64,000 nt of DNA from an uncultured Nitrososphaeria archaeon (GTDB lineage Archaea > Thermoproteota > Nitrososphaeria_A > Caldarchaeales > Wolframiiraptoraceae). Location: positions 740-64,739 of the forward strand of contig CAYVHW010000001.1 of NCBI GenBank assembly GCA_964451435.1. Reading direction: 5' to 3'. The notes beneath the pieces are model-generated. The model was not told where the DNA came from, made no database searches, and worked only from the letters and a program-made list of their open reading frames with translations. Positions 1-64,000 of the stretch are shown here, piece after piece; positions within the stretch are counted from its first letter, which is position 1, and every line of letters begins with the position of its first letter. Position numbers and translations under genes: made by a program.

Positions 1-429
1 AAGCATAGGGGTAGTAGGACTTGCGGCTGGGGGCAGATAGGCCAGCATAGGAAGACTGGGGCGAAGGGAGGCCATGGGATGACGGGCAGGCATAAGCATA
101 AGTGGACTTGGGTTCTCAGATATGATCGAGACTACTTCGGGAAGCATGGATTCTATAGGCCGAATAGGAGGGAGGTCAGGGCGATAAACCTGATCCAGCT
201 CAAAACCCTAGTCGAGAACCTTGAGCGGGAGGGGAGGTTGAAGACCATGAAAGACAAGCCATTCATAAACTTGAAGGAGCTCGGCGTCGATAAGCTGATA
301 GCGCGTGGAAGAATTAATCGCCCAATCCTAGTGGCGGTCGAGAGCTGGACCGAGAAGGCGGAGAAGTTAATTAAGGATGCTGGAGGAGAATTGATTAGGC
401 CTGAGGAGCTTAAGGGTGTTGAGCCTTGA
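1..429 (+). CDS. rpl15: 50S ribosomal protein uL15 (L15), 5'-truncated by window start
   Basis: The frame of the 79..429 ORF stays open back to nt 1 (...RTCGWGQIGQHRKTGAKGGHGMTGRHKHKW...), which matches the archaeal L15 N-region, so the gene starts upstream of the window. It sits immediately 5' of secY as in the conserved archaeal cluster. Confidence 0.8.
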   Translation, partial: KHRGSRTCGWGQIGQHRKTGAKGGHGMTGRHKHKWTWVLRYDRDYFGKHGFYRPNRREVRAINLIQLKTLVENLEREGRLKTMKDKPFINLKELGVDKLIARGRINRPILVAVESWTEKAEKLIKDAGGELIRPEELKGVEP

Positions 430-1844
430 CCCTTAGAGAGGCTATTGAGGTCGTCGCCAGGCACATGCCCGAGGTGAGGAGACCCGCCAAGAAGCTTGGA
501 TTAGGCGAGAGATTGATCTGGACAGCCCTCGTCTTGGTGATCTACACTCTCATGGGCCACACATTCCTCTATGGAGTCCCACAGGCGGCGAGTATCGCGG
601 CGAGAAACCCATTGATCCTAAACATAATCTTCGCTCAAAGAGTAGGAACCCTAACGACGCTTGGAATAGGCCCGATAGTCACAGCTGGATTGATCCTCCA
701 GCTATTGGTTGGAGCCGAGCTGATAAAACTCGATCTCTCGAAGCCGGAGGATAGGGCTACCTTCACGGCTGCGAGCAAGGTCTTAACCCTAATCGTGATA
801 ATCTTCGAGGCGGCGGTCTTCACGGTCTCGGGAATGCTTGGCAGGCTTAGCCCAAACGTCCAAGTCTTGGTCTTCCTACAGCTCGTGGCCGCAACCATAT
901 TGATCATGTTCATGGATGAGCTCATCCAGAAGGGCTGGGGCCTTGGAAGCGGGGTGAGCCTATTCATAGCCGCTGGAGTGGCCGAGAACATCTTAACAAG
1001 CCTATTCTCCCCGATCATGCTCCCAGATGGATACTATCAAGGAATAATTCTGGCGATGATCCAAGCGGCGGCGAGCGGCGCCCCAATCCAAGACCTATTC
1101 TTTAGAGGCCAATACCCGGATCTACTGGGATTGACGAGCACATTAGCCCTCCTACTCCTGATAATCTACTTGGAGTCGGTTAGGATCGAGGTCCCGATCC
1201 AGTATGCGAGGGTCTCAGGGTATGTCGCAAAGTATCCGATAAAGTTCCTCTACGTCTCGAACATCCCAGTCATCTTCGCATCAACCCTATTCACGAACAT
1301 CTACTTCTTCTCAAACATAATCTGGAGCAGATTCAATCCGACCAACACAAACAATATGCTGAACGTGATCGGGATGTTCAACGCAACTGAGAGCGGAGTC
1401 TACCCAATAGGGGGCATCGCATACTATCTGACATCCCCATATACTCTGGCTGGGGCGATGAGAGATCCGATAAGAGCATTAATCTACGCCGCAATCATGA
1501 TAGTATTCTGCATAGTCTTCGCCAAATTCTGGGTCGAGGTCGGAGGATTATCGCCATCGCATGTTGCAGATCAATTGATTAAAGCCGGTATGCAAGTTCC
1601 CGGATTTAGAAGAGCTCCTGGAGTCATAGCTAAGATAATCGAGAGATATATTGGAGTCGTGACGATCCTCGGAGCGATCATAGTCGCCTTGATAGCGGTC
1701 TTCGGAGACTACTTCAACGCATACGGCGGAGGAATAGGAATACTCCTAATGACCGGAATCCTATACCAATACTATGAGCTATTAGTGAGAGAGAGGCTGA
1801 CCGAGATGTATCCTGGATTGGCCAAGCTCCTAGGAGAGGAGTAG
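426..1844 (+). CDS. secY: preprotein translocase subunit SecY
   Basis: 472 aa, 10-TM. The N-terminus (MPEVRRPAKKLGLGERLIWTALVLVIY...) is typical archaeal SecY. It starts on TTG overlapping the rpl15 stop. Confidence 0.9.
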   Translation: MTLREAIEVVARHMPEVRRPAKKLGLGERLIWTALVLVIYTLMGHTFLYGVPQAASIAARNPLILNIIFAQRVGTLTTLGIGPIVTAGLILQLLVGAELIKLDLSKPEDRATFTAASKVLTLIVIIFEAAVFTVSGMLGRLSPNVQVLVFLQLVAATILIMFMDELIQKGWGLGSGVSLFIAAGVAENILTSLFSPIMLPDGYYQGIILAMIQAAASGAPIQDLFFRGQYPDLLGLTSTLALLLLIIYLESVRIEVPIQYARVSGYVAKYPIKFLYVSNIPVIFASTLFTNIYFFSNIIWSRFNPTNTNNMLNVIGMFNATESGVYPIGGIAYYLTSPYTLAGAMRDPIRALIYAAIMIVFCIVFAKFWVEVGGLSPSHVADQLIKAGMQVPGFRRAPGVIAKIIERYIGVVTILGAIIVALIAVFGDYFNAYGGGIGILLMTGILYQYYELLVRERLTEMYPGLAKLLGEE

Positions 1845-1846
1845 AG

Positions 1847-2341
1847 ATGTTTGATCCATTGTTCGAGATACTTGGGATAGCCTTGGCTGTGAGTCTTCTG
1901 ACAAATTATCTGAGAAGGAGGCTTATAGGGCCGGAGGAGATGGCGAAGATGAAGGAGGCTCAAGAGTTTCAGAGAAAGCTCCTACAAGCTCAGAAGAAGG
2001 GCGACAAGAAGCTGATCCAAAAGTTGAAGAGGAGGCAGGAATATTATCAAAAGATAAGCGCTGAGGTCGGGAAGAAGAATATGATCTTGATGTTCATCAG
2101 CCTCGGAATATTCTACGCGGTCTTCATGGCCCTAACACCCCTCTATGGAAGCGTCGGGATAGTGGCATCCCTACCCTCAGACCTCATGATACCGCTCATC
2201 TCCCAGGGAAACAAGCTAACCTTCATAGGCTGGTATATCTTAGCATTATTGGCGGCCGGGATGCCTATGGGGAAGATATTTGAAGTAAAGGCTGAGGAGG
2301 TTGAGAGCTATGCCAAGAAGAGCGCTAAGGACGAGAAGTAG
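1847..2341 (+). CDS. DUF106 family membrane protein (archaeal Oxa1/YidC/EMC3-like insertase homologue)
   Basis: 164 aa with 3 TM helices and a charged coiled-coil loop (KMKEAQEFQRKLLQAQKKGDKK...). It lies in the conserved position downstream of secY. Confidence 0.6.
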   Translation: MFDPLFEILGIALAVSLLTNYLRRRLIGPEEMAKMKEAQEFQRKLLQAQKKGDKKLIQKLKRRQEYYQKISAEVGKKNMILMFISLGIFYAVFMALTPLYGSVGIVASLPSDLMIPLISQGNKLTFIGWYILALLAAGMPMGKIFEVKAEEVESYAKKSAKDEK

Positions 2342-2588
2342 GAAGAGGAAGTATGTCCGAACCCCCGGCGGGAGAGTGGTCATACACTATGAGGATGAGA
2401 AGCGAGGCTTCCATAGATGCGCTAGATGTGGGGCCATAATCCATGGAATACCTAGGGAGAAGGATTACAAGCTCGCGCATAGTGAGAGGACGGTTGAGAG
2501 ATATTATGGTGGGATGCTCTGCCAAAACTGCCTAGAAGAGCTGATCAGGATGAAGGTGGCGTCCGAGTGGAGTTCAAGCTCATCCTAG
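2310..2588 (+). CDS. rpl34e: 50S ribosomal protein L34e
   Basis: MPRRALRTRSRKRKYVRTPGGRVVIHYEDEK...CARCG zinc-ribbon, archaeal L34e. The ATG at 2310 is preferred over the TTG at 2301 given by the ORF track. Confidence 0.8.
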   Translation: MPRRALRTRSRKRKYVRTPGGRVVIHYEDEKRGFHRCARCGAIIHGIPREKDYKLAHSERTVERYYGGMLCQNCLEELIRMKVASEWSSSSS

Positions 2589-3164
2589 CCTAAAGAACTC
2601 CTTAACCGCTTGGAGCACGATCCTATAGACCGCGGATTCATCGAGATCGCTTGTGTCTAGGACTAGGTGGAATGGCTCAAAATCCCTCCCGACCTCGATC
2701 CCATAAAGCTTCTTGTAGAGTTCTATGCTCTCTGAATCCCTCTTCTCTAGAAGCCTCCTCGCCTCCTCCACGCTTATACCGCTCCTCCTCGCCATCCGCT
2801 CAGCCCTAACCTCGGTCTTGGCCTTAAGCCAGATATTGAACCCACCTCGATAAAGCCATGGTAGAATCCAGCTATCTATGACTACGTCTCCAGCCTTTGC
2901 GAGTTCTATGAGCTTTTGATCGACGAGCTTATCGAACTCAGGGTTCCTCAACCTCTCCTCAAGAAACCTCATACCATCCTCGGTCTCCCACCACTCCCTC
3001 CCCCCAGGCCTATAGCCCCTCTCAACCGCCAACATCTTCAACCCATCTCCACCCGAGACGTATCTTAGGTTAAGAGATTCTGCGAGCCTCTTCGCTAGGG
3101 TGCTCTTCCCCGTCGCCGCCAATCCGCTTATGCAGATAACGATTCTCTTGACCACCTCGCACAC
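2580..3164 (-). CDS. cmk: cytidylate kinase (archaeal type)
   Basis: 194 aa with a P-loop (ISGLAATGKSTLAKRLAE) and archaeal Cmk-like layout. Its 3' end overlaps rpl34e convergently. Confidence 0.75.
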   Translation of the reverse strand: MCEVVKRIVICISGLAATGKSTLAKRLAESLNLRYVSGGDGLKMLAVERGYRPGGREWWETEDGMRFLEERLRNPEFDKLVDQKLIELAKAGDVVIDSWILPWLYRGGFNIWLKAKTEVRAERMARRSGISVEEARRLLEKRDSESIELYKKLYGIEVGRDFEPFHLVLDTSDLDESAVYRIVLQAVKEFFRLG

Positions 3165-3182
3165 CTCCGGATAGTCACGATC

Positions 3183-4406
3183 TTATGGAACAAAGAATTT
3201 GGGCTCGGGATCGAATTTTTCGATTGAACGCAACTTCTTGAGGGTCTCTAGAACTCTCTCCCTAACCTTGATCGGCTTCTCAAACTCCCTCACGACCTCT
3301 CCATCGATTATTAGGGGTTTTAGGAGGGGCTTAACCGGCTTTCCGCAGACCGGGCAGCTCTCAAGCCTCGCATCGAACTTCGTGATCGTGTCGTGGAGAT
3401 TCTCACATCTATAGACCTGCTTCCTACCCGGAAGTTTCCCCCTCTTCGAGAAGCTCTCTCCATCCACCTCAACTATATCCATCGCGAGGTCTATGGATCT
3501 CGGGAAGGCTATCGATGTCCCAACCCCGAACCCATCCGCAACATCCACGAGCCTCCTAACATCCTCCTCGTCGAGTCCCCCGCTCACGAAGATCTTGACA
3601 TGCTTGTAGCCGGCCGAGTCCAACGCCCACCTAACCTCCAAGACTATCTTCCTCATATCTCCCCTCCTAGAGCTTGGGGTGTCGAGCCTCACTCCATAAA
3701 GCTTCTCTCCAAGGGCTTTTGCGGCGGCCAAGCTCTCGAACCTCTCATCCGATAACGTATCGCATAGCGCTATCCTTGGAACATCTCTAGAGATAATCTC
3801 ATCGAAAGCCCTCCAAGCCTTAACCTGATCGCCCATAGTCAATATCAGGGCATGAGGCATCGTTCCCGTGGGCTTGACTCCGGCGAGCTCGGCTCCGAGA
3901 ACTCCTGAGATTCCATCGCATCCACCGATGAACGCATATCTATCGGCCATGGGCGCTATGGCTGGATGAACCGCCCTAACCCCGAAGAAGAGGACGGGCT
4001 TACCCCACCCAGCGAGCTTAACCCTAGCCGCCTTAGTCGCTATGCTCGTTGCATGTCTCAGGATTCCGAGCAGTCCAGCCTCATGGACTCCGAAGTCCAC
4101 ATATCTCCCCTCGATCGCTAGAACTGGTTCAAAGGTTCTGAAGAGCTCCCCCTCATCCATCGAGTAGACGTTTACCGGCTTGCCCTCAAGCAGGTTCGCA
4201 ACCTCCTCCACTCCAGCTAGGATCGCCCAATCATATCCGGTTGGAAGACCATAGTTATGAACCTCCGCATAGACCTTGTGATGGGATTCACCCGACTTCT
4301 CTAAGATCTCCCTAGTCCTCATGAAATATATGTCCGTGATCCTCCCCTCAAGAATCTCCTCCTCGCTCGCGACGTAGAACTTTCTATTGTCGCCCAACTC
4401 CATCAC
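3183..4406 (-). CDS. pncB: nicotinate phosphoribosyltransferase with C-terminal Zn-ribbon extension
   Basis: 407 aa with a type II PRTase fold (NAPRTase family). The C-terminus carries CxxC...CPVCG. Its start overlaps the pncA stop (shared 4403-4406). Confidence 0.75.
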   Translation of the reverse strand: MMELGDNRKFYVASEEEILEGRITDIYFMRTREILEKSGESHHKVYAEVHNYGLPTGYDWAILAGVEEVANLLEGKPVNVYSMDEGELFRTFEPVLAIEGRYVDFGVHEAGLLGILRHATSIATKAARVKLAGWGKPVLFFGVRAVHPAIAPMADRYAFIGGCDGISGVLGAELAGVKPTGTMPHALILTMGDQVKAWRAFDEIISRDVPRIALCDTLSDERFESLAAAKALGEKLYGVRLDTPSSRRGDMRKIVLEVRWALDSAGYKHVKIFVSGGLDEEDVRRLVDVADGFGVGTSIAFPRSIDLAMDIVEVDGESFSKRGKLPGRKQVYRCENLHDTITKFDARLESCPVCGKPVKPLLKPLIIDGEVVREFEKPIKVRERVLETLKKLRSIEKFDPEPKFFVP

Positions 4407-5050
4407 CCAAATCTCATCATGTCAGATCTGGTTAGCTTAGCCTTATAGATGAAGCTCAGCTGCCTAAGCGATAGAGCGTAGTCGAAGTCATTTAAGGCGA
4501 GGATGCAGTCTATCGGGACTATCAGCTTATATCCCCTCATGGCCGCGCTCCCAGCCGTGTGTAGCACGCAGATATTCGCTAAAACTCCTGTCAAGATCAA
4601 GCTCTCCAAGCCCCTATATCTCAAGATGTGTTCCAGCGGGGTTCCATAGAAGGCGTCATAGCTCGGCTTCCTCACAATGAATTCGCCCTTCTTGGGTTTA
4701 AGCTCCCCGACTATCTCCGCGCCCCAGCTACCAGCTAATGCATGCTCTCCCCAAACCTCGAACTCAGGATCATTTTCATGATGCCAGTCTTGAGTATAGA
4801 TTATGGTCGCGCCAGCCTCGCGAGCCTTGTCCAAGATCGATTTAATCGGTTTTATCAAGTTCTCGGATCTTGGAACATATAGCTTGCCCTTCTCCTCGAT
4901 GAAGTCGTTCTGCATATCGATGACCATGACCGCGGTTTTACGCGGATCTGCCGACACCTCGACGACTCTTAACTCCTCTGGGAACTCAAGCGTCTTAGGC
5001 AGGCTTATCTCCGATATTTCCCCCACCCTCCATGAGTTCCATGAATCCAT
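4403..5050 (-). CDS. pncA: nicotinamidase/pyrazinamidase (isochorismatase fold)
   Basis: 215 aa. Contains VIDMQNDF...YTQDWH...C (catalytic Cys in TGVLANICVLHTA), the classic PncA triad context. Co-directional with pncB. Confidence 0.7.
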   Translation of the reverse strand: MDSWNSWRVGEISEISLPKTLEFPEELRVVEVSADPRKTAVMVIDMQNDFIEEKGKLYVPRSENLIKPIKSILDKAREAGATIIYTQDWHHENDPEFEVWGEHALAGSWGAEIVGELKPKKGEFIVRKPSYDAFYGTPLEHILRYRGLESLILTGVLANICVLHTAGSAAMRGYKLIVPIDCILALNDFDYALSLRQLSFIYKAKLTRSDMMRFG

Positions 5051-5059
5051 AATATTAGC

Positions 5060-6211
5060 TTATCCCGATAGGAGGGGCTTAGCCAACTTCACGGCCAATC
5101 TAGGATGCCTTAGAAGTTTCCTTGCAACTCTCAAGATTTCAAGCCCATTCGCTAGGTCGATGATATCCCTCTCCTCTAATACCTCCGCTAATAGGTTTAG
5201 GTCCTCATCGCTCAAGTTCTCCAAGACTCTGAGAACCTTCAAGCTTCTCCTAATCCTAGTCAGCCATGGCCTATACTTCTCAACGAACTCCATCAACCTA
5301 TTCTTCGATACATCTCCCTCAAGGGCGGCCTTCCCAGAGACCTCGCCCGCCGCCAAGCCGGAGGATATCGATGAGTGTATCCCCCCACCCGTCAATGGGA
5401 TCACCATTCCAGCCGCGTCTCCTATCAGGATCGCATTATCTTGGATGAACTCGCTTATCACCCCTCCAACTGGAACCGGGGCACCCCTATAATCTATTAC
5501 TTGAGCACGTCCAAGCTCGTCCTCAAACATCTTGATGAACTTGTCGAGGTATGGTTTTATCGGAGCGCCTCTAACACCTATCCCAACCTCGGCGACCTTC
5601 TCATTCCATGGAAAGATCCAAGCATACCCCTTGGGCGCTATCTCATTTCCAAGATAAAATCTAACCGCGTGTGGATCCTTGATCCTGCATCCAGCCATTA
5701 CGCACTGAATTGTTGGAATCGGCTCAGACCTCTCCTTAATTCCAAGACATCTCGCAACCGTCGAGTTATATCCATCGGCACCTATCACGACCATTGCCTC
5801 ATAAACTCCCCTATTCGTCTCAACCTTCATCAATCCATCCACACGCCTAACCGATAAGACCCGCTCACCGACGTGGATCTCAGCTCCCCTCTCAGCCGCT
5901 TGACATGCTATCTCCTGTAAGAGCATGGTCTTGTTTATGAGATATCCGGTTCCATGAAGCCTTATGGACTTCATGTTCGGGGCACAGACGATCGCATAAG
6001 CCTCGTTGTGAATCAGGCTCGGGCTCGCCTCGACCCCAGCCGTCTCTAGAGTCGCCTTACTCACGGCCATTCCACACGGCTTCATCGCCATAATCCTCGG
6101 ATTCATCTCAAGCAAGAGAGTCTTCGCGCCAACTCCAGCGGCGGACTTGGCGGCTGAGACCCCAGCGGGCCCGGCGCCAACAACAATCACATCAAACCTC
6201 TTAACGGACAT
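5060..6211 (-). CDS. geranylgeranyl reductase family FAD-dependent oxidoreductase (digeranylgeranylglycerophospholipid reductase-like)
   Basis: 383 aa with an N-terminal GxGxxG FAD motif (DVIVVGAGPAG), a KPCG motif, and a C-terminal helical domain typical of archaeal GGR. Confidence 0.8.
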   Translation of the reverse strand: MSVKRFDVIVVGAGPAGVSAAKSAAGVGAKTLLLEMNPRIMAMKPCGMAVSKATLETAGVEASPSLIHNEAYAIVCAPNMKSIRLHGTGYLINKTMLLQEIACQAAERGAEIHVGERVLSVRRVDGLMKVETNRGVYEAMVVIGADGYNSTVARCLGIKERSEPIPTIQCVMAGCRIKDPHAVRFYLGNEIAPKGYAWIFPWNEKVAEVGIGVRGAPIKPYLDKFIKMFEDELGRAQVIDYRGAPVPVGGVISEFIQDNAILIGDAAGMVIPLTGGGIHSSISSGLAAGEVSGKAALEGDVSKNRLMEFVEKYRPWLTRIRRSLKVLRVLENLSDEDLNLLAEVLEERDIIDLANGLEILRVARKLLRHPRLAVKLAKPLLSG

Positions 6212-6374
6212 TCACTCGATCAGATCTTAAGGTGATTATAAACTTTCTCAGATGATTAACCCTTGGCGGGAATGGGAAAGTTTGTCCCGAATCTTTTACA
6301 ATCTTTTGATCCTTCTCAAGATCCTTGACAAAGGCTTAATTATTAGGGGTTTTCACAGGATTTCGGTGTCAAGG

Positions 6375-8561
6375 ATGCTTAGACGGATGGCCATGAAAGT
6401 GTTGGTGATGATCTCGGTAGTCTCGATGGGTTTGGCTATGATCGGCTCGATACATGCGATGGATGAGCACGCGATAATCTATGATAAGAGGCTCCTCGAT
6501 CCGGTGGCTGAGCTCCTCTCAGGCCCTGTCTGGCTTAGAATAAGGGGATATGATATCTATGAGAGCTTCACGAGATCTGAGAGCCTAGCTTCAGCGCCGG
6601 CCCAAGCTCCAGGCTTACCGATCAGGATACCGTATAGGGAACCTTCTCCAAAGTTTAGCAGAAATCTCTTAATATCGATCGATGTGGGCAGAATACCATA
6701 TCAAGCAGAGACATGCTTAGCCGTGAACCCGAGGGATCCAGACAACCTAGTCATAGGATTAAATGATTATGGGTTCTACGCTCCATCGGCTTACGTCAGC
6801 ATGGATGGTGGAGAGACTTGGAGCGGTCCGCATCCCATGGTCCCGCTCCAAAAAGATGATTTTGGATCCGATGTTTCCCTAGCGTTTGATAGGAATGGAA
6901 CGGTTTACTTTGCCTATATGTCGATTGGATGGAAGTGGGTTAGAACCTTAAACGTCGTCGTAGGGGATGAGAAGGCGAGCATAGTAGTCTCGAAGTCGGT
7001 TGATGGTGGGGAGACTTGGAGCGCTCCAAGGGTGGTCGCCGTAGGAGACATCTATGCTAAAGAGGATGAGGTGGTCGTGATCTTCTTGGATAGACCTAGG
7101 ATAGCCGTAGGCCCGGATCCATTCGATAAAGGTAAGGATAGAATCTACGTCACATATACTGAGTTCGTCTTACGCTATCCCCTAATTCCGGAGTATCCAT
7201 ATATCATGGCTCCGCTGATAAGCACGACGATAAAGCTCGTATATTCAACCGATGGCGGGAAGACTTGGAGTGCGCCCAAGCAAGTCAGCCCAACCTTCTC
7301 CTACTGGGCTGGAGAGGAGAGGAGGAGAGTGGTTCAAGGATCGAATCCCAAGGTCGCCGAGGATGGTAGATTATACGTGGCATACTATGATTCCTTGAAT
7401 GATGGGCCATGGGATGGGCTATTCGCTCCAACGATAGTCTGGTCGGATGATGGAGGAGAGACCTTCTCGAAGCCCATCCATGTAGACCATCTCCTCGAAC
7501 TCGACTATGAGCTTCCACCGACCCTCTTCAGAGCATGGGTCTCGATGATGCCCCAAATAGATGTTGGACCCAATGGAGAGGTTTACTTAGTAGTCGCTGC
7601 CAGACCAGGGATGTTAAGCCCGGATGACTCAGACATATTCTTCTATCGATCACTCGATCGGGGGAAGACTTGGAGCTCCGCTAAGAGGATTAATGACGAT
7701 GAGACAACAAGGGATCAATTCATACCGGCAATAGCCGTTAGCCCAAATGGAACCATCCACGTGGCTTGGGGAGATAGGAGGCACGATCCAAAGGATGTAG
7801 AATACCATATCTATTACACGAAGTCATCCGATAGGGGTGAGACGTGGATAAGGAATGTGAGGGTGACGGACTCTCCATCGAACCCCAACTTCGGCCTCTA
7901 CCTATACATCGGAGATTATTGGAGCATAGAGGCGACTGACGAGGACGTCTATATAGCTTGGACGGATACTAGGCTTGGGAGACCCGAATCACCCAACATG
8001 AAAATAGGGTTCGCTAGATCGGGGCATATCCCGCTGCCCACCATCTTGATCTCGCCTCCGGCGGGTGCGGCTGGGCAGAAGGTCACGATAATTGGGGAGA
8101 ACTTCATCCCAGATAAGGAGGTCTATATCCAAGTCGGGGACGCATACGTATCGGTCGCCAGAACAGATTATGAGGGAAAGTTTAAGGTCGATATATTCAT
8201 GCCCATGCTTGGGGAGGGACCGTACAGGGTTAGAGCAATAGATGTTTCAGGAAACCGAGCTGAGGGATACTTCTATGCGGAGTTCGGGATGGACACTATT
8301 AAGAAGACCTTGAGAAAGCATGAGGAAAGCTATCAAGAGATGTTGGATGAGATTTTAAAGCTCAAGAAGGGGGTCGAGGAGGTCGCTAAGAAGATCGAGG
8401 CTAACTCGAGTTCTAGGCAGGAGCTCATAAGCAGAATCGAAGCTCTAAGATCGGAGGTCGAATCGCTAACCCAACTAACCCACATACTAGCAGTGCTCCT
8501 AATAATCTCGGCGGCGATAATCGCGTTGATTATGATTAAGGTCTGGAGGATGAGGAAATGA
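6375..8561 (+). CDS. secreted BNR/Asp-box repeat protein with C-terminal coiled-coil and TM anchor
   Basis: Six S-x-D-x-G-x-T-W/F Asp-boxes (SMDGGETWSG, SVDGGETWSA, STDGGKTWSA, SDDGGETFSK, SLDRGKTWSS, SSDRGETWIR). The signal peptide begins at MLRRMAMKVLVMISVV, so the ATG at 6375 is preferred over the TTG at 6252. A C-terminal heptad region is followed by a TM helix. Its stop overlaps the start of the next gene. Confidence 0.7.
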   Translation: MLRRMAMKVLVMISVVSMGLAMIGSIHAMDEHAIIYDKRLLDPVAELLSGPVWLRIRGYDIYESFTRSESLASAPAQAPGLPIRIPYREPSPKFSRNLLISIDVGRIPYQAETCLAVNPRDPDNLVIGLNDYGFYAPSAYVSMDGGETWSGPHPMVPLQKDDFGSDVSLAFDRNGTVYFAYMSIGWKWVRTLNVVVGDEKASIVVSKSVDGGETWSAPRVVAVGDIYAKEDEVVVIFLDRPRIAVGPDPFDKGKDRIYVTYTEFVLRYPLIPEYPYIMAPLISTTIKLVYSTDGGKTWSAPKQVSPTFSYWAGEERRRVVQGSNPKVAEDGRLYVAYYDSLNDGPWDGLFAPTIVWSDDGGETFSKPIHVDHLLELDYELPPTLFRAWVSMMPQIDVGPNGEVYLVVAARPGMLSPDDSDIFFYRSLDRGKTWSSAKRINDDETTRDQFIPAIAVSPNGTIHVAWGDRRHDPKDVEYHIYYTKSSDRGETWIRNVRVTDSPSNPNFGLYLYIGDYWSIEATDEDVYIAWTDTRLGRPESPNMKIGFARSGHIPLPTILISPPAGAAGQKVTIIGENFIPDKEVYIQVGDAYVSVARTDYEGKFKVDIFMPMLGEGPYRVRAIDVSGNRAEGYFYAEFGMDTIKKTLRKHEESYQEMLDEILKLKKGVEEVAKKIEANSSSRQELISRIEALRSEVESLTQLTHILAVLLIISAAIIALIMIKVWRMRK

Positions 8562-11098
8562 GGCGCGTATTAACGCTCATAATCATAGTGCTTTTAATGG
8601 CGACCATAGCGCCGATGATGGCTGAGGAGAAATACGTTCCTCCCCACGATCAGCCCGGACCCGCTGTCGATAGGCTCATCTTTAAGAAGGTCGACCAGGA
8701 TCTAGCGCCGAAGCTCATTGAGAGGGGAGATATAGACATCTATCTCTATAACTTGAAGATCTCGACGGCGTATGAGTATCTTAAGAGTAGGAAGGTTAGG
8801 ATCTATGAAGCCCCATCATCCATGATATCGATCTTGATGAATCCCGCGCCTGCTCCTAAGGGATCCCTAAACCCATTATCGATTAAGAGGATTAGGTGGG
8901 CGATCCAATTCTTGATCGATAGGGATTCCATCGCTAATTCGATCTATCGAGGCTTCGCCCTCCCAATGTACTCCCATGTATCCCCACTCGACTACGATTA
9001 CTTGGTCGTTGCCGGGGCGTTGAAGGAGCTGGGGATAACCTATGATCCAGACTATGCCAAGGAGACCATCTTTGAAGAGATGAGGAAGGCTGGGGCGGAG
9101 CTGGTTAATGGTAAGTGGATCTATGAGGGGAAGCCTGTTGAGCTAAAGTTCATCATAAGGATCGAGGACGAGAGGAGGGAGATAGGTAACATGCTCGCCG
9201 AAGAGCTCGAAAAGCTGGGATTCACGGTCAAGAGACTATACAAGGACTTCGCCCAAGCCCTCTCAATAGTCTATAGAACCGATCCAGCCGCATTTGAATG
9301 GCATCTATATACAGAGGGCTGGGGGAGGGGGGCTGTCGAGAGATATGACTATGCGACGATAAACCAGATGTGTGCCCCTTGGCTCGGATATATGCCAGGA
9401 TGGCTCGAATACGGGTTCTGGCAATACAGGAACAAGCGATTGGATGAGCTTGGGAAGAGGCTCTTCAAGGGAGAGTATAAGGACTTAGCCGAAAGGAACG
9501 AATTCTATGTCGAGGCGACGAAGCTCTGCCTACAAGAATCGATTAGAGCTTGGGTGGTGATAGTAATGAACGCCCTACCCGCCAGAGCCGATCTAAAAGG
9601 GGTCTCAACCGACGCGGTCTCAGGTCTAAGATCACTCTGGACACTCAGGTCGGCTTACGTAGAGGGCGGAGAACTCAAGGTAGGCCATCTTTGGGTGAGG
9701 CCATACATGGGATCGGCTTGGAACCCTATCGCGGGCTTCACCGATGTTTATAGTGTGGATATTTGGAGACAGCTCCACGACCCACCGATCTGGAGAGATC
9801 CCTCGACCGGGATCCCGATGCCATTCAGGGCCAACTACACGGTTGAGACCGCTGGGCCTGAAAGATGGATCGATGTGCCGGAAGACGCCTTCATCTGGGA
9901 CTCTAAGAGTAATTCATGGGTTAGGGTTGGTGAGGGAGTTAAGGCTAGGAGCAAGGTCGTCATAGACTATAGCCTATACTTCAAGTCTAGGTGGCATCAC
10001 GGGATAGGGATGGATTGGAGCGATGTCCTATACTCAATATACCAGACATTCGACATGGCATATAATCCAGAGAAGTCTAAGATCGAGGTGGCTCTAGCGG
10101 CCACAAGCAAGCCGATACTCGAGACATTCAAGGGATTCAGAATCCTAGACGAGTATAGGTTGGAGGTTTACGTCGATTACTGGCATCCAATTAAGGACTA
10201 CATAGCCGAGTATGCTCAGCCATGGGGGGCGAGCATGCCATGGGAGATATTATATGCGATGGATATACTGGTCTTCGAGGAGAAGAAGGCGGCTTATAGC
10301 GATACCGCCGCCGCTAGGATGCAGGTCGATTGGCTGAACTTGATAGAGCCTAAACAAGCCAGAAGGCTTGTAGGTATCCTTAGAAGGTTGATCGAGGCTG
10401 GAGAATATCCTAGAAACATCTTTGAGATCCCAGCATCTAAGGAATGCTTTGAGAGCGTCGATGATGCTTTAAAGAGATACTCAGCCTCGATTAAGTGGTT
10501 TAAAGGTCATGGCCACTTGGTGATAAGCAACGGCCCATTCTATCTAGAGAAGATAGGGACTGTGGCAGAGCAATACGCTGAGCTTAGAGCTTTCAGGGAT
10601 CCAAGCTATCCATTCAAGCCCTCAGCCCTCTATGTCGGCCGGCCCAAGAGGATAGAGCTCGATGTCCCCAGAATAGTGAACGCTATTAAGGGGGAGCCTC
10701 TAAAATTGGATGTTCACGTGGAGGGGCCTGGAAAGCTCGGCCTAAAGCTCATTCTACTCGACCCATATTCTGGGAAGATAGTCTATGAGGCGCATGCAGA
10801 GAAGGGCTTGATCGAGATACCCGCCGAGGTCTTCAAAGACTTAAGGGAGGGGATCTATAAGCTATCCATAATAGCTTACAGCGACTCCATCTCAATAGTC
10901 TCCGAGAGGGTCGTCGAGATAAGCTTGAGTGAGAAGCCTCCTGTAAAGCCTACGATAACCCGGACAATCACCACGACCAAGACCGAGGAGCTTAAGCCGC
11001 CCGAGAGACCGTCGATAATCACCCCAACCCTAATCATGGTAATCGTGGTAGTGATCATAGCCGTCTCGATCATCGCCTTAAAGTTCAAGAAGAAGTAA
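8558..11098 (+). CDS. ABC transporter substrate-binding protein, family 5 (oligopeptide/dipeptide-type), C-terminal Thr-rich linker + TM anchor
   Basis: 846 aa with a signal peptide and an SBP_bac_5-like body. The C-terminus (TITRTITTTKTEELKPPERP followed by a hydrophobic helix and KKK) is the archaeal membrane-anchor style. Confidence 0.8.
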   Translation: MRRVLTLIIIVLLMATIAPMMAEEKYVPPHDQPGPAVDRLIFKKVDQDLAPKLIERGDIDIYLYNLKISTAYEYLKSRKVRIYEAPSSMISILMNPAPAPKGSLNPLSIKRIRWAIQFLIDRDSIANSIYRGFALPMYSHVSPLDYDYLVVAGALKELGITYDPDYAKETIFEEMRKAGAELVNGKWIYEGKPVELKFIIRIEDERREIGNMLAEELEKLGFTVKRLYKDFAQALSIVYRTDPAAFEWHLYTEGWGRGAVERYDYATINQMCAPWLGYMPGWLEYGFWQYRNKRLDELGKRLFKGEYKDLAERNEFYVEATKLCLQESIRAWVVIVMNALPARADLKGVSTDAVSGLRSLWTLRSAYVEGGELKVGHLWVRPYMGSAWNPIAGFTDVYSVDIWRQLHDPPIWRDPSTGIPMPFRANYTVETAGPERWIDVPEDAFIWDSKSNSWVRVGEGVKARSKVVIDYSLYFKSRWHHGIGMDWSDVLYSIYQTFDMAYNPEKSKIEVALAATSKPILETFKGFRILDEYRLEVYVDYWHPIKDYIAEYAQPWGASMPWEILYAMDILVFEEKKAAYSDTAAARMQVDWLNLIEPKQARRLVGILRRLIEAGEYPRNIFEIPASKECFESVDDALKRYSASIKWFKGHGHLVISNGPFYLEKIGTVAEQYAELRAFRDPSYPFKPSALYVGRPKRIELDVPRIVNAIKGEPLKLDVHVEGPGKLGLKLILLDPYSGKIVYEAHAEKGLIEIPAEVFKDLREGIYKLSIIAYSDSISIVSERVVEISLSEKPPVKPTITRTITTTKTEELKPPERPSIITPTLIMVIVVVIIAVSIIALKFKKK

Positions 11099-11118
11099 AC
11101 GGTTATATCCAACCGTTT
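11097..11118 (+). terminator. perfect 8-bp inverted repeat hairpin (AAACGGTT-ATATCC-AACCGTTT) followed by TTTTA directly after the SBP stop codon
   Basis: Read directly from the sequence. It overlaps the TAA stop at 11096-11098 and is followed by a T-tract. Archaeal termination is oligo-T dependent, so it could instead be an mRNA stabiliser or processing hairpin. Confidence 0.4.
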
Positions 11119-11127
11119 TAAGACTTC

Positions 11128-11877
11128 ATGCGAGAAGCCTTGAGATATCTCAGGGAAATTACATACGTTGTTTTGGTTGTCGCGGCCATAACTTGCTTCA
11201 TCCTCGGATATCATCTCGGTCAAGCATATATGGCTCAAGAAGTAGAGGCACGTCGGGTGAAGATCGATCATCTGAAGAAGGAGATCCTAGGTTTAGAGGA
11301 TAGGGTTAAGGAGCTCGAGGATGAGCTTATGGAGCTTAAGTCAAAGAATTCAGAGCTGTTGAAGGTAAGAGAGACCCTTAAGTCAAGGATTAATGAGCTG
11401 ACCTCAAAGCTGGAGAAGGTGACTGAGGAGCTTAAGGAGGCTAAGAGGGTGGCTGAAGAGGAGAAGGCTCACGGCGCAGAGCTCGAAGCTAAGCTATCCA
11501 AGCTGTCGAGGGCGGTTGAGGTGCTTAAAGCTGACAAGGAGCTTCTAGTGGCCTTAAAGGCTGAAGTCCCTGAAACTAGGGAGGACGCTGAGAGATTTTG
11601 GAATGACACGAGGGAGTTGATCGAGAGAATAGATCCGAATATGGCCCCGATGATAGACAAGATACTCTACTATCTTGATAGTTACTTTGACTGGATTGAG
11701 GCGGCTCCCCCGGAGAACGCGACGAGAGAAGAGGTCTGCGAATGGCTCCTAAACTATACGACGAACTTTGAGGCTCAGCAGTATGGAAGAGCTATACAGG
11801 ATTTCAGAAGCGCGGCATACAACCTAATAATCTCCCATCTAAATGAGGTCTTGATAGCCTTGGAGGAGGTAAGATGA
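11128..11877 (+). CDS. membrane-anchored coiled-coil protein (hypothetical)
   Basis: An N-terminal TM helix is followed by a long heptad-repeat region (LEDRVKELEDELMELKSKNSELLKVRETLKSRINELTSKLEKVTEELKEAKR...). No recognisable catalytic motif. Confidence 0.4.
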   Translation: MREALRYLREITYVVLVVAAITCFILGYHLGQAYMAQEVEARRVKIDHLKKEILGLEDRVKELEDELMELKSKNSELLKVRETLKSRINELTSKLEKVTEELKEAKRVAEEEKAHGAELEAKLSKLSRAVEVLKADKELLVALKAEVPETREDAERFWNDTRELIERIDPNMAPMIDKILYYLDSYFDWIEAAPPENATREEVCEWLLNYTTNFEAQQYGRAIQDFRSAAYNLIISHLNEVLIALEEVR

Positions 11878-12515
11878 GGAGAGCATACATATTCCTACTG
11901 ATAATGATCCTTCTAGCATCGATCCATTCAATCCATGCTGAGGCTCCGGAGCCCGGAACGGGTTTCGCGACAGCCCCCCTCCTTAAGGATGGAGTTTACG
12001 ATTATCATTTAGCGGTTGGTGAGGTCCACTTCTTTAAGGTTTGGCTTGAGACCGGCCAATCACTCCATGTAATGATGAGAGTCCCGGTAGGCCAAGACTT
12101 TGACCTCTATCTCCTAAGCCCTGAGAGAGATCTGCTAGAGCGGAGCACTAGGCCGAGAGGTGAGGTCGAGACGGTATCCTGCCAAGCATCGTATCCAGGA
12201 TTCTATTACGTCCTCATCTCCAGCTATGGTGAGTCGAGCGGCCTCTACACCTTGAGGATAAGGATAATCGATCAGCCGACTAAGACCATTACGGTGACAT
12301 GGACCGAGACCGTCTATCTTACCGAGACTGTTAGTTCGCCGATCCTAAAGCTTGAAACCGTGACGAGGACTATCCATGTGACCAGAACCGAGGTGGAGAC
12401 GATATATGTTGAGAGGTTTCCATGGATCTTCATCAGCACGGTGACCTTAGGCGTCTTGATAATGTCTGGATTGATCGTGATGGCGATCATCATCAAGCGG
12501 GAGAAGGGCGGCTAA
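11874..12515 (+). CDS. secreted PPC (pre-peptidase C-terminal)-like domain protein with Thr-rich linker and C-terminal TM anchor
   Basis: Signal peptide, then a PPC-like pattern (...YDYHLAVGEVHFFKVWLETGQSLHV...GQDFDLYLLSPE...GFYYVLISSYGESSGLYTLRI). It ends with TKTITVTWTETVYLTETV plus a TM helix. Its start overlaps the upstream gene. Confidence 0.5.
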   Translation: MRRAYIFLLIMILLASIHSIHAEAPEPGTGFATAPLLKDGVYDYHLAVGEVHFFKVWLETGQSLHVMMRVPVGQDFDLYLLSPERDLLERSTRPRGEVETVSCQASYPGFYYVLISSYGESSGLYTLRIRIIDQPTKTITVTWTETVYLTETVSSPILKLETVTRTIHVTRTEVETIYVERFPWIFISTVTLGVLIMSGLIVMAIIIKREKGG

Positions 12516-12578
12516 ACCTCTCAGGGATCTATGAGCCCAGCTCAGATCTTTAAACACATATCTTAACCCGAACCCCTC

Positions 12579-13580
12579 TTAAAGAATCGATCCATTATCC
12601 CCGGCTAATAGGTGGCAGGCCACCGAGTGCCCCTTCTTCACCTCTAAAAGTACGGGTTCAACCCTCTTGCAGATGGCCTTGGCATAAGGGCATCTTGGAT
12701 GAAACCTACAGCCTGTTGGAGGGTTTATCGGACTCGGAGGCTCGCCTCTTAGGGTCTTCCTATCTCTAAACCTATTCCTCGGGTCAGGTTCTGGAACCGC
12801 CTCGATCAAGGCTTGAGTGTATGGGTGGAGTGGGTTGTCTAGGAGTTCCCTCGGATCAGCTCTCTCAACTATCTTGCCCAGATACATGACCGCTACCTCA
12901 TCGCTGAAGTGCTTGGCAGTCGCTATATCATGGGTTATGTACATGAAGGTTATTCGATATTTTTCCTGTAAGCTTCTCAGGAGATAGAGGATCTCAGCTC
13001 TGCTGGAAGCGTCTATCATCGAGACAGGCTCATCCGCAACTACGTAATCGGGTCTGAGTATCAAGGCCCTAGCTATCGAGACCCTCTGCCTCTGGCCTCC
13101 GCTGAGCATATGAGGATACTTGAGGAGAAATTCGTCGACCGGCGTCAGCCTAACATCCTCCAAAGCCTTTGAAACCCTCTCAAGCCTATCCCTCTCGTCC
13201 ATCTTTTCATGGAGGATTAGAGGCTCCTCAACTATCTGCTTAACGGTCATGAATGGATCTATGCTGGAGTATGGGTCTTGGAAGATCATGGCCGTCCTCC
13301 TCCTAAACCATCTCAAATCAATCTCCGGAGAATCCGTGATATCTACTCCATCGAAGATTATTCTACCTGACGTGGGCTTGAGAAGCCTCAAGGATAGTCT
13401 CCCCAACGTCGTCTTACCGCATCCAGACTCTCCAACCAATGCCAAGGTCCTACCCCGCTCAATGCTCAGATCCACTCCATCCACGGCCTTAGCATAAAGC
13501 CTCTTGAAGATCCCAGCCCTAACCTCAAAATACATCTTAACATCCTCTAGCCTAGCAAGCTCCCCCAACTCGATCACCAT
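12579..13580 (-). CDS. oligopeptide/dipeptide ABC transporter ATP-binding protein (DppF/OppF-like)
   Basis: Walker A (GESGCGKTT), signature LSGGQRQR and a C-terminal oligopeptide-type extension. The internal ATG at 13580 is preferred over 13610. Confidence 0.85.
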   Translation of the reverse strand: MVIELGELARLEDVKMYFEVRAGIFKRLYAKAVDGVDLSIERGRTLALVGESGCGKTTLGRLSLRLLKPTSGRIIFDGVDITDSPEIDLRWFRRRTAMIFQDPYSSIDPFMTVKQIVEEPLILHEKMDERDRLERVSKALEDVRLTPVDEFLLKYPHMLSGGQRQRVSIARALILRPDYVVADEPVSMIDASSRAEILYLLRSLQEKYRITFMYITHDIATAKHFSDEVAVMYLGKIVERADPRELLDNPLHPYTQALIEAVPEPDPRNRFRDRKTLRGEPPSPINPPTGCRFHPRCPYAKAICKRVEPVLLEVKKGHSVACHLLAGDNGSIL

Positions 13581-14526
13581 AGATCCAGCACTTAATGAAG
13601 CGGCCATCATCTAGTCTAAGATCCGGAGGATCTTCAGCGAAGCATCGCGCCTTAGCATGGAGACATCTTGGATGAAACCTGCAGCCGGCTGGAGGGCTTA
13701 CTAGATCTGGCGGAGCTCCTGGGATGAACTCGGGAGGCTTGTCGGATCTAAGCCTTGGTATCGATGCCAATAGTTTCTGAGTATATGGATGTTTTGGATC
13801 TAGTAGGATCTGCTCAGCCGTTCCGAGCTCAATTATCTGACCAGCATACATAACCGCTATCCTATCGCAGAGGTCGCTCGCCAAGGCTATATCATGGGTT
13901 ATGAAGATCATGGATAGACCAAGCTCCCTCTTCAACCTCTTCAATAGGTTCATTATCTGGGCTTGAACGCTGACATCTAGAGCTGAGGTCGGCTCATCAA
14001 GTATCACGAGCTTCGGGTTCATGACCAAAGCGGTTGCGATGACCACCCTTTGCTTCATCCCCCCACTAAGCTCATGGGGATACCTGTCGAATACGTCTTC
14101 TGGGAGACCTACGAGTCTCAGCTTATCGACTGCTACCTTGTATGCCTCATCCCTACTCATCCCAGCATTGATCATTAAGGGCTCGGCCACCTGAAACCCA
14201 ACCTTCAGAACCGGGTTTAGGGTGTTCATCGCTCCTTGAAAGACCATCGAGATGAGCTTCCACCTAACCCTCCTCCTAACCTCATCCTCATCCAGCTCAA
14301 CGACATTCAACCCATCTATGACCACCTCACCCTCATATCTCCCAGTATTCGCTGGCAACGCCTTGATGATCGCGATAGCCATGCTCGTCTTACCGCATCC
14401 AGACTCTCCGACGACCCCTAACGCCTCCCCATACTCGACATCGAATGAGATGCCGTCGACCGCCTTAACCAGCCCTCGCTCAACCCTATAGTAGAGCCTT
14501 AGATCTCGAACCGATAGGAGCGGCAT
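13552..14526 (-). CDS. oligopeptide/dipeptide ABC transporter ATP-binding protein (DppD/OppD-like)
   Basis: GESGCGKTS, LSGGMKQR, and C-terminal Cys motifs (CRFHPRC) typical of OppD. Confidence 0.85.
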   Translation of the reverse strand: MPLLSVRDLRLYYRVERGLVKAVDGISFDVEYGEALGVVGESGCGKTSMAIAIIKALPANTGRYEGEVVIDGLNVVELDEDEVRRRVRWKLISMVFQGAMNTLNPVLKVGFQVAEPLMINAGMSRDEAYKVAVDKLRLVGLPEDVFDRYPHELSGGMKQRVVIATALVMNPKLVILDEPTSALDVSVQAQIMNLLKRLKRELGLSMIFITHDIALASDLCDRIAVMYAGQIIELGTAEQILLDPKHPYTQKLLASIPRLRSDKPPEFIPGAPPDLVSPPAGCRFHPRCLHAKARCFAEDPPDLRLDDGRFIKCWIYGDRVGGAC

Positions 14527-14554
14527 CCTAAGGGCTTGGAGCTTGACCCGATAT

Positions 14555-16000
14555 TTATCGCATTCTCCTAAGCCTTGGATTCACGACGGGTTCAAGCCCC
14601 AAGGCTATCAAGACGAAGGTTATCGCGGCGAAGACTATGAGGAGTCCTGGAGGTAAGGTCCACCACCAATATCCTAGGTAGACGGCCCCGCTCCTGAAGC
14701 CATATTCGAGTATCTGGCCCCAAGTCGGTATGGTTGGGTCTCCTAGACCTAGAAAGCTTAGAGATGCTTCTGCCAGGATCGCTGAGGGTGTGAAGAAGAT
14801 CATCTGGGCGAAGATGAATGGGGCTATCTGGGGGAAGATGTGCCTCAGCATGATCCACCATCTAGGAGCGCCTATCGAGACCGCTGCCTCGATGAATTGA
14901 CTCGACTTAATCTGAAGTATCATGGGTCTAACGATTATCGCCAGCCCCGGCCAGCTAAATGCTATCAAGATCGCGAAAATTATGACTAGCCTCGGCATCA
15001 CGGCTCCCAGAATGAAGGTGAAGAAGATGAGGATTGGGAGGAGGGGTATGTTCAGGAGTATATCACATATCCTTTGAATGCATGTATCAACCCTTCCTCC
15101 AAGATATCCGCTTATGATCCCGATGATCGCCCCTATCGCCGTGGTTATCGTCGAGGTTACAACTCCTATCAAGAGGGCTATGGGAAACCCGAATAAGAGG
15201 CCTACCGCGAGATCTCTTCCAAGAGTATCTGTTCCAAGAGCGCCATAGGTTCTGCCGCCGAGGACGAGTCTCACCAAGCCTATCGAGTCTCTCGGATCAT
15301 AGGTCAATGCCTTGATTATGAAGCGATACCTTCCTTTCAAGACATCGAACCTCGGCTTCCTCTGATCGATTAGCTCCCCGAATAAGATCCTCTCGATGCC
15401 TATTTTAGCTATATTCTCCCTCTCAAGCTCGACTCCATAGACTCTCTTAATCATCCTAGCTAAAGCCGAGATTACAGCTGGATCTCCTGAGAGGCTCAGC
15501 CTCTTAGGGGCTTCGACGTATCTCCTGTAGGGTGGTGATTCTCCAGCTCTAGGGCTTGAGACGGAGATCGACGTGAGATCGACGGAAACCGCATCAGGTC
15601 TCTCCAAGGTCACTAGGATTAGAGGAGGCTTCCTTGAGTGATAGACCACATCTCTAATCGATATCGAGATCATGGATGGGGTCTGATCATAATCGTATCT
15701 GAGATCGATGATGTATGTCAAGATCCTCGCGGCCCCCGCCTCCACGACCCTAGACGGCTCCCTCAGCTCCCAAACCATGTGGGGAGGGGGATTCTTGTCC
15801 GTGAATAGCCTACTCCAATCGGGTGGGACGGCCTTAGGGTTATCCGCCCAATAGGATGGATTGTTCCAAACCCTTAAGCCGAAGTCCCATGGATAGGTGA
15901 GCGCCACGTAGATCGAGATGGAGATCATGAAGGCTAAGAAGCATATGCCGATCCTCGAGTTCCAGCTCCTCCAAAACTCCCTCCAAGACTTCTCATACAT
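14555..16000 (-). CDS. oligopeptide/dipeptide ABC permease (DppC/OppC-like) with long extracytoplasmic N-domain
   Basis: 481 aa with an N-terminal TM helix, a large loop, then a BPD_transp_1 core. Confidence 0.8.
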   Translation of the reverse strand: MYEKSWREFWRSWNSRIGICFLAFMISISIYVALTYPWDFGLRVWNNPSYWADNPKAVPPDWSRLFTDKNPPPHMVWELREPSRVVEAGAARILTYIIDLRYDYDQTPSMISISIRDVVYHSRKPPLILVTLERPDAVSVDLTSISVSSPRAGESPPYRRYVEAPKRLSLSGDPAVISALARMIKRVYGVELERENIAKIGIERILFGELIDQRKPRFDVLKGRYRFIIKALTYDPRDSIGLVRLVLGGRTYGALGTDTLGRDLAVGLLFGFPIALLIGVVTSTITTAIGAIIGIISGYLGGRVDTCIQRICDILLNIPLLPILIFFTFILGAVMPRLVIIFAILIAFSWPGLAIIVRPMILQIKSSQFIEAAVSIGAPRWWIMLRHIFPQIAPFIFAQMIFFTPSAILAEASLSFLGLGDPTIPTWGQILEYGFRSGAVYLGYWWWTLPPGLLIVFAAITFVLIALGLEPVVNPRLRRMR

Positions 16001-16152
16001 CAGCCGAGCCTCCTCCTAGGGTAAGGGGTCCAGCCCTCATCCATAAAGCTTAACATCGAGGCTGGTTGTTAAGTCTTGGAGAAGACTTTAGGCTTAAACC
16101 CTTCACATGTTTCACCTCTTTAAGTCACAGATCATTATGATATGATAGGAGA

Positions 16153-17202
16153 TTAAATCCTGATCCTTGGGTCTAAGGCTATGTAGAGGATTTCGAGGAT
16201 GAATCTAGCCACCACGTAGATCAGGGTGTAGATATAGGTCAGTGCGGCGATTAACCCCTCCTCCATGGAGGTTATAGCCTGATAGTATAGGCTTCCCATC
16301 CCGGGCCATCCAAAGACCGTCTCGATCATTATGGATCCCCCGAGGGATCCGGCGAGCCCTAAGATTAGGTTCGTTATTATCGGCGGAGCAGCTACTCTGA
16401 GAATGTATCTCCTCCTAACGATCCTCTCCGGAAGACCCCTCATCCTAGCAGCGGCGACGAAGTCCTCCTGAGCGGTCGTCAAGACTATGGTCCTCGTCCC
16501 ATAGATCCATCCACCGACCGAGACTAGGACTAGGGTTAGGATCGGTAGGACAGAGTGCCAGAGAAGGTCTAGAAGCATTTGAATGGGATCTTCAGGCGGA
16601 GGGGTGCTATACATTCCGCCTAGTGGGAAGATCCTTAGATAGAAGCCGAAGACTAGGATGAACATTATCCCGGTCCACCATGATGGTAGAGCGTAGGAGA
16701 TCGCTGAGAGATATGATGTAATTCTATCAAGCCACGTCCCAGGCTTTGAAGCCACCTTCACCCCCATCCAGATCCCTAGAATCGCTGAGATGGCCACGGC
16801 CGTCGTTATGAGGAGGATCGTGTTCGGAAGCCTCTCGAGAATTATCTCAGAGATCAGCTGGCTTCCAGTGAATCCCTTGATAACCCTAGTTCTCCCAAGA
16901 TCGAAGAAGGCTATCCTAAGCATCATTTGAGGCATCCTAACATACCATGGCTTATCCAATCCATATGCCCTATAGATCTCCTCTCGCTGAGCCTCAATAG
17001 CCTCCCTCAAAGCCTCAGGATCCTTGATCTTCATCGCTAAGGATCTTCTAACCTCTTGGAGGGTCTGCTCAGCCATCGATGTCAAGATCCTATCTGATAT
17101 GCCTGTCAGCCCTAGAACTATGGTCAATAGGGCTAGTACGGCCACCACGACTAAGGCCAAGGATAGGAACCTGAGCAGGATCGTCCTTAATGCCCTCCTC
17201 AA
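16153..17202 (-). CDS. oligopeptide/dipeptide ABC permease (DppB/OppB-like)
   Basis: 349 aa with a 6-TM BPD_transp_1 pattern. First permease of the minus-strand operon. Confidence 0.8.
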   Translation of the reverse strand: MRRALRTILLRFLSLALVVVAVLALLTIVLGLTGISDRILTSMAEQTLQEVRRSLAMKIKDPEALREAIEAQREEIYRAYGLDKPWYVRMPQMMLRIAFFDLGRTRVIKGFTGSQLISEIILERLPNTILLITTAVAISAILGIWMGVKVASKPGTWLDRITSYLSAISYALPSWWTGIMFILVFGFYLRIFPLGGMYSTPPPEDPIQMLLDLLWHSVLPILTLVLVSVGGWIYGTRTIVLTTAQEDFVAAARMRGLPERIVRRRYILRVAAPPIITNLILGLAGSLGGSIMIETVFGWPGMGSLYYQAITSMEEGLIAALTYIYTLIYVVARFILEILYIALDPRIRI

Positions 17203-17219
17203 TCATTAACCCCCCTCCA

Positions 17220-18092
17220 TCACTCCTCGACAACCTCATTCCTGATGAGCCCTATCCTCTCGATCCAAACCTCTATTATATCTCCAGCTTTCAGAAATTT
17301 TGGCTCGGGTTTCATCGCGTATCCGACTCCGGCTGGGGTTCCGGTCGCGATTATATCGCCTGGCTCTAGGGTCATGTTCATGCTGAGCTGGGAGACTATC
17401 GAGGATACTCCATGAATCATCTTTGAGGTGCTTGACTTCTGCCTAACCTCCTTATTCACCCTCGTCACGATCTTCAAGTCATTTGGATCCCCAACCTCGT
17501 CCGCCGAGACCAGATATGGCCCCATGGGGGCGAAGCTATCGAAGCCCTTACCCCTCGTCCACTGCCCGTCTCCGAATTGAATATCCCTCGCCGATACATC
17601 GTTTAAGACTATGTATCCGAAGACGTAGCTCAATGCCTCATCCTCACCAATGTTCTTACATCTCCTACCGATGACGACTGCTAACTCGCCCTCATAATCG
17701 AGTTGCTGAACTATTTTCGGCTTAACTATCGGGTCAAATGGCCCGGTCACGGCCGTGTTGGGCTTAAGGGTTATCGGGAGGCCGCTAGGAGGTTCGACTC
17801 CAAGCTCATCGGCTAGATCCACATAATTCAATCCAAGGCAGATTATCTTTCCGGGATTGGGTATTGGCGGATCTAGATGAACTGAGTAAATGGAGATTCT
17901 CTCCACATTAACCCCAGCTATGGCGGCATCTATAAACCCTTTAAGCTCATCATCGGGCAACAAGATCTTGACATCCCTCGGTATGCTCAGCCCTATCACC
18001 CCCTCGACGAACGATCTTGGGACAAACTCCGTCTTTGAGACCATGAATCCATAATCCCTCTCATCATCGACGCTATAGCTGACTATCCTCAT
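17220..18092 (-). CDS. fumarylacetoacetate hydrolase (FAH) family protein (2-keto-4-pentenoate hydratase/HpaG-like)
   Basis: 290 aa with a FAH-fold metal-site pattern (...DYEGELAVVIG...GTPAGVG...). It lies immediately upstream of, and co-directional with, the ABC operon (17-nt gap). Confidence 0.75.
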   Translation of the reverse strand: MRIVSYSVDDERDYGFMVSKTEFVPRSFVEGVIGLSIPRDVKILLPDDELKGFIDAAIAGVNVERISIYSVHLDPPIPNPGKIICLGLNYVDLADELGVEPPSGLPITLKPNTAVTGPFDPIVKPKIVQQLDYEGELAVVIGRRCKNIGEDEALSYVFGYIVLNDVSARDIQFGDGQWTRGKGFDSFAPMGPYLVSADEVGDPNDLKIVTRVNKEVRQKSSTSKMIHGVSSIVSQLSMNMTLEPGDIIATGTPAGVGYAMKPEPKFLKAGDIIEVWIERIGLIRNEVVEE

Positions 18093-18150
18093 CTAAGAGA
18101 TCTCCACGAAACCGGATATATAAGTTCAATATTCGTGAAAGGGGATCAGC

Positions 18151-19158
18151 TTAAGGCTTCTCCATGAGAATTATGCTCTCCCTCGCCTCACCGATCTTAA
18201 TCACCCTCCTAGTCGTCGCAACCCTCTTATTAACCGCCACGATCTTCTCGACCTTAAACCCAACTCTCTCGGCGAGATCCGCGATAAGAATATCCGAGTC
18301 GACGACCCTATCTGGAAAGACTCCGCCGGCAACTACCATCGCCACCTTACCACCATTTCGTAAAACCCTAAACATCTCCTCCAAGCATAGCTTGAGGTCG
18401 TGGAAATATGCCTTGGCAACTTCTGGAAGGTTTAGCTCGGGGAATTGGTCAGAGATGTTTTTGGGATTCAACCCGATGAACGATCTAATTGGATCGACGT
18501 GAACGTCTCCGAAGAACAATTCATACTCGATGCGATAAACTTTGGTGTATTCGATCTTGTTTAGGTATGGCGGTGACGTTATTATTGCGTCAAATGAATC
18601 GTCTTCGAGGAACTTAAGCCTCCTCGCATCCCCCAGATAGACCTCGATCTCACATGGCCTAAACCTTATCCTCTTAAGATCCTTGATCATGTTCTTCACA
18701 ACTCTTCTAAAGAATTTTCTAAATGGTGGAACAGGCTTCTTCACAACCCTCAACACCGCCCCATCCTTGTAGGCAAAAGAGACCTTCATCGCGGCATTCA
18801 TCAACGCGAGGGTGAAAAAGTTTCTGATATTGGGATCGTCTATTCTCCTAATCTCCTCCCTGAAGAAGATTATGTCCTCTAGGGAAGGCTTGAGGAAAAA
18901 TCTCTTAACGAATCCGCTAACATCTGAGAGATCATATTTCCTGAACGGACGGGATAGAAGCCAATCCCTAACCCTAATGAGCTCATCTAAATCATAATTA
19001 GCCGTCTTAACTTGAGAGACGAAGACGGCGAGGGGGGCTGCGTCAACACCAACCGCGTCTACTCCGTATTCCTTCGCGGCGAGCAGGGTCGTCCCCGACC
19101 CCACGAATGGATCTAAAATTCTCCACCCATCATCGACTCCGAACTCCTCGAAAGTCAT
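18151..19158 (-). CDS. SAM-dependent N-methyltransferase (N6-adenine/N4-cytosine-type amino-MTase or UPF0020 RNA m2G-like), orphan
   Basis: Motif I (DPFVGSGTT) sits at the N-terminus and motif IV (TSPPY) about 175 aa later, which is the gamma-class order. There is no THUMP domain and no restriction-enzyme gene nearby. Confidence 0.6.
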   Translation of the reverse strand: MTFEEFGVDDGWRILDPFVGSGTTLLAAKEYGVDAVGVDAAPLAVFVSQVKTANYDLDELIRVRDWLLSRPFRKYDLSDVSGFVKRFFLKPSLEDIIFFREEIRRIDDPNIRNFFTLALMNAAMKVSFAYKDGAVLRVVKKPVPPFRKFFRRVVKNMIKDLKRIRFRPCEIEVYLGDARRLKFLEDDSFDAIITSPPYLNKIEYTKVYRIEYELFFGDVHVDPIRSFIGLNPKNISDQFPELNLPEVAKAYFHDLKLCLEEMFRVLRNGGKVAMVVAGGVFPDRVVDSDILIADLAERVGFKVEKIVAVNKRVATTRRVIKIGEARESIILMEKP

Positions 19159-19344
19159 TAAGACGAAGTCTCTTGAGAACCCCTCCTTAAAGAAAAAACC
19201 ATCGATAGACTGGATACTGTTTATTTGGGACGAATGTGACCAATTTTCCCAGATCCCATCTCTCCTCGATCACCATTCCCTAATATCTCATCCATCGCGC
19301 CTCCTAATATCCATCACTATCGACGTTGAGGACATCATAGGCCA

Positions 19345-19800
19345 CTATGGCTCAGCTTTATGCTCAACGATCCTCAAGATTACGGCGGTCTCCGTATGCT
19401 TAACTCCCCGAACCCTCCTAATCTTATCGATGCACTCGTTTAGGCTCGACACGCCTCCGGCGGAGATCATCACCATCGCATCGAATCTGCCCGTGAGTTC
19501 GTAGACGGACTCAACCTCCGGGATCCTAGATATTCTCTCGATCACCTCCTCTGCGAGATCTCCTCGATCAAGGGTTAGGAATGTCACGGCGTTTATCACG
19601 TAATCCTTGCTGAGCTCTATCGTGAACCTCTTAATGACGCCTCTCTCGACCAAGAGCCTGACCCTCCTCCTAACAGCTCCCTCCGAGAGCCCTATCCGCT
19701 TACCAATCTCTATGAAAGACATCCTAGAGTTCCGCTTCAAGAGATCGATTATCCTCAGATCCACATCATCAAGCGCTCTCCGATAGGTTTCCATGGCCAA
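19345..19800 (-). CDS. Lrp/AsnC family transcriptional regulator
   Basis: 151 aa with an N-terminal HTH (LDDVDLRIIDLLKRNSRMSFIEIGKRIGLSEGAVRRRV) and a C-terminal RAM domain. Confidence 0.85.
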   Translation of the reverse strand: MAMETYRRALDDVDLRIIDLLKRNSRMSFIEIGKRIGLSEGAVRRRVRLLVERGVIKRFTIELSKDYVINAVTFLTLDRGDLAEEVIERISRIPEVESVYELTGRFDAMVMISAGGVSSLNECIDKIRRVRGVKHTETAVILRIVEHKAEP

Positions 19801-19976
19801 AACAGATCCATTAATCCCATAAAAACATAGCGTCCATAATCAAGATCTTAGAAGATTCCTCCAGCATTTTCTCTGGAGCTGAAAACCGTGTTTCTCGTCA
19901 ATAGATTAGATGGCTCGCCATAGATCTCAATAAATTATGTACGGATAGTATTTATCCTGCATACCGTGACCTCGAT

Positions 19977-21020
19977 GTGGAATTGGATCTAACCAACATG
20001 GTGATCGTCATAGGATACCTGTTATCCTTCTTGATGGCCATAGCGCTGGGAGGAAACGATGCGGCCACTCCCTGCGACACCTCGGTCGGCGCGAGGGTTA
20101 TATCGGTTAGGAGGGCGGTATTGCTCTTCGCGGTCTTCACGAGCGTCGGAGCATTGACTCAAGGATATATGGTGATGAAGACCATTGGGAGGGGAATAGT
20201 TCCAGCGATAGATCTTCTAGGGGTTTTGGTGACGATCTCCGTCGCCTTCAGCTGGATAATGTTCTGCAACTACTTTGGGCTTGAGATATCTGTGACCCAC
20301 TCAATAATAGGAGCTGTCATCGGATATGGTTTTGCATCGTATGGGTTGAGTGGGATTAATTGGGGACTCGTGGAGAAGGTGATCATAAGCTGGATCTCAT
20401 CACCCTTCCTCGCCATGATCCTAGCATACCTGTTCTACAAGCTGATAATTCACGCATTTAAGGAGAATAATTCTATAGCGTCAAGGGTTATGCCAACCCT
20501 GCTGATAATGTCGCTATGCTACTCAGCATACGCATTCGGGACAAACGATATAGCAAATTCCACAGGGGTCTACGTGACGGTCAGCGAGATAATCTTCGGC
20601 GGAGCTCCAGAATCCAACGTCATGTTCATCCTAGCGATAATTGGATGCGTCGGGGTGGCCATCGGAGGACTCGTCCTAGGAGCTAGGGTGATCGGAACCG
20701 TCGCCTTCAAGATAACCAAACTCGACCCGATATCAGGCTTCGCCGCAGAGCTCTCAAATGCTCTCGTAGTCCACATGTTCACGACGATACCATACTTTTT
20801 ATTCGGATATGGGATACCGGTCTCCACATCATTGGCCGGCGTGGGATCGGTGATAGGAGTCGGCCTCGCCATGTATAGATCTGCTGGAATAAATAAGAGA
20901 ACTATAATGAGGCTGTTTACGGCGTGGGTTGCCTCCGTAGTCGCGACGGCGTTAGCGAGCTATATCCTCTACTCAATAATCTTCCCGATAACTGGGCCAA
21001 TACTTAAACCAAAACCTTAA
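19977..21020 (+). CDS. inorganic phosphate (or sulfate) transporter, PiT family
   Basis: Duplicated GGNDAAT / GTNDIANS PiT signature motifs in a multi-TM protein. Confidence 0.85.
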   Translation: MELDLTNMVIVIGYLLSFLMAIALGGNDAATPCDTSVGARVISVRRAVLLFAVFTSVGALTQGYMVMKTIGRGIVPAIDLLGVLVTISVAFSWIMFCNYFGLEISVTHSIIGAVIGYGFASYGLSGINWGLVEKVIISWISSPFLAMILAYLFYKLIIHAFKENNSIASRVMPTLLIMSLCYSAYAFGTNDIANSTGVYVTVSEIIFGGAPESNVMFILAIIGCVGVAIGGLVLGARVIGTVAFKITKLDPISGFAAELSNALVVHMFTTIPYFLFGYGIPVSTSLAGVGSVIGVGLAMYRSAGINKRTIMRLFTAWVASVVATALASYILYSIIFPITGPILKPKP

Positions 21021-21074
21021 TTATGTCTCACAATATGTCACAGCTGGGTGGTTTAGCTGTTTAAGGGGCATCCT

Positions 21075-21737
21075 ATGATTTGGATAGGGAGAAGGAAAGA
21101 GCGTGAGGTCTTAAAACTCTCAAAGAGACATTTTGAGAAGGTGTTGGAGCTCGCAAAGTCATTTAGACAATATGTGACCTTATATGCTGATTGTAGGATG
21201 GATGAGGCATCACGACTATATGAGAACTCGATATTCCAGCTAGAGAGGCAGGCTGACGACCAGAAAGAGAAGATCCTCTTAGAGGTCTCTAAGGGACCCT
21301 TCCACCCAATCGATAGGGAAGACGTTATCCGACTGGTCTTAACGATGGATGATATAGCGGCGAATCTGAAGTCGGCTGCGAGAAAACTGCTCTACACAGA
21401 TCCATGCGATGCTCCCAACGATATTAGAAACGACCTCCTCAGGCTCACAGACCTTTTAGTCGAGCTCGTCTTAAAGCTTGGAGAAGCCTTAGACGCCCTG
21501 ATAAGCGGTTCAAAGGAGGTGTTAAGGCTCGCCGACGCGGTTGAGCGCAAGGAGGAGGAGATAGATGAATTTAGACATGGCCTGATAGCTAGGATCTTGA
21601 CCTGGGGAGACTTCGCCAAAAAGCTCAGCAATGTGCTCATGTTGAAAGAGGTCGCCGAGAACATCGAGAATGCATCGGATAAGGGTGAAGATGTCGCAGA
21701 CCTCATCAGGACTATAGCGATAGCAGGCTCCCTATAG
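21075..21737 (+). CDS. PhoU-like/DUF47 (TIGR00153) accessory protein of PiT transporters
   Basis: 220 aa, all-helical, and paired with the PiT gene in the conserved arrangement. Confidence 0.6.
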   Translation: MIWIGRRKEREVLKLSKRHFEKVLELAKSFRQYVTLYADCRMDEASRLYENSIFQLERQADDQKEKILLEVSKGPFHPIDREDVIRLVLTMDDIAANLKSAARKLLYTDPCDAPNDIRNDLLRLTDLLVELVLKLGEALDALISGSKEVLRLADAVERKEEEIDEFRHGLIARILTWGDFAKKLSNVLMLKEVAENIENASDKGEDVADLIRTIAIAGSL

Positions 21738-21775
21738 CGAGCTCGCCCAAAGCACGTCAATATAGGTTAAATGAG

Positions 21776-21860
21776 CGCGGCGGGAGGGATTTGAACCCTC
21801 GAGGCCCAATGGGCCACAGGCTCTCCAGGCCTGCCCCCTACCAGGCTAGGGTACCGCCGC
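21776..21860 (-). tRNA. tRNA-Ser (anticodon GGA), class II with long variable arm
   Basis: Folded by hand from the minus strand, GCGGCGG-TA-CCCT-AGCCTGGT-AGGG-G-G-CAGGC-CTGGAGA-GCCTG-T-GGCCCATTGGGCC-TC-GAGGG-TTCAAAT-CCCTC-CCGCCGC-G. It has a 7-bp acceptor stem, a T-loop TTCAAAT, and the anticodon loop CU-GGA-GA. No intron is evident. Confidence 0.85.
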
Positions 21861-21979
21861 TCACTGCATTGACTTCATGAGAGTTTTCTGTGTTCCCTCA
21901 ATTAAAGATTATCTGGAGATGGGGCCGTGGCTGATGTTTAGTTAAGGTTTAAGAAATTGACCATGGACATTATCTAGGT

Positions 21980-22819
21980 ATGTCCGCAAGGGAGCCCAAA
22001 TCTGGAGAGGAGTTCTATCATGTTAGGGTTAAGCCCGGAGATATATCCGGATACGTCCTATTGCCGGGAGATCCTGGAAGGGTTCCGATAATAGCTGAAC
22101 TCTGGGATGAGGGATGGGAGGTCTCCTTCCACCGAGAGTTTAGGGTCTGGTCTGGGAAGATAGATGAAAAGCCTATCTCAGCCTGCTCAACCGGAATCGG
22201 CTGTCCCTCAACCGCGATAGCGATCGAGGAACTCGCTAGGGCGGGAGCGCATACGTTTATTAGGGTTGGGAGCACGGGCGCGATACAGCCTGAGATAGAG
22301 CTGGGGGATCTGATAATCTCCGTTGCGGCGATGAAGCTTGAGGGAACCAGCCTCCAATATGCTCCATCAACCTATCCAGCACACGCGGATTACGAGGTAG
22401 TCTTGGCCTTAATCGAGGCGGCAGAATCCCTAAACCTAAGATATCATCTGGGCGTGACCGCCTCAACCGATAGCTTCTACCTAGGTCAAAGTAGGCCGGG
22501 CTTCAGGGGATATGAATGGAGTTATTCAAAGCATCTGTTGGATGATTTGAGGGCTATGGGAATCCTAAACTTCGAGATGGAGACATCCACCCTCTTCACC
22601 CTCGCATCCATCTACAAGCTTAGAGCAGGCTCAGTCTGCGCAGTCTTCGCGAACCGAGTCAAGGACACCTTCAAGGTGGTTGGGGAGAGAGAGGCCGCGA
22701 AGACCGCGGTTGAGGCCGTGAAGATTCTTCAAGAGTGGGATGAGCTCAAGGAGAGAAGGAGGAAGAAGAGAATCTACCCAACCCTTCTCAAGGAGTGGTT
22801 GCAGAGCAGGAGAAAATAA
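21980..22819 (+). CDS. nucleoside phosphorylase, PNP/UDP family 1 (uridine/purine nucleoside phosphorylase-like)
   Basis: 279 aa with a PNP_UDP_1-like core (GDPGRV...STGIGCPS...EMETS). Confidence 0.7.
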   Translation: MSAREPKSGEEFYHVRVKPGDISGYVLLPGDPGRVPIIAELWDEGWEVSFHREFRVWSGKIDEKPISACSTGIGCPSTAIAIEELARAGAHTFIRVGSTGAIQPEIELGDLIISVAAMKLEGTSLQYAPSTYPAHADYEVVLALIEAAESLNLRYHLGVTASTDSFYLGQSRPGFRGYEWSYSKHLLDDLRAMGILNFEMETSTLFTLASIYKLRAGSVCAVFANRVKDTFKVVGEREAAKTAVEAVKILQEWDELKERRRKKRIYPTLLKEWLQSRRK

Positions 22820-22888
22820 GCTTAATTAGTAAGGTTCATTAGACTAGATCCGTGAGGAGTTGATGAAGTCGATCGGAGGTAGGCTTGA

Positions 22889-24523
22889 ATGAGCGTTGTG
22901 AAGAATGCGCTTAAAGTATTTGGTGGGAAGAGTGATGAGAAGGAGTTCAGAGGGTTTAGGAAGATGAGAGGACCTCCACCCAAGAAGGGGGAGATCTTGG
23001 TCAAGGCGGAGAACGTCGTCAAGGGATTCCCGGGTATCTGGGAGCATCTAATACTCGATCACATAAACTTCGATGTTAGGGCTGGAGAGGTTCACGCGCT
23101 TCTAGGAGAGAATGGGGCTGGGAAGACCGTCCTCGCAAACATCCTCTCAGGCTTCTACGTCATAACATCCGGTCAAATCTATGTTAGGGGCAAGCCCGTC
23201 AAGTTCAGCTCTCCTAGAGACGCGTTGGAACATGGGATAGCCATGGTCCACCAAGAATTCACCCTAGTCCCAACCCTAACCGTGGCTGAAAACATCGCAT
23301 TAGGTCTAAAGGAATATGGTTCACTGAGCTTCCCACTCAAGGAGATTGAGAGAAGGCTTGCGGAGCTCTCAGAGCGCTATGGTCTCAAGGTCGATCCAAA
23401 GGCCAGGGTTGAGGACCTATCCGCTGGAGAAAAGCAGAGAGCCGAGATTATGAAGGTATTGTATTGGGAGCCAGATGTATTGATCTTGGACGAGCCGACA
23501 TCCATGCTAACCCCACATGAGGTCGATGAGTTATTCAAGGTCTTGAGGGGTATGGCGGCTGAGAATAAGGGAGTAGTCTTCATAACCCATAGGATCGAGG
23601 AGGTGATGAAGGTCGCAGATCGAGTAACCGTCCTAAGGCTTGGAAAGTTCATGGGAACAAAGCCCATCCAAGAGACGACCAAGGAGGAGCTGCTGAGATT
23701 AATGATAGGAGAGGTTGAGCCTTTCAGACCCGTTAGAAAACCCGTGAAAAGCGAGAGACCTGTGCTGGAGGTGAGAGATCTTCACGTAATTGGGAGGGAG
23801 GGAGTCGAGGCCGTTAGAGGCGTAACATTCACGGTCAGGGAGGGAGAGATATTCGGGATAGCGGGGGTTGCTGGGAACGGACAGAGAGAGCTCGTCGAGG
23901 CATTAACCGGATTGAGGAAGGTGAAGAGCGGTAAAATAATAGTCATGGGCAAGGATGTGACGAACAAGTCTCCGAGGGAGTTGGCCAAGCTCGGCGTCAG
24001 ACACATACCAGAGGATAGGAGGGGGGTTGGCGTGGCCGAACCCATGACATTTGGAGAGAATATAATGATGAGAGATTATTGTTCGCCGCCATTCTCAAAG
24101 AACGGCATAATAGACTACGATTTCGTTACGAGGCACGCGAAAGAACTCATCAAGAAGTTTGAGATACTCACCCCCGACATCTGGGATACAGAGGTGAGGA
24201 TATTATCAGGTGGAAACATCCAGAGACTCATACTCGCGAGAGAGCTATGGGTCGAGCCAAAGCTCTTGATAGCCTTCCACCCAACCTACGGATTAGACAT
24301 GAAGGCGTTGACCCACACACATAAACTCTTCATGAGGCTTAGGGAGAAGGGATCCGCCATCCTCTTAGTCTCCGAGGACCTAGAGGAGGTAATGTCCTTA
24401 AGCGATAGAATAGCCGTGATGTTCAGAGGCAAGTTCATGGGCGTGGTCGACGCATCTAAGGCGACCGTTGAGGAGATAGGGATGATGATGGCTGGAATGA
24501 AGCCTAAAGGAGTCTCAGCTTAA
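22889..24523 (+). CDS. nucleoside/sugar-type ABC transporter ATP-binding protein with two fused NBDs
   Basis: 544 aa. NBD1 has GENGAGKT / LSAGEKQR; NBD2 has a degenerate Walker A (GVAGNGQ), which is typical of BMP/ribose-type ABC ATPases. A GGAGG motif lies 8 nt upstream. Confidence 0.8.
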   Translation: MSVVKNALKVFGGKSDEKEFRGFRKMRGPPPKKGEILVKAENVVKGFPGIWEHLILDHINFDVRAGEVHALLGENGAGKTVLANILSGFYVITSGQIYVRGKPVKFSSPRDALEHGIAMVHQEFTLVPTLTVAENIALGLKEYGSLSFPLKEIERRLAELSERYGLKVDPKARVEDLSAGEKQRAEIMKVLYWEPDVLILDEPTSMLTPHEVDELFKVLRGMAAENKGVVFITHRIEEVMKVADRVTVLRLGKFMGTKPIQETTKEELLRLMIGEVEPFRPVRKPVKSERPVLEVRDLHVIGREGVEAVRGVTFTVREGEIFGIAGVAGNGQRELVEALTGLRKVKSGKIIVMGKDVTNKSPRELAKLGVRHIPEDRRGVGVAEPMTFGENIMMRDYCSPPFSKNGIIDYDFVTRHAKELIKKFEILTPDIWDTEVRILSGGNIQRLILARELWVEPKLLIAFHPTYGLDMKALTHTHKLFMRLREKGSAILLVSEDLEEVMSLSDRIAVMFRGKFMGVVDASKATVEEIGMMMAGMKPKGVSA

Positions 24524-24581
24524 TGCTCCTCATCCAAATATAGTCGCAAAGAATTTATATCAGAAGCATAATAGAATACCT

Positions 24582-26000
24582 GTGAATCGTATGAGGCGAA
24601 ATACTAGTGCAATCACCAAAACAGCAGCCATTATCATCGCCGTTATAATCATCGTGGCGGGAGTCGGCGGATTCCTATACTGGTGGACGAGGCTTGGTCC
24701 AGCCGCTCCAAGGAAGATTAAGATCGCCGTCGTATCGGACATAGGAGGCAGAGGAGATCTATCGTTCAACGATATGGCGTTTAAAGGCGGAGAAGAGGCT
24801 GAGAAAGACTTCGGCGTAGAGATGATTGAATTGATAAGCAAGACTGAAGCGGACTATGTTCCAAACCTCGAGACGGCTGCGAAAGATCCTGATGTAAAGT
24901 TAATCGTCGGAGTTGGATTCCTATTAAGCGATGCACTCGTTAAGGTTGCGATGAAGTATCCTGATAAGAACTTCGCTGGAATAGACACCTATTCCCAATC
25001 AATAGTTAAGGACAAGTATCCAGACAAGTATCCCTTGCCAAACCTGATGGACATAACCTTCGAGGAACATAAGGGAAGCGCATTGGTGGGCGCAATCGGA
25101 TGCCTTCTAGCAGCATACTATAACGAGAAGGGCGGAAACTATCCATATATTGGAGGAGTATTCGGGATAGAGATACCGGTTCTATGGAAATTCGAGATAG
25201 GATATAAGTGGGGATGCGACTGGGCGCTAAAGTGGTATGAGAAGAAATTTGGACATAAGGCTCCGATAATCGGAGAAGACTCAAGATATGGATCCGGACC
25301 GAATTGGAAGGATGGAATGTATTGTCCATCGGAGACCCCTGGAGAATGCTGGTATAAGGGTAGAGTCCTATGGACCTATACAGGAACCTTCAGCGACATA
25401 ACCAAGGGATATGAGGCCGCCAAGCCCATGTATGCTAAGGGAGCTATCGCCGTCTACAACATAGCTGGGCCACTGGGGCTTGGAATAAACCGCGCTGTTA
25501 AGGAGATCGCCGAGGCCAAGGGATTGAAGATGGGTCCACCGTTCTGGATTGGAGTAGACGCTGACCAAGACTGGATTAATCCTGGATTCGTCATTGTTAG
25601 CATGGTTAAGAGAGTTGATCGAGGAGTCTACTATGCGACGAAGCTGACCGTGGAAGGGAAGTTCAGGGAGGTCGTGAAGGAGTATAATGGAGTCATGACC
25701 TTAGGAATTGGAACGAAGATCCTCGGAACATTAATGGAAGGAATCTCCGCGAGCACCCTTAAGGACTTAGACGAGTTCGTTGAGATGGGAGTTAGAGCCG
25801 AGAAGCTAACCGGAAAGAAGGTCTTGCCGATGCCTCCGGATCAGATAAAGGAGACCGTTAAGAAGATGCGTGAATCGGTCGCGCCATGGATCTGGGAGGC
25901 CGCGAAGGAGCTTGAGGACAAGATAAGGAATGGTGAAGTAGAGGTTCCATGCGTCTTCACAAAGGAGAAGATAGATTATTGGAGGAACATCCTTGGCTAA
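24582..26000 (+). CDS. BMP family (PnrA/Med-like) nucleoside-binding lipoprotein/SBP, N-terminally TM-anchored
   Basis: 472 aa with an N-terminal TM helix and a BMP signature (IAVVSDIGGRGDLSFNDMAFKG). Confidence 0.75.
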   Translation: MNRMRRNTSAITKTAAIIIAVIIIVAGVGGFLYWWTRLGPAAPRKIKIAVVSDIGGRGDLSFNDMAFKGGEEAEKDFGVEMIELISKTEADYVPNLETAAKDPDVKLIVGVGFLLSDALVKVAMKYPDKNFAGIDTYSQSIVKDKYPDKYPLPNLMDITFEEHKGSALVGAIGCLLAAYYNEKGGNYPYIGGVFGIEIPVLWKFEIGYKWGCDWALKWYEKKFGHKAPIIGEDSRYGSGPNWKDGMYCPSETPGECWYKGRVLWTYTGTFSDITKGYEAAKPMYAKGAIAVYNIAGPLGLGINRAVKEIAEAKGLKMGPPFWIGVDADQDWINPGFVIVSMVKRVDRGVYYATKLTVEGKFREVVKEYNGVMTLGIGTKILGTLMEGISASTLKDLDEFVEMGVRAEKLTGKKVLPMPPDQIKETVKKMRESVAPWIWEAAKELEDKIRNGEVEVPCVFTKEKIDYWRNILG

Positions 26001-26065
26001 AAACATCCCTTTATCTTTTTTATCCAACCAATTCCAAATATACTTAAATTAACTGAGGTGAGAAG

Positions 26066-27118
26066 TTGGCCTCAGCCGCCATTCAAAAGTTTAAACGACC
26101 TTTACTCGAATCTCTACTCGCGATAATCGTGGGCTTCATCGTCGGCGCAATCGTGATGGCCATGTTCGGCTACGATCCAATCGCCGCATACTCGGCACTC
26201 CTCGTCGGATCAATTGGATCACTTGATGGGATATGTGAAAGCTTGGCTAACGCCACGCCACTGATGCTCACTGGATTAACCTTCGCCATCGGAATGAAGT
26301 CCGGATACTTTAACGTAGGCGCTGAAGGACAAGCGTATCTCGGCGCAATAGGAGCGATTATGATTGGAAGCGTAATACATCTGCCATATGGAATCCATCT
26401 AGCAGCAGCGACGCTCTTCGCCATGTTCATGGGGGCAATATGGTCTCTACCGGTTTCGGCGTTAAAGGCTTGGAGAGGAGTTCACGAAGTAGTATCGACG
26501 ATAATGTTGAACTGGATAGCATTATTCTTCGTCAGATACTTGATAGAATATCACTACTATGAGCCTGGAAGAGCTGAGAGAGCTATGCCCGTCTTGCCAA
26601 CCGCTCGCTACCAAGTTTTGGGAGCATCCCTAACGACCGTGATCTTCGTGGCAGTGGCTTTCATGTTCTTCGCATACTTCCTCTTATGGAGGACCACCCT
26701 AGGATATGAGCTTAGATTAACTGGAAGCAATCCGGAAGCCGCGAGATACATCGGAATAAACTCGACGAGAGTAATATTCCTAAACTTCTTCCTTGGAGGA
26801 TTGGCGGCGGGATTAGCTGGGGCAACACAGGTTTTAGGAAGACCTCCTTCATGGACCATTTACAAAACTCTTGGAAACGTCATAAATTTGGGATTCGATG
26901 GAATAGGAGCAGCTCTAATAGGTAGAAATCACCCCGTGGGAATAATATTTGCCTCGATATTCCTCGGAATGTTATCATATGGAGCGAGGTTCATGATGTA
27001 TCTCGGAGTGGATCCAGATCTAACTAGGGCGATAAACGGGGTCATAATCATAGCCCTATCCCTACCAGAACTCTATAGAATTATTAGGAGGTTCATAGTT
27101 GGGAGGGAAGCTGAATGA
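26066..27118 (+). CDS. ABC permease (BPD_transp_2, nucleoside/BMP-system)
   Basis: 350 aa, multi-TM, downstream of the BMP SBP. Confidence 0.75.
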   Translation: MASAAIQKFKRPLLESLLAIIVGFIVGAIVMAMFGYDPIAAYSALLVGSIGSLDGICESLANATPLMLTGLTFAIGMKSGYFNVGAEGQAYLGAIGAIMIGSVIHLPYGIHLAAATLFAMFMGAIWSLPVSALKAWRGVHEVVSTIMLNWIALFFVRYLIEYHYYEPGRAERAMPVLPTARYQVLGASLTTVIFVAVAFMFFAYFLLWRTTLGYELRLTGSNPEAARYIGINSTRVIFLNFFLGGLAAGLAGATQVLGRPPSWTIYKTLGNVINLGFDGIGAALIGRNHPVGIIFASIFLGMLSYGARFMMYLGVDPDLTRAINGVIIIALSLPELYRIIRRFIVGREAE

Positions 27119-28107
27119 AGATTCCGAAAAAGCTTAGCTGGTTCATAATAGGAGTCGCGGCCCTAATAGGAATCCTCTTCTCTCTAAGCATGGTTGGAAT
27201 AGAGCCGAAAGACTTACTCGAGACAACGTTCATGGCGATGACTCCCCTAATCCTAGCCGCCGTGGGTGAATGCCTGGATGAGAAGGCTGGAGTGGTTAAC
27301 ATAGGACTTGAGGGAATCTTCCTAATCACGGCGGTGACAGGCGTATATTGGGCGGAGATAATTGGAGACGGTGTAGGCGGATTGATAATCGGCGGAGCTA
27401 TCTTGGGAGGACTCATAGGATTATTATTCGGGATCATAAGCACCTATGGTAAAGCAGCTCAGGTAGTCGCGGGAATGGGTCTAAATGTCTTCGGCTTAGG
27501 ATTCGTCCCATTCCTTATGGTCGCTTTATGGGCATTTCCAGGAATCCATATGTTCGATCCAAAGCTCGTCATAAGAACCATAGACATACCGGTTGGAGGA
27601 GAGATCTTCAGGCTAAGCCCCATAACGGTCTTCGCGATAATAGTGGTGATAGTCGTCGATATAATCCTCTACCACACGCTTCTAGGTCTTAGGATCCAAG
27701 CAGCTGGAGAGAAGCCGGAGGCCATAGACGTGGCTGGCGTGAACGTTAATCACATCAGGATCTTGGCCAGTACCGTCTGCGGAGCTTTAACCGGTATTGG
27801 AGGAGCGTTCATGCCCTTAGGGTGGTTCGGCGGATTGGTCAAGGAGATAACGGCTGGAAGGGGATTCATAGCTTTGGCGGCGGTCGTCTTCTCAGGTCTA
27901 GACCCCATCCTGGCGGCAGTCTCATCATTCATCTTCGGATTCTCCGAGGGATTAGCCTTCACCGTCATGATAACCCCCGGGGTTAAGGAGGTCGTCCCAC
28001 ACTACTTCATCAAGATGATACCATATATCGCGACCATAGTCGCCCTAGCCATCGTAGGCTCCAAGAGATTTCCAAAGGCACTCGCCAAGCCATACATCCG
28101 AGAATAA
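27115..28107 (+). CDS. ABC permease (BPD_transp_2, second subunit)
   Basis: 330 aa, multi-TM, with a 4-nt overlap with the previous permease. Confidence 0.75.
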   Translation: MKIPKKLSWFIIGVAALIGILFSLSMVGIEPKDLLETTFMAMTPLILAAVGECLDEKAGVVNIGLEGIFLITAVTGVYWAEIIGDGVGGLIIGGAILGGLIGLLFGIISTYGKAAQVVAGMGLNVFGLGFVPFLMVALWAFPGIHMFDPKLVIRTIDIPVGGEIFRLSPITVFAIIVVIVVDIILYHTLLGLRIQAAGEKPEAIDVAGVNVNHIRILASTVCGALTGIGGAFMPLGWFGGLVKEITAGRGFIALAAVVFSGLDPILAAVSSFIFGFSEGLAFTVMITPGVKEVVPHYFIKMIPYIATIVALAIVGSKRFPKALAKPYIRE

Positions 28108-28175
28108 CCTCGATTTTTCCAAAACATCTCCTTCCATCGATTTAGAATCCTTCTACGAGTTTAGAACTTGGAAAA

Positions 28176-28185
28176 CCTTATAAGG
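28176..28185 (+). promoter_or_regulatory. candidate BRE/TATA element (GAAAACC-TTATAA-GG) about 70 nt upstream of glmS
   Basis: Read directly from the sequence. It lies in a 140-nt AT-richer intergenic region. Confidence 0.3.
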
Positions 28186-28249
28186 GCTTTAACTCTCTAG
28201 AAGAAAGTGAGATTAACATTAACCACCATCTCGGATTGGATGTGATAAA

Positions 28250-30019
28250 ATGTGTGGGATCATAGGCTATATTGGAAATAGGAGGGCCGCCCCAATCCTA
28301 TTGAAGGGTCTCAAACACCTAGAGTATAGGGGTTATGACTCCGCGGGCATGGCGACTCTGAGCTCAAGGGTCGAGGTCAGGAAGGATGTCGGGAAGATTG
28401 AGGATCTTGAGAAGAGGTTGAGGTTTGAGGAGATGGAGGGTGAGGTTGGCATAGGGCATACGAGGTGGGCGACCCATGGAAAAGTCACCAAGGAGAACGC
28501 TCACCCCCACTTCTCACAGAACAGGAAGATCTACGTAGTCCATAATGGGATAATCGAGAACTATCAAGAGCTGAGGGAGTTCTTAAAGGAGAATGGGTTC
28601 AATTTTTATAGCGAGACCGATACAGAGGTAATCCCAAACCTCATCCAATACGAGATGGAGAGGGGAAAGAACTTCGAAGAAGCGTGTAAGGCGGCGTTAA
28701 AGAGATTGGAGGGAAGCTTCGCCGTAGTCATAATGCATGAGGGCGAGGAGAAGCTTATAGCGGCGAGGAGAGGATCACCTCTAGTCATAGGGGTTGGGGA
28801 TGGAGAATACTTTGTGGCGAGCGATATACCGGCCTTCTTAGAATTCACGAAGAAGGTAATCTTCATGTACGACTGGGACTTCGCGGTCATAACCAAGAAC
28901 GGCGTAAAGTTCTACAATTTGAGAGAAGGTAAAGAGGTTGAGAGGAGCATAGATGTGATAGATTGGGATGCTGAGCAGGCCAAGAAGGGCGAGTTCAAAC
29001 ACTATATGATAAAGGAGATCTTAGAGCAGGTCGAGACCATTCAGAGGGCCGCAATGCAGGATGAGAGTATAGTGGCCGCTATCGTGGAGGAGATGAGGAA
29101 GGCGAGGGGGATATTCTTCGTTGGATGTGGATCAAGCTATCACGCATGCTTCGCCGGGAGCTATATCTTCTCAAAGGTCGCAAACCTCCACGTCAACGTG
29201 ATGCTGGCCTCCGAGTTCCCAAACTTCAAGCACTTCCTAAACGAGAATACATTGGTCTTCGCGGTGTCCCAGAGCGGTGAGACGGCTGATGTATTGGAGG
29301 CCGTGAGGGCGGCGAAGGAGAAGGGGAGTAAGGTCATCTCGATCACAAATGTTAGAGGGTCTTCGATAACTAGATACTCGGATAGATTCCTCCTACTGAA
29401 TGCTGGCCCCGAGATCTGCGTCCTCGCCACGAAGACCTATACATCTCAACTCGCTTTACTAACCCTTCTAGCCTACGCATATGCTGGGAGATATGAGGAG
29501 GGTAGGAAGAGGCTTAGATACCTCTGGAATGTGGTGTATAACTTGACCTCTAGGACCAGCCGGGAGATGATAAAGAAGCTCGCTGAGAGGTTGAAGGATG
29601 AGGAGCACATATTCGTCATCGGGAGGGGATTACAATATGCGACGGCGCTCGAGGCGGCTCTTAAGATAAAGGAGGTCTCATATATTCATGCCGAAGCCTT
29701 TGCGGGTGGAGAGCTTAAGCATGGAACCATAGCCTTGATAGAGGATGGGACGCCGTGCATAGTCTTCGTCTCGGAGGAGAATGAGAAGGAGATAATATCG
29801 AACGCGGTTGAGATTAAGTCTAGGGGAGGATACATAATAGGGGTCTCGCCGAAGAACAACGAGGTCTTCGACTTCTGGATAAAGGTGCCCGAATGCGACG
29901 TCGCAAACCCAATAGTCCAGATAATACCTATCCAGATCCTAGCCTATCAGCTCGCGGTTCTGAGAGGGTATGATCCGGATAAGCCCAGGAACTTGGCGAA
30001 GTCCGTGACGGTGAAATGA
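28250..30019 (+). CDS. glmS: glutamine--fructose-6-phosphate aminotransferase
   Basis: 589 aa. The N-terminal MCGIIGY Ntn-glutaminase motif is followed by two SIS domains and a C-terminal ...KSVTVK. Confidence 0.9.
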   Translation: MCGIIGYIGNRRAAPILLKGLKHLEYRGYDSAGMATLSSRVEVRKDVGKIEDLEKRLRFEEMEGEVGIGHTRWATHGKVTKENAHPHFSQNRKIYVVHNGIIENYQELREFLKENGFNFYSETDTEVIPNLIQYEMERGKNFEEACKAALKRLEGSFAVVIMHEGEEKLIAARRGSPLVIGVGDGEYFVASDIPAFLEFTKKVIFMYDWDFAVITKNGVKFYNLREGKEVERSIDVIDWDAEQAKKGEFKHYMIKEILEQVETIQRAAMQDESIVAAIVEEMRKARGIFFVGCGSSYHACFAGSYIFSKVANLHVNVMLASEFPNFKHFLNENTLVFAVSQSGETADVLEAVRAAKEKGSKVISITNVRGSSITRYSDRFLLLNAGPEICVLATKTYTSQLALLTLLAYAYAGRYEEGRKRLRYLWNVVYNLTSRTSREMIKKLAERLKDEEHIFVIGRGLQYATALEAALKIKEVSYIHAEAFAGGELKHGTIALIEDGTPCIVFVSEENEKEIISNAVEIKSRGGYIIGVSPKNNEVFDFWIKVPECDVANPIVQIIPIQILAYQLAVLRGYDPDKPRNLAKSVTVK

Positions 30020-30453
30020 TGGATATTAGAGTGGCGAGGGAGGAGGATCTACCACAGCTAATCTCCATCCTCAGCCAACTCAATCCACGGGCGGAGAGAT
30101 GCGATCTGGAGAAGGCGAGGCAGGTCTTCAGGGAGCTGTCAAGATCCAATCAGCAATTCATCATGGTCTGCGAGATCGATGGGAGGGTCGTTGGAACAGC
30201 GGAACTCGTCATAAAACACAACCTAACCCATGGATGTAAGCCCTATGGATTCATAGAGAACGTGGTCGTGGATCAGCGCTATCGTGGCAGGGGAATAGGG
30301 GTCAAGCTCATCGAGAATTGCATCAAGATGGCTAGGGAGAGGGGATGCTATAAGCTCATCTTAACATGCAAGGATGAGCTAGTGAAATGGTATGGAAGGT
30401 TTGGATTTAAGGAGTTCGGCGAAAAGGCCCTTAGACTAGATCTGGAAGAGTGA
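30016..30453 (+). CDS. GNAT family N-acetyltransferase (candidate glucosamine-6-P N-acetyltransferase)
   Basis: 145 aa with an acetyl-CoA motif (QRYRGRGIGVKLIE). Its ATGATG start overlaps the glmS stop (translational coupling). Confidence 0.7.
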   Translation: MMDIRVAREEDLPQLISILSQLNPRAERCDLEKARQVFRELSRSNQQFIMVCEIDGRVVGTAELVIKHNLTHGCKPYGFIENVVVDQRYRGRGIGVKLIENCIKMARERGCYKLILTCKDELVKWYGRFGFKEFGEKALRLDLEE

Positions 30454-30458
30454 TTTAG

Positions 30459-31253
30459 GTGAAGGTGATCAAGCAGAAAGCTAGGAGAGCCTTTTCTCCG
30501 ACGAAGATCCCTGGAGCGAGGTGGGTGATTAACCAATATATCGGCTGCCAACACGCCTGCAGATACTGTTATGCCAAGTTCATGTGTAAGTGGTATGATT
30601 ATGGGAGATGGGGTTCTTGGGTGGTTGTGAGGGAGAATATGCCGGAGCTTGTGAAGGGTAGATATGTCGCTGGAAAGGTGTATATGTCGAGCGTCTCCGA
30701 TCCCTATCAGCCGATCGAGAAGAGATTTGAACTCACAAGGAGGATTCTCGAAAACATGGGTAAGAGAGTGAAGATCTCGATCCTGACGAAATCCGACCTA
30801 GTTCTGAGGGATTTAGAGCTATTCAAGAGGTTTAGGAATATCGAAGTTGGGCTGACTGTGAATGGCTTCGAAGAATCCGTCAAGAATGATCTCGAACCAT
30901 ATTCGCCGAGCATCGGGAGGAGGATCGAGGCATTGAAGAGATTACATGAGAGCGGGGTCAAGAACTATGCCTTCATCTCCCCAATAATTCCAAAGCTGAC
31001 GGACATCGAGGAGATAATAAGCGATACCAGAGGCTTCGTCACATACTACCTCTTCGAGTTCCTAAACTTTAGAGCCGCTGGAGCGGAGTTTAGGAGGTTT
31101 CTGAGAGATAGGTATTGGGAGGCATATGAGGTTATGTCGAATAAGGATAGACTTGAGAGATATGCTAGAGATACTATTGAGACCATTAGAAGGAGCGGGG
31201 TTAAGATAGGAGGAATATACCTACACTACCCAGAACTCACCATGTTGAAGTAA
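30459..31253 (+). CDS. radical SAM protein, SPL/COG1533 (DNA repair photolyase-like) family
   Basis: 264 aa. The CQHACRYC motif has C-x3-C-x2-C spacing. GTG start 5 nt after the GNAT stop. Confidence 0.6.
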   Translation: MKVIKQKARRAFSPTKIPGARWVINQYIGCQHACRYCYAKFMCKWYDYGRWGSWVVVRENMPELVKGRYVAGKVYMSSVSDPYQPIEKRFELTRRILENMGKRVKISILTKSDLVLRDLELFKRFRNIEVGLTVNGFEESVKNDLEPYSPSIGRRIEALKRLHESGVKNYAFISPIIPKLTDIEEIISDTRGFVTYYLFEFLNFRAAGAEFRRFLRDRYWEAYEVMSNKDRLERYARDTIETIRRSGVKIGGIYLHYPELTMLK

Positions 31254-31260
31254 GCTATGC

Positions 31261-32292
31261 TTATCTCTTAACCTTCCTCTTCCCACCTCTCCAAATGGGG
31301 GGATACGTCCCTCTCTCCATGATCACTCTCTCCGTCTTCGCGGCGATTCCATGAGATGCTTCGAGAATCTCCTCTGCATTCATCTTGGCCTCGGCTAGGG
31401 CCACGAGCTCTCCCTTCAGGGTCATTAAGGCCACGGTCTCACCCCTCTTAACCGAGTCCTCAACCCTTGAGATTCCCGCAACCGCTAGATCCGCTCCATG
31501 GCATATCGCGTCGACAGCTGTGTCGAGGACATAGATCTTAGGGAGATGTTTAACTGCCTCCTCAACGGGCTTCACAACTGATCTCAGAGGCCCCTCTTCC
31601 CCATCCTCCCTAAACCTCTTCAAGGCATCATAAACGTCTAGGATCGTGACCGAGTCTTCCTCGGTGAACGGCCCAGCCCTAACTCTCCTAAGCTCCTGCA
31701 TATGCGCCCCGCATCCTAGGTAGAGTCCGAGGTCGTGGCAGTATTTTCTGATATAGGTTCCGCCCGAGCATGAGATCCTCAATAGAACATCTCTCCCATC
31801 CCTCTCGATCAGCTCAGCCCTATAGATCATCCTAGTCCTTATACTCCTTGAGACGCTAGATCGAATGGGTGGAACTTGGTAGATCTCTCCAGTGAATAAT
31901 CTTATGGCCTCGGCGAGCTCCTCGTCTGAAACGTCTCCATGAAGTCTGAGGACGCAGACATACTCCTTACCCCCGCGCATAACCGCCCCCGCGCATTTTG
32001 TCGCATCATTTATGAGGATCGGCAAGACCCCTGAGACCGCTGGATCAAGGGTTCCTCCATGGCCAGCCCTCCTAGCCTTGAATAAGGACTTTATCTTGGC
32101 AGATAGCTCATGGCTGGTTGGCCCCCTAGGCTTATCCAGATTAACCACGCCCAGTCTTAGAAGTTTCTCGACACTCCTCCTATATGGGTCCTCGCCATAG
32201 TCTGGATCGGTCTCGGCTTCAAGTCTAACTAGAACTCTATGTCTCTCCTCCCAAGGCGGGGTTGTGGCCTCGAAGATCATCCAACAATCCAT
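31261..32292 (-). CDS. cbf5: H/ACA RNP pseudouridine synthase Cbf5 (TruB family + PUA)
   Basis: Catalytic GHGGTLDPAVSGVLPI and a C-terminal PUA domain. The true start is probably a few codons internal to the ORF. Confidence 0.85.
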   Translation of the reverse strand: MDCWMIFEATTPPWEERHRVLVRLEAETDPDYGEDPYRRSVEKLLRLGVVNLDKPRGPTSHELSAKIKSLFKARRAGHGGTLDPAVSGVLPILINDATKCAGAVMRGGKEYVCVLRLHGDVSDEELAEAIRLFTGEIYQVPPIRSSVSRSIRTRMIYRAELIERDGRDVLLRISCSGGTYIRKYCHDLGLYLGCGAHMQELRRVRAGPFTEEDSVTILDVYDALKRFREDGEEGPLRSVVKPVEEAVKHLPKIYVLDTAVDAICHGADLAVAGISRVEDSVKRGETVALMTLKGELVALAEAKMNAEEILEASHGIAAKTERVIMERGTYPPIWRGGKRKVKR

Positions 32293-32313
32293 CGGGTTCT
32301 CTCATTATAAGGT

Positions 32314-32610
32314 CTACGATGGGAGGGCCGTGGGCTTAACCTCAACCCTCCTTCTCATATAGTCGATCAGCCCAGCCTCCTCCAAGGCCTTCAAGACCTC
32401 CTCATCGCTTGCGCCCTTGGAGATCTTGATCTTATGGGGGGTGAAGGCGAGGTGCGCGATATTCACCCTCCTCCTCTTAACACCCGTTAGGCTTTTGGGG
32501 CCTGTGACTAAGACGAAGTTCTTGCCTATGACATCGACGATCACGCATTTTCTAGAAGCCTCCCTCCCAGCCACCTTAACAGCTATCCTCCCAACCTCCT
32601 CGATCATCAC
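32314..32610 (-). CDS. rpl14e: 50S ribosomal protein L14e
   Basis: 98 aa with a KOW-like sequence ([20 protein letters not shown]). It pairs with cbf5 as in many archaea. Confidence 0.7.
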
Positions 32611-32712
32611 GTTTCCTAAGAGATAGCTCCTATTTGATCTTATGCTAACCTCTATCGATCGGGTTTTGAGATGGTGGATTGCCTCTCATGGGATCAAGTG
32701 AGTGTCAAGAAT

Positions 32713-33810
32713 CTAAATTATTAGTTTCCCGCTCTTCTTCTCGAAGATATGTGATTTATCGAAATTGAAGTAAACCCATACCTTATCGCCCATCTCCACC
32801 TTAAAGTCAGGTGATGCTAGGGCTTTAATCGATAAGCCATCCTTTACTAAGGTTAATACAATCCTATCTCCTAAAGGTTCTACTACATGAACGGTGAACT
32901 CTATACTCCCTTTCTCCTCTCTCTTAAAAACTCTCAAATCTTGAGGTCTAACGCCATATATCAGCTCTCCTGATCCTTGAATGAGGCTAGCCCAGCTATC
33001 GGGGATCTTGAGCTTGAAAGCCCCGAAGTCTAGGGCTCCCGCCGTGATTAACGAGCAGTTAAGGAGATTCATCGGCGGGCTACCTATAAAGCCAGCGACG
33101 AAGAGATTAGCTGGTTTATCGTAGAGGTCGCCGGGGGTACCAATCTGCTGTATCTTTCCTAAGTTCATTACGGCGATTCTATCCGCCATACTCATCGCCT
33201 CAACTTGGTCATGGGTGACGTAGATCGTTGTACATCTAAATTCTCTCTGAATTCTCTTAAGCTCAGCCCTCATATACACTCTCAGTTTAGCGTCTAAGTT
33301 TGCTAAGGGCTCATCTAACAAGAGGACAGCGGGCTCAATTATTAAAGCTCTAGCGAGAGCAACTCGTTGTTGCTGTCCGCCGCTAAGCTCGTGGGGCTTT
33401 CTATCCAGAAGATCTCTTATCCTAAGAAGGTCTGCCATGTCATATACTCTTCTCCTTATTTCCTCCTTTGGAAGTTTTCGGATATATGCGGGGAAGGCTA
33501 TGTTATCGAATACGTTCATATGTGGGAAGAGAGCGTAGCTCTGAAAGACCATCGATACGTTTCTCTTCTGCGGTAGCACATATATCGTCTCCCCATTATC
33601 AACCAATTCATCGCCGAAGTATACGCGACCTTTAGTAACTCTCTCCAAACCCGATATAATCCTAAGAGTCGTTGTCTTGCCACAACCACTTGGCCCTAAG
33701 AGCACCATAAATTCACCATCCTTTACTTTAAAAGTTAAGCCATCTACAGCAACTACTCTCCCGAACTTCTTTGTAACATCTTCAAGAGCTACTGCAACCA
33801 TGCCATGCAA
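32713..33810 (-). CDS. sugar/glycerol-3-P-type ABC transporter ATP-binding protein (MalK/UgpC-like)
   Basis: GPSGCGKTT, LSGGQQQRVALARAL, and a C-terminal TOBE-like domain. Confidence 0.85.
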   Translation of the reverse strand: MHGMVAVALEDVTKKFGRVVAVDGLTFKVKDGEFMVLLGPSGCGKTTTLRIISGLERVTKGRVYFGDELVDNGETIYVLPQKRNVSMVFQSYALFPHMNVFDNIAFPAYIRKLPKEEIRRRVYDMADLLRIRDLLDRKPHELSGGQQQRVALARALIIEPAVLLLDEPLANLDAKLRVYMRAELKRIQREFRCTTIYVTHDQVEAMSMADRIAVMNLGKIQQIGTPGDLYDKPANLFVAGFIGSPPMNLLNCSLITAGALDFGAFKLKIPDSWASLIQGSGELIYGVRPQDLRVFKREEKGSIEFTVHVVEPLGDRIVLTLVKDGLSIKALASPDFKVEMGDKVWVYFNFDKSHIFEKKSGKLII

Positions 33811-33817
33811 CCCCCAG

Positions 33818-34711
33818 CTATCTAACCTCTATTTTTCCGAGCTTTATCTTCATCAGATGCTCTCTAAATGCGAAATATATACATATTGGAGGGATGGTAT
33901 AGATCACAGACAGGGCACAAGCTGATCCATAGTCTATGGCAAGACCTATTTCGCCGGGATTATGTACGAATATGGACGCTAAGCCCAGCGATATGGGATA
34001 GAGGTCTTCAGAGTATATCATGATGAGCGGCACGATGAAGTTCCCCCACCCGCTTAAGAAGCTTAAGAATGCCACTATGGCTAGCCCCGGACCAGCCGCT
34101 GGCAAGACGACCTTAAACAAGGTCATTAAGTGGCCGCAGCCACATATCCACGCCTGCTCCTCTATCTCTCTAGGTATATGATCGAAGAATCCCTTTATGA
34201 TCCAGATTTGAGTTGGAATTGTTCCGGATGCTATGACGATCGCCGTTCCTAGGAGATTATCGATGAGCCCGAGAAGTTTACCAAGCCTGTATAGTGGAAG
34301 CATTTTAGCGGTCATGGGCATGAATCCTATTAGCAATATAGCGGTCATTAAGAGATCCTTCCCTCTAAAATCAAGTCTTGAGAGAGCATAGCCTGCCGGA
34401 GCACTAAGTACAATGGTGATGATCATTGTAGCAAATCCTATAAATAAGCTATTTGCTATCCATCTAGACATATAAATCGGGTGAGCTGCATATCCAGCGA
34501 TCCCCTTAGTGTGTTGTTCTGTGAAAATCCTGATAAAGTTATCTAATGTGACTTCTTTAGGAATTTCAAGATAAGGGCTTCCCGTAGCGCTAAAGGCTGT
34601 GACAAAGAGCCATGCTAGAGGGGTGAGCACATAGGCGAATAAGGTGAAGAGTATGACATAGCCTATAACTGTAAAGCTTGGCTCAGCAATCTTCTTTAGC
34701 ATCTTACTCAT
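33818..34711 (-). CDS. ABC permease (MalG/UgpE-like)
   Basis: 297 aa with 6 TM helices and an EAA-type loop. Confidence 0.8.
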   Translation of the reverse strand: MSKMLKKIAEPSFTVIGYVILFTLFAYVLTPLAWLFVTAFSATGSPYLEIPKEVTLDNFIRIFTEQHTKGIAGYAAHPIYMSRWIANSLFIGFATMIITIVLSAPAGYALSRLDFRGKDLLMTAILLIGFMPMTAKMLPLYRLGKLLGLIDNLLGTAIVIASGTIPTQIWIIKGFFDHIPREIEEQAWICGCGHLMTLFKVVLPAAGPGLAIVAFLSFLSGWGNFIVPLIMIYSEDLYPISLGLASIFVHNPGEIGLAIDYGSACALSVIYTIPPICIYFAFREHLMKIKLGKIEVR

Positions 34712-34715
34712 AACA

Positions 34716-35615
34716 TCACCCCCTGACCTCGCTCATCTTTAATTGGAGTAGCGTGAGCACGAATACTATAATCGCTATTATGAAGCCGACGGCGCATCCA
34801 AAACCTAGCTCAAAGTCGCTGAAAGCTTTATGGTAGGCGTAGAGAGAGATGAGTTCTGTTTTGTAATCTGGGTAGGGTGTCTCTCCTGTAAACATATAGG
34901 CATATGTGAAATCGTCTATGTCCTCTTTGAAGATGAGGATTAAAGTTAATATCAGAGGATATTTGATTAGGGGTAAGGTTATTTTTCTAAACTTAAACCA
35001 CCTAGATGCTCCATAAATGTCTGATATCTCATAATACTCCTTGGGTATGCTTGTTAAAGCCGATGCTAGGACTAGCATGGCCAAAGCATATCCGGCCCAA
35101 CAGTTAACCGCTATTATGCTCTCAGTTAATCTCTCATATGTCCAGCTTTGGGGAGGCAGGTTTAAAGCTCTTAAAACTCTATTGACCGTTCCGTAGTCAG
35201 GTTCGAGCATGCTTAACCATACATATGAATGTATAGCTCCAGGGATTATGTAAGGTAGAAGGAAAATGGCGGCCATTACCCCCTTGCCCTTGAAAGCCTT
35301 GGAGGTTATGTAAAAGGCTGCGGCGAGACCTAGGAGGAAGCGTAATGCTAGGGATGCGAGGCAATAGTAAAGAGTCACTTTCATCGAGATCCAGAAGTAA
35401 CTGTCGCTAAGAGCTTTTATGTAATTCTCTAAGCCTACGAAATTGTAATGTAAGAACTTTTTGCCTACAAGCGCCATATCCGTGAAGCCTATCCATATAG
35501 TCCATATCGTTGGGATTAGCTGAAATATCACTAAGATTATCAGAGCTGGAATTAAAAATAAAGTTAGGACCAAGATTTTGGCATTAACCTTTACTCGGTC
35601 TTTAATTTCCTTCAT
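34716..35615 (-). CDS. ABC permease (MalF/UgpA-like)
   Basis: 299 aa with 6 TM helices. Confidence 0.8.
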   Translation of the reverse strand: MKEIKDRVKVNAKILVLTLFLIPALIILVIFQLIPTIWTIWIGFTDMALVGKKFLHYNFVGLENYIKALSDSYFWISMKVTLYYCLASLALRFLLGLAAAFYITSKAFKGKGVMAAIFLLPYIIPGAIHSYVWLSMLEPDYGTVNRVLRALNLPPQSWTYERLTESIIAVNCWAGYALAMLVLASALTSIPKEYYEISDIYGASRWFKFRKITLPLIKYPLILTLILIFKEDIDDFTYAYMFTGETPYPDYKTELISLYAYHKAFSDFELGFGCAVGFIIAIIVFVLTLLQLKMSEVRG

Positions 35616-35644
35616 CCACCAATAAAAAATAAGGAGTATTGTAT

Positions 35645-36982
35645 TTAGAGTTTGCTCTTAACCCTGTCGGCCCCGAGTTCGGCGGTCACCGCTGCTGCAA
35701 AGGCCTCCATGCACTCCTCAGGAGTTTTACCTTCGGTTACTAACTCCTTTTTCACGGTATCCTGCAAAACTTTCAGATACTTCCTAATACCCAGGGCTAA
35801 AGGCTTCGCTACGCCATATTTCTCCATAGCCTCGGTATTCCATTTAAGGAATACGTCTTTAGCGTAATCTCCTATTACCGCATCGGCACGTGCAACTAGG
35901 TGACTGGTCTTGTAACCCCAACTAGACATAACTTCCGGTTTAACGAGCTCCTTTATTAGCTCGAAGGCCAATTCTGGGTGTTCCGATTTCGCGCCTATAG
36001 CCCACGCATAATCCCTCATAGTCACAACATACTTCGGAGCTCCAGCCGCTCCCGAACCAGGTAGATATGCGTAGCCGACAGTCTCCTCCCTATTAGGTAT
36101 CTCATAAGCCATTCCAGGACCCCATTTCTCGCTATAACACCAGGTTCCATCGACTAGTATGGCTAGCTTGCCCTCTTGGAAGAGCTTTCTCGTATCCCAC
36201 CTCTCCAATATCAGCTCTCTAGGGGTAACTTTATACGTGTAAAAGGCATCGTAGTATACTTTGAAGAGGAATAGTATCTCCTTGCTTTTTACGATGAACT
36301 TTCCATCAGTTGGATCATATATCTTGCCTCCAGCGGAGAATATAGGTGTTTGAATTTCACCCCCATAGTATGGACTTAGAGGAACTTTAACATCCGGGAC
36401 CTTCTCTTTGATAATTCTAGCGGCTTCAAAGACATCTTCCCAAGTTTTAGGTTGCCATGGTACCGGTAGACCAGCCTTTTTGAATATGTCTTTACGATAG
36501 TAGATTATTATTATGGCTGCATCGTTTGGGATGGCATATATCTTTCCTTTGCATCGGATCATGTCCTTGATCGTCTTGTAGAATTTGCCCCATTCATCCC
36601 ACTTCTCAACATACGGAGTTAAGTCTAGTACGTATCCAGATTCTACCATGTCTGGAATCATGACGAGACTTACCCAGAAGACGTCTGGGACCGTTCCTGC
36701 AGCGAGGGTTGCCACCAGTTTCTCACTATAGCCCCTATGAGGTGCTGTTAGGAGCTTAACCTCAACCTCTATGTTCTTCTCCTTAAGCATACGCTCCTTG
36801 AATCTCTCGATGGCGCCTGAACCTCTTACAAAGTCCGCCCATAGGCCAGCTTTAGTGAATAACGTTAACTCAACTTTTCTCGGAGGTTTTGTCAGTACAA
36901 AGGAGTAGTAGGTCACGGCACCCACAACAACGATCGCTATTACAATGATAATCGCGAGAACGCGCTTACTTAGTGGCGACAT
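35645..36982 (-). CDS. extracellular solute-binding protein family 1 (sugar/glycerophosphodiester-type), N-terminally anchored
   Basis: The SBP_bac_1-like body follows a TM/signal segment (MSPLSKRVLAIIIVIAIVVVGAV). The ATG at 36982 is preferred over the ORF-track start at 37081. Confidence 0.75.
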   Translation of the reverse strand: MSPLSKRVLAIIIVIAIVVVGAVTYYSFVLTKPPRKVELTLFTKAGLWADFVRGSGAIERFKERMLKEKNIEVEVKLLTAPHRGYSEKLVATLAAGTVPDVFWVSLVMIPDMVESGYVLDLTPYVEKWDEWGKFYKTIKDMIRCKGKIYAIPNDAAIIIIYYRKDIFKKAGLPVPWQPKTWEDVFEAARIIKEKVPDVKVPLSPYYGGEIQTPIFSAGGKIYDPTDGKFIVKSKEILFLFKVYYDAFYTYKVTPRELILERWDTRKLFQEGKLAILVDGTWCYSEKWGPGMAYEIPNREETVGYAYLPGSGAAGAPKYVVTMRDYAWAIGAKSEHPELAFELIKELVKPEVMSSWGYKTSHLVARADAVIGDYAKDVFLKWNTEAMEKYGVAKPLALGIRKYLKVLQDTVKKELVTEGKTPEECMEAFAAAVTAELGADRVKSKL

Positions 36983-37117
36983 TTTCCCACAGAAGAGGTG
37001 TTTATGATTCTTCCTAATAAATTTCACTCCATGAGATACGCCATGAAGGATATGCGGGAACTTTTGGCACGTCAAGAACATAAAAAATTTTTAGCTTGAT
37101 TAGGGTCGCAAATAACT

Positions 37118-37819
37118 TTAAGCTAGCTTCCTCAGGTAGGAGATTATCCTATCGGGATAGTCTGTGATCACCCCGTCGACTCCAAGCTTTTGAGCCTTAA
37201 CCAAGGTTTCAAGATCATTAATAGTCCATGCGAAAACTTCCATGCCTAGTTTATGAGCTTTTTCGACATAGGATCTCGTCAAGACAGATATATGGGGAGA
37301 TACCTCTACAACCTTCAACTCCCTAGCCATCTTCAATGGTTGAAGATATCCGGCTAGACCTAGCTCAAGGCGGCATTTCTCCTGCTTCATTACAGCTATG
37401 AAATTCCTCAGTATAGGTCTCCTACCTACAATCCTAACCTTTTTAGATAACCCTCTAGACACTATAGCATTAAGCACTCGGTTTTCATATCCTGGCTTCT
37501 TGACGTGAATTCTGAGCTTTGATTTAGAGTTTGCATATTCCTTTCTGAACAGCTCGAGCGCCTCTTCCAGCGTGGGGATTTTTTCACCATCGATCAAATC
37601 GAATTTTCTAATATTCTTAAAGTGCATCTTGCTAACATATCCGTTTCCGTTAGTCACCCTATCTATCTTCTTATCATGTATTAAGACTAAATGGCCATCA
37701 CCCGTCATCCTAACATCTACTTCCACGAAGTCGACTTTCATATCTAAGGCTAACTTGATAGCGCTTATGGAGTTTTCGGGTGCACGGCCTGAAGCTCCTC
37801 TATGAGCCACTACTTTCAT
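37118..37819 (-). CDS. glycerophosphodiester phosphodiesterase (GDPD/UgpQ family)
   Basis: MKVVAHRGASGRAPENS...EVDVRMTGDGHLVLIHD GDPD catalytic motifs. The start is probably the ATG at 37819 (the ORF track extends to 37846). Confidence 0.8.
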   Translation of the reverse strand: MKVVAHRGASGRAPENSISAIKLALDMKVDFVEVDVRMTGDGHLVLIHDKKIDRVTNGNGYVSKMHFKNIRKFDLIDGEKIPTLEEALELFRKEYANSKSKLRIHVKKPGYENRVLNAIVSRGLSKKVRIVGRRPILRNFIAVMKQEKCRLELGLAGYLQPLKMARELKVVEVSPHISVLTRSYVEKAHKLGMEVFAWTINDLETLVKAQKLGVDGVITDYPDRIISYLRKLA

Positions 37820-38002
37820 CCCGCCAAACGGCGAATCAAACACCATTACCGGTGTAATTGAAACGTCAAAGTGAATATTAACCTATCTTTTCCTCGAAAT
37901 TTATAAAGCCTCGCCTTGGCTAATAAGTATTCCTTCTTCCTGTAGATTATCACATTCTCATTGCATGGGCAAGGAGATTTATGCCGTATTCGATCTTCGC
38001 GA

Positions 38003-38536
38003 TCATCCCTCTCTCCTTTTAGTGCTCAGTATCTGATCGGGTTTCAGGACTGAGACTCCGGCGACTCCGCCTAAAACCTCGATCAAGACTATCCAGTCGG
38101 GGTTTTCGAGGTCTACTTTCCGATCGACCTTGCTTGCCGCGGCCTCGATAAGCTCTCTACTCGATAGGCTTGTATGCCTCTTCTCGACCGTCACCCTAAA
38201 CCTAGCGTCCTCTGGGATCTTGGATGAGAGCTTCTCGACCACTTCCGCGATCTTCTCAGGCTTGGCCTCCACGACATGCTCTATCGGGATGAATCTTAGG
38301 AGGCTGCTTATCCTCCAAGGCTCCTCGGCTAGAATCTTCTTAACCTCCTCGATGACCTTGAATGGATCTAGATTTGTGCGGGCGGTCAATAGTCCAGCGA
38401 TCTTCGTCATCATGATCTCGGGATTCTCGTCTCCAAGCGACCTCAAGAGATCTTCAAGCTCGATCGCCGCAACGTTCTCCTGACCCCTAAAGGTGGTCAC
38501 TATTAGATTGAACCTCTCCATCGAGTATAGTCTCAT
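38003..38536 (-). CDS. THUMP-domain RNA-binding protein (COG1818-like)
   Basis: 177 aa. The N-terminus (FNLIVTTFRGQENVAAIELEDLL) resembles archaeal THUMP-only proteins. No catalytic domain. Confidence 0.45.
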   Translation of the reverse strand: MRLYSMERFNLIVTTFRGQENVAAIELEDLLRSLGDENPEIMMTKIAGLLTARTNLDPFKVIEEVKKILAEEPWRISSLLRFIPIEHVVEAKPEKIAEVVEKLSSKIPEDARFRVTVEKRHTSLSSRELIEAAASKVDRKVDLENPDWIVLIEVLGGVAGVSVLKPDQILSTKRREG

Positions 38537-38595
38537 TTAGCCTAGTTAAAAAGAGTTTAAGCTCGCCGGAACCTAGACTCGATGAGGGTTTAGGA

Positions 38596-39864
38596 TTGAG
38601 GAGGATGAGGGGATTTAAGAGGCTCATCGGGGTCTCCGAGGCCTTGGAGAAGTTGAGGAAAGCCGTAGCCCATCGGATAAGGAAGGTCGAGGAGGTCGAG
38701 CTAATGGATTCCCTTGGGAGAGTATGCGCTGAAGATGTGAAGGCTAGGATGGATGTCCCACCCTATGATAGAAGCGCCGTGGACGGCTATGCGATTATAG
38801 CCGAGGATGTATTCGGGGCATCGCCGATGAATCCGGTAAAGCTCAAGCTCGTCGGCAGAATCTTGGCCGGATCGAATCCATTAACCATCCCAAGGGTTGA
38901 GAGGGGTGAGGCGGCCGAGATCATGACCGGAGCTCCGATGCCATCCAATGCAAACGCTGTTGTGATGGCAGAAGACGTGAAGGTCGTCGAGGATGGAATC
39001 GAGGTATTGAAACCCGTCCACCCATATCGAAACGTCTCCAGAAGGGGTGAAGACTTCGCCAGGGGAGAGACCGTGATCAGGAGAGGTGTTAGGGTTAAGC
39101 CATGGCACATCGGGGCCCTCGCATCCTTAAACGTGAAGAGGTTGAAGGTTTTCAGAAGGCCTAAGATATCCGTTCTATCGACTGGGGATGAGCTGATCGA
39201 GCTTGGAGGAGAGCTCAAGCCCGGAAAGATAGTGAACTCCACTAAGCCCATGCTCATGGCCCTCCTACTCGCTGAGGGCTGCATCCCACTGGATCTAGGA
39301 ATCGTGGGAGACGATGTGGACGAGATCCATTCAAGGATCTTAACGGGCCTGAGGAAATCTGATGGAGTGATAGTTACGGGCGGATCAAGCATAGGTGTGA
39401 GAGATCTCGTCCCAGAAGCCGTTAAGAGATTAGGAGAGATAATATTTCATGGATTGCGGATTAGGCCTGGGAAGCCGACGGGAGCAGCCGTTTCAGATGG
39501 AAAGCCTATCTTCATGCTCTCAGGATTCCCGGTTGCGGCGGCGGTGGGATTCGAGGCGTTGGTGAGGCCGATCTTAGCCCATATGCAGGGATGCGTGATC
39601 GAGCCTCGACCTAAAGTTGAAGGAATCCTTACGAGAAGGGTTGTTAATCCGCCGAACACCAGATCTTATGTGAGGGTTAGGGTCTTCGAATCCGATGGTA
39701 GGATCATGGTTGAGCCCTTGAGGTTGACTGGATCCGGGATATTGTCGTCGCTTACGAGGGGGAATGGATTATTGATAATCCCTGAAGAGCTTGAAGGATA
39801 TGATGAGGGAAGCTCCGTGGAGGTGGAGCTCCTCCAGCCAATAGAGAGAGGTGATGAGAGATGA
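38596..39864 (+). CDS. moeA: molybdopterin molybdo/tungsto-transferase MoeA (paralogue 1)
   Basis: 422 aa with the MoeA domain order (N, MoCF-binding GGSSIG, C-terminal). Its stop overlaps the start of paralogue 2. Confidence 0.8.
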   Translation: MRRMRGFKRLIGVSEALEKLRKAVAHRIRKVEEVELMDSLGRVCAEDVKARMDVPPYDRSAVDGYAIIAEDVFGASPMNPVKLKLVGRILAGSNPLTIPRVERGEAAEIMTGAPMPSNANAVVMAEDVKVVEDGIEVLKPVHPYRNVSRRGEDFARGETVIRRGVRVKPWHIGALASLNVKRLKVFRRPKISVLSTGDELIELGGELKPGKIVNSTKPMLMALLLAEGCIPLDLGIVGDDVDEIHSRILTGLRKSDGVIVTGGSSIGVRDLVPEAVKRLGEIIFHGLRIRPGKPTGAAVSDGKPIFMLSGFPVAAAVGFEALVRPILAHMQGCVIEPRPKVEGILTRRVVNPPNTRSYVRVRVFESDGRIMVEPLRLTGSGILSSLTRGNGLLIIPEELEGYDEGSSVEVELLQPIERGDER

Positions 39865-41807
39865 GGAGAATATTCCATAAACTTCTCTCACCTGAGGAGG
39901 CGTTGAAGATAATCGAGGAGAGGGCGGAGTCGGTGAAGAAGCCTGAGCCGGAGGTCGTGAAGTTATCCGATGCTCTTGGTAGGATATTGGCCGAGAACAT
40001 CTATGCTAGAGTTGATTCACCACCATTTGACAGAGCAGTAGTCGATGGATACGCGGTGAAGGCCGAGGATGTTTATCGAGCGGATGAGGCGAACCCGGTC
40101 GAGCTGAGGTTGATCGGAGGAGTTGAGGTTGGGGAGATTCCAAGGCTGGAGCTTAGATCCGGTGAATGCGTGGAGATCGCGACCGGAGCTCCCATACCTA
40201 GAGGAGCCGACGCCGTAGTGATGGTCGAACACACGAAGAGGATCGGAGACAAGATCTTGATCTATAGAGGCGTCCACCCCGGGGAGAATGTGGCGCAGAC
40301 GGGATCCGATATCACGGCTGGAGATCTGGTCTTGAGGATGGGTAGGAGGTTAAGGTCTAGAGATATTGCGATCCTAGCGGCGGTTGGATATGATCGGGTC
40401 AAGGTCTACAGGAGGCTTAGAGCCGCATTCTTCTCAACAGGAAACGAGCTAATATCTCCGCCGAATCCATTAAAGCCCGGTAAGATCTACGATGTGAATG
40501 GATACGTTATTCCAGCCATGTTAAGGGATCTCGGATTGGATGCGGACTTCTTGGGAATACTTCCAGACAGATATGACGCGATGTTAAACGCGATTAGAGA
40601 CGCATTAGATAAGTATGATCTCGTGATCACCTCTGGGAGCACGTCGGCGGGAGCTGGAGATGTGATCTACCGAGTCTTCGAGGAGCTTGGAGAGATAATA
40701 GTCCACGGCTTAAGGGTTAAGCCCGGGAAGCCCACGGTCATAGGATTATCTAGAAACGGGAAGCTCTTGATAGGGTTGCCCGGATTCCCCCTCTCATGCG
40801 CGATGGTCTTCATCCACCTAATCAAACCCCTACTCAATAAGCTGACCGGGGCTAGGGAAGAGCCCCGCTACTGGAAGGCCAAGGCCAAGCTACCTATCAA
40901 GATCGAGACGGGAGGTGGAAAAACCTGGTATATTCCAGTTCAGATAGTTGACTCGCCGAATGGGCTTATGGTCTACCCGATTCTCCGAGGATCTGGATCT
41001 GCTTCGACCCTAGCCGAGTCCGATGGATTCATAACGATACCCGAAGACGTGGTCTTCGTGGATGAGGGAGAGGAGGTCGAGGTAAATCTATTCGAGGAGC
41101 TTAGAATTCCAAGCATATCGATAATCGGAAGCCATTGCCCAGCCATAGACCTTATCCTGAACCTCGGAGGTATCTACGACGCGAAGGTGATTAACGTTGG
41201 ATCGCTTTCAGGCTGGAGGGCGTTGAAGCTCGGAACAGCCGACATCTCCGGAACCCACCTCCTAGACGAGAAGACCATGAGATACAATTTCCACATGCCC
41301 GAAGAGCTTGGACTTGGGGATGAGGTGGAGATTTATGGAGGATATATTAGGGAGATCGGATTCATGGTCGCAAAGGGAAACCCGAAGAATATTAACGGAT
41401 TCGAAGATCTCTTGAGAGAGGACGTCGTCTTCATCAACAGGGTTAAGGGATCGGGAATACGAACCCTAATAGACATAGAGCTTAAGAGAATGGGAATAAC
41501 GGATCCAGAGAAGAGGATTAAGGGATATGTCTATGAGGCCAAGACCCATACAGCCGTGGCCTCGGCGGTCAAGGATGGTAGGGCGGATGTCGGGGTGGGG
41601 ATAGGATATGTCGCGAAACTATACGGCCTCGACTTCATCCCGATAAGGGAGGAGAGATTCGACTTCGCCGTGAGGAGAGATAGACTGTATAAGCCTGCCG
41701 TGAGAAAGTTCTTAGAAACCTTGAGAAGTAAGAGGTTCGCTCAAGAACTCGGCAAGCTCCCACACTACAGGATTCACGAGCAGACCGGGAAGAGGATCTA
41801 TCCGTGA
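39861..41807 (+). CDS. moeA: MoeA (paralogue 2) fused to a C-terminal PBP-like molybdate/tungstate-binding domain
   Basis: 648 aa. Residues 1-400 form a MoeA core (SGSTSAG). A roughly 240-aa C-terminal domain (SISIIGSHCPAIDLI...GTADISGTHLLDEKT...) resembles the periplasmic-binding-protein-like oxoanion domain of ModA/WtpA/ModE-type proteins. Confidence 0.7.
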   Translation: MRRIFHKLLSPEEALKIIEERAESVKKPEPEVVKLSDALGRILAENIYARVDSPPFDRAVVDGYAVKAEDVYRADEANPVELRLIGGVEVGEIPRLELRSGECVEIATGAPIPRGADAVVMVEHTKRIGDKILIYRGVHPGENVAQTGSDITAGDLVLRMGRRLRSRDIAILAAVGYDRVKVYRRLRAAFFSTGNELISPPNPLKPGKIYDVNGYVIPAMLRDLGLDADFLGILPDRYDAMLNAIRDALDKYDLVITSGSTSAGAGDVIYRVFEELGEIIVHGLRVKPGKPTVIGLSRNGKLLIGLPGFPLSCAMVFIHLIKPLLNKLTGAREEPRYWKAKAKLPIKIETGGGKTWYIPVQIVDSPNGLMVYPILRGSGSASTLAESDGFITIPEDVVFVDEGEEVEVNLFEELRIPSISIIGSHCPAIDLILNLGGIYDAKVINVGSLSGWRALKLGTADISGTHLLDEKTMRYNFHMPEELGLGDEVEIYGGYIREIGFMVAKGNPKNINGFEDLLREDVVFINRVKGSGIRTLIDIELKRMGITDPEKRIKGYVYEAKTHTAVASAVKDGRADVGVGIGYVAKLYGLDFIPIREERFDFAVRRDRLYKPAVRKFLETLRSKRFAQELGKLPHYRIHEQTGKRIYP

Positions 41808-41870
41808 GAATCTCATTAAAGGGCGGGAGGTCGTAAACCCTTATAGAATCGCCCAGCCGAGATTAACCAC

Positions 41871-42416
41871 ATGGGTGGAAAAGCTGTATTCGTCGCCCAC
41901 TGCATCCTAAACCAGAACTCTAAGGCGTTGGGATTCGCGAGCCGCCCAGGTCTCGTTGAATGGCTCATAGACTTCCTCAAAAAGAGTGGATGCGTTGTCG
42001 AGCAACTTCCTTGCCCTGAGATGCTCTATCTCGGAGTTAATAGATGGTGGCATACAAGAGACCAGTATGATACGCCCGGATTTAGGAGGCATTGTAGGAG
42101 GCTCGCAAAGATGGTTGCAGACTTAATGGAATATTATCGGAGACGCGGCCTCGCCGTCGTCTTGATAGGAATCGATGGAAGTCCATCATGCGGCGTAAAC
42201 CTGACTGGGAGGAACCCGTATTGGGGTGGGGAGCCTAGGGCATCCGCCGAGCAGTATCAGGTGGTTGAGGGAATGGGTGTTTGGATGGAGGAGCTTCTCA
42301 AGGAGGTTGAGAGGAGGGGGATTAAGCGATTCAAGGTCATCGGATTAGCGATGGATCTACCCGGCTTCGATCTCAAGGAGACGCTTAAGATGCTTGAGGC
42401 CGAGCTGGAGGGATAG
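41871..42416 (+). CDS. DUF523 family Fe-S protein (2-thiouracil desulfidase TudS-like)
   Basis: 181 aa. Cys11 (VAHCILNQ), a CPE motif (LPCPEM) and SPSCG occur at the spacing recalled for DUF523 [4Fe-4S] ligands. Confidence 0.5.
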   Translation: MGGKAVFVAHCILNQNSKALGFASRPGLVEWLIDFLKKSGCVVEQLPCPEMLYLGVNRWWHTRDQYDTPGFRRHCRRLAKMVADLMEYYRRRGLAVVLIGIDGSPSCGVNLTGRNPYWGGEPRASAEQYQVVEGMGVWMEELLKEVERRGIKRFKVIGLAMDLPGFDLKETLKMLEAELEG

Positions 42417-42419
42417 ACT

Positions 42420-42818
42420 TTGTCGCTTAGAGATTCTAGAAGCTATAAGGTTGTCTTCACGCCAGATTACGTGATCAACCCCGAGAACTATCCAGATATA
42501 CCTAAAACCTTGAAGATCTATGATGGGATCAAGAATGCTGGATATGGTATTGTGAAGTTTCCAGCCATCGACCTACCCGAGGATCGGATCCAAGATTGGA
42601 TCGAGATTGTTGCGGATATGATAGAGGAGTATCAGAAGAGGGGATACGCCACAGCCTTAATAACGATAAATTGTCTGGAGGATGGGGGAGTATGGCTGAG
42701 CAGGCTTAGAGCCGAGCTGGAGTCTAGGGGGTTAAAGATTCCGAAGGTAGTCGAGTTTTCGAGAGGCGAGTTGGAGAAAGATGAGGAGCTGTTCTCAAAG
42801 ATTAAATCGATATTCTGA
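42420..42818 (+). CDS. hypothetical protein (TTG start), possibly co-transcribed with DUF523
   Basis: A 132-aa ORF with no recognisable motifs. The 3-nt gap after DUF523 suggests an operon. Confidence 0.3.
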   Translation: MSLRDSRSYKVVFTPDYVINPENYPDIPKTLKIYDGIKNAGYGIVKFPAIDLPEDRIQDWIEIVADMIEEYQKRGYATALITINCLEDGGVWLSRLRAELESRGLKIPKVVEFSRGELEKDEELFSKIKSIF

Positions 42819-43631
42819 TCACCTAACCTTCATCCACTCAACTCCAAGCTTGTCGAATATTTCCAACAACATCCTCCTATGATCAGACTTCAATCCCTTC
42901 CAGTCGAGGACTGCGAGCTTAGGCCTCTCGACGGTCTTCTCAAAGGCCTGCCTAACTATCTCCTCGTCTACTGGCATAGCATACTTTGGACACATATGAC
43001 CAAATCCCATGTCTTTCTCAAGTGATAGTCTCGTGAAGGTCGGGGCATAGTGTCCTCCCCCAAACCCTATTGCGACCAGCTCCGGATTCAACCTCTCTTC
43101 AGCAATCTTAAAGCAGGTCGATGCTACAGCCTCCAAAGCCTTTCTCTCCGGAATTTGATCAGGAGGCCCACCAGCTTCGACGAATATCAGCGGAACATCC
43201 GTTCTCGGGCCATGGTGGGTTACCTCCAACCCAACTCTCCAATCCGTTAACCTAAGCCTATCAGCCTCTTCCTTGAGGAAGTTTATGGATGTGTAGAGGG
43301 CTTTTGCGCTCGTCGCCGAGAGCGTTTTAGGACTTCCACCTAGCTCGGCTTTAGGCCCCCAGTTCCCGACTGGATGGGTTAGTAGGGCCTTGACTCCTGC
43401 CTCAGATCGATGGGATGAGGCGACTATGAGTAGATCCGCGCTCCAATCCTCTCCAAGCCCATCCGCATAGACATGCTTCTCCTCAATTATCCTAAGCTCC
43501 ACTCCATGAGATCTGTAAAGGTTTTCATCGACTTCCCTAAAGTCATAGCACTCCTTTAGGATCTCAGCCACCCTCATCGAGACCTCATCCATCCTCGACG
43601 CGACTATCACGCTCACCACGGCTATCTTCAA
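42819..43631 (-). CDS. dtdA: D-aminoacyl-tRNA deacylase, archaeal type (DtdA)
   Basis: 270 aa. The length and layout (N-terminal MKIAVVS..., ...THHGP..., GGGHYAP) match the archaeal DTD family. Confidence 0.7.
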   Translation of the reverse strand: MKIAVVSVIVASRMDEVSMRVAEILKECYDFREVDENLYRSHGVELRIIEEKHVYADGLGEDWSADLLIVASSHRSEAGVKALLTHPVGNWGPKAELGGSPKTLSATSAKALYTSINFLKEEADRLRLTDWRVGLEVTHHGPRTDVPLIFVEAGGPPDQIPERKALEAVASTCFKIAEERLNPELVAIGFGGGHYAPTFTRLSLEKDMGFGHMCPKYAMPVDEEIVRQAFEKTVERPKLAVLDWKGLKSDHRRMLLEIFDKLGVEWMKVR

Positions 43632-43666
43632 AAGGTGATGAGGCCAAACCTATTTAGGATTAGCTG

Positions 43667-44533
43667 ATGAGATTTAGGCCCGTTCTAAGGCCACTGCTCT
43701 GCAAACCCGTGATAGATAGGCTTCTAAGGGCCAGAGATCATGAAGAGGTTGTTAAGATCTCATTAGATCTCGGCAGAAGCCTCCATGAATGCTCTATTCG
43801 AGAGGAGGGAGTTATGATAGATGATCAGCTGATAAGGTGGGAGGAATTGGAGAGAGCGTCGAAGAGGGAGAGGGATATATTCACGGTAGCTGATGGTAGG
43901 CTTCTCTCGCTCTCGATCTCAGGCAGACACTTCTATAAACTGGTCTTCATAGGCTGGGGGCATCCACCAACCCTAGAGATAGATGGAATCCACATGCATA
44001 GGATCAAGGACATAACCCCGGATAGGGATGCTTGGATGAAGGTTAAGCTATGCGGAGACCTCAGATGTAAAAGAGTGTTGGATACATGCATGGGGCTTGG
44101 ATACACGGCGATAGTAGCCTTAAAGATGGGGGCGTGCAAGATCATCACGGTCGAGGTAGATGAGAATGTCGTTGAGCTAGCGAGGCTGAACCCTTGGTCT
44201 AAGGAGCTCTCAGATGAGAGGATAGACTTCAGGCTTGGAGATATAAGAGAGTTGATAGATGGATTCCGTGGGGAATTCGATGCAATAGTACATGATCCTC
44301 CGAGATTCTCCCTAGCCGGAGAACTCTATAGCCTCGAATTCTATAGAAAGCTGAATAAGGCGTTGAGGTTGGGTGGGAGGCTCGTCCACTATGTCGGCCA
44401 GCCTGGGATCGTTAAGGGTAGGGCGATCTGGAGGGGCGTTATGAGGAGGTTGAGGGAAGCCGGATTCGATGTGAAATATGATTCGAGGTCTCGATGCGTC
44501 TATGGGGTTAAGCTAAGAGATCTCAGCCCATAA
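43667..44533 (+). CDS. class I SAM-dependent methyltransferase (COG2521-like, DPPxF motif)
   Basis: 288 aa with a Rossmann MTase core (VLDTCMGLGYTAI ... EVDEN ... IVHDPPRFS). The target is unknown. Confidence 0.5.
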   Translation: MRFRPVLRPLLCKPVIDRLLRARDHEEVVKISLDLGRSLHECSIREEGVMIDDQLIRWEELERASKRERDIFTVADGRLLSLSISGRHFYKLVFIGWGHPPTLEIDGIHMHRIKDITPDRDAWMKVKLCGDLRCKRVLDTCMGLGYTAIVALKMGACKIITVEVDENVVELARLNPWSKELSDERIDFRLGDIRELIDGFRGEFDAIVHDPPRFSLAGELYSLEFYRKLNKALRLGGRLVHYVGQPGIVKGRAIWRGVMRRLREAGFDVKYDSRSRCVYGVKLRDLSP

Positions 44534-45581
44534 TCATCGACATTATAGCCTTCTGGACGTGGAGCCTATTCTCGGCCTGATCGAATACCACCGAGTGGGG
44601 GCCATCGATCACCTCATCCGTCACCTCATATCCCCTATCGGCTGGGAGGCAGTGCATGTAGATCACATCCCTCTTCGCGACCTCAAGCTTCTCCGAGTCG
44701 CAGATCCAGTCCCTATTCTTCTCGAATAGCTCCTTCATCCCATCGAAGTCGGGCTTCGAGGCCTTCGGAGGAATATAGTTTAGGCTCAGCCAAGACTTTG
44801 GATAAACTACATCAGCGCCCTCGAAGGCCGCCTTCATATCATGGACTATCTCGAATGACCCGCCGAACTCATCAGCATACTTCTTACATTGTTCGATCAC
44901 CTTTGGATCTAGGTCGAATCCCTTTGGGTGAGCTAGGACGACGTCCATCCCAAACTTTGTCGCGACTAAGACGGCGCTTTGGGGGACGGCTAGGGGCTTC
45001 TCGACGCTTGGGGTGTATGCCCAGCTCATCACAAACTTCTTTCCCTCGACCTTCCCCAACTTCTCCTTAATCGTCATTATATCTGCCATGGCTTGGCATG
45101 GATGATACATGTCGCACTCCATGTTTATCACGGGGACATCGGCCCACCTCGCAAACTCTCTAATGATCCTATTCCCTCGGCCATAGATCCACTTAGCATG
45201 CTTCCCATAAATCCTAATGGCTATGCCATCACCATACCTTGAGAGAACCCTCGCGACATCGGCGATCCTCTCAGTCGTGTAAGCTATCTCATCTCCTGGG
45301 AGGGCTGGGGTGTAGATGGCGTCATGTGGGTCCAGAAAGTGGGCGTGGCCTCCGAGCTGCGTCATCCCAGCCTCAAAGCTATTCCTAGTCCTGAGAGATC
45401 TATTATAGAAGATCAGGAATAGAGTCTTCCCCTTGAGATATGGGTGCTCGACCTTCCTAAACTTCCTCTTCAAGTCCATGGCGGCGTCGAGGATTTGGTC
45501 AAGCTCCTCCCTAGTCCACTCAATCGTCGTTATCCAATCCCTACCACGATACATTCCAACATACTTGGGTAGCTCGGACAT
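44523..45581 (-). CDS. transcarbamylase-fold protein, non-canonical (YgeW-like/unknown specificity), paralogue A
   Basis: 352 aa. Carbamoyl-P motifs are present (SLRTR, HPCQ, HCLP), but the OTCase D..SMG motif is replaced by VYPKSW and no ATCase R-x-Q-x-ER is present. It is about 40 aa longer than OTC/ATC. Confidence 0.7.
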   Translation of the reverse strand: MSELPKYVGMYRGRDWITTIEWTREELDQILDAAMDLKRKFRKVEHPYLKGKTLFLIFYNRSLRTRNSFEAGMTQLGGHAHFLDPHDAIYTPALPGDEIAYTTERIADVARVLSRYGDGIAIRIYGKHAKWIYGRGNRIIREFARWADVPVINMECDMYHPCQAMADIMTIKEKLGKVEGKKFVMSWAYTPSVEKPLAVPQSAVLVATKFGMDVVLAHPKGFDLDPKVIEQCKKYADEFGGSFEIVHDMKAAFEGADVVYPKSWLSLNYIPPKASKPDFDGMKELFEKNRDWICDSEKLEVAKRDVIYMHCLPADRGYEVTDEVIDGPHSVVFDQAENRLHVQKAIMSMIMG

Positions 45582-45616
45582 CTAGATCCACCGAGAGAAG
45601 GGTATCGATGAAGGGT

Positions 45617-47002
45617 TTAAGCTTTTCCACCTCCACGAATCGGGGATAATCTCTCTGGACGGCCTCTCTTAACATATTCTCCATATCCCTCGCGTCCAAG
45701 AACCTCTCCATCCCTATAGATTATCTCGCCTCTTAGGATGGTCATGTAGATCCTCCCCCTACACCTATACCCCTCATACGGCGTCCACCCAGATCTTTGA
45801 TGGAGTTCATCAGCCTTAATCATCCACTCACGGTTTAGATCGATCACGGTTAGATCCGCGTCCGAGCCTATCGCTATAACTCCCTTCTTGGGATAGAGCC
45901 CAAACCTCCTCGCGGGATTCTCGGAGAGTAGTCTAGCGAGATCCATGAGCGTGATCCTTCCCTGATTAACCCCCTCACTCAACATGAGTGGAAATAGGGT
46001 CTCGATCCCCGGCAGCCCGCTCCTTATCGGCCAAATATCACTCCATCCAGGCTCTCTATCTTCCTTGAATGTTGAGTAATGGTCTGTCGCAACCATATCT
46101 ATCAACCCACTTCTAAGACCCAGCCATAGAGCCTCCAAGTCCTCTCTCAATCTAAGGGGTGGGGTCATCTTGAGGTATGGGCCAAGCTTCTCAACATCAT
46201 CCCTCGTGAATATCAGGTAATGAGGGCATGTCTCACAGCTTATATTGACTCCACGATATTTCGCCTCCTCAATAAGCTTCAACCCCTCCATCGTCGTCAA
46301 GTGAACTATATGTATCCCGCATCCAGTCGCCCTCGAATAGGCTATAACCCTACCTATCCCCTCAACCTCCGCAAGCCTCGGCCTAGACTCATGGTATGCC
46401 ATCGGATCTCTCCTATCCATAGACTTTAGCCTCTCGGTGTAGAGGTCTACGAGGAATCCATTCTCAGCGTGGAACATGCATAGTCCCCGACCCTTAACCA
46501 TCTCCATAAGCCTCAAAATATCTCGATCGTCTATCATGTATGGCTTGCAGAGGAATAGCTTGAATGAATTGACTCCAAGATCTATCAAAGAGTTTGGATC
46601 GAATCCTTCTAAGCTCTGTATATTTCCCGCATGTAGGCCGAAGTCTATGCGAGACCATCTCTCGCCGGCCTCGATCTTTTCTCTCAAAGCATCGGTGGTG
46701 ATATACGGCGTATCGGTAGGCATCTCGATTATCGTCGTGACCCCTCCAGCGGAGGCCGCCAAGCTTATCGACCTAAAATCCTCTCTCGGCCCAAAGTGTT
46801 TTGGATCATAGGCGTGGACGTGGACATCTATCGCTCCTGGGAGCACGTATCTCCCATTCAGATCTATTTCAATGTCTCCCCTCGGTAGATGATTTATCGA
46901 CGCTATGGAGATAATCTGTCCTCGATCGATCGCAACCCCGGCCTCGAACACACCCTCTCTAAGGACGAGCCTACAGTTCTTCAATACTAGGTCGACGGTC
47001 AA
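45617..47002 (-). CDS. cyclic amidohydrolase (hydantoinase/dihydropyrimidinase/allantoinase family)
   Basis: 461 aa. Metal ligands DVHVH are present, and VNSFKLF is the NSFK carboxylated-Lys motif of DHPase/hydantoinases (absent in type I dihydroorotases). Confidence 0.7.
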   Translation of the reverse strand: MTVDLVLKNCRLVLREGVFEAGVAIDRGQIISIASINHLPRGDIEIDLNGRYVLPGAIDVHVHAYDPKHFGPREDFRSISLAASAGGVTTIIEMPTDTPYITTDALREKIEAGERWSRIDFGLHAGNIQSLEGFDPNSLIDLGVNSFKLFLCKPYMIDDRDILRLMEMVKGRGLCMFHAENGFLVDLYTERLKSMDRRDPMAYHESRPRLAEVEGIGRVIAYSRATGCGIHIVHLTTMEGLKLIEEAKYRGVNISCETCPHYLIFTRDDVEKLGPYLKMTPPLRLREDLEALWLGLRSGLIDMVATDHYSTFKEDREPGWSDIWPIRSGLPGIETLFPLMLSEGVNQGRITLMDLARLLSENPARRFGLYPKKGVIAIGSDADLTVIDLNREWMIKADELHQRSGWTPYEGYRCRGRIYMTILRGEIIYRDGEVLGREGYGEYVKRGRPERLSPIRGGGKA

Positions 47003-47060
47003 CTCAGCTCAACAAGTATCCTCGATCACATGATAAATCTCTTTCCAGAATCTCAGCCCA

Positions 47061-48095
47061 CTACTCATACAGTTTCTTACTCATGGTTAGGGCTAAGACC
47101 GCCATCTTGACGTATAATCCGTTCTCGGCCTGCTCGTAGATCACAGACCTCGGCCCATCCATAACCTCATCAGACGCCTCCTCACCCCTCAAGACTGGTA
47201 GGACGTGGGTGACTATCCCCTTCTTGTCCATTAGGTCGACGAGATCTTGGGTTAGACACCAATCCCTATATCTTCGATGGATCTCAAGCTCCCTCTCAAC
47301 CCCGAACCTAGACGCACCAATGCTCAATAGTTCCCAGCTCGCCCAGCTTCTCGGGAAGACTACATGAGCGCCTTCAATCGCTGGTTTAAGATCACTTGTT
47401 ATCTCAAGGCTTCCACCGCTCCTTTCCGCATTCTCCCTCGCCACCTTGACTATCTCTGGATCTAGGTTGAATCCGGGTGGATGAGCTACGACCACATCCA
47501 TCCCAAACCTCGTCATTATCAATAGCTCGGCCTGAATGCTGCATAGTCCTCTGAGCCTTGAGGCATAAGCCCACATAATCGTATACTTCTTCCCCTCAAT
47601 CTTTCCAAGCCTCTCCCTGACGGTCATAAGGTCTTGGATCGCTTGGGTTGGGTGATAGGTGCAGCATGCCATGTTTATCACAGGCTTCTCGGAGTGTCTC
47701 GCATACTCCATCACCGTCCACCTCCCAAGCCCATACCTGTAGTCTATGGCCTTGTCGAGGCATCGAACCCCTATCCCATCACCATATCTCTCATACATCT
47801 TCGCCACATCCTTCAACCTCTCCCCAAACCCTATCCTAAGCGTCGAGACATCGATATATGACATATGTCCTCCGAGCAAGTTCATCCCAGCCTCGAATGC
47901 TGCTCTAGTTCTGGTCGATGGGGCGTAGAAGATCGCGAAGAAGGTCTTATCCTTTAGAAACTTTGGGATCTTCTCCCCTCTCCTATGCATTTTCTTGAAT
48001 TCCGATGCGAGTCTTATCGCCTCCTCTATCTCCTCAACGCTCCAGTCTTGAGTCGTGATCAAGTCTCTACCATATAGATCCACACCTATCTTCAT
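47061..48095 (-). CDS. transcarbamylase-fold protein, non-canonical (YgeW-like/unknown specificity), paralogue B
   Basis: 344 aa with STRTR, HPTQ, HVLP and VFPRSW in place of the SMG motif. It shares the unusual features of paralogue A. Confidence 0.7.
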   Translation of the reverse strand: MKIGVDLYGRDLITTQDWSVEEIEEAIRLASEFKKMHRRGEKIPKFLKDKTFFAIFYAPSTRTRAAFEAGMNLLGGHMSYIDVSTLRIGFGERLKDVAKMYERYGDGIGVRCLDKAIDYRYGLGRWTVMEYARHSEKPVINMACCTYHPTQAIQDLMTVRERLGKIEGKKYTIMWAYASRLRGLCSIQAELLIMTRFGMDVVVAHPPGFNLDPEIVKVARENAERSGGSLEITSDLKPAIEGAHVVFPRSWASWELLSIGASRFGVERELEIHRRYRDWCLTQDLVDLMDKKGIVTHVLPVLRGEEASDEVMDGPRSVIYEQAENGLYVKMAVLALTMSKKLYE

Positions 48096-48164
48096 GGCGT
48101 TAACAATGTCTGTGTCAATTATTTTAATCTTTTAATAGGTTCTCAGGCGTGAGATTCCTTGTTC

Positions 48165-48177
48165 AAAATTTATATAA
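48165..48177 (+). promoter_or_regulatory. BRE/TATA-like element (CAAAA-TTTATATA) in the 117-nt divergent intergenic region
   Basis: Read directly from the sequence. It lies about 35-45 nt upstream of the TTG start at 48213 and may also serve the divergent transcarbamylase operon via the palindromic TATA. Confidence 0.35.
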
Positions 48178-48212
48178 TTGGTGAAGACATGGTTTAGTCT
48201 TGGGTCTTTGGC

Positions 48213-48701
48213 TTGAGGAGAACTCTCCTAATTGATGCGGAAAAGTGTACTGGTTGTAGACTCTGCGAACTGGTCTGCTCATTTCAACATTACAAGGTCT
48301 TTAATCCAAGGAGGTCTAGGATAACGGTGATAAGGGATGAGGAGAAGGGAGTATTCATTCCGATGACATGCTTTCAATGCGAAGATCCCCCATGCATGAA
48401 GACCTGTCCAACCCACGCGATCTATAGGGATGAGAATGGAGCGATTAGAATAGATTATGAGAAGTGTATAGGCTGTAAACTCTGCATAATGTATTGCCCA
48501 TTCGGCGGAATCTCGATAGATCCCGTCACCATGAAGGTGATAAAATGCGATCTATGCGGGGGAGATCCAGAGTGTGTGAAGTATTGTCCGAAGGGAGCCA
48601 TACAGTATGTTAGGGTGGATGAGGTTGGGGTCAAGAAGAGGATCGAGGGTGCCAAGAAGATTCATGAGAGGATTAAGGTGATCATGGGAGGTGAATCCTA
48701 G
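48213..48701 (+). CDS. 4x[4Fe-4S] polyferredoxin-like small subunit (AOR partner, WOR5/YdhY/AorA-like)
   Basis: 162 aa with four CxxCxxCxxxCP-type motifs (CTGCRLCELVC, CFQCEDPPCMKTCP, CIGCKLCIMYCP, CDLCGGDPECVKYCP). TTG start. Confidence 0.8.
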   Translation: MRRTLLIDAEKCTGCRLCELVCSFQHYKVFNPRRSRITVIRDEEKGVFIPMTCFQCEDPPCMKTCPTHAIYRDENGAIRIDYEKCIGCKLCIMYCPFGGISIDPVTMKVIKCDLCGGDPECVKYCPKGAIQYVRVDEVGVKKRIEGAKKIHERIKVIMGGES

Positions 48702-48703
48702 AG

Positions 48704-50638
48704 ATGTATAAGGGGTATGCGGGGAGAATACTCCGCGTAGACCTAACGTCTAGAAATGTCAAGGTGGAGCCGCTGCCGGATGGATTGGCGTTAAACTATC
48801 TGGGCGGGACGGGATTCGCCGCTAGAATCCTCTGGGATGAAGTGAACGCTGAAACAGATCCACTAAGCCCGGAGAACGTCTTGATAATAGCGACAGGGCC
48901 CGTGAATGGAACGGCCTTCCCACCATCCGGGAGATATATGATGGCCTCAAAGTCTCCCTTGACGGGTATCTGGAGCGAGTCCCACGTCGGAGGCCACCTT
49001 GGACCAGAGCTGAAGTACGCGGGCTACGATATGATACTCGTGAAAGGTAGAAGCTCTGAACCAGTATACCTGATGATCGATGATGATAGGGTTGAGGTTA
49101 GGGATGCCAAGAACATCTGGGGTAAGGATACGAGGGAGACCGTGAAGACCCTATGGGATGAGCTTGGAGATAGATCGTTTAAGATCGCATGTATAGGGCC
49201 TGCCGGCGAAAACATGGTCAAGATCTCCTCGGTTATCTCGGAGATGGGGAGGGCGGCTGCCAGAACAGGTATAGGAGCGGTCTGGGGTAGTAAAAGGCTT
49301 AAGGCCATAGCGGTCAGAGGGTCGAAGGACATCGAGGTGGCTGATCCCGATGGATTCATGCAGCTCGTTAAGGAGTCGATCCGAATGTGCACCGAGGAGT
49401 TCTTCGGGAAGGCGGCTCAAGACACGCTTGGAAAGTATGGGACTCCATGCTTGGTCGAGATGCTCAACTCGATTGGAAGGCTTCCGACAAAGAACCATTG
49501 GACAGGTGTCTTCGATAAGGCCAACCTAATTGGCGGAGAGGCCGTAAGGAGCAGGTATAGGTTTGCTCAAGTGCCATGCTTGGCCTGCGTGATCCAATGC
49601 GGATATATATCATATATTCGAGAGGGAAGATATGCTGGGACGATCACAAAGGGGCCTGAGTATGAGTCGATCTTTGCCCTCGGATCAAATTGTCTTGTCC
49701 CGGATATCGAGGCCATAATCCACATGAACATGCTCTGCAACCTCTATGGGCTCGACACGATCTCGACTGGGAAGACTCTTTCATGGGCGATGGAATGCTA
49801 TGAGCATGGACTCCTGACGAAGGATGATCTAGATGGGATGGAGCTTAGGTGGGGGGATCTAGAGGCCATGATAAAGCTGATAGAGAAGATCGCGAGGAGG
49901 GAGGGGGTTGGAGACATCTTGGCCGAGGGTGCTAAGAGGGCTTCGGAGAAGATTGGGAGGGGAACCGAGAAATACGTGATCCACATCAAGGGGATGGAGG
50001 TCTCAGGCCAAGATCCAAGAGCGCATAAATCCGCAGGCTTATCCCTCGCGATAGCGGTTAGAGGTGCAGATCATCTAAGAGCATTATCTTCAATAGAGGA
50101 GCTTGGATTCACCCAGATAGTCACCGATCGATATGGTGAGGATAAGGTCGAGGCGTTGAGCGATAGGCTTAGCGAGGAGTATAAGGGCTTCTTGATAAAG
50201 GATCTCGAAGACTTATACGCGATAACAGACTCCCTAATCGTGTGCAAGTATGGGACCATGTGGCCTCCAATCTACTACTTCGATCACTTCGCGAAGCTCA
50301 TACCACTCCTAACAGGGATGAAGGAGTACGGTGATGTGAGCTATGTTAGGCTCGTGGCCGAGAGGATATCGAATCTTAGGAGGTGTTTCAACGTGAGGGA
50401 GGGGATAACGAGAAGGGATGAGAACCTGCCCAAGAGATTTACCGAGGAGCCCATGCCCCATGGACCAGCGAAGGGCCATGTCTGCAACCTTGAACCAATG
50501 CTCCGAGAATACTATCAATATAGGAGGTGGGATTATGAGACGGGTCTACCATATAGGGAGACGTTGGAGGAACTCGGCCTGAAGGATGTCGCGGATGAGC
50601 TTGAGGCCATGGGGAGGATTAAGAGGAGGGAGGGCTAA
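48704..50638 (+). CDS. aldehyde:ferredoxin oxidoreductase family tungsto(molybdo)pterin enzyme, paralogue 1
   Basis: 644 aa. The N-terminus (MYKGYAGRILRVDLTS) and the CLACVIQC motif (C-x2-C-x3-C) match the AOR family, with AFOR_N/AFOR_C architecture. Confidence 0.85.
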   Translation: MYKGYAGRILRVDLTSRNVKVEPLPDGLALNYLGGTGFAARILWDEVNAETDPLSPENVLIIATGPVNGTAFPPSGRYMMASKSPLTGIWSESHVGGHLGPELKYAGYDMILVKGRSSEPVYLMIDDDRVEVRDAKNIWGKDTRETVKTLWDELGDRSFKIACIGPAGENMVKISSVISEMGRAAARTGIGAVWGSKRLKAIAVRGSKDIEVADPDGFMQLVKESIRMCTEEFFGKAAQDTLGKYGTPCLVEMLNSIGRLPTKNHWTGVFDKANLIGGEAVRSRYRFAQVPCLACVIQCGYISYIREGRYAGTITKGPEYESIFALGSNCLVPDIEAIIHMNMLCNLYGLDTISTGKTLSWAMECYEHGLLTKDDLDGMELRWGDLEAMIKLIEKIARREGVGDILAEGAKRASEKIGRGTEKYVIHIKGMEVSGQDPRAHKSAGLSLAIAVRGADHLRALSSIEELGFTQIVTDRYGEDKVEALSDRLSEEYKGFLIKDLEDLYAITDSLIVCKYGTMWPPIYYFDHFAKLIPLLTGMKEYGDVSYVRLVAERISNLRRCFNVREGITRRDENLPKRFTEEPMPHGPAKGHVCNLEPMLREYYQYRRWDYETGLPYRETLEELGLKDVADELEAMGRIKRREG

Positions 50639-51799
50639 ATGGTGGACATATCGGTTGAGATCGCCGGAATAAAGCTCAGAAACCCCGTCCTAACGGCGGC
50701 TGGCCCACCATCGAGGGATGCTGAGGCGTTGATCAAGGCGGCTGAGGGCGGTGCAGGTGGATTGGTCGCCAAGACTATAAGCTTGAAGCCCGCCGAAGTC
50801 CCCAGACCATGCCTATCGGTCGTGAATCGAGAATACTCGGTGAGAATCCCGGGATTCAAGACCTATACCACATGTGGGTTTCTGAACGTGGAGCTTTGGT
50901 CGGATATGCCATATCAGAGGTGGGTTGAGCGCGAGTATGCTCTTGTGAAGGAGAAGACGGGATTACCATTGATAGCCAGCATAGGATATACTCCGGAGGA
51001 GGTCTCGAAGCTTGGGAGGCTCGTTGAGAAGGCTGGGGTTGATGGGATAGAGTTCTCAACCCATTACATAGGATTCGATCCAAAGCCAATTAGAGAGGTC
51101 GCTAAAGCCCTTAGAGAATCCGTTGAGATCCCCATCTTCGCCAAGCTCAGCCCACATCTCCCAGACATAACCCCATTCGCAAAGGCGGTCGAGCCATACG
51201 TGGACGGCATAGTCGCGATAAACACCTATGGCCCAACCCTCCACATAGATATAGAGACTGGGAAACCGCTGCTCGGGGGGAAGAATGGATATGGATGGCT
51301 ATCGGGGCCGGCTCTAAAACCAATAGCCGTCAGATATATCGCCGATATAGCTAGAGCGGTTAAGGTTCCAGTCATAGGCGTCGGGGGGATAATGTCTGGA
51401 AAGGATGCAGTCGAGCACATAATGGCGGGAGCATCCGCGGTCGAGATATGTACTGGAGCGATCCTAGAGGGGCCGGGGATCTATGGGAGGGTTGCACATG
51501 AGATCGAGGAGTTCCTAAAGACCCATGGATACGACTCGATCGAGGACATAAAGGGTATGGCCTTGAAATGGCTCCCCGAGAAACCGTTAAGAACCACACC
51601 TCTACCGCCTAAGGTCGATCCAGAGAAATGCACGGGCTGTAGAATATGTGAGAGGGCATGCATCTATGAGGCGGTAGAGATGGTTAAGGATCCGAAGACT
51701 GGGAAGCTGATCGCGAGGACGATCGAGGAGAAATGCTATGGATGCGGGCTCTGCGTGAGTATATGCCCGACGAGGGCGAGATACTTCGAGGAGGAATGA
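50639..51799 (+). CDS. PreA-type dihydropyrimidine dehydrogenase homologue (DHODH/DPD FMN barrel + C-terminal 2x[4Fe-4S] ferredoxin domain)
   Basis: 386 aa with a PyrD-like TIM barrel (GFLNVEL...IGVGGI...). The C-terminus carries CTGCRICERAC...CYGCGLCVSICP. Its ATG overlaps the AOR1 stop (TAAATG). Confidence 0.7.
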   Translation: MVDISVEIAGIKLRNPVLTAAGPPSRDAEALIKAAEGGAGGLVAKTISLKPAEVPRPCLSVVNREYSVRIPGFKTYTTCGFLNVELWSDMPYQRWVEREYALVKEKTGLPLIASIGYTPEEVSKLGRLVEKAGVDGIEFSTHYIGFDPKPIREVAKALRESVEIPIFAKLSPHLPDITPFAKAVEPYVDGIVAINTYGPTLHIDIETGKPLLGGKNGYGWLSGPALKPIAVRYIADIARAVKVPVIGVGGIMSGKDAVEHIMAGASAVEICTGAILEGPGIYGRVAHEIEEFLKTHGYDSIEDIKGMALKWLPEKPLRTTPLPPKVDPEKCTGCRICERACIYEAVEMVKDPKTGKLIARTIEEKCYGCGLCVSICPTRARYFEEE

Positions 51800-51802
51800 G
51801 AT

Positions 51803-52324
51803 TTGAAGCTCCTCATAATAGACTATGATCTATGCTCCGGTTGCAGGGTCTGCGAGCTCATATGCTCCATGGAGCACGCGGGGGTCTTTAAGCCATCGAT
51901 CTCAAGGATAAGGGTCGTGAAGAACGATAAGCTGAGCATAGACGTGCCTCTAGTCTGCATCCAATGCGAGAGCCCGGCATGTGTGAATATCTGTCCAGCC
52001 AAGGCATTGAGCAGGGATGAGGAGACCGGGATAGTGAGGCTGAACCCAGATAAATGCATCGGCTGCAACCTCTGCATATTGAAGTGCCCATATCATGGAG
52101 TCTTCAAGACCCCCGATGGAGTCGTCGTGAAGTGCGATCTATGTGGAGGAGATCCGAGATGCGTCAAATACTGCCCAACCGGAGCCTTACAATATGTTGA
52201 AGAGTCGCCCGAGACTAAGGCCAAGAGGGAGAAATCCAGGGAAAAGCTCCTAAAACTTCTCAAAGAATATGAGTTGGAGAAGCCCGCCTTGAGGATCGCG
52301 AGGGTTGGAGGGAGTGGGGCTTGA
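51803..52324 (+). CDS. 4x[4Fe-4S] polyferredoxin-like small subunit, paralogue 2
   Basis: 173 aa with four Cys motifs collinear with the 48213 protein. TTG start 3 nt after the PreA stop. Confidence 0.8.
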   Translation: MKLLIIDYDLCSGCRVCELICSMEHAGVFKPSISRIRVVKNDKLSIDVPLVCIQCESPACVNICPAKALSRDEETGIVRLNPDKCIGCNLCILKCPYHGVFKTPDGVVVKCDLCGGDPRCVKYCPTGALQYVEESPETKAKREKSREKLLKLLKEYELEKPALRIARVGGSGA

Positions 52325-54234
52325 AGTATAAGGGATATGTCGGCAGATATGCTTTAATCGATCTGACGAGGCAGTCGATCCATATCGAGCCATTAGATGA
52401 GGGGCTTGCGAGAAACTATATCGGTGGAAGCGGTTTCGCCGCCAGAATCCTCTATGACATGCTCAGACCCGGGATAGATCCATTGAGCCCTGAAAATGTG
52501 GTGGTTATCGCGACAGGCCCATTGACCGGAACCCTATGGCCCACCACTGGGAGATATATGATGGCCTCGAAGTCCCCGTTGACTGGGATCTGGGGTGAGA
52601 GCCATGCTGGAGGACACTTCGGCCCAGAGCTCAAGTATGCTGGATTCGATTATCTCGTGATAACTGGTAGGAGTGAGAGGCCGACCTACATCTACATCGA
52701 TAATGGGAGGATCGAGCTTAGGAGGGCTGAACATCTATGGGGGTTAAACGTCCACGAGGCGACGGACGCCATTAAGGAGGAGACCGATCCAAACGCGCAC
52801 GTGGCATGCATAGGTCAGGCGGGAGAAAACCTAGTTAGGTTTGCCTCGGTGATAAGCGACTATCATAGAGCTCATGGGAGGACAGGTGTGGGAGCTGTTT
52901 GGGGCAGTAAGAGACTCAAGGCCATAGCCGTTAGAGGGGATGGGGAGGTTGAGGTCGCGGACCTGGAAAAGTTCATGGAGCTCGTCGAGGATGCTCATGA
53001 AAGGGTTCTAAAGCATCCACAAGCTAGAGACCTCGCAAAGTATGGAACACCGTTGCTGGTTGGGTATAAGCAGTCGATAGGAGAGTTCCCTACAAAGAAC
53101 CATTGGACGGGAGTCTTCGATGGTGCGAAGGAGCTCATGGCCGAGGTGTTGAAGGAGAGGTTTTGGGTGAGGGATAGAGCTTGCTTCTCATGCAGAGTTC
53201 AATGCAAGAAGGTATACACAGTTAAGGAGGGAAGATATGCTGGAATAGTATCCGAGGGGCCTGAATACGAGGGAATATACTCATTTGGATCAAATCTGGG
53301 AAACTCCGACTTCCCATCGATCTTCTACGCAAACTACCTCTGCAACAATTATGGATTAGACGCTATATCGACTGGATGCGTGATCGCCTTCCTAACCGAG
53401 TGCGTTGAGCGTGGGATAGTCGGTAGGGATGAGGTTGATGGCCTCGATCTCAAATGGGGAAATCATGAGGCGTTCATCGAGCTAATCCACAAGATAGCGA
53501 AACGTGAGGGTATAGGAGATCTCTTGGCCGAGGGGGTTAAGAGGGCGTCTGAGAAGATTGGGAGAGGCTCAGAATACTACGCGATCCACGTAAAGGGATT
53601 AGAGGTCTCAGGCCAAGATGGGAGAACCCATAGATCGATAGGATTGAGCCACGCAGTCGCCAGCAGGGGCGCAGACCATCTAAGAGGGCTCGTCACCGTC
53701 GACCAGCTTGGATATGAGGAGATAGCGGCGAAGAGGTGGGGTAGGGATAAGCTCCCAGACATATGCAACCCATATAGTGAGAAGTGGAAGGCCTTAGCGG
53801 TCAAGACGACCGAGGATGTCTACGCGGTGAGGGATCTATTGATAGTATGCTGGTATACGGTCTCATGGCCTCCGATCTACTGGATCGAGGACTTCGCCAA
53901 GATACTTCCAGCCGCGACCGGAGAGGAGGCATTTGGAAGGGTTGAGGAGCTCTTGAAGATAGGCGAGAGGGTCGTGAATCTTGAGAGATGCTTCAACGTT
54001 AGGGAGGGGATAACGAGGAAAGACGACAGGCTTCCGAGGAGATTCATCGAAGAACCCATGCCCGAGGGGCCTGGAAAAGGTCAAACCGTCAATCTCGACT
54101 TAATGCTGGATGAATACTATGATTTGAGGGGATGGGATAGGAAGACCGGGATACCGAGGAAGGAAACCCTTGAGAGGCTTGGGCTTATCGAGGAAATCGA
54201 GGACTTGAGGAGGATGGGAAGGCTTCCAGAGTAG
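52321..54234 (+). CDS. AOR family tungsto(molybdo)pterin oxidoreductase, paralogue 2
   Basis: 637 aa. MKYKGYVGRY..., CFSCRVQC. Closely paralogous to AOR1. TTG start with a 4-nt overlap. Confidence 0.85.
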   Translation: MKYKGYVGRYALIDLTRQSIHIEPLDEGLARNYIGGSGFAARILYDMLRPGIDPLSPENVVVIATGPLTGTLWPTTGRYMMASKSPLTGIWGESHAGGHFGPELKYAGFDYLVITGRSERPTYIYIDNGRIELRRAEHLWGLNVHEATDAIKEETDPNAHVACIGQAGENLVRFASVISDYHRAHGRTGVGAVWGSKRLKAIAVRGDGEVEVADLEKFMELVEDAHERVLKHPQARDLAKYGTPLLVGYKQSIGEFPTKNHWTGVFDGAKELMAEVLKERFWVRDRACFSCRVQCKKVYTVKEGRYAGIVSEGPEYEGIYSFGSNLGNSDFPSIFYANYLCNNYGLDAISTGCVIAFLTECVERGIVGRDEVDGLDLKWGNHEAFIELIHKIAKREGIGDLLAEGVKRASEKIGRGSEYYAIHVKGLEVSGQDGRTHRSIGLSHAVASRGADHLRGLVTVDQLGYEEIAAKRWGRDKLPDICNPYSEKWKALAVKTTEDVYAVRDLLIVCWYTVSWPPIYWIEDFAKILPAATGEEAFGRVEELLKIGERVVNLERCFNVREGITRKDDRLPRRFIEEPMPEGPGKGQTVNLDLMLDEYYDLRGWDRKTGIPRKETLERLGLIEEIEDLRRMGRLPE

Positions 54235-54242
54235 GGTGAGCC

Positions 54243-55586
54243 ATGGCCTCTAAGACCATCTTGATCAAGGGTGGAACCCTGGTCACCATGAATAGGGAGA
54301 GGAGGATAATCAAGGATGGAGCCATATTGGTCGAGGATGGAAGGATAACGTCTATCGGAAAGGCGGATGAGTTTGGGGGAGAGAAGGCTGATAGAGTAAT
54401 AGATGCATCGGGAAAATACATCTTTCCAGGATTCATAAACTGCCACACCCACATGTTCCAAGTCCTCCTAAGAGATGTGGCCATGGACATGGTCCTCCTA
54501 GACTGGCTCAAGACCTCGATCTGGCCGAGTATAAGACATCTGAGGGAGGAAGACATCTACATAGCTGCGAAGCTCGGGATAGTCGAGAACATCAGATCTG
54601 GGGTGACGTGCATAGTCGATAACCAATATCCTAGAAACTATGAGCCGTCGATAAGGGCTATGCACGAGTCTGGGATAAGAGGAGTTCTAGCATGTGGATA
54701 CTATGAGATCAACGTCCCAGAGGATTTGAGGATGGATGCGGATAAAGCCCTAAAGATGTGCGAGGAGATGATCAGGAGATGGCATGGGAGGGATGAGGGG
54801 AGGTTGAGGGTGTGTCCGGCTCCGATGCATCCATGCTTCGCCTCAAAGGAACTCCTACTGAAGTCCAAGGAGCTCGCGGACAAGTATCAGACATATCTAC
54901 ACGTGCATACGGCTGAGAGCGTGAAGGATGTCGAGCTACTTAAGCAGATGACCGGGAAGACCGATGTAGAATACCTCCATGAGCTTGGAATACTCGATGA
55001 GAGATTTCACGCGGTCCACGCGGTTCAGGTATCGCCGGAGGAGATGAGATTATTCGCATCGGCTCACGCGAACATAATCCACAACCCAATCAGCAACGCA
55101 TACACCGGAGCTGGAGTCGCCCCAATTCCAGAATATCTAAGACTTGGATGTAACGTCGCCCTCGGGACGGATGGCCCAGCCAGCGGAGGGAATCACGACT
55201 TCCTCCAATCCATGAAGTTCACGGCCTTAATCCATAAGGGGTTTAAGAGAGATCCAACTGTTATGAAGGTCTCGGAGATATTGGAGATGGCGACCATAAA
55301 CGGGGCCAAGGCTCTTGGAATGGATGGTGAGATAGGATCTCTTGAGGCTGGGAAGAGGGCGGACCTAATAATATTGGATCTCCATAAGCCTCACACCGTA
55401 TACGTCCATGACCCGATCGCAAATCTAGTATATGCTGCGACGAGCGAGAACATCGAGACCGTCATAGTCGATGGCGAGATCTTGATGGAGGATAGGAGGA
55501 TAACCTACATCGATGAGGAGGAGGTCATGGCTGAGGCCTCAAAGGTTGCGGAGAGGTTGATGGAAAAGTTTTCAAGGCGTGGCTAA
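54243..55586 (+). CDS. COG0402 amidohydrolase (SsnA/cytosine-guanine deaminase/MtaD-like), paralogue 1
   Basis: 447 aa with an Amidohydro_1 metal site (INCHTHMFQ ... HVHTAE ... HAVH ... GTDG). Confidence 0.7.
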   Translation: MASKTILIKGGTLVTMNRERRIIKDGAILVEDGRITSIGKADEFGGEKADRVIDASGKYIFPGFINCHTHMFQVLLRDVAMDMVLLDWLKTSIWPSIRHLREEDIYIAAKLGIVENIRSGVTCIVDNQYPRNYEPSIRAMHESGIRGVLACGYYEINVPEDLRMDADKALKMCEEMIRRWHGRDEGRLRVCPAPMHPCFASKELLLKSKELADKYQTYLHVHTAESVKDVELLKQMTGKTDVEYLHELGILDERFHAVHAVQVSPEEMRLFASAHANIIHNPISNAYTGAGVAPIPEYLRLGCNVALGTDGPASGGNHDFLQSMKFTALIHKGFKRDPTVMKVSEILEMATINGAKALGMDGEIGSLEAGKRADLIILDLHKPHTVYVHDPIANLVYAATSENIETVIVDGEILMEDRRITYIDEEEVMAEASKVAERLMEKFSRRG

Positions 55587-55605
55587 GGGAGATTGATCTG
55601 AGATA

Positions 55606-56865
55606 ATGGCGTATGTAACCCATCTAAGATGTTCGAGGTGCGGCTCCGAGTATAGGCTTGAGGATGGGAAGGTTATCTGCGATAGGGATGACCTCGGACG
55701 CCTAGACATCTACTACGACTATGAGGCGATCTCAAGAACCCTGACGAAAGAGACTCTTGAGGAGAGAAGGGGCGGAGTCTGGAGATACTTTGAACTATTA
55801 CCGGTGTCTAGGAGGTCTTCTATCGTGAGCCTCGGCGAGGGTGGGACGCCGATGATAAGATCCGAACGCCTCTCCAAGCATCTCGGCTTAAAGAACCTAT
55901 ACCTGAAGGATGAGACGAGGAATCCAACAGCCTCCTTCAAGGATAGATCTATGACCGTTGGGGTATCGAAGGCGGTGGAGCTTGGGGTTAAGAAGACCTG
56001 CACAGCTTCGAGTGGAAATGCGGCCGCAGCCCTCGCAGCATACTCGGCTAAGGCCGGGCTAGAGTGCTATGCATTCGTCTTAGAGGAGGCGTCGATCGGG
56101 AAGATCTCCCAGCTCCAACTCTATGGTGCGAAGGTGTTTAGAGTTAGGAGGGTTGAGGAGGAGGTCGATCCAACGGTCCAGCTACTCAGACTCGTAGTCA
56201 AGAATTATGGCTGGTATCCATGCCCAAGCTTCGGGCCATTCAATCCATATCAGGTTGAGGGGCCTAAGACAATATCATATGAGATCGTTGAGCAGCTTGG
56301 CTGGAGGATTCCAGACTGGATACTCATCCCAACGGGCTCTGCGTGTCTCCTAGCCGGGATCTGGAAGGGGCTTAAAGACTACTATGAATTTGGCTGGATA
56401 GATCATCTTCCAAGATTGGCGGCGATCCAGTCTACTGGAAACGCGCCGTTCGTGAGGGCGTTTAAGGAGAGGATGGATCCGATGAATATAGAGCCTTGGA
56501 GGAATCCGAGGACGGTCGCGAGCGGGTTGATGGACCCATATCCATGGGATGGAGACGCTGGCCTAATCGCCTTGAAGGAGACTGATGGTGTGGCCGAGGC
56601 CGTTCCAGACAATCTAATCCTAGAAGCTCAGAAGCTCTTAGCGTCGATGGAGGGCGTGTTTGCTGAGCCATCTGGAGCGGCTGGCTTAGCCGGGGCCATG
56701 AAGCTCTTAGAGGATGGGGTCATAGATCCGAGTGATGAGGTCGTGGTCCTCGTGACCGGCAGCGGCTTAAAGGATCCAGATATAGTTAAGAGTATGTTCG
56801 CGGAGCCTCCGACGATAGGTCCAAGCCTTGAGGAGTTTACGAGGATGCTGAGTCGATTGGGCTGA
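55606..56865 (+). CDS. threonine synthase-fold PLP enzyme (ThrC family; function in this context uncertain)
   Basis: 419 aa. The N-terminus has Cys pairs (CSRCGSEY...VICDRDD) as seen in short-form ThrC. The PLP-Lys motif is ASFKDRSM, within a fold-type II PALP domain. Confidence 0.65.
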   Translation: MAYVTHLRCSRCGSEYRLEDGKVICDRDDLGRLDIYYDYEAISRTLTKETLEERRGGVWRYFELLPVSRRSSIVSLGEGGTPMIRSERLSKHLGLKNLYLKDETRNPTASFKDRSMTVGVSKAVELGVKKTCTASSGNAAAALAAYSAKAGLECYAFVLEEASIGKISQLQLYGAKVFRVRRVEEEVDPTVQLLRLVVKNYGWYPCPSFGPFNPYQVEGPKTISYEIVEQLGWRIPDWILIPTGSACLLAGIWKGLKDYYEFGWIDHLPRLAAIQSTGNAPFVRAFKERMDPMNIEPWRNPRTVASGLMDPYPWDGDAGLIALKETDGVAEAVPDNLILEAQKLLASMEGVFAEPSGAAGLAGAMKLLEDGVIDPSDEVVVLVTGSGLKDPDIVKSMFAEPPTIGPSLEEFTRMLSRLG

Positions 56866-56867
56866 AC

Positions 56868-58232
56868 TCATCTTATCCTATCTAGCTCGGGCTTAACCTC
56901 CTTCAACCTATCCCAGAGCCTCTCCGCAGACCTCTGAGCGATCCTCTCAACTTCATCCTCATCTACGGTTAAGACCTTTCTATCCCTCATCAAGATCCTC
57001 CCATCAACTATAACCGTCTGGACATCATCTCCATCAACCGTGTTCACCAGATGCCCATAAACGGTCTCGGCGTTGAGCGGGGTTGGCAGAACATCGGGTT
57101 TTATGATGATTATATCCGCGAGCTTCCCAACCTCAAGTGAGCCAACCTCCCCGTCAACGCCATAGAGTTCGGCGCCCTTGATGGTCGCCATCTCCAAAAC
57201 CTGTAGCGGCGTCATCATCCTCGGATCTCGATAATGGACCTTGTGGAGTAGGTAGGCTGCACGTATATTCTCGAATCCATCGAAGATGTATCCATCGTTT
57301 CCCAGCCCGACCCTGATCCCCATATCGATCATCTTGGGGATGGCCGCGACCCCAACCGCATTCAACATGTTGCTCATCGGGTTATGCGCGACATTCGTCC
57401 CAGTCTCGGCCAAGATCTTCAACTCATCATCGTTTAGATGAACGCAGTGAGCCAAGACCACATCCCTCCCAAGAAATCCCACATCTCTAAGCCTCTCAAC
57501 CGTCCGCTTCCCATATCTCTCCAAGTTATGATAGACGTCGACCAAGCCCTCAGACGTATGCATGGTTATCGGGACCTTCAGCTCATTAGCCTTCTCCCTG
57601 ACGAGCTTGAGGAGGTCGTCGGATACGGTGAAGCTTGCGTGTAAGCATAGCATCCCTCTGACCCTCCCCTTATCCCCAACTTTCTCAATGTATCTGATGC
57701 ACTCCTTAATCCCCCTCTCGCCCTCCTCCCTACTATGCCTCTCCGTGGCCTCGAATGAGATGAAACCTCTAATCCTGATCCTCTCAACCGCTTCACCGAT
57801 CCTATCCAAGACGCCCTCAATGGAGTTTGGGCCGGAGTAGGTGTCGGCGAATAGGGTCGTCCCAGTCTTCAAGAACTCTAGGCATCCTACCAAGGCGCTC
57901 GCGTATGCGTCGTCGTGGGTTAACGCCTCATCGACAGGCCACCAAATCCATTGGAGGTTTTGCATGAAGTCTGTTGGAGGCTTGATCTTGGCGAAAAGTG
58001 GAGCCCCTCTAAGGAGCATTCCGTAGAGATGGGTGTGGGAGCAGATCAATCCGGGCATCACTATGCATCCTTTAGCATCTATCTCCTCATCCGCCCTCAC
58101 TCCCGAGAACTCGGACATCTTCCCGATCTTGCTTATCTTTCGATCCTCGACCAATATCCCCCCATCCTCGATTATCCTCCGCTCCCGATCCATCGTGACG
58201 AGCAAACCATTCTTGATTAGGATACTACCCAC
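56868..58232 (-). CDS. COG0402 amidohydrolase (SsnA-like), paralogue 2
   Basis: Metal site LICSHTHLYGMLLRG. The N-terminus (ILIKNGLLVTMDRERRIIEDGGILVED) is collinear with paralogue 1. The GTG at 58232 is preferred over the ORF-track start at 58283. Confidence 0.7.
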   Translation of the reverse strand: MGSILIKNGLLVTMDRERRIIEDGGILVEDRKISKIGKMSEFSGVRADEEIDAKGCIVMPGLICSHTHLYGMLLRGAPLFAKIKPPTDFMQNLQWIWWPVDEALTHDDAYASALVGCLEFLKTGTTLFADTYSGPNSIEGVLDRIGEAVERIRIRGFISFEATERHSREEGERGIKECIRYIEKVGDKGRVRGMLCLHASFTVSDDLLKLVREKANELKVPITMHTSEGLVDVYHNLERYGKRTVERLRDVGFLGRDVVLAHCVHLNDDELKILAETGTNVAHNPMSNMLNAVGVAAIPKMIDMGIRVGLGNDGYIFDGFENIRAAYLLHKVHYRDPRMMTPLQVLEMATIKGAELYGVDGEVGSLEVGKLADIIIIKPDVLPTPLNAETVYGHLVNTVDGDDVQTVIVDGRILMRDRKVLTVDEDEVERIAQRSAERLWDRLKEVKPELDRIR

Positions 58233-58340
58233 ATTAAGCACCTCAATAACCAAAATGATCTTGATGATAGATAAGTGATTCATCTTAACATGGAAAAATC
58301 TTAAATCGGAGATAGGTCGAGATCATGAGGGTGTCGTCGA

Positions 58341-58811
58341 ATGCCATACATCTACGCCGATCCATCGAGGTGCACTGGATGCGAGATATGCGTCTTAACA
58401 TGTTCATTCACATACTTCAAGGTCCTAAATCCGAAAAAGGCTAGGTTGAGGGTCGTGAGGATGGAGCCCGCAATAGATCTAGTGATCGCTTGCAGGAATT
58501 GTGAGAAGGCGCCGTGTATGGAGGCGTGTCCAAACGAAGCCATCAAAAGAACATCTAAGGGGATAATCGTGATAGATGAAGGGAGATGCGATGGATGTGG
58601 AAGATGCATCGAGGCATGTCCCTTAGACGCCATCCACATACCCCCCAATGGGAGAGCCCCGATAAAGTGCGTGGCCTGCGGAGCATGTGTTCAAGCATGC
58701 CCCGTGGGATGTCTCAAGATAGCTTATAGCTTTGAGGAGGCGTTTGAGAAGCGAAGGAACTATGCTGAGAGACTTAAGGAAATAGTCTTGAACTTGAGGA
58801 GTGGTGGATAG
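58341..58811 (+). CDS. 4x[4Fe-4S] polyferredoxin-like small subunit, paralogue 3
   Basis: 156 aa. MPYIYADPSRCTGCEICVLTC..., four Cys clusters. Confidence 0.8.
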   Translation: MPYIYADPSRCTGCEICVLTCSFTYFKVLNPKKARLRVVRMEPAIDLVIACRNCEKAPCMEACPNEAIKRTSKGIIVIDEGRCDGCGRCIEACPLDAIHIPPNGRAPIKCVACGACVQACPVGCLKIAYSFEEAFEKRRNYAERLKEIVLNLRSGG

Positions 58812-58898
58812 CTAGGATCCATTAGCTCGGTCAAAATCTTCGATTCAAGTTGGAGATTGGATAGATTTTATATGGGGCGATTCACCGACTTATTCGGC

Positions 58899-60812
58899 AT
58901 GCGGTATAAGGGGTATGCTGGTAGAATTCTCTGGATAAATCTAACCCATGAGAAGGTTAGGGTCGAGGATTTCCCGGAGAAACTCGCGGAAAGATATCTC
59001 GGAGGATCTGGAATATGCGCGAGAATACTCTACGACCTAATCAAGCCCGGAATAGATCCACTCAGCCCAGAGAACGTCTTGATGTTCGCGACCGGGCCAT
59101 TAACCGGAACCCTCTTCCCCCAAGCATGTAGGTATACGGTCGCGGCGAAGTCTCCATTAACGGGTATTTGGGGAGAGTCTCATGCAGCTGGACACTGGGC
59201 TCCAGAGCTGAAGTTCGCGGGCTATGATGCGATAATATTTCTCGGGAGGGCGTCTAAGCCCGTCTATCTCTGGATAGATGACGATGAGGTTGAGATCAAG
59301 GATGCTGGAGAGATTTGGGGGAGAACGGTCCTAGAGACCGACGACATCCTAAGAGAAGAGCATGGAAATGATGTTAAGGTTGCTTGCATAGGTCCCGCTG
59401 GAGAGAACTTGGTCAGATATGCGGCGATAATGAATGATAGGTATAGGGCTGCTGCTAGATCTGGGATTGGGGCGGTTATGGGGAGCAAGAACCTAAAGGC
59501 CATAGCGGTGAGAGGCTCAAGGGACATCGAGGTCGCGGATCCAGAAGCATATATGGAGCATGTTAGGAGATGGCATCGAAAGATGCTCAGCCACCCATTC
59601 ATGCCCGATAGGGCGAAGTATGGGACAACTAACTTGATCGAGCTTATGCAGAAGATCGGGAGGTTGCCAACCTATAATCTCCGTCAAGGGGTCTTCGACG
59701 AATACTATAAGATCGGCGGGGAGATCATTTACAGGAAATATCTCATTAAGCCCGTAGCTGACTTCGCGTGCCTCCAGAGATGTGGGAGATACACGGCGGT
59801 CTATAATGAGCCCTATAGGTGCATGGGCGGCGGCCCCGAGTATGAGACCCTCTGCTCCCTAGGATCGAGGTGCGGGATATCGAATATCGAGGCGATCCTA
59901 TACGGGAATTGGCTCTGCAACAATCTGGGACTCGACTCTGTCTCCGCCGGCGGAACGATCTCATGGGCGATGGAATGCTATGAGCTTGGCCTGATATCGA
60001 GGGATGAGCTGGATGGACTCGACCTAAGATTCGGTAATGAGGAGGCGATGATCGAGCTACTCATAAAGATCGCTTATAGGAAGGGGGTTGGAGACCTATT
60101 GGCGGAGGGGAGCTGGAGGGTTGCGAAGAAGATCGGCAGGGGAACCGAAAGATACGTGATGCACGTCAAGGGCCAGGAGATAGCATCTCAGGAGCCTAGA
60201 GCCCAGAAGTCCATGGGTCTGGCCATAGCCACGGCCGCGAGGGGGGCGGATCACCTCTATGGGTTCCCGGTCTTGGATGAGGTCGGTTTCGAGAAGGAGA
60301 TTAGGGAGAGGTTTGGGGAGGAGTATCTGCCCGAGATCGCCGATAGGCTGAATCCGAAGTATAAGGGGTTCATGGTTAAGGAGTGCGAGGACTATATGGC
60401 CGTGGTGGAGGCGGTTGGGGTATGCAAGTATGGAACCCAGATCCCCCCAGTCTTCTACTATCAAGACATAGTGGATGCATTGAGGGTCACATGTGGAATG
60501 GATGTAGATGTCAGAAAGCTCAAATTGATTGGGGAGAGGATAGTGAACCTGAATCGAGCATTCAACATCAGAGAAGGAGTAAGTAGGAGGGATGACACCC
60601 TACCCGAGAGGTTAACGAAGGTTCCAGCCCCCCTAGGGCCGGCCAAGGGCCACGTCGTCGAACTAGATCAGATGCTTGACGAATACTATCGATGTAGGGG
60701 ATGGGATCTAGAGACCGGTAAGCCGACCTATGAGAAATTAGTCTCACTAGGATTGGAGGATGTCGCAGAGGATCTATTGAGGAAAGGATTGATAAGGAAG
60801 GCTGAGACCTAA
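58899..60812 (+). CDS. AOR family tungsto(molybdo)pterin oxidoreductase, paralogue 3 (divergent Fe-S motif)
   Basis: The start is reassigned to the ATG at 58899 (MRYKGYAGRILWINL), collinear with the other AORs. The TTG at 58857 in the ORF track would add 14 unconserved residues. The cluster motif is ACLQRCGRY...PYRC, i.e. C-x3-C instead of C-x2-C-x3-C. Confidence 0.8.
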   Translation: MRYKGYAGRILWINLTHEKVRVEDFPEKLAERYLGGSGICARILYDLIKPGIDPLSPENVLMFATGPLTGTLFPQACRYTVAAKSPLTGIWGESHAAGHWAPELKFAGYDAIIFLGRASKPVYLWIDDDEVEIKDAGEIWGRTVLETDDILREEHGNDVKVACIGPAGENLVRYAAIMNDRYRAAARSGIGAVMGSKNLKAIAVRGSRDIEVADPEAYMEHVRRWHRKMLSHPFMPDRAKYGTTNLIELMQKIGRLPTYNLRQGVFDEYYKIGGEIIYRKYLIKPVADFACLQRCGRYTAVYNEPYRCMGGGPEYETLCSLGSRCGISNIEAILYGNWLCNNLGLDSVSAGGTISWAMECYELGLISRDELDGLDLRFGNEEAMIELLIKIAYRKGVGDLLAEGSWRVAKKIGRGTERYVMHVKGQEIASQEPRAQKSMGLAIATAARGADHLYGFPVLDEVGFEKEIRERFGEEYLPEIADRLNPKYKGFMVKECEDYMAVVEAVGVCKYGTQIPPVFYYQDIVDALRVTCGMDVDVRKLKLIGERIVNLNRAFNIREGVSRRDDTLPERLTKVPAPLGPAKGHVVELDQMLDEYYRCRGWDLETGKPTYEKLVSLGLEDVAEDLLRKGLIRKAET

Positions 60813-60829
60813 TGCATGCAATATGCTGA

Positions 60830-61783
60830 TCATGTCTTTAATATGATCTTCAGGGTTTCTCGGTTCATCGCCTTCTCAAATGCCTCCTCCCACCTCTCAA
60901 TTGGATAGACTCCATCTATCATGTAGTCGACCTTCACGAGCTTCTCCTTCAAAGCCCTTAGAGCTGGTTTAAATGGCCCACATCTAGACCCGATCAACCT
61001 TATCTCATTCACCACGATCTCCGATAAGGGTATCCTCGAAGGCTTGGCGGTCGTGGTCTTTAGCACCAAGAAGCCCATGGGCTTAACGAGCTTAACCGCC
61101 TCCATTATCGCGTCAGGATTTCCAGTAGCATCTACAACGACATCAAACTTCACGCTTTGATCAAGCTCATCTATGGTTGAGGCGTTTATCCCAAGCCTCC
61201 TCAAAAGCTCCAACTTCCTCTGATGTCTTCCAACCACAATTAAATCCACATAATATCTCAAGACCTGAGCTATCAGTTGCCCCAATCTACCGTCTCCAAG
61301 GAGCAAAGCCTTCCATGAAGGCTTTAGGGGAATTTGGTTCGGGATCTCGTATGCGGCTGCCAACGGCTCGGTGAAGACAGCTTCAAGGTCTGATACCTCA
61401 TCTGGAACTATGTGGAGATTCTTTTCAGGTAGGGTTAGGTATTCTGCGAATGCTCCATCCTTACCCCTGATCCCAAGAGCCAGCCTATTAGTGCAATGCT
61501 TCTCTAGTCCCTTTTTGCAGAACTCGCATTCACCGCATCCAATGTTTATCTCGCCTACGACTCTCTTGCCGATAAGCTCTTTATTATCGGAGTCCTCGAC
61601 CACCCCGACGAACTCATGGCCTAAAACCCCCTTAAACCCGGTATATCCTCTCAAGATCTCTAGATCGGTTCCACAGATCCCAGCATATCGAACCCTTATC
61701 AAAGCTTCACCCGATCTCCTCTTAGGTTTTGGATAATCGGCATGGAGCTCGATCCTCTCACCGTTAAAGTATAGGGCTTTCAT
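60830..61783 (-). CDS. Zn-dependent alcohol dehydrogenase, MDR family (threonine/sorbitol dehydrogenase-like)
   Basis: 317 aa with GICGTDLE and GHEFVGVV catalytic-Zn motifs, structural-Zn cysteines (CGECEFCKKGLEKHC), and a Rossmann GLGxxG. Confidence 0.8.
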   Translation of the reverse strand: MKALYFNGERIELHADYPKPKRRSGEALIRVRYAGICGTDLEILRGYTGFKGVLGHEFVGVVEDSDNKELIGKRVVGEINIGCGECEFCKKGLEKHCTNRLALGIRGKDGAFAEYLTLPEKNLHIVPDEVSDLEAVFTEPLAAAYEIPNQIPLKPSWKALLLGDGRLGQLIAQVLRYYVDLIVVGRHQRKLELLRRLGINASTIDELDQSVKFDVVVDATGNPDAIMEAVKLVKPMGFLVLKTTTAKPSRIPLSEIVVNEIRLIGSRCGPFKPALRALKEKLVKVDYMIDGVYPIERWEEAFEKAMNRETLKIILKT

Positions 61784-61840
61784 CGGATACGGAATCGTTT
61801 CCGGATTTATAAGATTAGTTCTGGAATCGATCTAACTCCT

Positions 61841-62689
61841 TCATCCATGAGATCCATGGCCTCCCCTCAAGATGTCTAAGAACTCCTCCACGAACTCCAT
61901 CGTCCTAATCGTATTTGTTGGGATGCCATAATCCTTTAGATCCTCAGACAATAGCGTTACCTGAAGGGGCGATAGGCCGGCGTCGATCAATAACCTCTTA
62001 TCAGAGATTATCTCCTTCGCCGAGCCATCCGCAAACTTCTTGCCATCCTTCAAGATTATTATCCTCTCGGCGAACTCGGCTGCGAGGTATAGGTCATGGG
62101 TTATTACCATGACAGTCTTACCGCGGTCCCTAAACCTTTGAAGCAACCTCATTATCTGAAGGCTTCTCCCAAAGTCTATTCCAGTCGTAGGCTCATCGAG
62201 TATCAGGAACTCGGGCTCCATGGCTAGGACCGAAGCTATCGCAACCCTATGCTTCTCGCCGACGCTTAGGAGGTGGGGGAACGCGTTTAGAGGCTTCTTC
62301 AAGTCGACGAACTTTAAGGATTCCTCAACCCTCCGCTTAACATCCTCTTCAGGTATCCCTAGGTTTCTGGGCCCGAAGGCTATCTCCTCGAATATGGTTG
62401 AGGCGAAGATCTGATGCTCTGGATTCTGGAAAACGTATCCAACTATCCTCGCGCACTCCGCGACGGTCATCTTCTTAGTATCCTTCCCCTTGATGAGAAC
62501 CGTTCCCTCAGTCGGCTTAAGCAATCCATTCATGAGCTTCGCGAGAGTGGTCTTTCCAGACCCGTTCTGACCCAATAACGCTATGAACTCCCCCGGCTTA
62601 ATGCTCAAGCTCACACCATCTATCGCCTTAACCCCTCCTGGATAGACGTAGCTCACATCCCTAACCTCAACTATGGCCTGCTCCTTCAT
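61841..62689 (-). CDS. ecfA: ECF transporter ATPase component (EcfA2/A')
   Basis: 282 aa. GQNGSGKTT, LSVGEKHRVAIASVLA, and a C-terminal ECF-type helical tail. Confidence 0.75.
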   Translation of the reverse strand: MKEQAIVEVRDVSYVYPGGVKAIDGVSLSIKPGEFIALLGQNGSGKTTLAKLMNGLLKPTEGTVLIKGKDTKKMTVAECARIVGYVFQNPEHQIFASTIFEEIAFGPRNLGIPEEDVKRRVEESLKFVDLKKPLNAFPHLLSVGEKHRVAIASVLAMEPEFLILDEPTTGIDFGRSLQIMRLLQRFRDRGKTVMVITHDLYLAAEFAERIIILKDGKKFADGSAKEIISDKRLLIDAGLSPLQVTLLSEDLKDYGIPTNTIRTMEFVEEFLDILRGGHGSHG

Positions 62690-63533
62690 CCAAAACCCCC
62701 CTTAAGATGCTTGATGCCTCCCTCAAGGATATTGGGATTGTTGGGAGATTTACCCCAGATCTCATGAGATTATATGCTATCTCGGAGACTTGAGGCGGTC
62801 TGAAGCCCGCCCTCTCAGGTCTAATCTCCCTTGAGAAGACCTCCTTAGGATCTCCCTCCAAGACTATTCTCCCCTCATTCATGACAACTATCCTATCTAC
62901 ATACTCGACGGCCCACTCAATCCTATGCTCAACGGCTAAGATCGTCGTATCGAATTCCCTGCGGAGCTTGAGGATCAAGTCTGTCACACGCTTAGTCCCT
63001 TGCGGATCGAGCTGGGACGTAGGCTCATCCAAGATTATGACTCTAGGTCTAAGGGCTAGAACCGATGCTATCGCCAAGGCTTGCTTCTGGCCGCCGGATA
63101 GGCTTGCGGGGGACCTATTCTCTAGACCGCTCAACCCAACGACCTCCAACACCTCCTTAACTCTCCTCTCGATCTCATCTTTTGGAAGCCCAAAGTTCTC
63201 CAAGGGGAAAGCGACCTCCTCATAAACAGATGTCGTGACGAGCTGCATCTCCGGATTCTGGAAGACTATCGTGACATACTTCGCTAGATCGGTTGGAGAG
63301 GCGGTTAGGGGATCTAGATCGAAGACCTTTACGCTCCCCTTAACCTCAGCCTTAATCACCCTAGGGATTATCCCCATTATCGTATAGCATAGGGTTGTCT
63401 TCCCACACCCACTAGGTCCCATCAAGATCACAAACTCTCCCTCATTTATCCTCAGCGATAATCCCTTCACCGCATAATCTTCCTCCTCTCTATATCGAAC
63501 CCATAGATCATCTATCCTTATCGCCGTGCCCAC
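62667..63533 (-). CDS. ecfA: ECF transporter ATPase component (EcfA1)
   Basis: 288 aa. GPSGCGKTT, LSGGQKQALAIASVLA. Overlaps ecfA2 by 23 nt. Confidence 0.75.
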   Translation of the reverse strand: MGTAIRIDDLWVRYREEEDYAVKGLSLRINEGEFVILMGPSGCGKTTLCYTIMGIIPRVIKAEVKGSVKVFDLDPLTASPTDLAKYVTIVFQNPEMQLVTTSVYEEVAFPLENFGLPKDEIERRVKEVLEVVGLSGLENRSPASLSGGQKQALAIASVLALRPRVIILDEPTSQLDPQGTKRVTDLILKLRREFDTTILAVEHRIEWAVEYVDRIVVMNEGRIVLEGDPKEVFSREIRPERAGFRPPQVSEIAYNLMRSGVNLPTIPISLREASSILRGVLDEGAGHS

Positions 63534-63539
63534 CCCGTC

Positions 63540-64000
63540 TCACCACCAGATTGGGATCCTGGTTAATATGATGAGTGAGATTATGTAAACGGCGATGAGC
63601 ATGCATAGCATGAATGTGTCGTAGAGCCTCCACCTCAACTCCCTAGAGAACGTCCTAGTCTTCATCACCCCAAAGCCCTTACTATCTAAGGCGACTCCAA
63701 GCTCCAATGCGCTCCTCATCATCCTTATCATTAGGGGCACGAAGATCGCTATATACTTCCTTATCCTGCTCGGGATGCTCCCCTTCTCAAGCTCAAGCGC
63801 CCTAGACTTCTGCGCATCCGTTATCGTCCTTATCTCGACTATGACTGTTGGAAGGAATCTAAAGGCGAGGATCGGAATATATGCGAGCCTATATGGGAGC
63901 TTCCATCTAACGAGAGCTTGAAAGAGGTCTCCAGGTCTAGATGTTATGAATATCACCGCTATGGCAATTATGGGGCTTAAGACGAGAAATGCCTTGCTGA
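63540..64000 (-). CDS. ecfT: ECF transporter transmembrane T component (EcfT/CbiQ family), 5' end beyond window
   Basis: C-terminal TM helices and the conserved Arg-rich coupling-helix region (SRALELEKGS...MMRSALELGVALDSKG). The ORF runs off the window end. Confidence 0.55.
   Translation of the reverse strand, partial: SKAFLVLSPIIAIAVIFITSRPGDLFQALVRWKLPYRLAYIPILAFRFLPTVIVEIRTITDAQKSRALELEKGSIPSRIRKYIAIFVPLMIRMMRSALELGVALDSKGFGVMKTRTFSRELRWRLYDTFMLCMLIAVYIISLIILTRIPIWW

Follow-up and report, generated by a model that had tools for sequence, protein, structure and literature searches.

What does an archaeal operon do in which a flavin/Fe-S reductase gene lies between two aldehyde-oxidoreductase (AOR) modules, each with its own polyferredoxin (polyFd)? 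The ORF listing of the window, i.e., the whole 64-kb stretch of DNA that was analysed, places seven plus-strand ORFs between positions 48213 and 56865, which form one operon. An earlier note had described them as tightly packed, and their coordinates and junctions were confirmed, with gaps of 2, 0 (TAAATG), 3, -4, 8, and 19 nt. Its domain identities were also right: Pfam and NCBIfam searches recognised two polyFds, two AFOR_N+AFOR_C proteins, a DHO_dh protein with two 4Fe-4S clusters, an Amidohydro_1 protein, and a PALP protein matching ThrC models. Genes called independently on four metagenome contigs had identical coordinates. Every internal start is preceded by a purine-rich Shine-Dalgarno-like motif of the GGAGG type, a scan of the block found no terminator-like site, and the order Fd-AOR-UacX-Fd-AOR, UacX being the reductase, is kept in many loci. 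Together with the tight junctions, these features make the proposed co-transcription and translational coupling of the seven genes plausible.

The operon is separated from a divergent one by an intergenic region of 117 nt (48096..48212, read from the sequence between OTC_b and Fd1). An A/T-rich, TATA-like box, tttatata, is found at 48169-48176, 37 nt ahead of the Fd1 start, and the best promoter-like match predicted in the region is 48149-48178. The seven genes constitute the longest same-strand run with gaps of at most 20 nt in the window, the runner-up having 4 genes. Tight spacing is frequent in this window (22 of 42 same-strand gaps are ≤20 nt), and synteny conserved across phyla is therefore the stronger evidence for the unit.

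The central gene (50639..51799, plus strand, 386 aa) codes for an FMN protein with DHO_dh and Fer4 dicluster domains, the latter for two [4Fe-4S] clusters. Its designation in the earlier note as a homologue of the pyrimidine-ring reductase PreA did not hold. The protein scores 213.7 against a cutoff of 335 for PreA, and a PyrD identity was likewise rejected, the score being under the model cutoff. Its nearest solved relative is DPD, but it carries EFSTHY where DPD has NLSCPH, so that the catalytic-Cys motif is absent, and Asn668 of DPD is likewise replaced. EFSTHY is common to this protein and bacterial homologs from canonical uricolytic clusters, and the protein groups with UacX. It is 46 to 48% identical to the UacX-type proteins of Peptostreptococcaceae and Sarcina loci, with which it shares the EL/FSTHY and GYGWLSG motifs. 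Those loci hold bona fide SsnA proteins (599 to 687 bits, cutoff 444), all of them contain a hydantoinase-like gene and XDH, and three (L059, L068, and L069) contain an M20 peptidase gene; the hydantoinase of L059, a Peptostreptococcaceae locus, is a bona fide D-hydantoinase (556, cutoff 393). By sequence, then, the “PreA-like” gene product is a member of the ferredoxin-type UacX family. In the reductive uric-acid pathway of bacteria, UacX reduces 2,8-dioxopurine (isoxanthine); it is a PF01180 protein without an FAD domain that probably uses ferredoxin (Li et al., Liu et al.). As the earlier note had remarked, there is no PreT-like partner: domain searches found no PreT/GltD-like protein in the window. 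This is no anomaly, since enzymes of the ferredoxin-type UacX/PydAc class are known to lack a PreT partner. The archaeal enzyme would thus be a ferredoxin- or polyFd-dependent 2,8-dioxopurine reductase.

Around the operon extends a cluster of approximately 16 kb (44523-60812), of which it forms the centre. The earlier note had delimited the seven genes correctly, but it missed the flanking SsnA, hydantoinase, and carbamoyltransferase genes, which identify the pathway, as well as a third polyFd-AOR pair (58341-60812). The divergent minus-strand operon (44523-48095) is led by OTC_b (47061..48095), followed by a HyuA-like cyclic amidohydrolase of the hydantoinase/allantoinase/dihydropyrimidinase type (45617..47002, Amidohydro_1) and by OTC_a (44523..45581, OTCace_N+OTCace domains). 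OTC_a and OTC_b, both OTCase-fold carbamoyltransferases, are 42.5% identical to each other, and OTC_b is kept at 55 to 70% identity in related clusters. The top NCBIfam match of OTC_a is N-acetylornithine carbamoyltransferase (322 bits, cutoff 288); it scores 188 against the YgeW model (cutoff 453). The HyuA-like protein reaches 350 for allantoinase, 325 for D-hydantoinase (cutoff 393), and 340 for ErtD, all under cutoff. On the other side, an SsnA-like amidohydrolase gene (56868..58283, minus strand) converges with the operon, its end lying 2 nt from that of the last operon gene. Its top NCBIfam matches are the SsnA models PRK07203 (395.6, cutoff 444) and TIGR03314 (368.9, cutoff 455.5), and orthologs with 47 to 69% identity adjoin UacX in Hadarchaea and Desulfurococcales. 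The SsnA-like protein, the hydantoinase-like protein, and OTC_b all miss the NCBIfam equivalog cutoffs.

An anaerobic reductive uric-acid/2,8-dioxopurine (isoxanthine) pathway was described in 2025 for E. coli, C. difficile, and C. sporogenes, with XdhD/DOPDH, YgfK or UacX, SsnA, HyuA, YgeW (with YqeA) or UacY, YgeY, and YgeX as its members (Li et al., Liu et al.). From homology and synteny, we propose that the cluster, whose uncultivated host probably belongs to the Bathyarchaeia of a hydrothermal sediment, encodes an archaeal variant of this pathway. Ring hydroxylation and 6-dehydroxylation would turn purine bases into 2,8-dioxopurine, which the UacX-like FMN/Fe-S enzyme would dearomatise by reduction with low-potential electrons and no need of an NAD(P)H subunit. 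The SsnA-like enzyme would then open the pyrimidine ring and the hydantoinase-like enzyme the imidazolone ring, yielding 2,3-diureidopropionate. The two carbamoyltransferases, OTC_a acting on one ureido group, would phosphorolyse both groups to carbamoyl phosphate, from which ATP might be obtained by a carbamate kinase encoded elsewhere; none was found within the 64-kb window.

We surveyed 160 loci around UacX homologs, 80 from GTDB and 80 from metagenomes. Among the GTDB loci, SsnA-family genes occur in 47 (within 10 kb), AOR genes in 33, hydantoinase-like genes, the HyuA-like homologs, in 29, polyFd genes in 25, OTC genes in 16, ThrC-like genes in 12, XDH genes in 11, carbamate kinase genes in 10, and M20 genes in 7. 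The OTC_a/OTC_b pair adjoins SsnA-UacX in 12 GTDB loci, none of which has an M20 peptidase; loci with two OTCs lack M20, and the three complete one-OTC loci have it.

Could the cluster instead serve pyrimidine breakdown, with uracil or thymine degraded along a Pyd-type route that depends on ferredoxin? Uracil would then be reduced by the PreA-like enzyme, dihydrouracil opened by the hydantoinase-like enzyme, and N-carbamoyl-beta-alanine cleaved by a carbamoyltransferase, with the AORs oxidising malonate or methylmalonate semialdehyde. The AORs would have an aldehyde intermediate to act on in the conventional way, a ferredoxin-type clostridial PydA is known, and DPD is, as mentioned, the closest enzyme of solved structure. 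The cyclic amidohydrolase scores similarly against dihydropyrimidinase and allantoinase, and a uridine-phosphorylase-family gene and a thiouracil-desulfidase-related gene are present elsewhere in the window. However, besides the low PreA score and the replaced DPD residues, the UacX family co-localises with SsnA, a marker of uricolytic clusters, and in bacteria with XDH. Two carbamoyltransferases and two ring hydrolases suit a purine product with two ureido groups, not a pyrimidine product with one; no semialdehyde-forming aminotransferase was found in the cluster, and three AORs would be left without explanation. We consider this route very improbable. The earlier note's idea that aldehyde oxidation drives PreA, with substrates of the malonate-semialdehyde type, found no support: the published 2,8-dioxopurine pathway has no aldehyde intermediate, and AOR and XDH are mutually exclusive beside UacX (see below).

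The products of the last two genes of the operon do not belong to the bacterial pathway. The first codes for a deaminase-like amidohydrolase of the TRZ/ATZ type (54243..55586, plus strand, 447 aa, Amidohydro_1), with NCBIfam scores of 411 bits for 5'-deoxyadenosine deaminase (cutoff 522), 298 for 8-oxoguanine deaminase, and 170 to 172 for guanine deaminase. Its PDB matches are atrazine chlorohydrolase, MTA/SAH deaminase, and 8-oxoguanine deaminase, and homologs with 33 to 39% identity recur in AOR-type clusters. It may be a purine deaminase or a second ring hydrolase, and it would probably deaminate an aminopurine at the entry of the pathway. The second gene (55606..56865, plus strand, 419 aa, PALP) codes for a ThrC-family PLP enzyme that, among PDB entries, matches Aquifex ThrC (2zsj) best. 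Orthologs with 58 to 64% identity adjoin UacX in Desulfurococcales and Bathyarchaeia clusters, and two bacterial clusters (L074 and L082) also hold ThrC-like proteins. We envisage it as the terminal lyase in YgeX's stead, which would form pyruvate and ammonia from 2,3-diaminopropionate. Since the threonine synthase models NF006050 (367.7, cutoff 303) and TIGR00260 both recognise it above cutoff, it might also be an ordinary ThrC.

These two enzymes are compatible with a cluster that acts on a different N-heterocycle or a hydantoin-type compound, e.g., a modified base, by the same enzyme logic, the AORs carrying out another step. So are the scores of the archaeal components, all under the bacterial equivalog cutoffs, and the importer near AOR1 orthologs described below, whose NMT1 family is named for the NMT1/THI5 thiamine-pyrimidine proteins. 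This is nevertheless improbable: the steps correspond one-to-one with those of the 2,8-dioxopurine pathway and the UacX family is continuous into bona fide bacterial uricolytic clusters, which makes purines the simplest substrate.

Where the bacteria use Mo/Se enzymes of the XDH family (XdhD/DOPDH, XDH), the archaeal cluster has three polyFd-AOR pairs, which by homology are Class II tungsten oxidoreductases (WorS+WorL). All six genes are on the plus strand. Fd1 (48213..48701, 162 aa), of the WorS/AorA type, has 16 Cys in four CxxCxxC...C motifs for four [4Fe-4S] clusters. The WorS-type Fd2 (51803..52324, 173 aa; 16 Cys, four motifs) and Fd3 (58341..58811; 17 Cys, four cluster motifs) match Fer4 families, and Fd2 is 51.5% identical to Fd1. 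The large subunits, AOR1 (WorL, pyranopterin; 48704..50638, 644 aa), AOR2 (52321..54234, 637 aa, its start overlapping the Fd2 stop by 4 nt), and AOR3 (58857..60812), all have AFOR_N+AFOR_C domains. AOR2 is 54% identical to AOR1, whose best PDB match is Pyrococcus furiosus AOR (1aor, 7.7e-141). The three represent conserved orthologous groups in a single joint clade, whose signature is Gln427 together with four more residues. Members of the AOR2 group occur in Bathyarchaeia, Kor-like Thermoproteota, and Heimdall. Clusters of the Thorarchaeota type have a HyuA-like gene followed by Fd3 and AOR3. AOR3 itself has Gln427, and Asp stands at the position of its cluster ligand Cys288; the same holds for 11 of 11 orthologs of its group. 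Two MoeA paralogs (38596..41807, plus strand), the second fused to a PBP-like domain, are genes for metal insertion into the pterin cofactor and, judging by proximity, probably serve the three AORs.

What the AORs do is the point at which two readings diverge. AOR1 to AOR3 are approximately 43% identical to P. furiosus AOR and retain Thr243, Glu313, and His448, the residues of aldehyde-oxidising members, so that aldehyde oxidoreductase is the default homology inference. AOR1 also keeps the four cluster Cys, and its Tyr427 is replaced with Gln. Position 427 varies in the family (Tyr 47, His 36, and Gln 10 among the 150 nearest representatives), and Gln427 is therefore a clade marker, not proof of new chemistry. 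The AORs may, in line with the main idea of the earlier note, be conventional aldehyde:ferredoxin oxidoreductases that merely load electrons onto the polyFds that reduce UacX, or draw them from H2 or another simple donor, with a purine hydroxylase/dehydroxylase encoded elsewhere or 2,8-dioxopurine taken up directly. H2 can serve an AOR as donor (PMC9295118). The best PDB matches of Fd1, 9mqx_E (6e-40), 8c0z_C (2e-39), and 6x6u_B (a WOR5 entry), are small Fe-S subunits solved alongside AOR-family large subunits, and in AorAB/WorSL complexes such subunits form nanowires leading to a terminal “plug” subunit. A further match of the polyFds is to the N-terminal part of E. coli AegA/YgfT, named “formate-dependent uric acid utilization proteins,” and the coupling of AOR1 with UacX would equally fit a donor.

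The survey of UacX loci bears on this question. AOR only, XDH only, and both were found near UacX in 33, 11, and 0 of the 80 GTDB loci and in 34, 4, and 0 of the 80 metagenome loci; of the 160 combined, 67 are AOR-only, 15 XDH-only, none has both, and 78 have neither, an exclusivity that is phylogenetically clumped, with the AOR-type clusters forming approximately one block of the UacX tree and a minimum of 3 state changes. The 78 loci with neither enzyme imply that the hydroxylase gene may also lie away from that of UacX, as the donor role would have it. One close relative of our cluster (L114/L116; identities of 60% for UacX, 69% for SsnA, 70% for OTC_b, and 63% for ThrC) nests among the AOR-type clusters in the UacX tree, yet a complete three-subunit XDH adjoins its UacX, with a 98-aa polyFd remnant only and no AOR. 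Conversely, no XDH homolog was found in any frame of our 64-kb window. Such exclusivity is expected if the two enzymes do the same job, but would not be if the AOR only donated electrons, because XDH-type clusters would require a donor too; the swap could still be between two aldehyde oxidisers, because the XO family also includes aldehyde oxidoreductases. A dedicated aldehyde-driven donor moreover seems needless in anaerobes in which reduced ferredoxin is common currency, and the published pathway provides no aldehyde for it. Across phyla, the clusters retain three paralogous groups of AOR, every one of them paired with a polyFd of its own; in one locus (L099), Fd1-AOR1-UacX-Fd-ThiS-AOR2-Fd3-AOR3-SsnA form a single co-directional block. 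Finally, AOR1 orthologs in Zestosphaera and Sulfolobales MAGs share an operon with an NMT1-type ABC importer, which hints at a small molecule taken up from outside as the substrate and not at an aldehyde made by the cell. A mere donor role for the AORs thus appears rather unlikely.

We lean instead, by a modest preference, towards a role that the earlier note had mentioned in passing, direct action on a heterocycle: the Class II tungsten oxidoreductases would replace XdhD/DOPDH, hydroxylating or dehydroxylating the purine ring via ferredoxin. AOR1, coupled to UacX and directly upstream of it (≤100 nt) in at least 12 of the 33 AOR-bearing GTDB loci, is the best candidate for the 6-dehydroxylase making the UacX substrate. 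In this reaction a lactam carbon would become a C-H at the aldimine level; in redox terms this formally equals the reduction of an acid to an aldehyde by AOR, and published work presents AORs as the only known reducers of non-activated acids (PMC9295118). The four-cluster polyFds would carry electrons among the AOR reactions (the oxidative ones and the reductive one), UacX, and the ferredoxin pool. We found no description of an archaeal, AOR-type variant of the uric-acid pathway in the literature searched. If the proposal is true, an AOR in the place of XDH may represent a new job for this enzyme family.

The seven plus-strand ORFs that the earlier note had grouped as an operon were recovered exactly where it had placed them: a WorS-type polyferredoxin (Fd1, 48213-48701), an AOR-family large subunit of the WorL type (AOR1, 48704-50638), an iron-sulfur flavoenzyme (50639-51799), a second polyferredoxin and large subunit (Fd2, 51803-52324; AOR2, 52321-54234), an amidohydrolase (54243-55586) and a ThrC-like protein (55606-56865). 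The junctions of 2, 0 (TAAATG), 3, -4, 8 and 19 nt were as claimed, and the domain calls were confirmed with Pfam and NCBIfam. Gene callers gave the same gene models on four independent metagenome contigs bearing the same DNA. A GGAGG-like purine run precedes each internal start, and a TATA-like 'tttatata' lies 37 nt ahead of the first one. No terminator-like hairpin was detected within the seven-gene block, and scans for sigma-70 promoters and terminators returned only the upstream A/T box, with no excess over shuffled sequences. No other run in the window with same-strand gaps of at most 20 nt throughout is as long; the runner-up has four genes. Nevertheless, such gaps are frequent in this genome (in the window, 22 of 42 gaps between same-strand genes are of at most 20 nt), so spacing by itself is weak evidence for a unit, and conserved gene order is the stronger argument.

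The unit is larger than the seven genes first proposed. Two OTCase-like genes (47061-48095 and 44523-45581), with a hydantoinase/allantoinase-type amidohydrolase gene (45617-47002) between them, run divergently from the operon. On the other side, an amidohydrolase gene whose best models are SsnA (56868-58283) is convergent with the operon and is followed by a third polyferredoxin-AOR pair (Fd3-AOR3, 58341-60812). By sequence and synteny, the operon WorS-WorL-UacX-WorS-WorL-amidohydrolase-ThrC-like is embedded in a cluster that also encodes SsnA-like and hydantoinase-like enzymes and two carbamoyltransferases. The ThrC-like and SsnA-like genes end 2 nt apart (56863-56870), which leaves no room for a terminator of either transcript. 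Inspection by eye of the intergenic regions 48096-48212 and 58284-58340 revealed no convincing shared operator. The window carries archaeal marker genes (a DTD2-type deacylase, a Cbf5-type pseudouridine synthase and a geranylgeranyl reductase), and the closest genome match of the flavoenzyme, at 79% identity, was found in a Guaymas Basin Bathyarchaeota MAG.

The flavoenzyme had been described as PreA-like. It has a DHO_dh domain and a 2x4Fe-4S domain, and it resembles PreT-PreA, mammalian dihydropyrimidine dehydrogenase (DPD) and the ferredoxin-type clostridial PydA in combining a DHO_dh TIM barrel with FMN and a C-terminal 2x[4Fe-4S] domain; its best solved match is domains IV-V of pig DPD. 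The PreA identity did not hold: the protein scored 213.7 against a cutoff of 335, the window encodes no PreT/GltD-like protein, and its family invariably shows E-[FL]-S-T-H-Y (EFSTHY in the window) where pig DPD has NLSCPH with the catalytic Cys671. Both PreA and PyrD were rejected as identities, as the NCBIfam cutoffs were not reached and the protein does not preserve the catalytic loop of DPD. In contrast to PreT-PreA and DPD, the window enzyme has SsnA and purine-pathway genes as its genomic partners. The protein is 46 to 48% identical to UacX-type homologs in Peptostreptococcaceae and Sarcina loci, with motifs common to both, and those loci also encode a hydantoinase-like protein and an enzyme of the xanthine dehydrogenase (XDH) family, with an M20 peptidase in three of four. 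The two SsnA proteins tested, from loci L059 and L068, scored 599 to 687 bits against a cutoff of 444, and the L059 hydantoinase scored 556 against 393. Given this identity and the motifs shared with homologs in bacterial loci that carry SsnA, hydantoinase and XDH, the protein is best called UacX-like. The missing PreT partner is a known trait of the ferredoxin-type UacX class and hence no anomaly.

UacX belongs to an anaerobic reductive uric-acid pathway defined in bacteria by two papers in 2025. In that pathway, XdhD or DOPDH (XdhAC) dehydroxylates urate at C6 to yield 2,8-dioxopurine (isoxanthine), which is dearomatized by YgfK; in Clostridioides difficile, UacX takes this step, a PF01180 protein devoid of an FAD/NAD(P)H domain and probably dependent on ferredoxin. 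The two rings are then opened by SsnA and HyuA, YgeW (with YqeA) or UacY removes the two ureido groups together with YgeY, and YgeX converts 2,3-diaminopropionate to pyruvate. The archaeal cluster follows the same enzyme logic with mostly homologous parts, namely a UacX-type FMN/Fe-S reductase, SsnA-family and hydantoinase-type hydrolases, OTCase-fold carbamoyltransferases and a fold-type-II PLP enzyme, and reductase and SsnA are co-localized in both. Its reductase conforms to the UacX type in its DHO_dh and 2x4Fe-4S domains, and the window has no PreT/GltD-like gene. The 56868-58283 protein had SsnA models as its best matches, under their cutoffs (395.6 versus 444 and 368.9 versus 455.5), and its orthologs adjoin UacX in many archaeal loci. 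The 45617-47002 protein scored 325 against the D-hydantoinase cutoff of 393, with similar scores for the allantoinase and ErtD models. Neither OTCase-fold protein is a YgeW equivalog (188 and 156 versus a cutoff of 453).

The cluster also departs from the bacterial pathway, beginning with its archaeal host. Where bacteria have an XDH-family enzyme, it has three tungsten-type polyferredoxin-AOR modules. Two carbamoyltransferases are present without an M20 peptidase (YgeY), as are an extra TRZ/ATZ-type amidohydrolase and, instead of YgeX, a ThrC-family enzyme; the window has no carbamate kinase gene, whereas related archaeal loci do. No Ald_Xan_dh_C/MoCoBD protein was found among the scanned ORFs, and tblastn searches of the 64-kb window, six-frame for XDH, detected no XDH, carbamate kinase, M20, M24, PfkB or ThiS/MoaD-like gene. 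The DAP ammonia-lyase (YgeX) model was absent from the matches of the only PALP protein of the window. The ThrC-like protein exceeded two threonine synthase cutoffs (NF006050, 367.7 versus 303; TIGR00260, 208.4 versus 167.1), and its closest PDB entries are threonine synthases. By sequence it belongs to the threonine synthase family, a membership that does not settle its reaction. ThrC-like PLP enzymes are found beside UacX in Desulfurococcales and Bathyarchaeia and also in WOR-3 and Melioribacteraceae clusters. Because they recur in UacX clusters, a role in the place of YgeX is likely, even though the protein passes the threonine synthase models.

We regard the assignment of the cluster to this pathway as fairly secure. 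A Pyd-type pyrimidine route, in which the AORs would oxidize semialdehydes, appears very improbable in view of the linkage to SsnA, the presence of two ureido-cleaving enzymes and an active-site loop that is not of the DPD type. That the substrate is another N-heterocycle is also improbable, if marginally less so.

Gene order was surveyed in 80 GTDB loci obtained by a family profile search, counting genes within 10 kb of a UacX homolog. SsnA-family genes were the most frequent neighbors (47 loci), followed by genes for AOR (33), hydantoinase-like proteins (29), polyferredoxins (25), ThiS/MoaD-like proteins (18, in AOR loci only), OTCase-like proteins (16), ThrC-like proteins (12), XDH-family enzymes (11), carbamate kinase (10) and M20 peptidases (7). 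Loci with two OTC genes never contained M20, and the three complete single-OTC loci all did, a pattern consistent with a variant that cleaves off both ureido groups phosphorolytically. In at least 12 of the 33 AOR loci, the AOR1 gene immediately precedes that of UacX, and in one locus (L099) a single co-directional block reads Fd1-AOR1-UacX-Fd-ThiS-AOR2-Fd3-AOR3-SsnA. The ThiS/MoaD-like small gene (L011:11198-11491 and 17 other AOR-type loci) lies, in most AOR-type clusters, right after UacX or between the polyferredoxin and AOR2 genes; the window lacks it by tblastn, and Fd2 and AOR2 overlap by 4 nt in that place. Thorarchaeota-type loci (L043, L056, L079 and others) have genes for an M24 metallopeptidase of the creatinase/Xaa-Pro fold and a PfkB-family kinase between AOR1 and UacX, often with a PAS histidine kinase as well, a set that is absent from the window.

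The AOR and XDH genes exclude each other near UacX. Among the 80 GTDB loci, 33 had only AOR, 11 only XDH, none both and 36 neither; the corresponding numbers for 80 metagenome loci were 34, 4, 0 and 42. The two states are phylogenetically clumped, AOR-type clusters forming approximately one block of the UacX tree with a minimum of three changes, so that the Fisher p value of about 0.002 to 0.005 overstates independence. We therefore gave the exclusivity less weight as statistical proof. The most telling case for a swap is a close relative of the window cluster (L114/L116), with 60% identity for UacX, 69% for SsnA, 70% for one of the carbamoyltransferases (OTC_b) and 63% for the ThrC-like protein, which in the UacX tree falls among clusters of the AOR type. 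It has no AOR and encodes a complete three-subunit XDH beside UacX (L116:11259-16289, also in L114; MoCo subunit of 773 aa, 2Fe-2S subunit of 156 aa, FAD subunit of 304 aa), together with a phosphoribosyltransferase and carbamate kinase. In L116, a truncated polyferredoxin ORF of 98 aa (20155-20451) has the look of a remnant from a WorS-WorL module that has been lost. The XDH-family enzymes XdhD-YgfM, DOPDH and gut-bacterial XDH resemble the AOR modules in genomic position relative to UacX and SsnA, in the mutually exclusive distribution, with one sister cluster carrying XDH instead, and in the proposed reaction type, purine C-H hydroxylation or dehydroxylation. The two families have no sequence or fold relationship. 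They differ in cofactor, a bis-pyranopterin W/Mo center in AOR versus a mono-pterin Mo=S(Se) center in the Mo and Se hydroxylases, and in electron path, 4x[4Fe-4S] versus 2x[2Fe-2S] plus FAD. We know of no AOR-family enzyme with demonstrated purine activity.

The modules themselves resemble described tungsten oxidoreductases (WORs). The two operon polyferredoxins have 16 Cys each in four CxxCxxC...C motifs (16 to 17 Cys over all polyferredoxins), and the best solved matches were 9mqx_E, 8c0z_C and 6x6u_B (the WOR5 entry), small Fe-S chains deposited with AOR-family large subunits. The large proteins have AFOR_N and AFOR_C domains (IPR013983/IPR001203) with the [4Fe-4S] ligands, except that AOR3 (58857-60812) has Asp for the first Cys ligand, Cys288 of Pyrococcus furiosus AOR (PfAOR), as do all 11 orthologs examined (e.g., L043:15542-17404). 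The operon AORs are closest to PfAOR (1aor, E value of 8e-141, approximately 43% identity) and much more distant from FOR, WOR5 and BamB; other best PDB matches for the large subunit were 9mqx_D and 8c0z_A. By sequence, the pairs are assigned to Class II (WorL+WorS) of a 2026 tungsten-oxidoreductase classification, like P. furiosus WOR5/ASOR and Caldicellulosiruptor bescii GOR. The large subunit has the AFOR_N and AFOR_C domains of that class, and a four-[4Fe-4S] small subunit is encoded immediately upstream, as in Class II and in the Class III/IV WorSL/AorAB nanowires (A. aromaticum AorABC, A. mobile WOR1). No FAD-subunit or WorABC-type domain was found in the ORFs neighboring the pairs, and no twin-arginine motif in the polyferredoxin N termini. 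The modules neighbor a UacX-type substrate reductase rather than the WorN/AorC FAD subunit or the bifurcating WorABC plug, a partner outside the five published classes, and lie within a purine-type catabolic cluster.

AOR1, AOR2 and AOR3 represent three orthologous groups, each spread across several phyla, that jointly form one clade. Diagnostic of the clade are Gln in place of PfAOR Tyr427 and four further signature residues, N93H, N253I, G434S and F496Y, which set it apart from published WORs. Of the active-site set that characterizes aldehyde oxidizers (Thr243, Glu313, Tyr427 and His448 in PfAOR numbering), AOR1-3 retain three residues; the fourth, Tyr427, is replaced by Gln in all three proteins and in 42 of 43 cluster-associated homologs. 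This change was demoted as strong evidence for a unique active site, the position being variable among the 150 nearest 50%-cluster representatives (Tyr in 47, His in 36, Gln in 10). As Thr243, Glu313 and His448 are kept and position 427 varies, the sequences are compatible with ordinary aldehyde oxidation. The main idea of the earlier note, that conventional aldehyde- (or H2-) oxidizing AORs form an electron-input module for UacX, is consistent with this homology and with the known nanowire-plus-plug architecture; it leaves unexplained the conservation of three paralogs and the replacement by XDH, and we consider it rather doubtful. Strict AOR1-UacX linkage is broken in Zestosphaera and Sulfolobales MAGs (L085:7031-12170 and L087:7045-12170), where AOR1-group orthologs of 56 to 57% identity occur away from UacX. 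Their operon encodes an NMT1/THI5-like binding protein, an ABC ATPase, a permease, a 133-aa polyferredoxin and a 79- to 80-aa ORF product without a Pfam match; this association with an NMT1-type importer suggests that the AORs act on a small molecule taken up by the cell. To our knowledge, BamB, the class II benzoyl-CoA reductase, is the only AOR-family member that acts on a nonaldehyde substrate, and it sets a precedent for an AOR fold with a polyferredoxin partner reducing an aromatic ring. However, BamB is a much more distant relative of the window AORs than PfAOR (247 versus 474 bits), and BamDEFGHI, the subunits for electron bifurcation in the Bam system, are absent.

With regard to the purine assignment, the cluster would degrade purines by a 2,8-dioxopurine-type route in which the WorSL modules perform ferredoxin-linked ring hydroxylation and dehydroxylation, the task of XDH/DOPDH in bacteria. 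Enzymes of the xanthine oxidase family handle aldehydes and purines alike. The chemistry of an AOR-catalyzed dehydroxylation is reasonable: 6-dehydroxylation would take a lactam carbon, at the acid level, to an aldimine-level C-H, formally equivalent to the reduction of an acid to an aldehyde by AOR. A passage of PMC9295118 attributes the reduction of nonactivated acids to aldehydes to AORs only. With three AORs, hydroxylation at C2 and C8 would release four electrons, and C6 dehydroxylation plus reduction by UacX would consume four; that the hypoxanthine route is internally balanced in this manner via the polyferredoxins is speculation. The whole reading, including the heterocycle role of the AORs, is attractive and testable, and we lean slightly toward it. 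A fuller model, possible rather than probable in our judgment, takes the members of the Gln427-marked AOR1-3 clade, all paired with a polyferredoxin of four clusters, to be purine hydroxylases and dehydroxylases linked to ferredoxin that substitute for the Mo/Se XDH family in Asgard archaea, Bathyarchaeia and their relatives. They and UacX would be wired for electron transfer in one assembly: the electrons set free by hydroxylation at C2 and C8 of hypoxanthine or xanthine would travel along the polyferredoxins and be reused for 6-dehydroxylation and dearomatization of the ring, which would make the conversion of hypoxanthine to dihydro-2,8-dioxopurine internally redox balanced.

Further genes of the window were also noted. 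Two MoeA paralogs and a TudS-related putative desulfidase of the 'CD3072 family' are encoded at 38596-42416. The MoeA genes, approximately 6 kb upstream, are probably cofactor-maturation genes for the AORs; the second is fused to a PBP-like domain of the oxyanion-binding type and is followed by the desulfidase gene. At 21980-28107, a uridine-phosphorylase-family gene (TIGR01718, 308.7 versus a cutoff of 280.3) is followed by a PnrA-type nucleoside ABC importer made up of a double ABC ATPase, a Bmp/PnrA-like binding protein and two permeases; from 20 kb away, this region could provide the catabolic cluster with free bases. On the minus strand at 3183-5050, a QRPTase-like phosphoribosyltransferase gene overlaps by 4 nt with an isochorismatase-family (nicotinamidase-like) gene, a probable NAD salvage pair. 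Two very large ORFs with overlapping stops (6252-11098; 769 and 846 aa), with BNR/Asp-box repeats and a partial SBP_bac_5 domain, may encode surface or secreted proteins; a gene for a PPC-domain protein comes next, and an oligopeptide-type ABC transporter adjoins.

The pathway itself has been known in bacteria since 2025. Neither 2025 paper mentions archaea, tungsten or ferredoxin-type hydroxylases, and the 2026 classification has no purine link and no UacX-type partner subunit. Literature searches turned up nothing that connects purine, isoxanthine or SsnA in archaea with AOR or tungsten enzymes, and full-text searches returned no description of an archaeal AOR-type variant. That classification lists a known physiological role for only 5 of 92 tungsten-oxidoreductase clades, and the cluster offers a specific, testable substrate hypothesis for one clade, purine hydroxylation/dehydroxylation. 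If the reading is true, the AOR family would acquire its first function on an N-heterocycle, and WorSL nanowires would have a terminal 'plug' of a new kind. The use of a W-pterin enzyme for a Mo/Se hydroxylase would be a clear nonorthologous displacement between two great families of pterin enzymes, with a bearing on Mo, W and Se availability in hot anoxic settings. With its two OTCs in the absence of a hydrolase, the all-carbamoyltransferase variant would gain more ATP from each purine. The 2,8-dioxopurine pathway would be extended from bacteria to Asgard, Bathyarchaeia, Hadarchaea and Desulfurococcales, and abundant sediment archaea would gain a concrete route from the purines of detrital nucleic acids to pyruvate, ammonia and ATP.

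What the first reader, a model, noticed from the sequence alone, without database searches (positions are those of the whole stretch)
50639..51799. PreA-like dihydropyrimidine dehydrogenase subunit without a PreT (NAD(P)H/FAD) partner
The protein has the FMN TIM-barrel plus a C-terminal 2x[4Fe-4S] domain characteristic of PreA or the C-terminal half of eukaryotic DPD. No glutamate-synthase-beta-like PreT gene is nearby. Instead it is sandwiched between polyferredoxin genes. This would make it a ferredoxin-dependent pyrimidine-ring reductase/dehydrogenase, a configuration I am not aware of being characterised.
Basis: partly seen in the sequence, partly recalled or inferred. Interest (0 to 1): 0.6.

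Follow-up and report, generated by a model that had tools for sequence, protein, structure and literature searches.

The report
Archaeal ferredoxin-wired purine-ring reductase (UacX-type)
The gene is a real PreA-like iron-sulfur flavoprotein with no NAD(P)H partner, but it belongs to an already named family (DHase X1/UacX) tied to anaerobic purine breakdown; what looks new is that in many archaea tungsten enzymes sit where bacteria have xanthine-dehydrogenase-type molybdenum enzymes.

Summary
The ORF at 50639-51799 (+, 386 aa) is real. It has a DHO_dh FMN barrel plus a C-terminal 2x[4Fe-4S] domain. No PreT/GltD-like gene occurs in the 64 kb window or in 80 related loci. Its 5' neighbour is an AOR-family tungstoenzyme, not a polyferredoxin; three polyferredoxin+AOR pairs lie in the cluster. 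It is not PreA: it scores below the NCBIfam cut-off, and the DPD motif N-L-S-C(671)-P with its lid loop is replaced by an invariant E-F-S-T-H-Y. That motif and architecture are shared with bacterial relatives (35-42% identity), including one in a Clostridium uricolytic cluster. A 2013 phylogeny places these and Desulfurococcales homologues in clade 'DHase X1' with C. difficile UacX, the proposed ferredoxin-dependent 2,8-dioxopurine reductase. PreT-less, ferredoxin-dependent enzymes of this kind are therefore known (PydAc 2020, UacX 2025). In archaea the gene travels with SsnA-, HyuA- and YgeW-like genes, a PLP enzyme, carbamate kinase and YgeY. It travels with either AOR+polyferredoxin (39 of 80 loci) or XdhD/YgfM-like genes (3 loci), never both. 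Best reading: an archaeal reductive purine-degradation cluster whose dearomatising reductase takes electrons from Fe-S proteins. The role of the AORs is inferred only.

The parts
50639..51799 (+). The finding: DHase-X1/UacX-type FMN + 2x[4Fe-4S] reductase (PreA-like, no PreT). It carries the invariant E138-F-S-T-H-Y143 motif instead of DPD's E-L-N-L-S-C671.
48213..48701 (+). Polyferredoxin 1: 16 Cys, so 4x[4Fe-4S]; AorA/WorS-type electron-transfer subunit.
   Evidence: Pfam Fer4 families. Cys positions. Best PDB hits are 9mqx_E (WorS, E 6e-40) and 8c0z_C (AorA, E 2e-39).
48704..50638 (+). AOR-family tungstopterin subunit 1. Its stop codon abuts the start of the reductase gene.
   Evidence: AFOR_N/AFOR_C. 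Best PDB hit is P. furiosus AOR 1AOR, E 7.7e-141. Tyr312/Glu313/His448 and the four cluster Cys are conserved.
51803..52324 (+). Polyferredoxin 2 (16 Cys).
52321..54234 (+). AOR-family subunit 2 (53.6% identical to AOR1).
54243..55586 (+). Amidohydrolase of the guanine/adenosine-deaminase-SsnA group. Below all NCBIfam cut-offs. Possibly a purine deaminase.
   Evidence: best E. coli match is GuaD, 25%
55606..56865 (+). Fold-type II PLP enzyme, threonine-synthase-like. Candidate counterpart of YgeX (2,3-diaminopropionate ammonia-lyase). The role is inferred.
   Evidence: PALP E 5.5e-75; NF006050 367.7 bits against cut-off 303. PDB threonine synthases. It recurs next to the reductase in Desulfurococcales and Nitrososphaeria loci.
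56868..58283 (-). SsnA-like amidohydrolase, the expected ring-opening partner of the reductase.
   Evidence: Best NCBIfam family is SsnA (395.6 bits, cut-off 444). 31% identity to E. coli SsnA, E 1e-53. An SsnA-like gene is in 52 of 80 related loci and is the labelled gene next upstream in 23.
58341..58811 (+). Polyferredoxin 3.
58857..60812 (+). AOR-family subunit 3. A distinct orthologue group: median 61.6% identity to its orthologues against 48% to the paralogues.
47061..48095 (-). Carbamoyltransferase 2 (OTC/YgeW-like; below all NCBIfam cut-offs).
   Evidence: 27.8% to YgeW
45617..47002 (-). Cyclic amidohydrolase (hydantoinase/dihydropyrimidinase/allantoinase-like), the HyuA counterpart.
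   Evidence: 32.5% to HyuA, E 2e-61. Present in 30 of 80 related loci.
44523..45581 (-). Carbamoyltransferase 1 (YgeW 33.5%, E 7e-54). It scores as 'N-acetylornithine carbamoyltransferase' in NCBIfam.
38596..41807 (+). Two MoeA paralogues, the second fused to a PBP-like oxyanion-binding domain. Probably metal insertion for the tungsten/molybdenum pterin cofactor. Association with the cluster is only by proximity.

Best explanation
The gene encodes an archaeal member of the DHase-X1/UacX family. This is a PreA-shaped enzyme, an FMN TIM barrel plus a C-terminal domain with two [4Fe-4S] clusters, that never has a PreT/NAD(P)H module.

Proposed mechanism (inferred). Low-potential electrons enter through the two C-terminal clusters and reach FMN. 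FMN then reduces a C=C bond of an N-heterocycle, most likely 2,8-dioxopurine (isoxanthine/yanthine) or a close purine isomer. Protonation would come from the family-specific His142/Tyr143 that replace DPD's Cys671. The unstable dihydro product is opened at once by the SsnA-like amidohydrolase. The HyuA-like amidohydrolase, two YgeW-like transcarbamylases and a PLP enzyme then take it towards carbamoyl phosphate, ammonia and a C3 acid.

In this organism the electron donors are probably the AorA/WorS-type polyferredoxins of the adjoining AOR-family tungstoenzymes, so that the W sites and the FMN site share one Fe-S wire.

Shown here: the architecture, the absence of PreT, the motif replacement, family membership by sequence, and conserved gene neighbourhoods. 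Inferred: the substrate, the proton donor, the physical coupling to the polyferredoxins, and the role of the AORs.
For: Architecture and fold.

Not PreA or PyrD: the NCBIfam PreA score is 213.7 against a cut-off of 335, and the PyrD models are also below cut-off.

Motif: E-F-S-T-H-Y is invariant or nearly so in 24 archaeal relatives. E[ILV]STHY is present in 118 of 118 bacterial relatives. Strand beta-4 ends at S140 in the model. This supports the ungapped register S140~N668, H142~S670, Y143~C671, with a lid loop about 12 residues shorter.

Family: bacterial relatives (Thermosipho africanus, Kosmotoga, Clostridium sp.) are 35-42% identical over about 380 aa. The published tree puts T. africanus, C. 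difficile Q181U4 (= UacX) and three Desulfurococcales proteins in one clade, '1_Yge'/X1. The window protein is 53-56% identical to Desulfurococcales and Staphylothermus homologues.

Context, archaeal loci. Of 80 loci, an SsnA-like gene is in 52, HyuA-like in 30, YgeW-like in 22, carbamate kinase in 9, YgeY-like in 4 and XdhD+YgfM-like in 3. PreT is in none.

Context, individual loci. Thermogladius has a transcarbamylase, an AA_kinase (carbamate-kinase-like) gene and an SsnA-like gene upstream of the reductase. The Clostridium sp. locus is a complete C. difficile-type uricolytic cluster with the homologue between SsnA and the Mo hydroxylases.

Pathway biochemistry in bacteria.

Electron wiring. 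The gene order is polyferredoxin, AOR, reductase, with abutting or overlapping genes, in 34 loci. The polyferredoxins match AorA/WorS. These are known to wire W sites to a flavoprotein encoded next in the operon (PMC6365974; PMC12318220). A MoaD/ThiS-like gene follows the reductase in Asgard loci, as aorD/E follow aorC.
Against: No activity has been measured for any archaeal member. The papers read here report no activity data for UacX either. Its role is assigned from context and by analogy with YgfK.

I could not obtain the Q181U4 sequence. Its link to the window protein therefore rests on a published tree plus relatives I could fetch.

E. coli YgfK, the characterised 2,8-dioxopurine reductase, shows no detectable similarity to the FMN domain, so the functional transfer is by gene context only.

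The window lacks carbamate kinase, YgeY and YgeX homologues.

A uridine phosphorylase and a Bmp nucleoside ABC transporter lie 22-28 kb upstream. They would also fit pyrimidine use.

The AlphaFold model is of low confidence at residues 52-84 and 199-219, and no coordinates were available to check the positions of H142/Y143.

Ten of 33 loci with long flanks have neither AOR nor XdhD nearby.
Confidence: 0.6

Rival explanations
1. It is a ferredoxin-dependent dihydropyrimidine dehydrogenase, as the first reader proposed (PydAc-like). It would reduce uracil/thymine. The cyclic amidohydrolase would act as dihydropyrimidinase, and a transcarbamylase would release carbamoyl phosphate from N-carbamoyl-beta-alanine.
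For: The PreA/DPD fold and two of DPD's pyrimidine-binding Asn (N83, N195) are kept. A dihydropyrimidinase-like gene and transcarbamylases are adjacent. A uridine phosphorylase (TIGR01718, 308.7 bits against cut-off 280.3) and a Bmp nucleoside transporter are in the window. PydAc shows that such chemistry works with ferredoxin.
Against: Catalytic Cys671, Asn668 and the lid loop are absent. It has one ferredoxin domain rather than PydAc's two. A Pyd pathway does not need SsnA, a second transcarbamylase, a DAP-lyase-like PLP enzyme, XdhD/YgfM or three AORs, yet these are the conserved partners. The uridine phosphorylase is more than 20 kb away, behind unrelated genes.
Confidence: 0.12
2. It reduces a different N-heterocycle from 2,8-dioxopurine, for example xanthine, 6,8-dioxopurine or a hydantoin-type intermediate. 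The archaeal pathway would then be related to, but not the same as, the bacterial one.
For: The Mo hydroxylase that makes 2,8-dioxopurine in bacteria is replaced in most archaeal loci. The window has two transcarbamylases and no YgeY. Substrate specificity has not been measured for any X1 member.
Against: The motif is identical, E-x-S-T-H-Y, from Clostridium to Asgard archaea. The SsnA partner is also the same. Both argue for one conserved substrate.
Confidence: 0.15
3. It is mainly the third, flavin-bearing subunit of an AorAB/WorSL-type tungsten enzyme, taking the place of AorC. It would act as an electron outlet or inlet for aldehyde oxidation rather than as a dedicated pathway enzyme.
For: The operon order of polyferredoxin, AOR, reductase and then a MoaD-like gene mirrors aorA-aorB-aorC-aorD/E. 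The AOR keeps all canonical aldehyde-oxidising residues. WorSL nanowires are known to plug into flavoproteins.
Against: In 23 loci the gene follows SsnA with no AOR within 10 kb. Bacterial members sit in AOR-free uricolytic clusters. The substrate-side residues of the barrel (K45, N83, N195, STHY) are invariant, as expected for a catalytic site.
Confidence: 0.08
4. It is a dihydroorotate dehydrogenase or orotate reductase (class 1B-like).
For: Pfam DHO_dh. DHODB is the best small structural match (target TM 0.81-0.84). A dihydroorotase-like gene and ATCase-like genes are adjacent.
Against: It is below the cut-off of every PyrD model (TIGR01037 197.5 against 270; archaeal PyrD 134.4 against 330). 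There is no catalytic Cys or Asn-x-Ser-Cys-Pro-Asn motif. No PyrK-type partner was seen in the Pfam scans. The published tree shows that Desulfurococcus has a separate class 1B PyrD besides its X1 protein.
Confidence: 0.03

Closest known systems
UacX (C. difficile Q181U4) / 'DHase X1' clade of the DHODase-DHPDase superfamily (Barba et al. 2013, PMC4016543; Li et al. 2025, PMC12507026)
   Same: Architecture of about 360-400 aa: DHO_dh barrel plus one C-terminal 2x[4Fe-4S] domain. No FAD/NAD partner. The E-x-S-T-H-Y motif occurs in every fetched bacterial clade member. An SsnA gene is adjacent. It co-occurs with HyuA, YgeW/carbamate kinase, YgeY, a PLP enzyme and sometimes XdhD/YgfM. Desulfurococcales homologues are already in the published clade.
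   Different: Archaeal, at 35-42% identity to bacterial members. In most archaeal lineages it is embedded in polyferredoxin-AOR modules instead of next to Mo hydroxylases. Many archaeal members carry a 20-30 residue insertion after residue 60. No activity data exist for either.
PydAc, ferredoxin-dependent dihydropyrimidine dehydrogenase of Clostridium chromiireducens (Wang et al. 2020, PMC7332683)
   Same: A DPD-family FMN enzyme without FAD/NADPH domains, driven by reduced ferredoxin or methyl viologen.
   Different: PydAc has two ferredoxin domains (four clusters), sits in a Pyd cluster and reduces uracil. The window protein has one ferredoxin domain, lacks the catalytic Cys and lid loop, and sits in a purine-type cluster.
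E. coli PreA/PreT and mammalian DPD
   Same: The fold, the FMN barrel, the C-terminal cluster domain and two of the substrate-binding Asn. 31% identity to PreA.
   Different: No PreT in the window or in related loci. Below the PreA HMM cut-off. N668, S670 and C671 are replaced by S, H and Y, and the loop is about 12 residues shorter.
YgfK (DOPOR), the NAD(P)H:2,8-dioxopurine oxidoreductase of E. coli
   Same: The proposed same step in the pathway, coupled to SsnA.
   Different: Not detectably homologous in the FMN domain; hhalign matches only a Fe-S stretch. YgfK has its own FAD/NAD(P)H module.
AorABC of Aromatoleum aromaticum and WorABCSL of Acetomicrobium mobile (tungsten enzymes wired by polyferredoxin 'nanowires' to a flavoprotein)
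   Same: WorS/AorA-type four-cluster subunit plus an AOR-type W subunit, with a flavoprotein gene next in the operon and MoaD-like genes nearby. There are three WorSL-type pairs in one locus, recalling the 3:1 stoichiometry of WorABCSL.
   Different: The flavoprotein here is a DPD-family FMN enzyme, not AorC or BfuABC. No complex has been shown. The three AORs are distinct paralogues (49-54% identity) rather than copies of one subunit.

Membership tests
PreA (NAD-dependent dihydropyrimidine dehydrogenase subunit, NF006183) | DHO_dh FMN barrel followed by a C-terminal 2x[4Fe-4S] domain | tested here: met
PreA (NAD-dependent dihydropyrimidine dehydrogenase subunit, NF006183) | Score at or above the curated equivalog cut-off | tested here: not met
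   213.7 bits against a cut-off of 335
PreA (NAD-dependent dihydropyrimidine dehydrogenase subunit, NF006183) | Adjacent PreT (GltD-like FAD/NAD subunit with N-terminal clusters) | tested here: not met
   No hit in the window and none in 80 related loci
PreA (NAD-dependent dihydropyrimidine dehydrogenase subunit, NF006183) | Catalytic Cys on a mobile loop (DPD Cys671; N-x-S-C-P motif) | tested here: not met
   E-F-S-T-H-Y is found instead, and the loop is about 12 residues shorter
DHase X1 / UacX family | About 360-400 aa, DHO_dh plus one C-terminal 2x[4Fe-4S] domain, no FAD/NAD(P)H domain or partner | tested here: met
DHase X1 / UacX family | Sequence signature shared with clade members. E-x-S-T-H-Y is my own observation, not a published definition. 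| tested here: met
   118 of 118 bacterial relatives carry it, including Thermosipho africanus and a Clostridium sp. The window protein also carries it.
DHase X1 / UacX family | Gene neighbourhood: ssnA, hyuA, ygeW/yqeA, ygeY, a PLP enzyme, xdh genes | tested here: met
   Window: SsnA-, HyuA- and two YgeW-like genes plus a PLP enzyme. Family level. Published description.
DHase X1 / UacX family | Phylogenetic placement in one clade with C. difficile Q181U4 | tested here: inconclusive
   The published tree places Desulfurococcales homologues and T. africanus with Q181U4. The window sequence itself was not placed, because Q181U4 could not be fetched and the stored alignment is truncated.
DHase X1 / UacX family | Ferredoxin/viologen-dependent reduction of 2,8-dioxopurine coupled to SsnA | not testable with these tools
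   This needs biochemistry. The papers read report no UacX activity data either.
PydAc (ferredoxin-dependent DPD) | FMN domain with two ferredoxin domains (four clusters) in one ORF or two adjacent ORFs of the DPD type | tested here: not met
   Only the C-terminal domain is present (8 Cys). The N-terminus starts directly with the barrel. PydAc description.
PydAc (ferredoxin-dependent DPD) | Location in a Pyd (pydB/pydC) cluster and uracil reduction | tested here: inconclusive
   A dihydropyrimidinase-like gene is present, but no beta-ureidopropionase was identified. The cluster content fits the purine pathway better. Activity is not testable.
Class 1B dihydroorotate dehydrogenase (PyrD/PyrK) | Score above the PyrD model cut-offs, catalytic Cys, and a PyrK partner | tested here: not met
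   TIGR01037 197.5 against 270; NF041011 134.4 against 330. No Cys motif. No PyrK-type domain in the Pfam scans.
AorAB / WorSL tungsten-enzyme modules (for the neighbours) | Small subunit with 16 Cys (4x[4Fe-4S]) encoded directly upstream of an AFOR_N/AFOR_C subunit that has conserved cluster Cys and the Glu313/His448 equivalents | tested here: met
AorAB / WorSL tungsten-enzyme modules (for the neighbours) | Physical complex with, and electron transfer to, the flavoprotein encoded downstream | not testable with these tools
   Only gene order and abutting or overlapping reading frames are available.

The most novel reading that the evidence does not exclude
The three AOR-family paralogues are tungsten-dependent purine hydroxylases/dehydroxylases. 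They would replace the xanthine-dehydrogenase-family Mo enzymes (XdhD/DOPDH and relatives) in archaea.

Their AorA/WorS-type polyferredoxins would wire them to the UacX-type FMN reductase in one electron circuit. For example, two ring hydroxylations, one C6 dehydroxylation and one C=C reduction would convert hypoxanthine to dihydro-2,8-dioxopurine with no net electron demand.

This would be the first non-aldehyde, heterocycle-directed physiological role for canonical AOR-clade enzymes. It would also be the first anaerobic purine-degradation pathway described in archaea, including Asgard, Bathyarchaeia, Hadarchaeota and Thermoproteota.
Probability: 0.3. Interest if true: 0.85.

Novelty: new variant of a known kind. 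Interest (0 to 1): 0.6.

Why it matters
The locus, however, points to three things that the literature I could search does not mention.

1. A reductive purine-degradation gene set is widespread in uncultured archaea. Relatives occur in 484 species-level genomes. The best 80 are all archaeal and include Asgard lineages.

2. In these archaea, polyferredoxin-AOR tungsten modules occupy the place that Mo hydroxylases hold in bacteria, and the two are mutually exclusive. This gives a concrete, testable function for AOR/WOR clades. A 2026 survey states that the physiological roles of most such clades are unknown (abstract).

3. A conserved E-x-S-T-H-Y active-site signature separates the X1/UacX enzymes from DPD and DHODH. 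It predicts a Tyr/His proton donor and an open active site.

The pathway also offers two transcarbamylases for a diureido intermediate. That would mean up to two carbamoyl phosphates, and potentially two ATP, per purine.

Tried and rejected
1. Fetching the UacX (Q181U4) sequence failed. It is not in the supplements of PMC12507026. The alignment of Barba et al. is stored truncated and lacks the X1 clade. I substituted bacterial relatives found with P0135.

2. Foldseek against AFDB50 was not available on the machine.

3. A profile comparison with E. coli YgfK matched only a Fe-S stretch (probability 73%). No homology argument to the characterised reductase is therefore possible.

4. Looking up names for the 'E-L-x-V-S-Y' subgroup of representatives gave only unnamed MAG proteins.

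5. The Wolframiiraptor paper and the WOR-classification paper do not contain any of the words dihydroorotate, purine, pyrimidine or amidohydrolase.

6. I considered true PreA, PyrD (class 1B) and PydAc membership and rejected each. The reasons are the HMM cut-offs, the missing Cys motif, and the missing partners or domains.

7. I considered a BamB-like dearomatising role for the AORs. I did not pursue it, because AOR1 is far closer to P. furiosus AOR (E 8e-141) than to BamB (E 3e-72) and keeps the aldehyde-oxidising residues.

8. The gapped alignments from HMMER and BLAST around the motif disagree with each other. I preferred the ungapped register because the model's strand beta-4 ends at S140. 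Without coordinates this remains an inference.
Full report
**Observation**

The ORF at 50639-51799 (+) encodes 386 aa. Its ATG follows directly on the stop of the upstream gene. Pfam finds DHO_dh (E 2.9e-37) and two Fer4 motifs at residues 323-381. The eight Cys at 331/334/337/341 and 366/369/372/376 are invariant in 24 relatives.

The best solved relative is pig DPD, matching both its FMN domain (530-818) and its C-terminal cluster domain (912-998). E. coli PreA is 31% identical over 401 columns. An AlphaFold model (mean pLDDT 79.3; low at residues 52-84 and 199-219) hits DPD first (Foldseek E 6e-26) and then DHODB (target TM 0.81-0.84). The 'PreA-like' description is correct.

'No PreT nearby' is also correct. 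tblastn with E. coli PreT, YgfT and YgfK finds nothing in 64 kb except the ferredoxin part of YgfT on three small Fe-S proteins. Pfam scans covered 57 ORFs, namely every non-overlapped ORF of at least 120 aa. They show no GltD/Pyr_redox_2-type protein.

'Sandwiched between polyferredoxins' is not accurate. The gene order is polyferredoxin (48213-48701), AOR-family protein (48704-50638), the reductase, polyferredoxin (51803-52324), then AOR (52321-54234). A third pair lies at 58341-60812.

**It is not PreA, PyrD or PydAc**

The NCBIfam PreA model scores 213.7 bits against a cut-off of 335. All PyrD models are below cut-off as well.

At the position of DPD's E666-L-N668-L-S670-C671-P, the protein has E138-F-S-T-H-Y143, followed by a loop about 12 residues shorter. 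E138, S140, H142 and Y143 are invariant, and T141 nearly so, in relatives from Asgard, Bathyarchaeia, Thermoproteota and others. The model's strand beta-4 ends at S140. This favours the ungapped register S140~N668, H142~S670, Y143~C671. That register is an inference, because no coordinates were available. DPD's catalytic acid and one pyrimidine-binding Asn are therefore gone, while K45, N83 and N195 are kept.

PydAc, the characterised ferredoxin-dependent DPD, has two ferredoxin domains. This protein has one.

**Family**

- A word-indexed search found 5852 relatives at E <= 1e-10.
- A pattern scan of species-representative genomes found 484 encoding loci. The best 80 are all archaeal. The closest (97%) is a 'Thaumarchaeota' MAG, AUK039.
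- An exhaustive profile search found 932 50%-identity cluster representatives at E <= 1e-30. Some STHY-bearing clusters are bacterial.
- Searching with one of them (P0135) gave Thermosipho, Kosmotoga, Petrotogales, Izemoplasmatales and Clostridium proteins of about 360 aa.
- These are 35-42% identical to the window protein over about 380 aa. All 118 carry E[ILV]STHY.

Barba et al. 2013 described a clade 'DHase X1' (labelled '1_Yge' in their tree) of the DHODase/DHPDase superfamily. They found it next to hyuA, ygeW, ygeY, ssnA, xdhABC, a xanthine permease and yqeA. Their tree file places three groups in this clade:

- C. difficile Q181U4;
- Thermosipho africanus;
- three Desulfurococcales proteins (Desulfurococcus, Thermosphaera, Staphylothermus).

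Q181U4 is the protein that Li et al. 2025 named UacX. They describe it as the FAD-less replacement of YgfK in the C. difficile uricolytic cluster, 'likely relying on Fdx'. The window protein is 53-56% identical to Desulfurococcales and Staphylothermus homologues. I therefore file it in X1/UacX. The caveat is that I could not fetch Q181U4 itself.

**Gene context**

Counts across the 80 related loci, each with up to +/-10 kb of flank:

| Neighbour | Loci |
|---|---|
| AOR-family gene as the labelled gene next upstream, same strand | 34 |
| SsnA-like gene as the labelled gene next upstream, same strand | 23 |
| SsnA-like, anywhere in the locus | 52 |
| HyuA-like | 30 |
| YgeW-like transcarbamylase | 22 |
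| Carbamate kinase (39-51% to YqeA) | 9 |
| YgeY-like | 4 |
| XdhD plus YgfM-like | 3 |
| PreT-like | 0 |
| AOR-family, anywhere in the locus | 39 |
| Polyferredoxin | 36 |

Single loci make the pattern concrete.

- One Desulfurococcales locus (L065) carries HyuA-, deaminase-, two YgeW-, YqeA-, SsnA-, X1-, PLP- and YgeY-like genes in a row.
- Thermogladius has a transcarbamylase, an AA_kinase gene, a transporter, an SsnA-like gene and then X1.
- Clostridium sp. SHJSY1 has a full C. difficile-type cluster. The order is PALP, M20, an Amidohydro_3 (UacY-like) gene, SsnA-like, X1, Mo hydroxylases, XdhC and a xanthine permease.

In the window itself, E. coli queries match as follows:

- SsnA matches 56868-58283 (31%, E 1e-53).
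- HyuA matches 45617-47002 (32.5%).
- YgeW matches 44523-45581 (33.5%) and 47061-48095 (27.8%).
- GuaD best matches 54243-55586.

XdhD, YgeX, YgeY and YqeA homologues are absent from the window. A threonine-synthase-like PLP enzyme (55606-56865) recurs with X1 in several lineages. It could take YgeX's place; this is inferred.

The bacterial pathway has been reconstituted:

1. Urate is converted to 2,8-dioxopurine by XdhD/DOPDH.
2. The ring is reduced by YgfK.
3. SsnA opens the ring, and the reduction is only seen when coupled to this step.
4. HyuA acts next.
5. YgeW, with YqeA yielding ATP, and YgeY remove the two ureido groups.
6. YgeX converts 2,3-diaminopropionate to pyruvate.

**The tungsten modules**

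AOR1 is closest to P. furiosus AOR (E 7.7e-141). It keeps Tyr312, Glu313, His448 and the four cluster Cys. The three AORs are 49-54% identical to each other.

The small proteins each have 16-17 Cys. They match WorS of A. mobile WorABCSL (9mqx_E, E 6e-40) and AorA (8c0z_C, E 2e-39). In AorABC and WorABCSL such subunits form Fe-S wires from the W sites to a flavoprotein. In AorABC the flavoprotein gene (aorC) follows aorAB directly and is itself followed by MoaD-like genes. Here the X1 gene sits in that operon position, abutting or overlapping the AOR gene. In Asgard loci a ThiS/MoaD-like gene follows it.

AOR (39 loci) and XdhD/YgfM (3 Desulfurococcaceae loci) never co-occur. Among 33 loci with at least 6 kb on both sides, 21 have AOR, 2 have XdhD and 10 have neither.

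Physical coupling to the polyferredoxins is inferred from gene order. So is the idea that the AORs carry out the purine (de)hydroxylations done by Mo enzymes in bacteria. The second idea is weakened by the fully canonical aldehyde-type active site.

**Mechanism proposed**

Electrons from low-potential Fe-S donors enter the two C-terminal clusters and reduce FMN. The donors here would be the adjoining polyferredoxins, and free ferredoxin in lineages without AOR. FMN delivers a hydride to a C=C bond of a dioxopurine-type substrate. That substrate binds in an active site opened by the loop deletion. His142 or Tyr143 supplies the proton. SsnA pulls the reaction by ring opening.

Two transcarbamylases would fit phosphorolysis of both ureido groups of a 2,3-diureidopropionate-type intermediate. 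The window has no YgeY.

All chemical steps are inferred. Even UacX has no activity data in the texts I read.

**Rivals**

There is a dihydropyrimidinase-like neighbour. A uridine phosphorylase and a Bmp transporter lie at 21980-28107. But it leaves SsnA, the second transcarbamylase, the PLP enzyme, XdhD/YgfM and the AORs unexplained, and it conflicts with the lost Cys and loop.
- *A different heterocycle as substrate.* This cannot be excluded.
- *A pure 'AorC-like' electron-outlet role.* This is unlikely because many members occur without AOR.
- *DHODH.* This is excluded by model cut-offs and motifs.

**Novelty**

The PreT-less, ferredoxin-dependent configuration is known (PydAc, UacX, DHase X1). 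Searches of the held literature found no mention of archaea or tungsten in connection with this pathway. They also found no mention of purines in the WOR-classification or Wolframiiraptor papers.

I rate the locus as a new variant of a known kind. The open and testable question is what the AOR modules do.

Noticed in passing
window 38596-39864 and 39861-41807 (+): Two tandem MoeA paralogues. The second is fused to a PBP-like/SBP_bac_11 oxyanion-binding domain. They lie about 3 kb upstream of the cluster, which fits dedicated tungstate insertion for the three AORs.
   Followed up: partly
window 21980-28107 (+): A uridine phosphorylase (TIGR01718, above cut-off) is followed by a Bmp/PnrA-type nucleoside ABC transporter: a double ATPase, a Bmp binding protein and two permeases. 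In Thermoproteota relatives (e.g. L015 1957-7138) a similar-looking ABC transporter set (ATPase, two permeases, a binding protein; assigned by eye, no domain scan) lies directly beside the reductase cluster.
   Followed up: partly
L061 2064-5902, L072 2241-6040, L077 12351-16185: Three Desulfurococcaceae loci carry XdhD-like and YgfM-like genes, plus a small ORF between them, next to the X1 cluster. They lack AOR. No locus has both types of enzyme.
   Followed up: yes
L088 5846-6127 and 11204-11491; a family of about 97-aa ORFs in 24 loci: ThiS/MoaD-like proteins ending in Gly-Gly are encoded right after the reductase gene in Asgard loci. This is reminiscent of aorD/aorE after aorC.
   Followed up: partly
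window 44523-45581 and 47061-48095 (-): The two transcarbamylases are 42.5% identical. Both keep the S-x-R-T-R and H-P-x-Q carbamoyl-phosphate motifs. Where OTCases have D-x-x-x-S-M-G (from memory), they read Y-P-K-S-W-L-S and F-P-R-S-W-A-S. The first passes the NCBIfam 'N-acetylornithine carbamoyltransferase' cut-off (322.3 against 288).
   Followed up: partly
published tree of PMC4016543 (supplement file 2): The X1 clade contains two Trichomonas vaginalis proteins, so a eukaryote appears to carry this anaerobic purine-pathway enzyme.
   Followed up: no
window protein residues 52-84; alignment A1 columns 80-100: A variable insertion after the V-P-R-P motif is 0 to about 30 residues long in different lineages. 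It is absent in Hadarchaeota and some Loki/Thor members and in bacteria. It is modelled with pLDDT below 50.
   Followed up: no
window 41871-42416 (+): A 181-aa ORF between MoeA and the cluster has only a weak precomputed hit to a putative 2-thiouracil desulfurase family (PF27735). My own Pfam scan found nothing at E <= 1e-5.
   Followed up: no
window 60830-61783 (-): A Zn-dependent alcohol/glucose-dehydrogenase-family gene lies convergent with AOR3. It is not among the recurrent neighbours in the related loci. It could pair with AOR3 in ordinary aldehyde/alcohol metabolism.
   Followed up: no
window 61841-63956 (-): ECF-type transporter genes (two ABC ATPases and part of a CbiQ T-component) run off the end of the window. 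The substrate is unknown.
   Followed up: no
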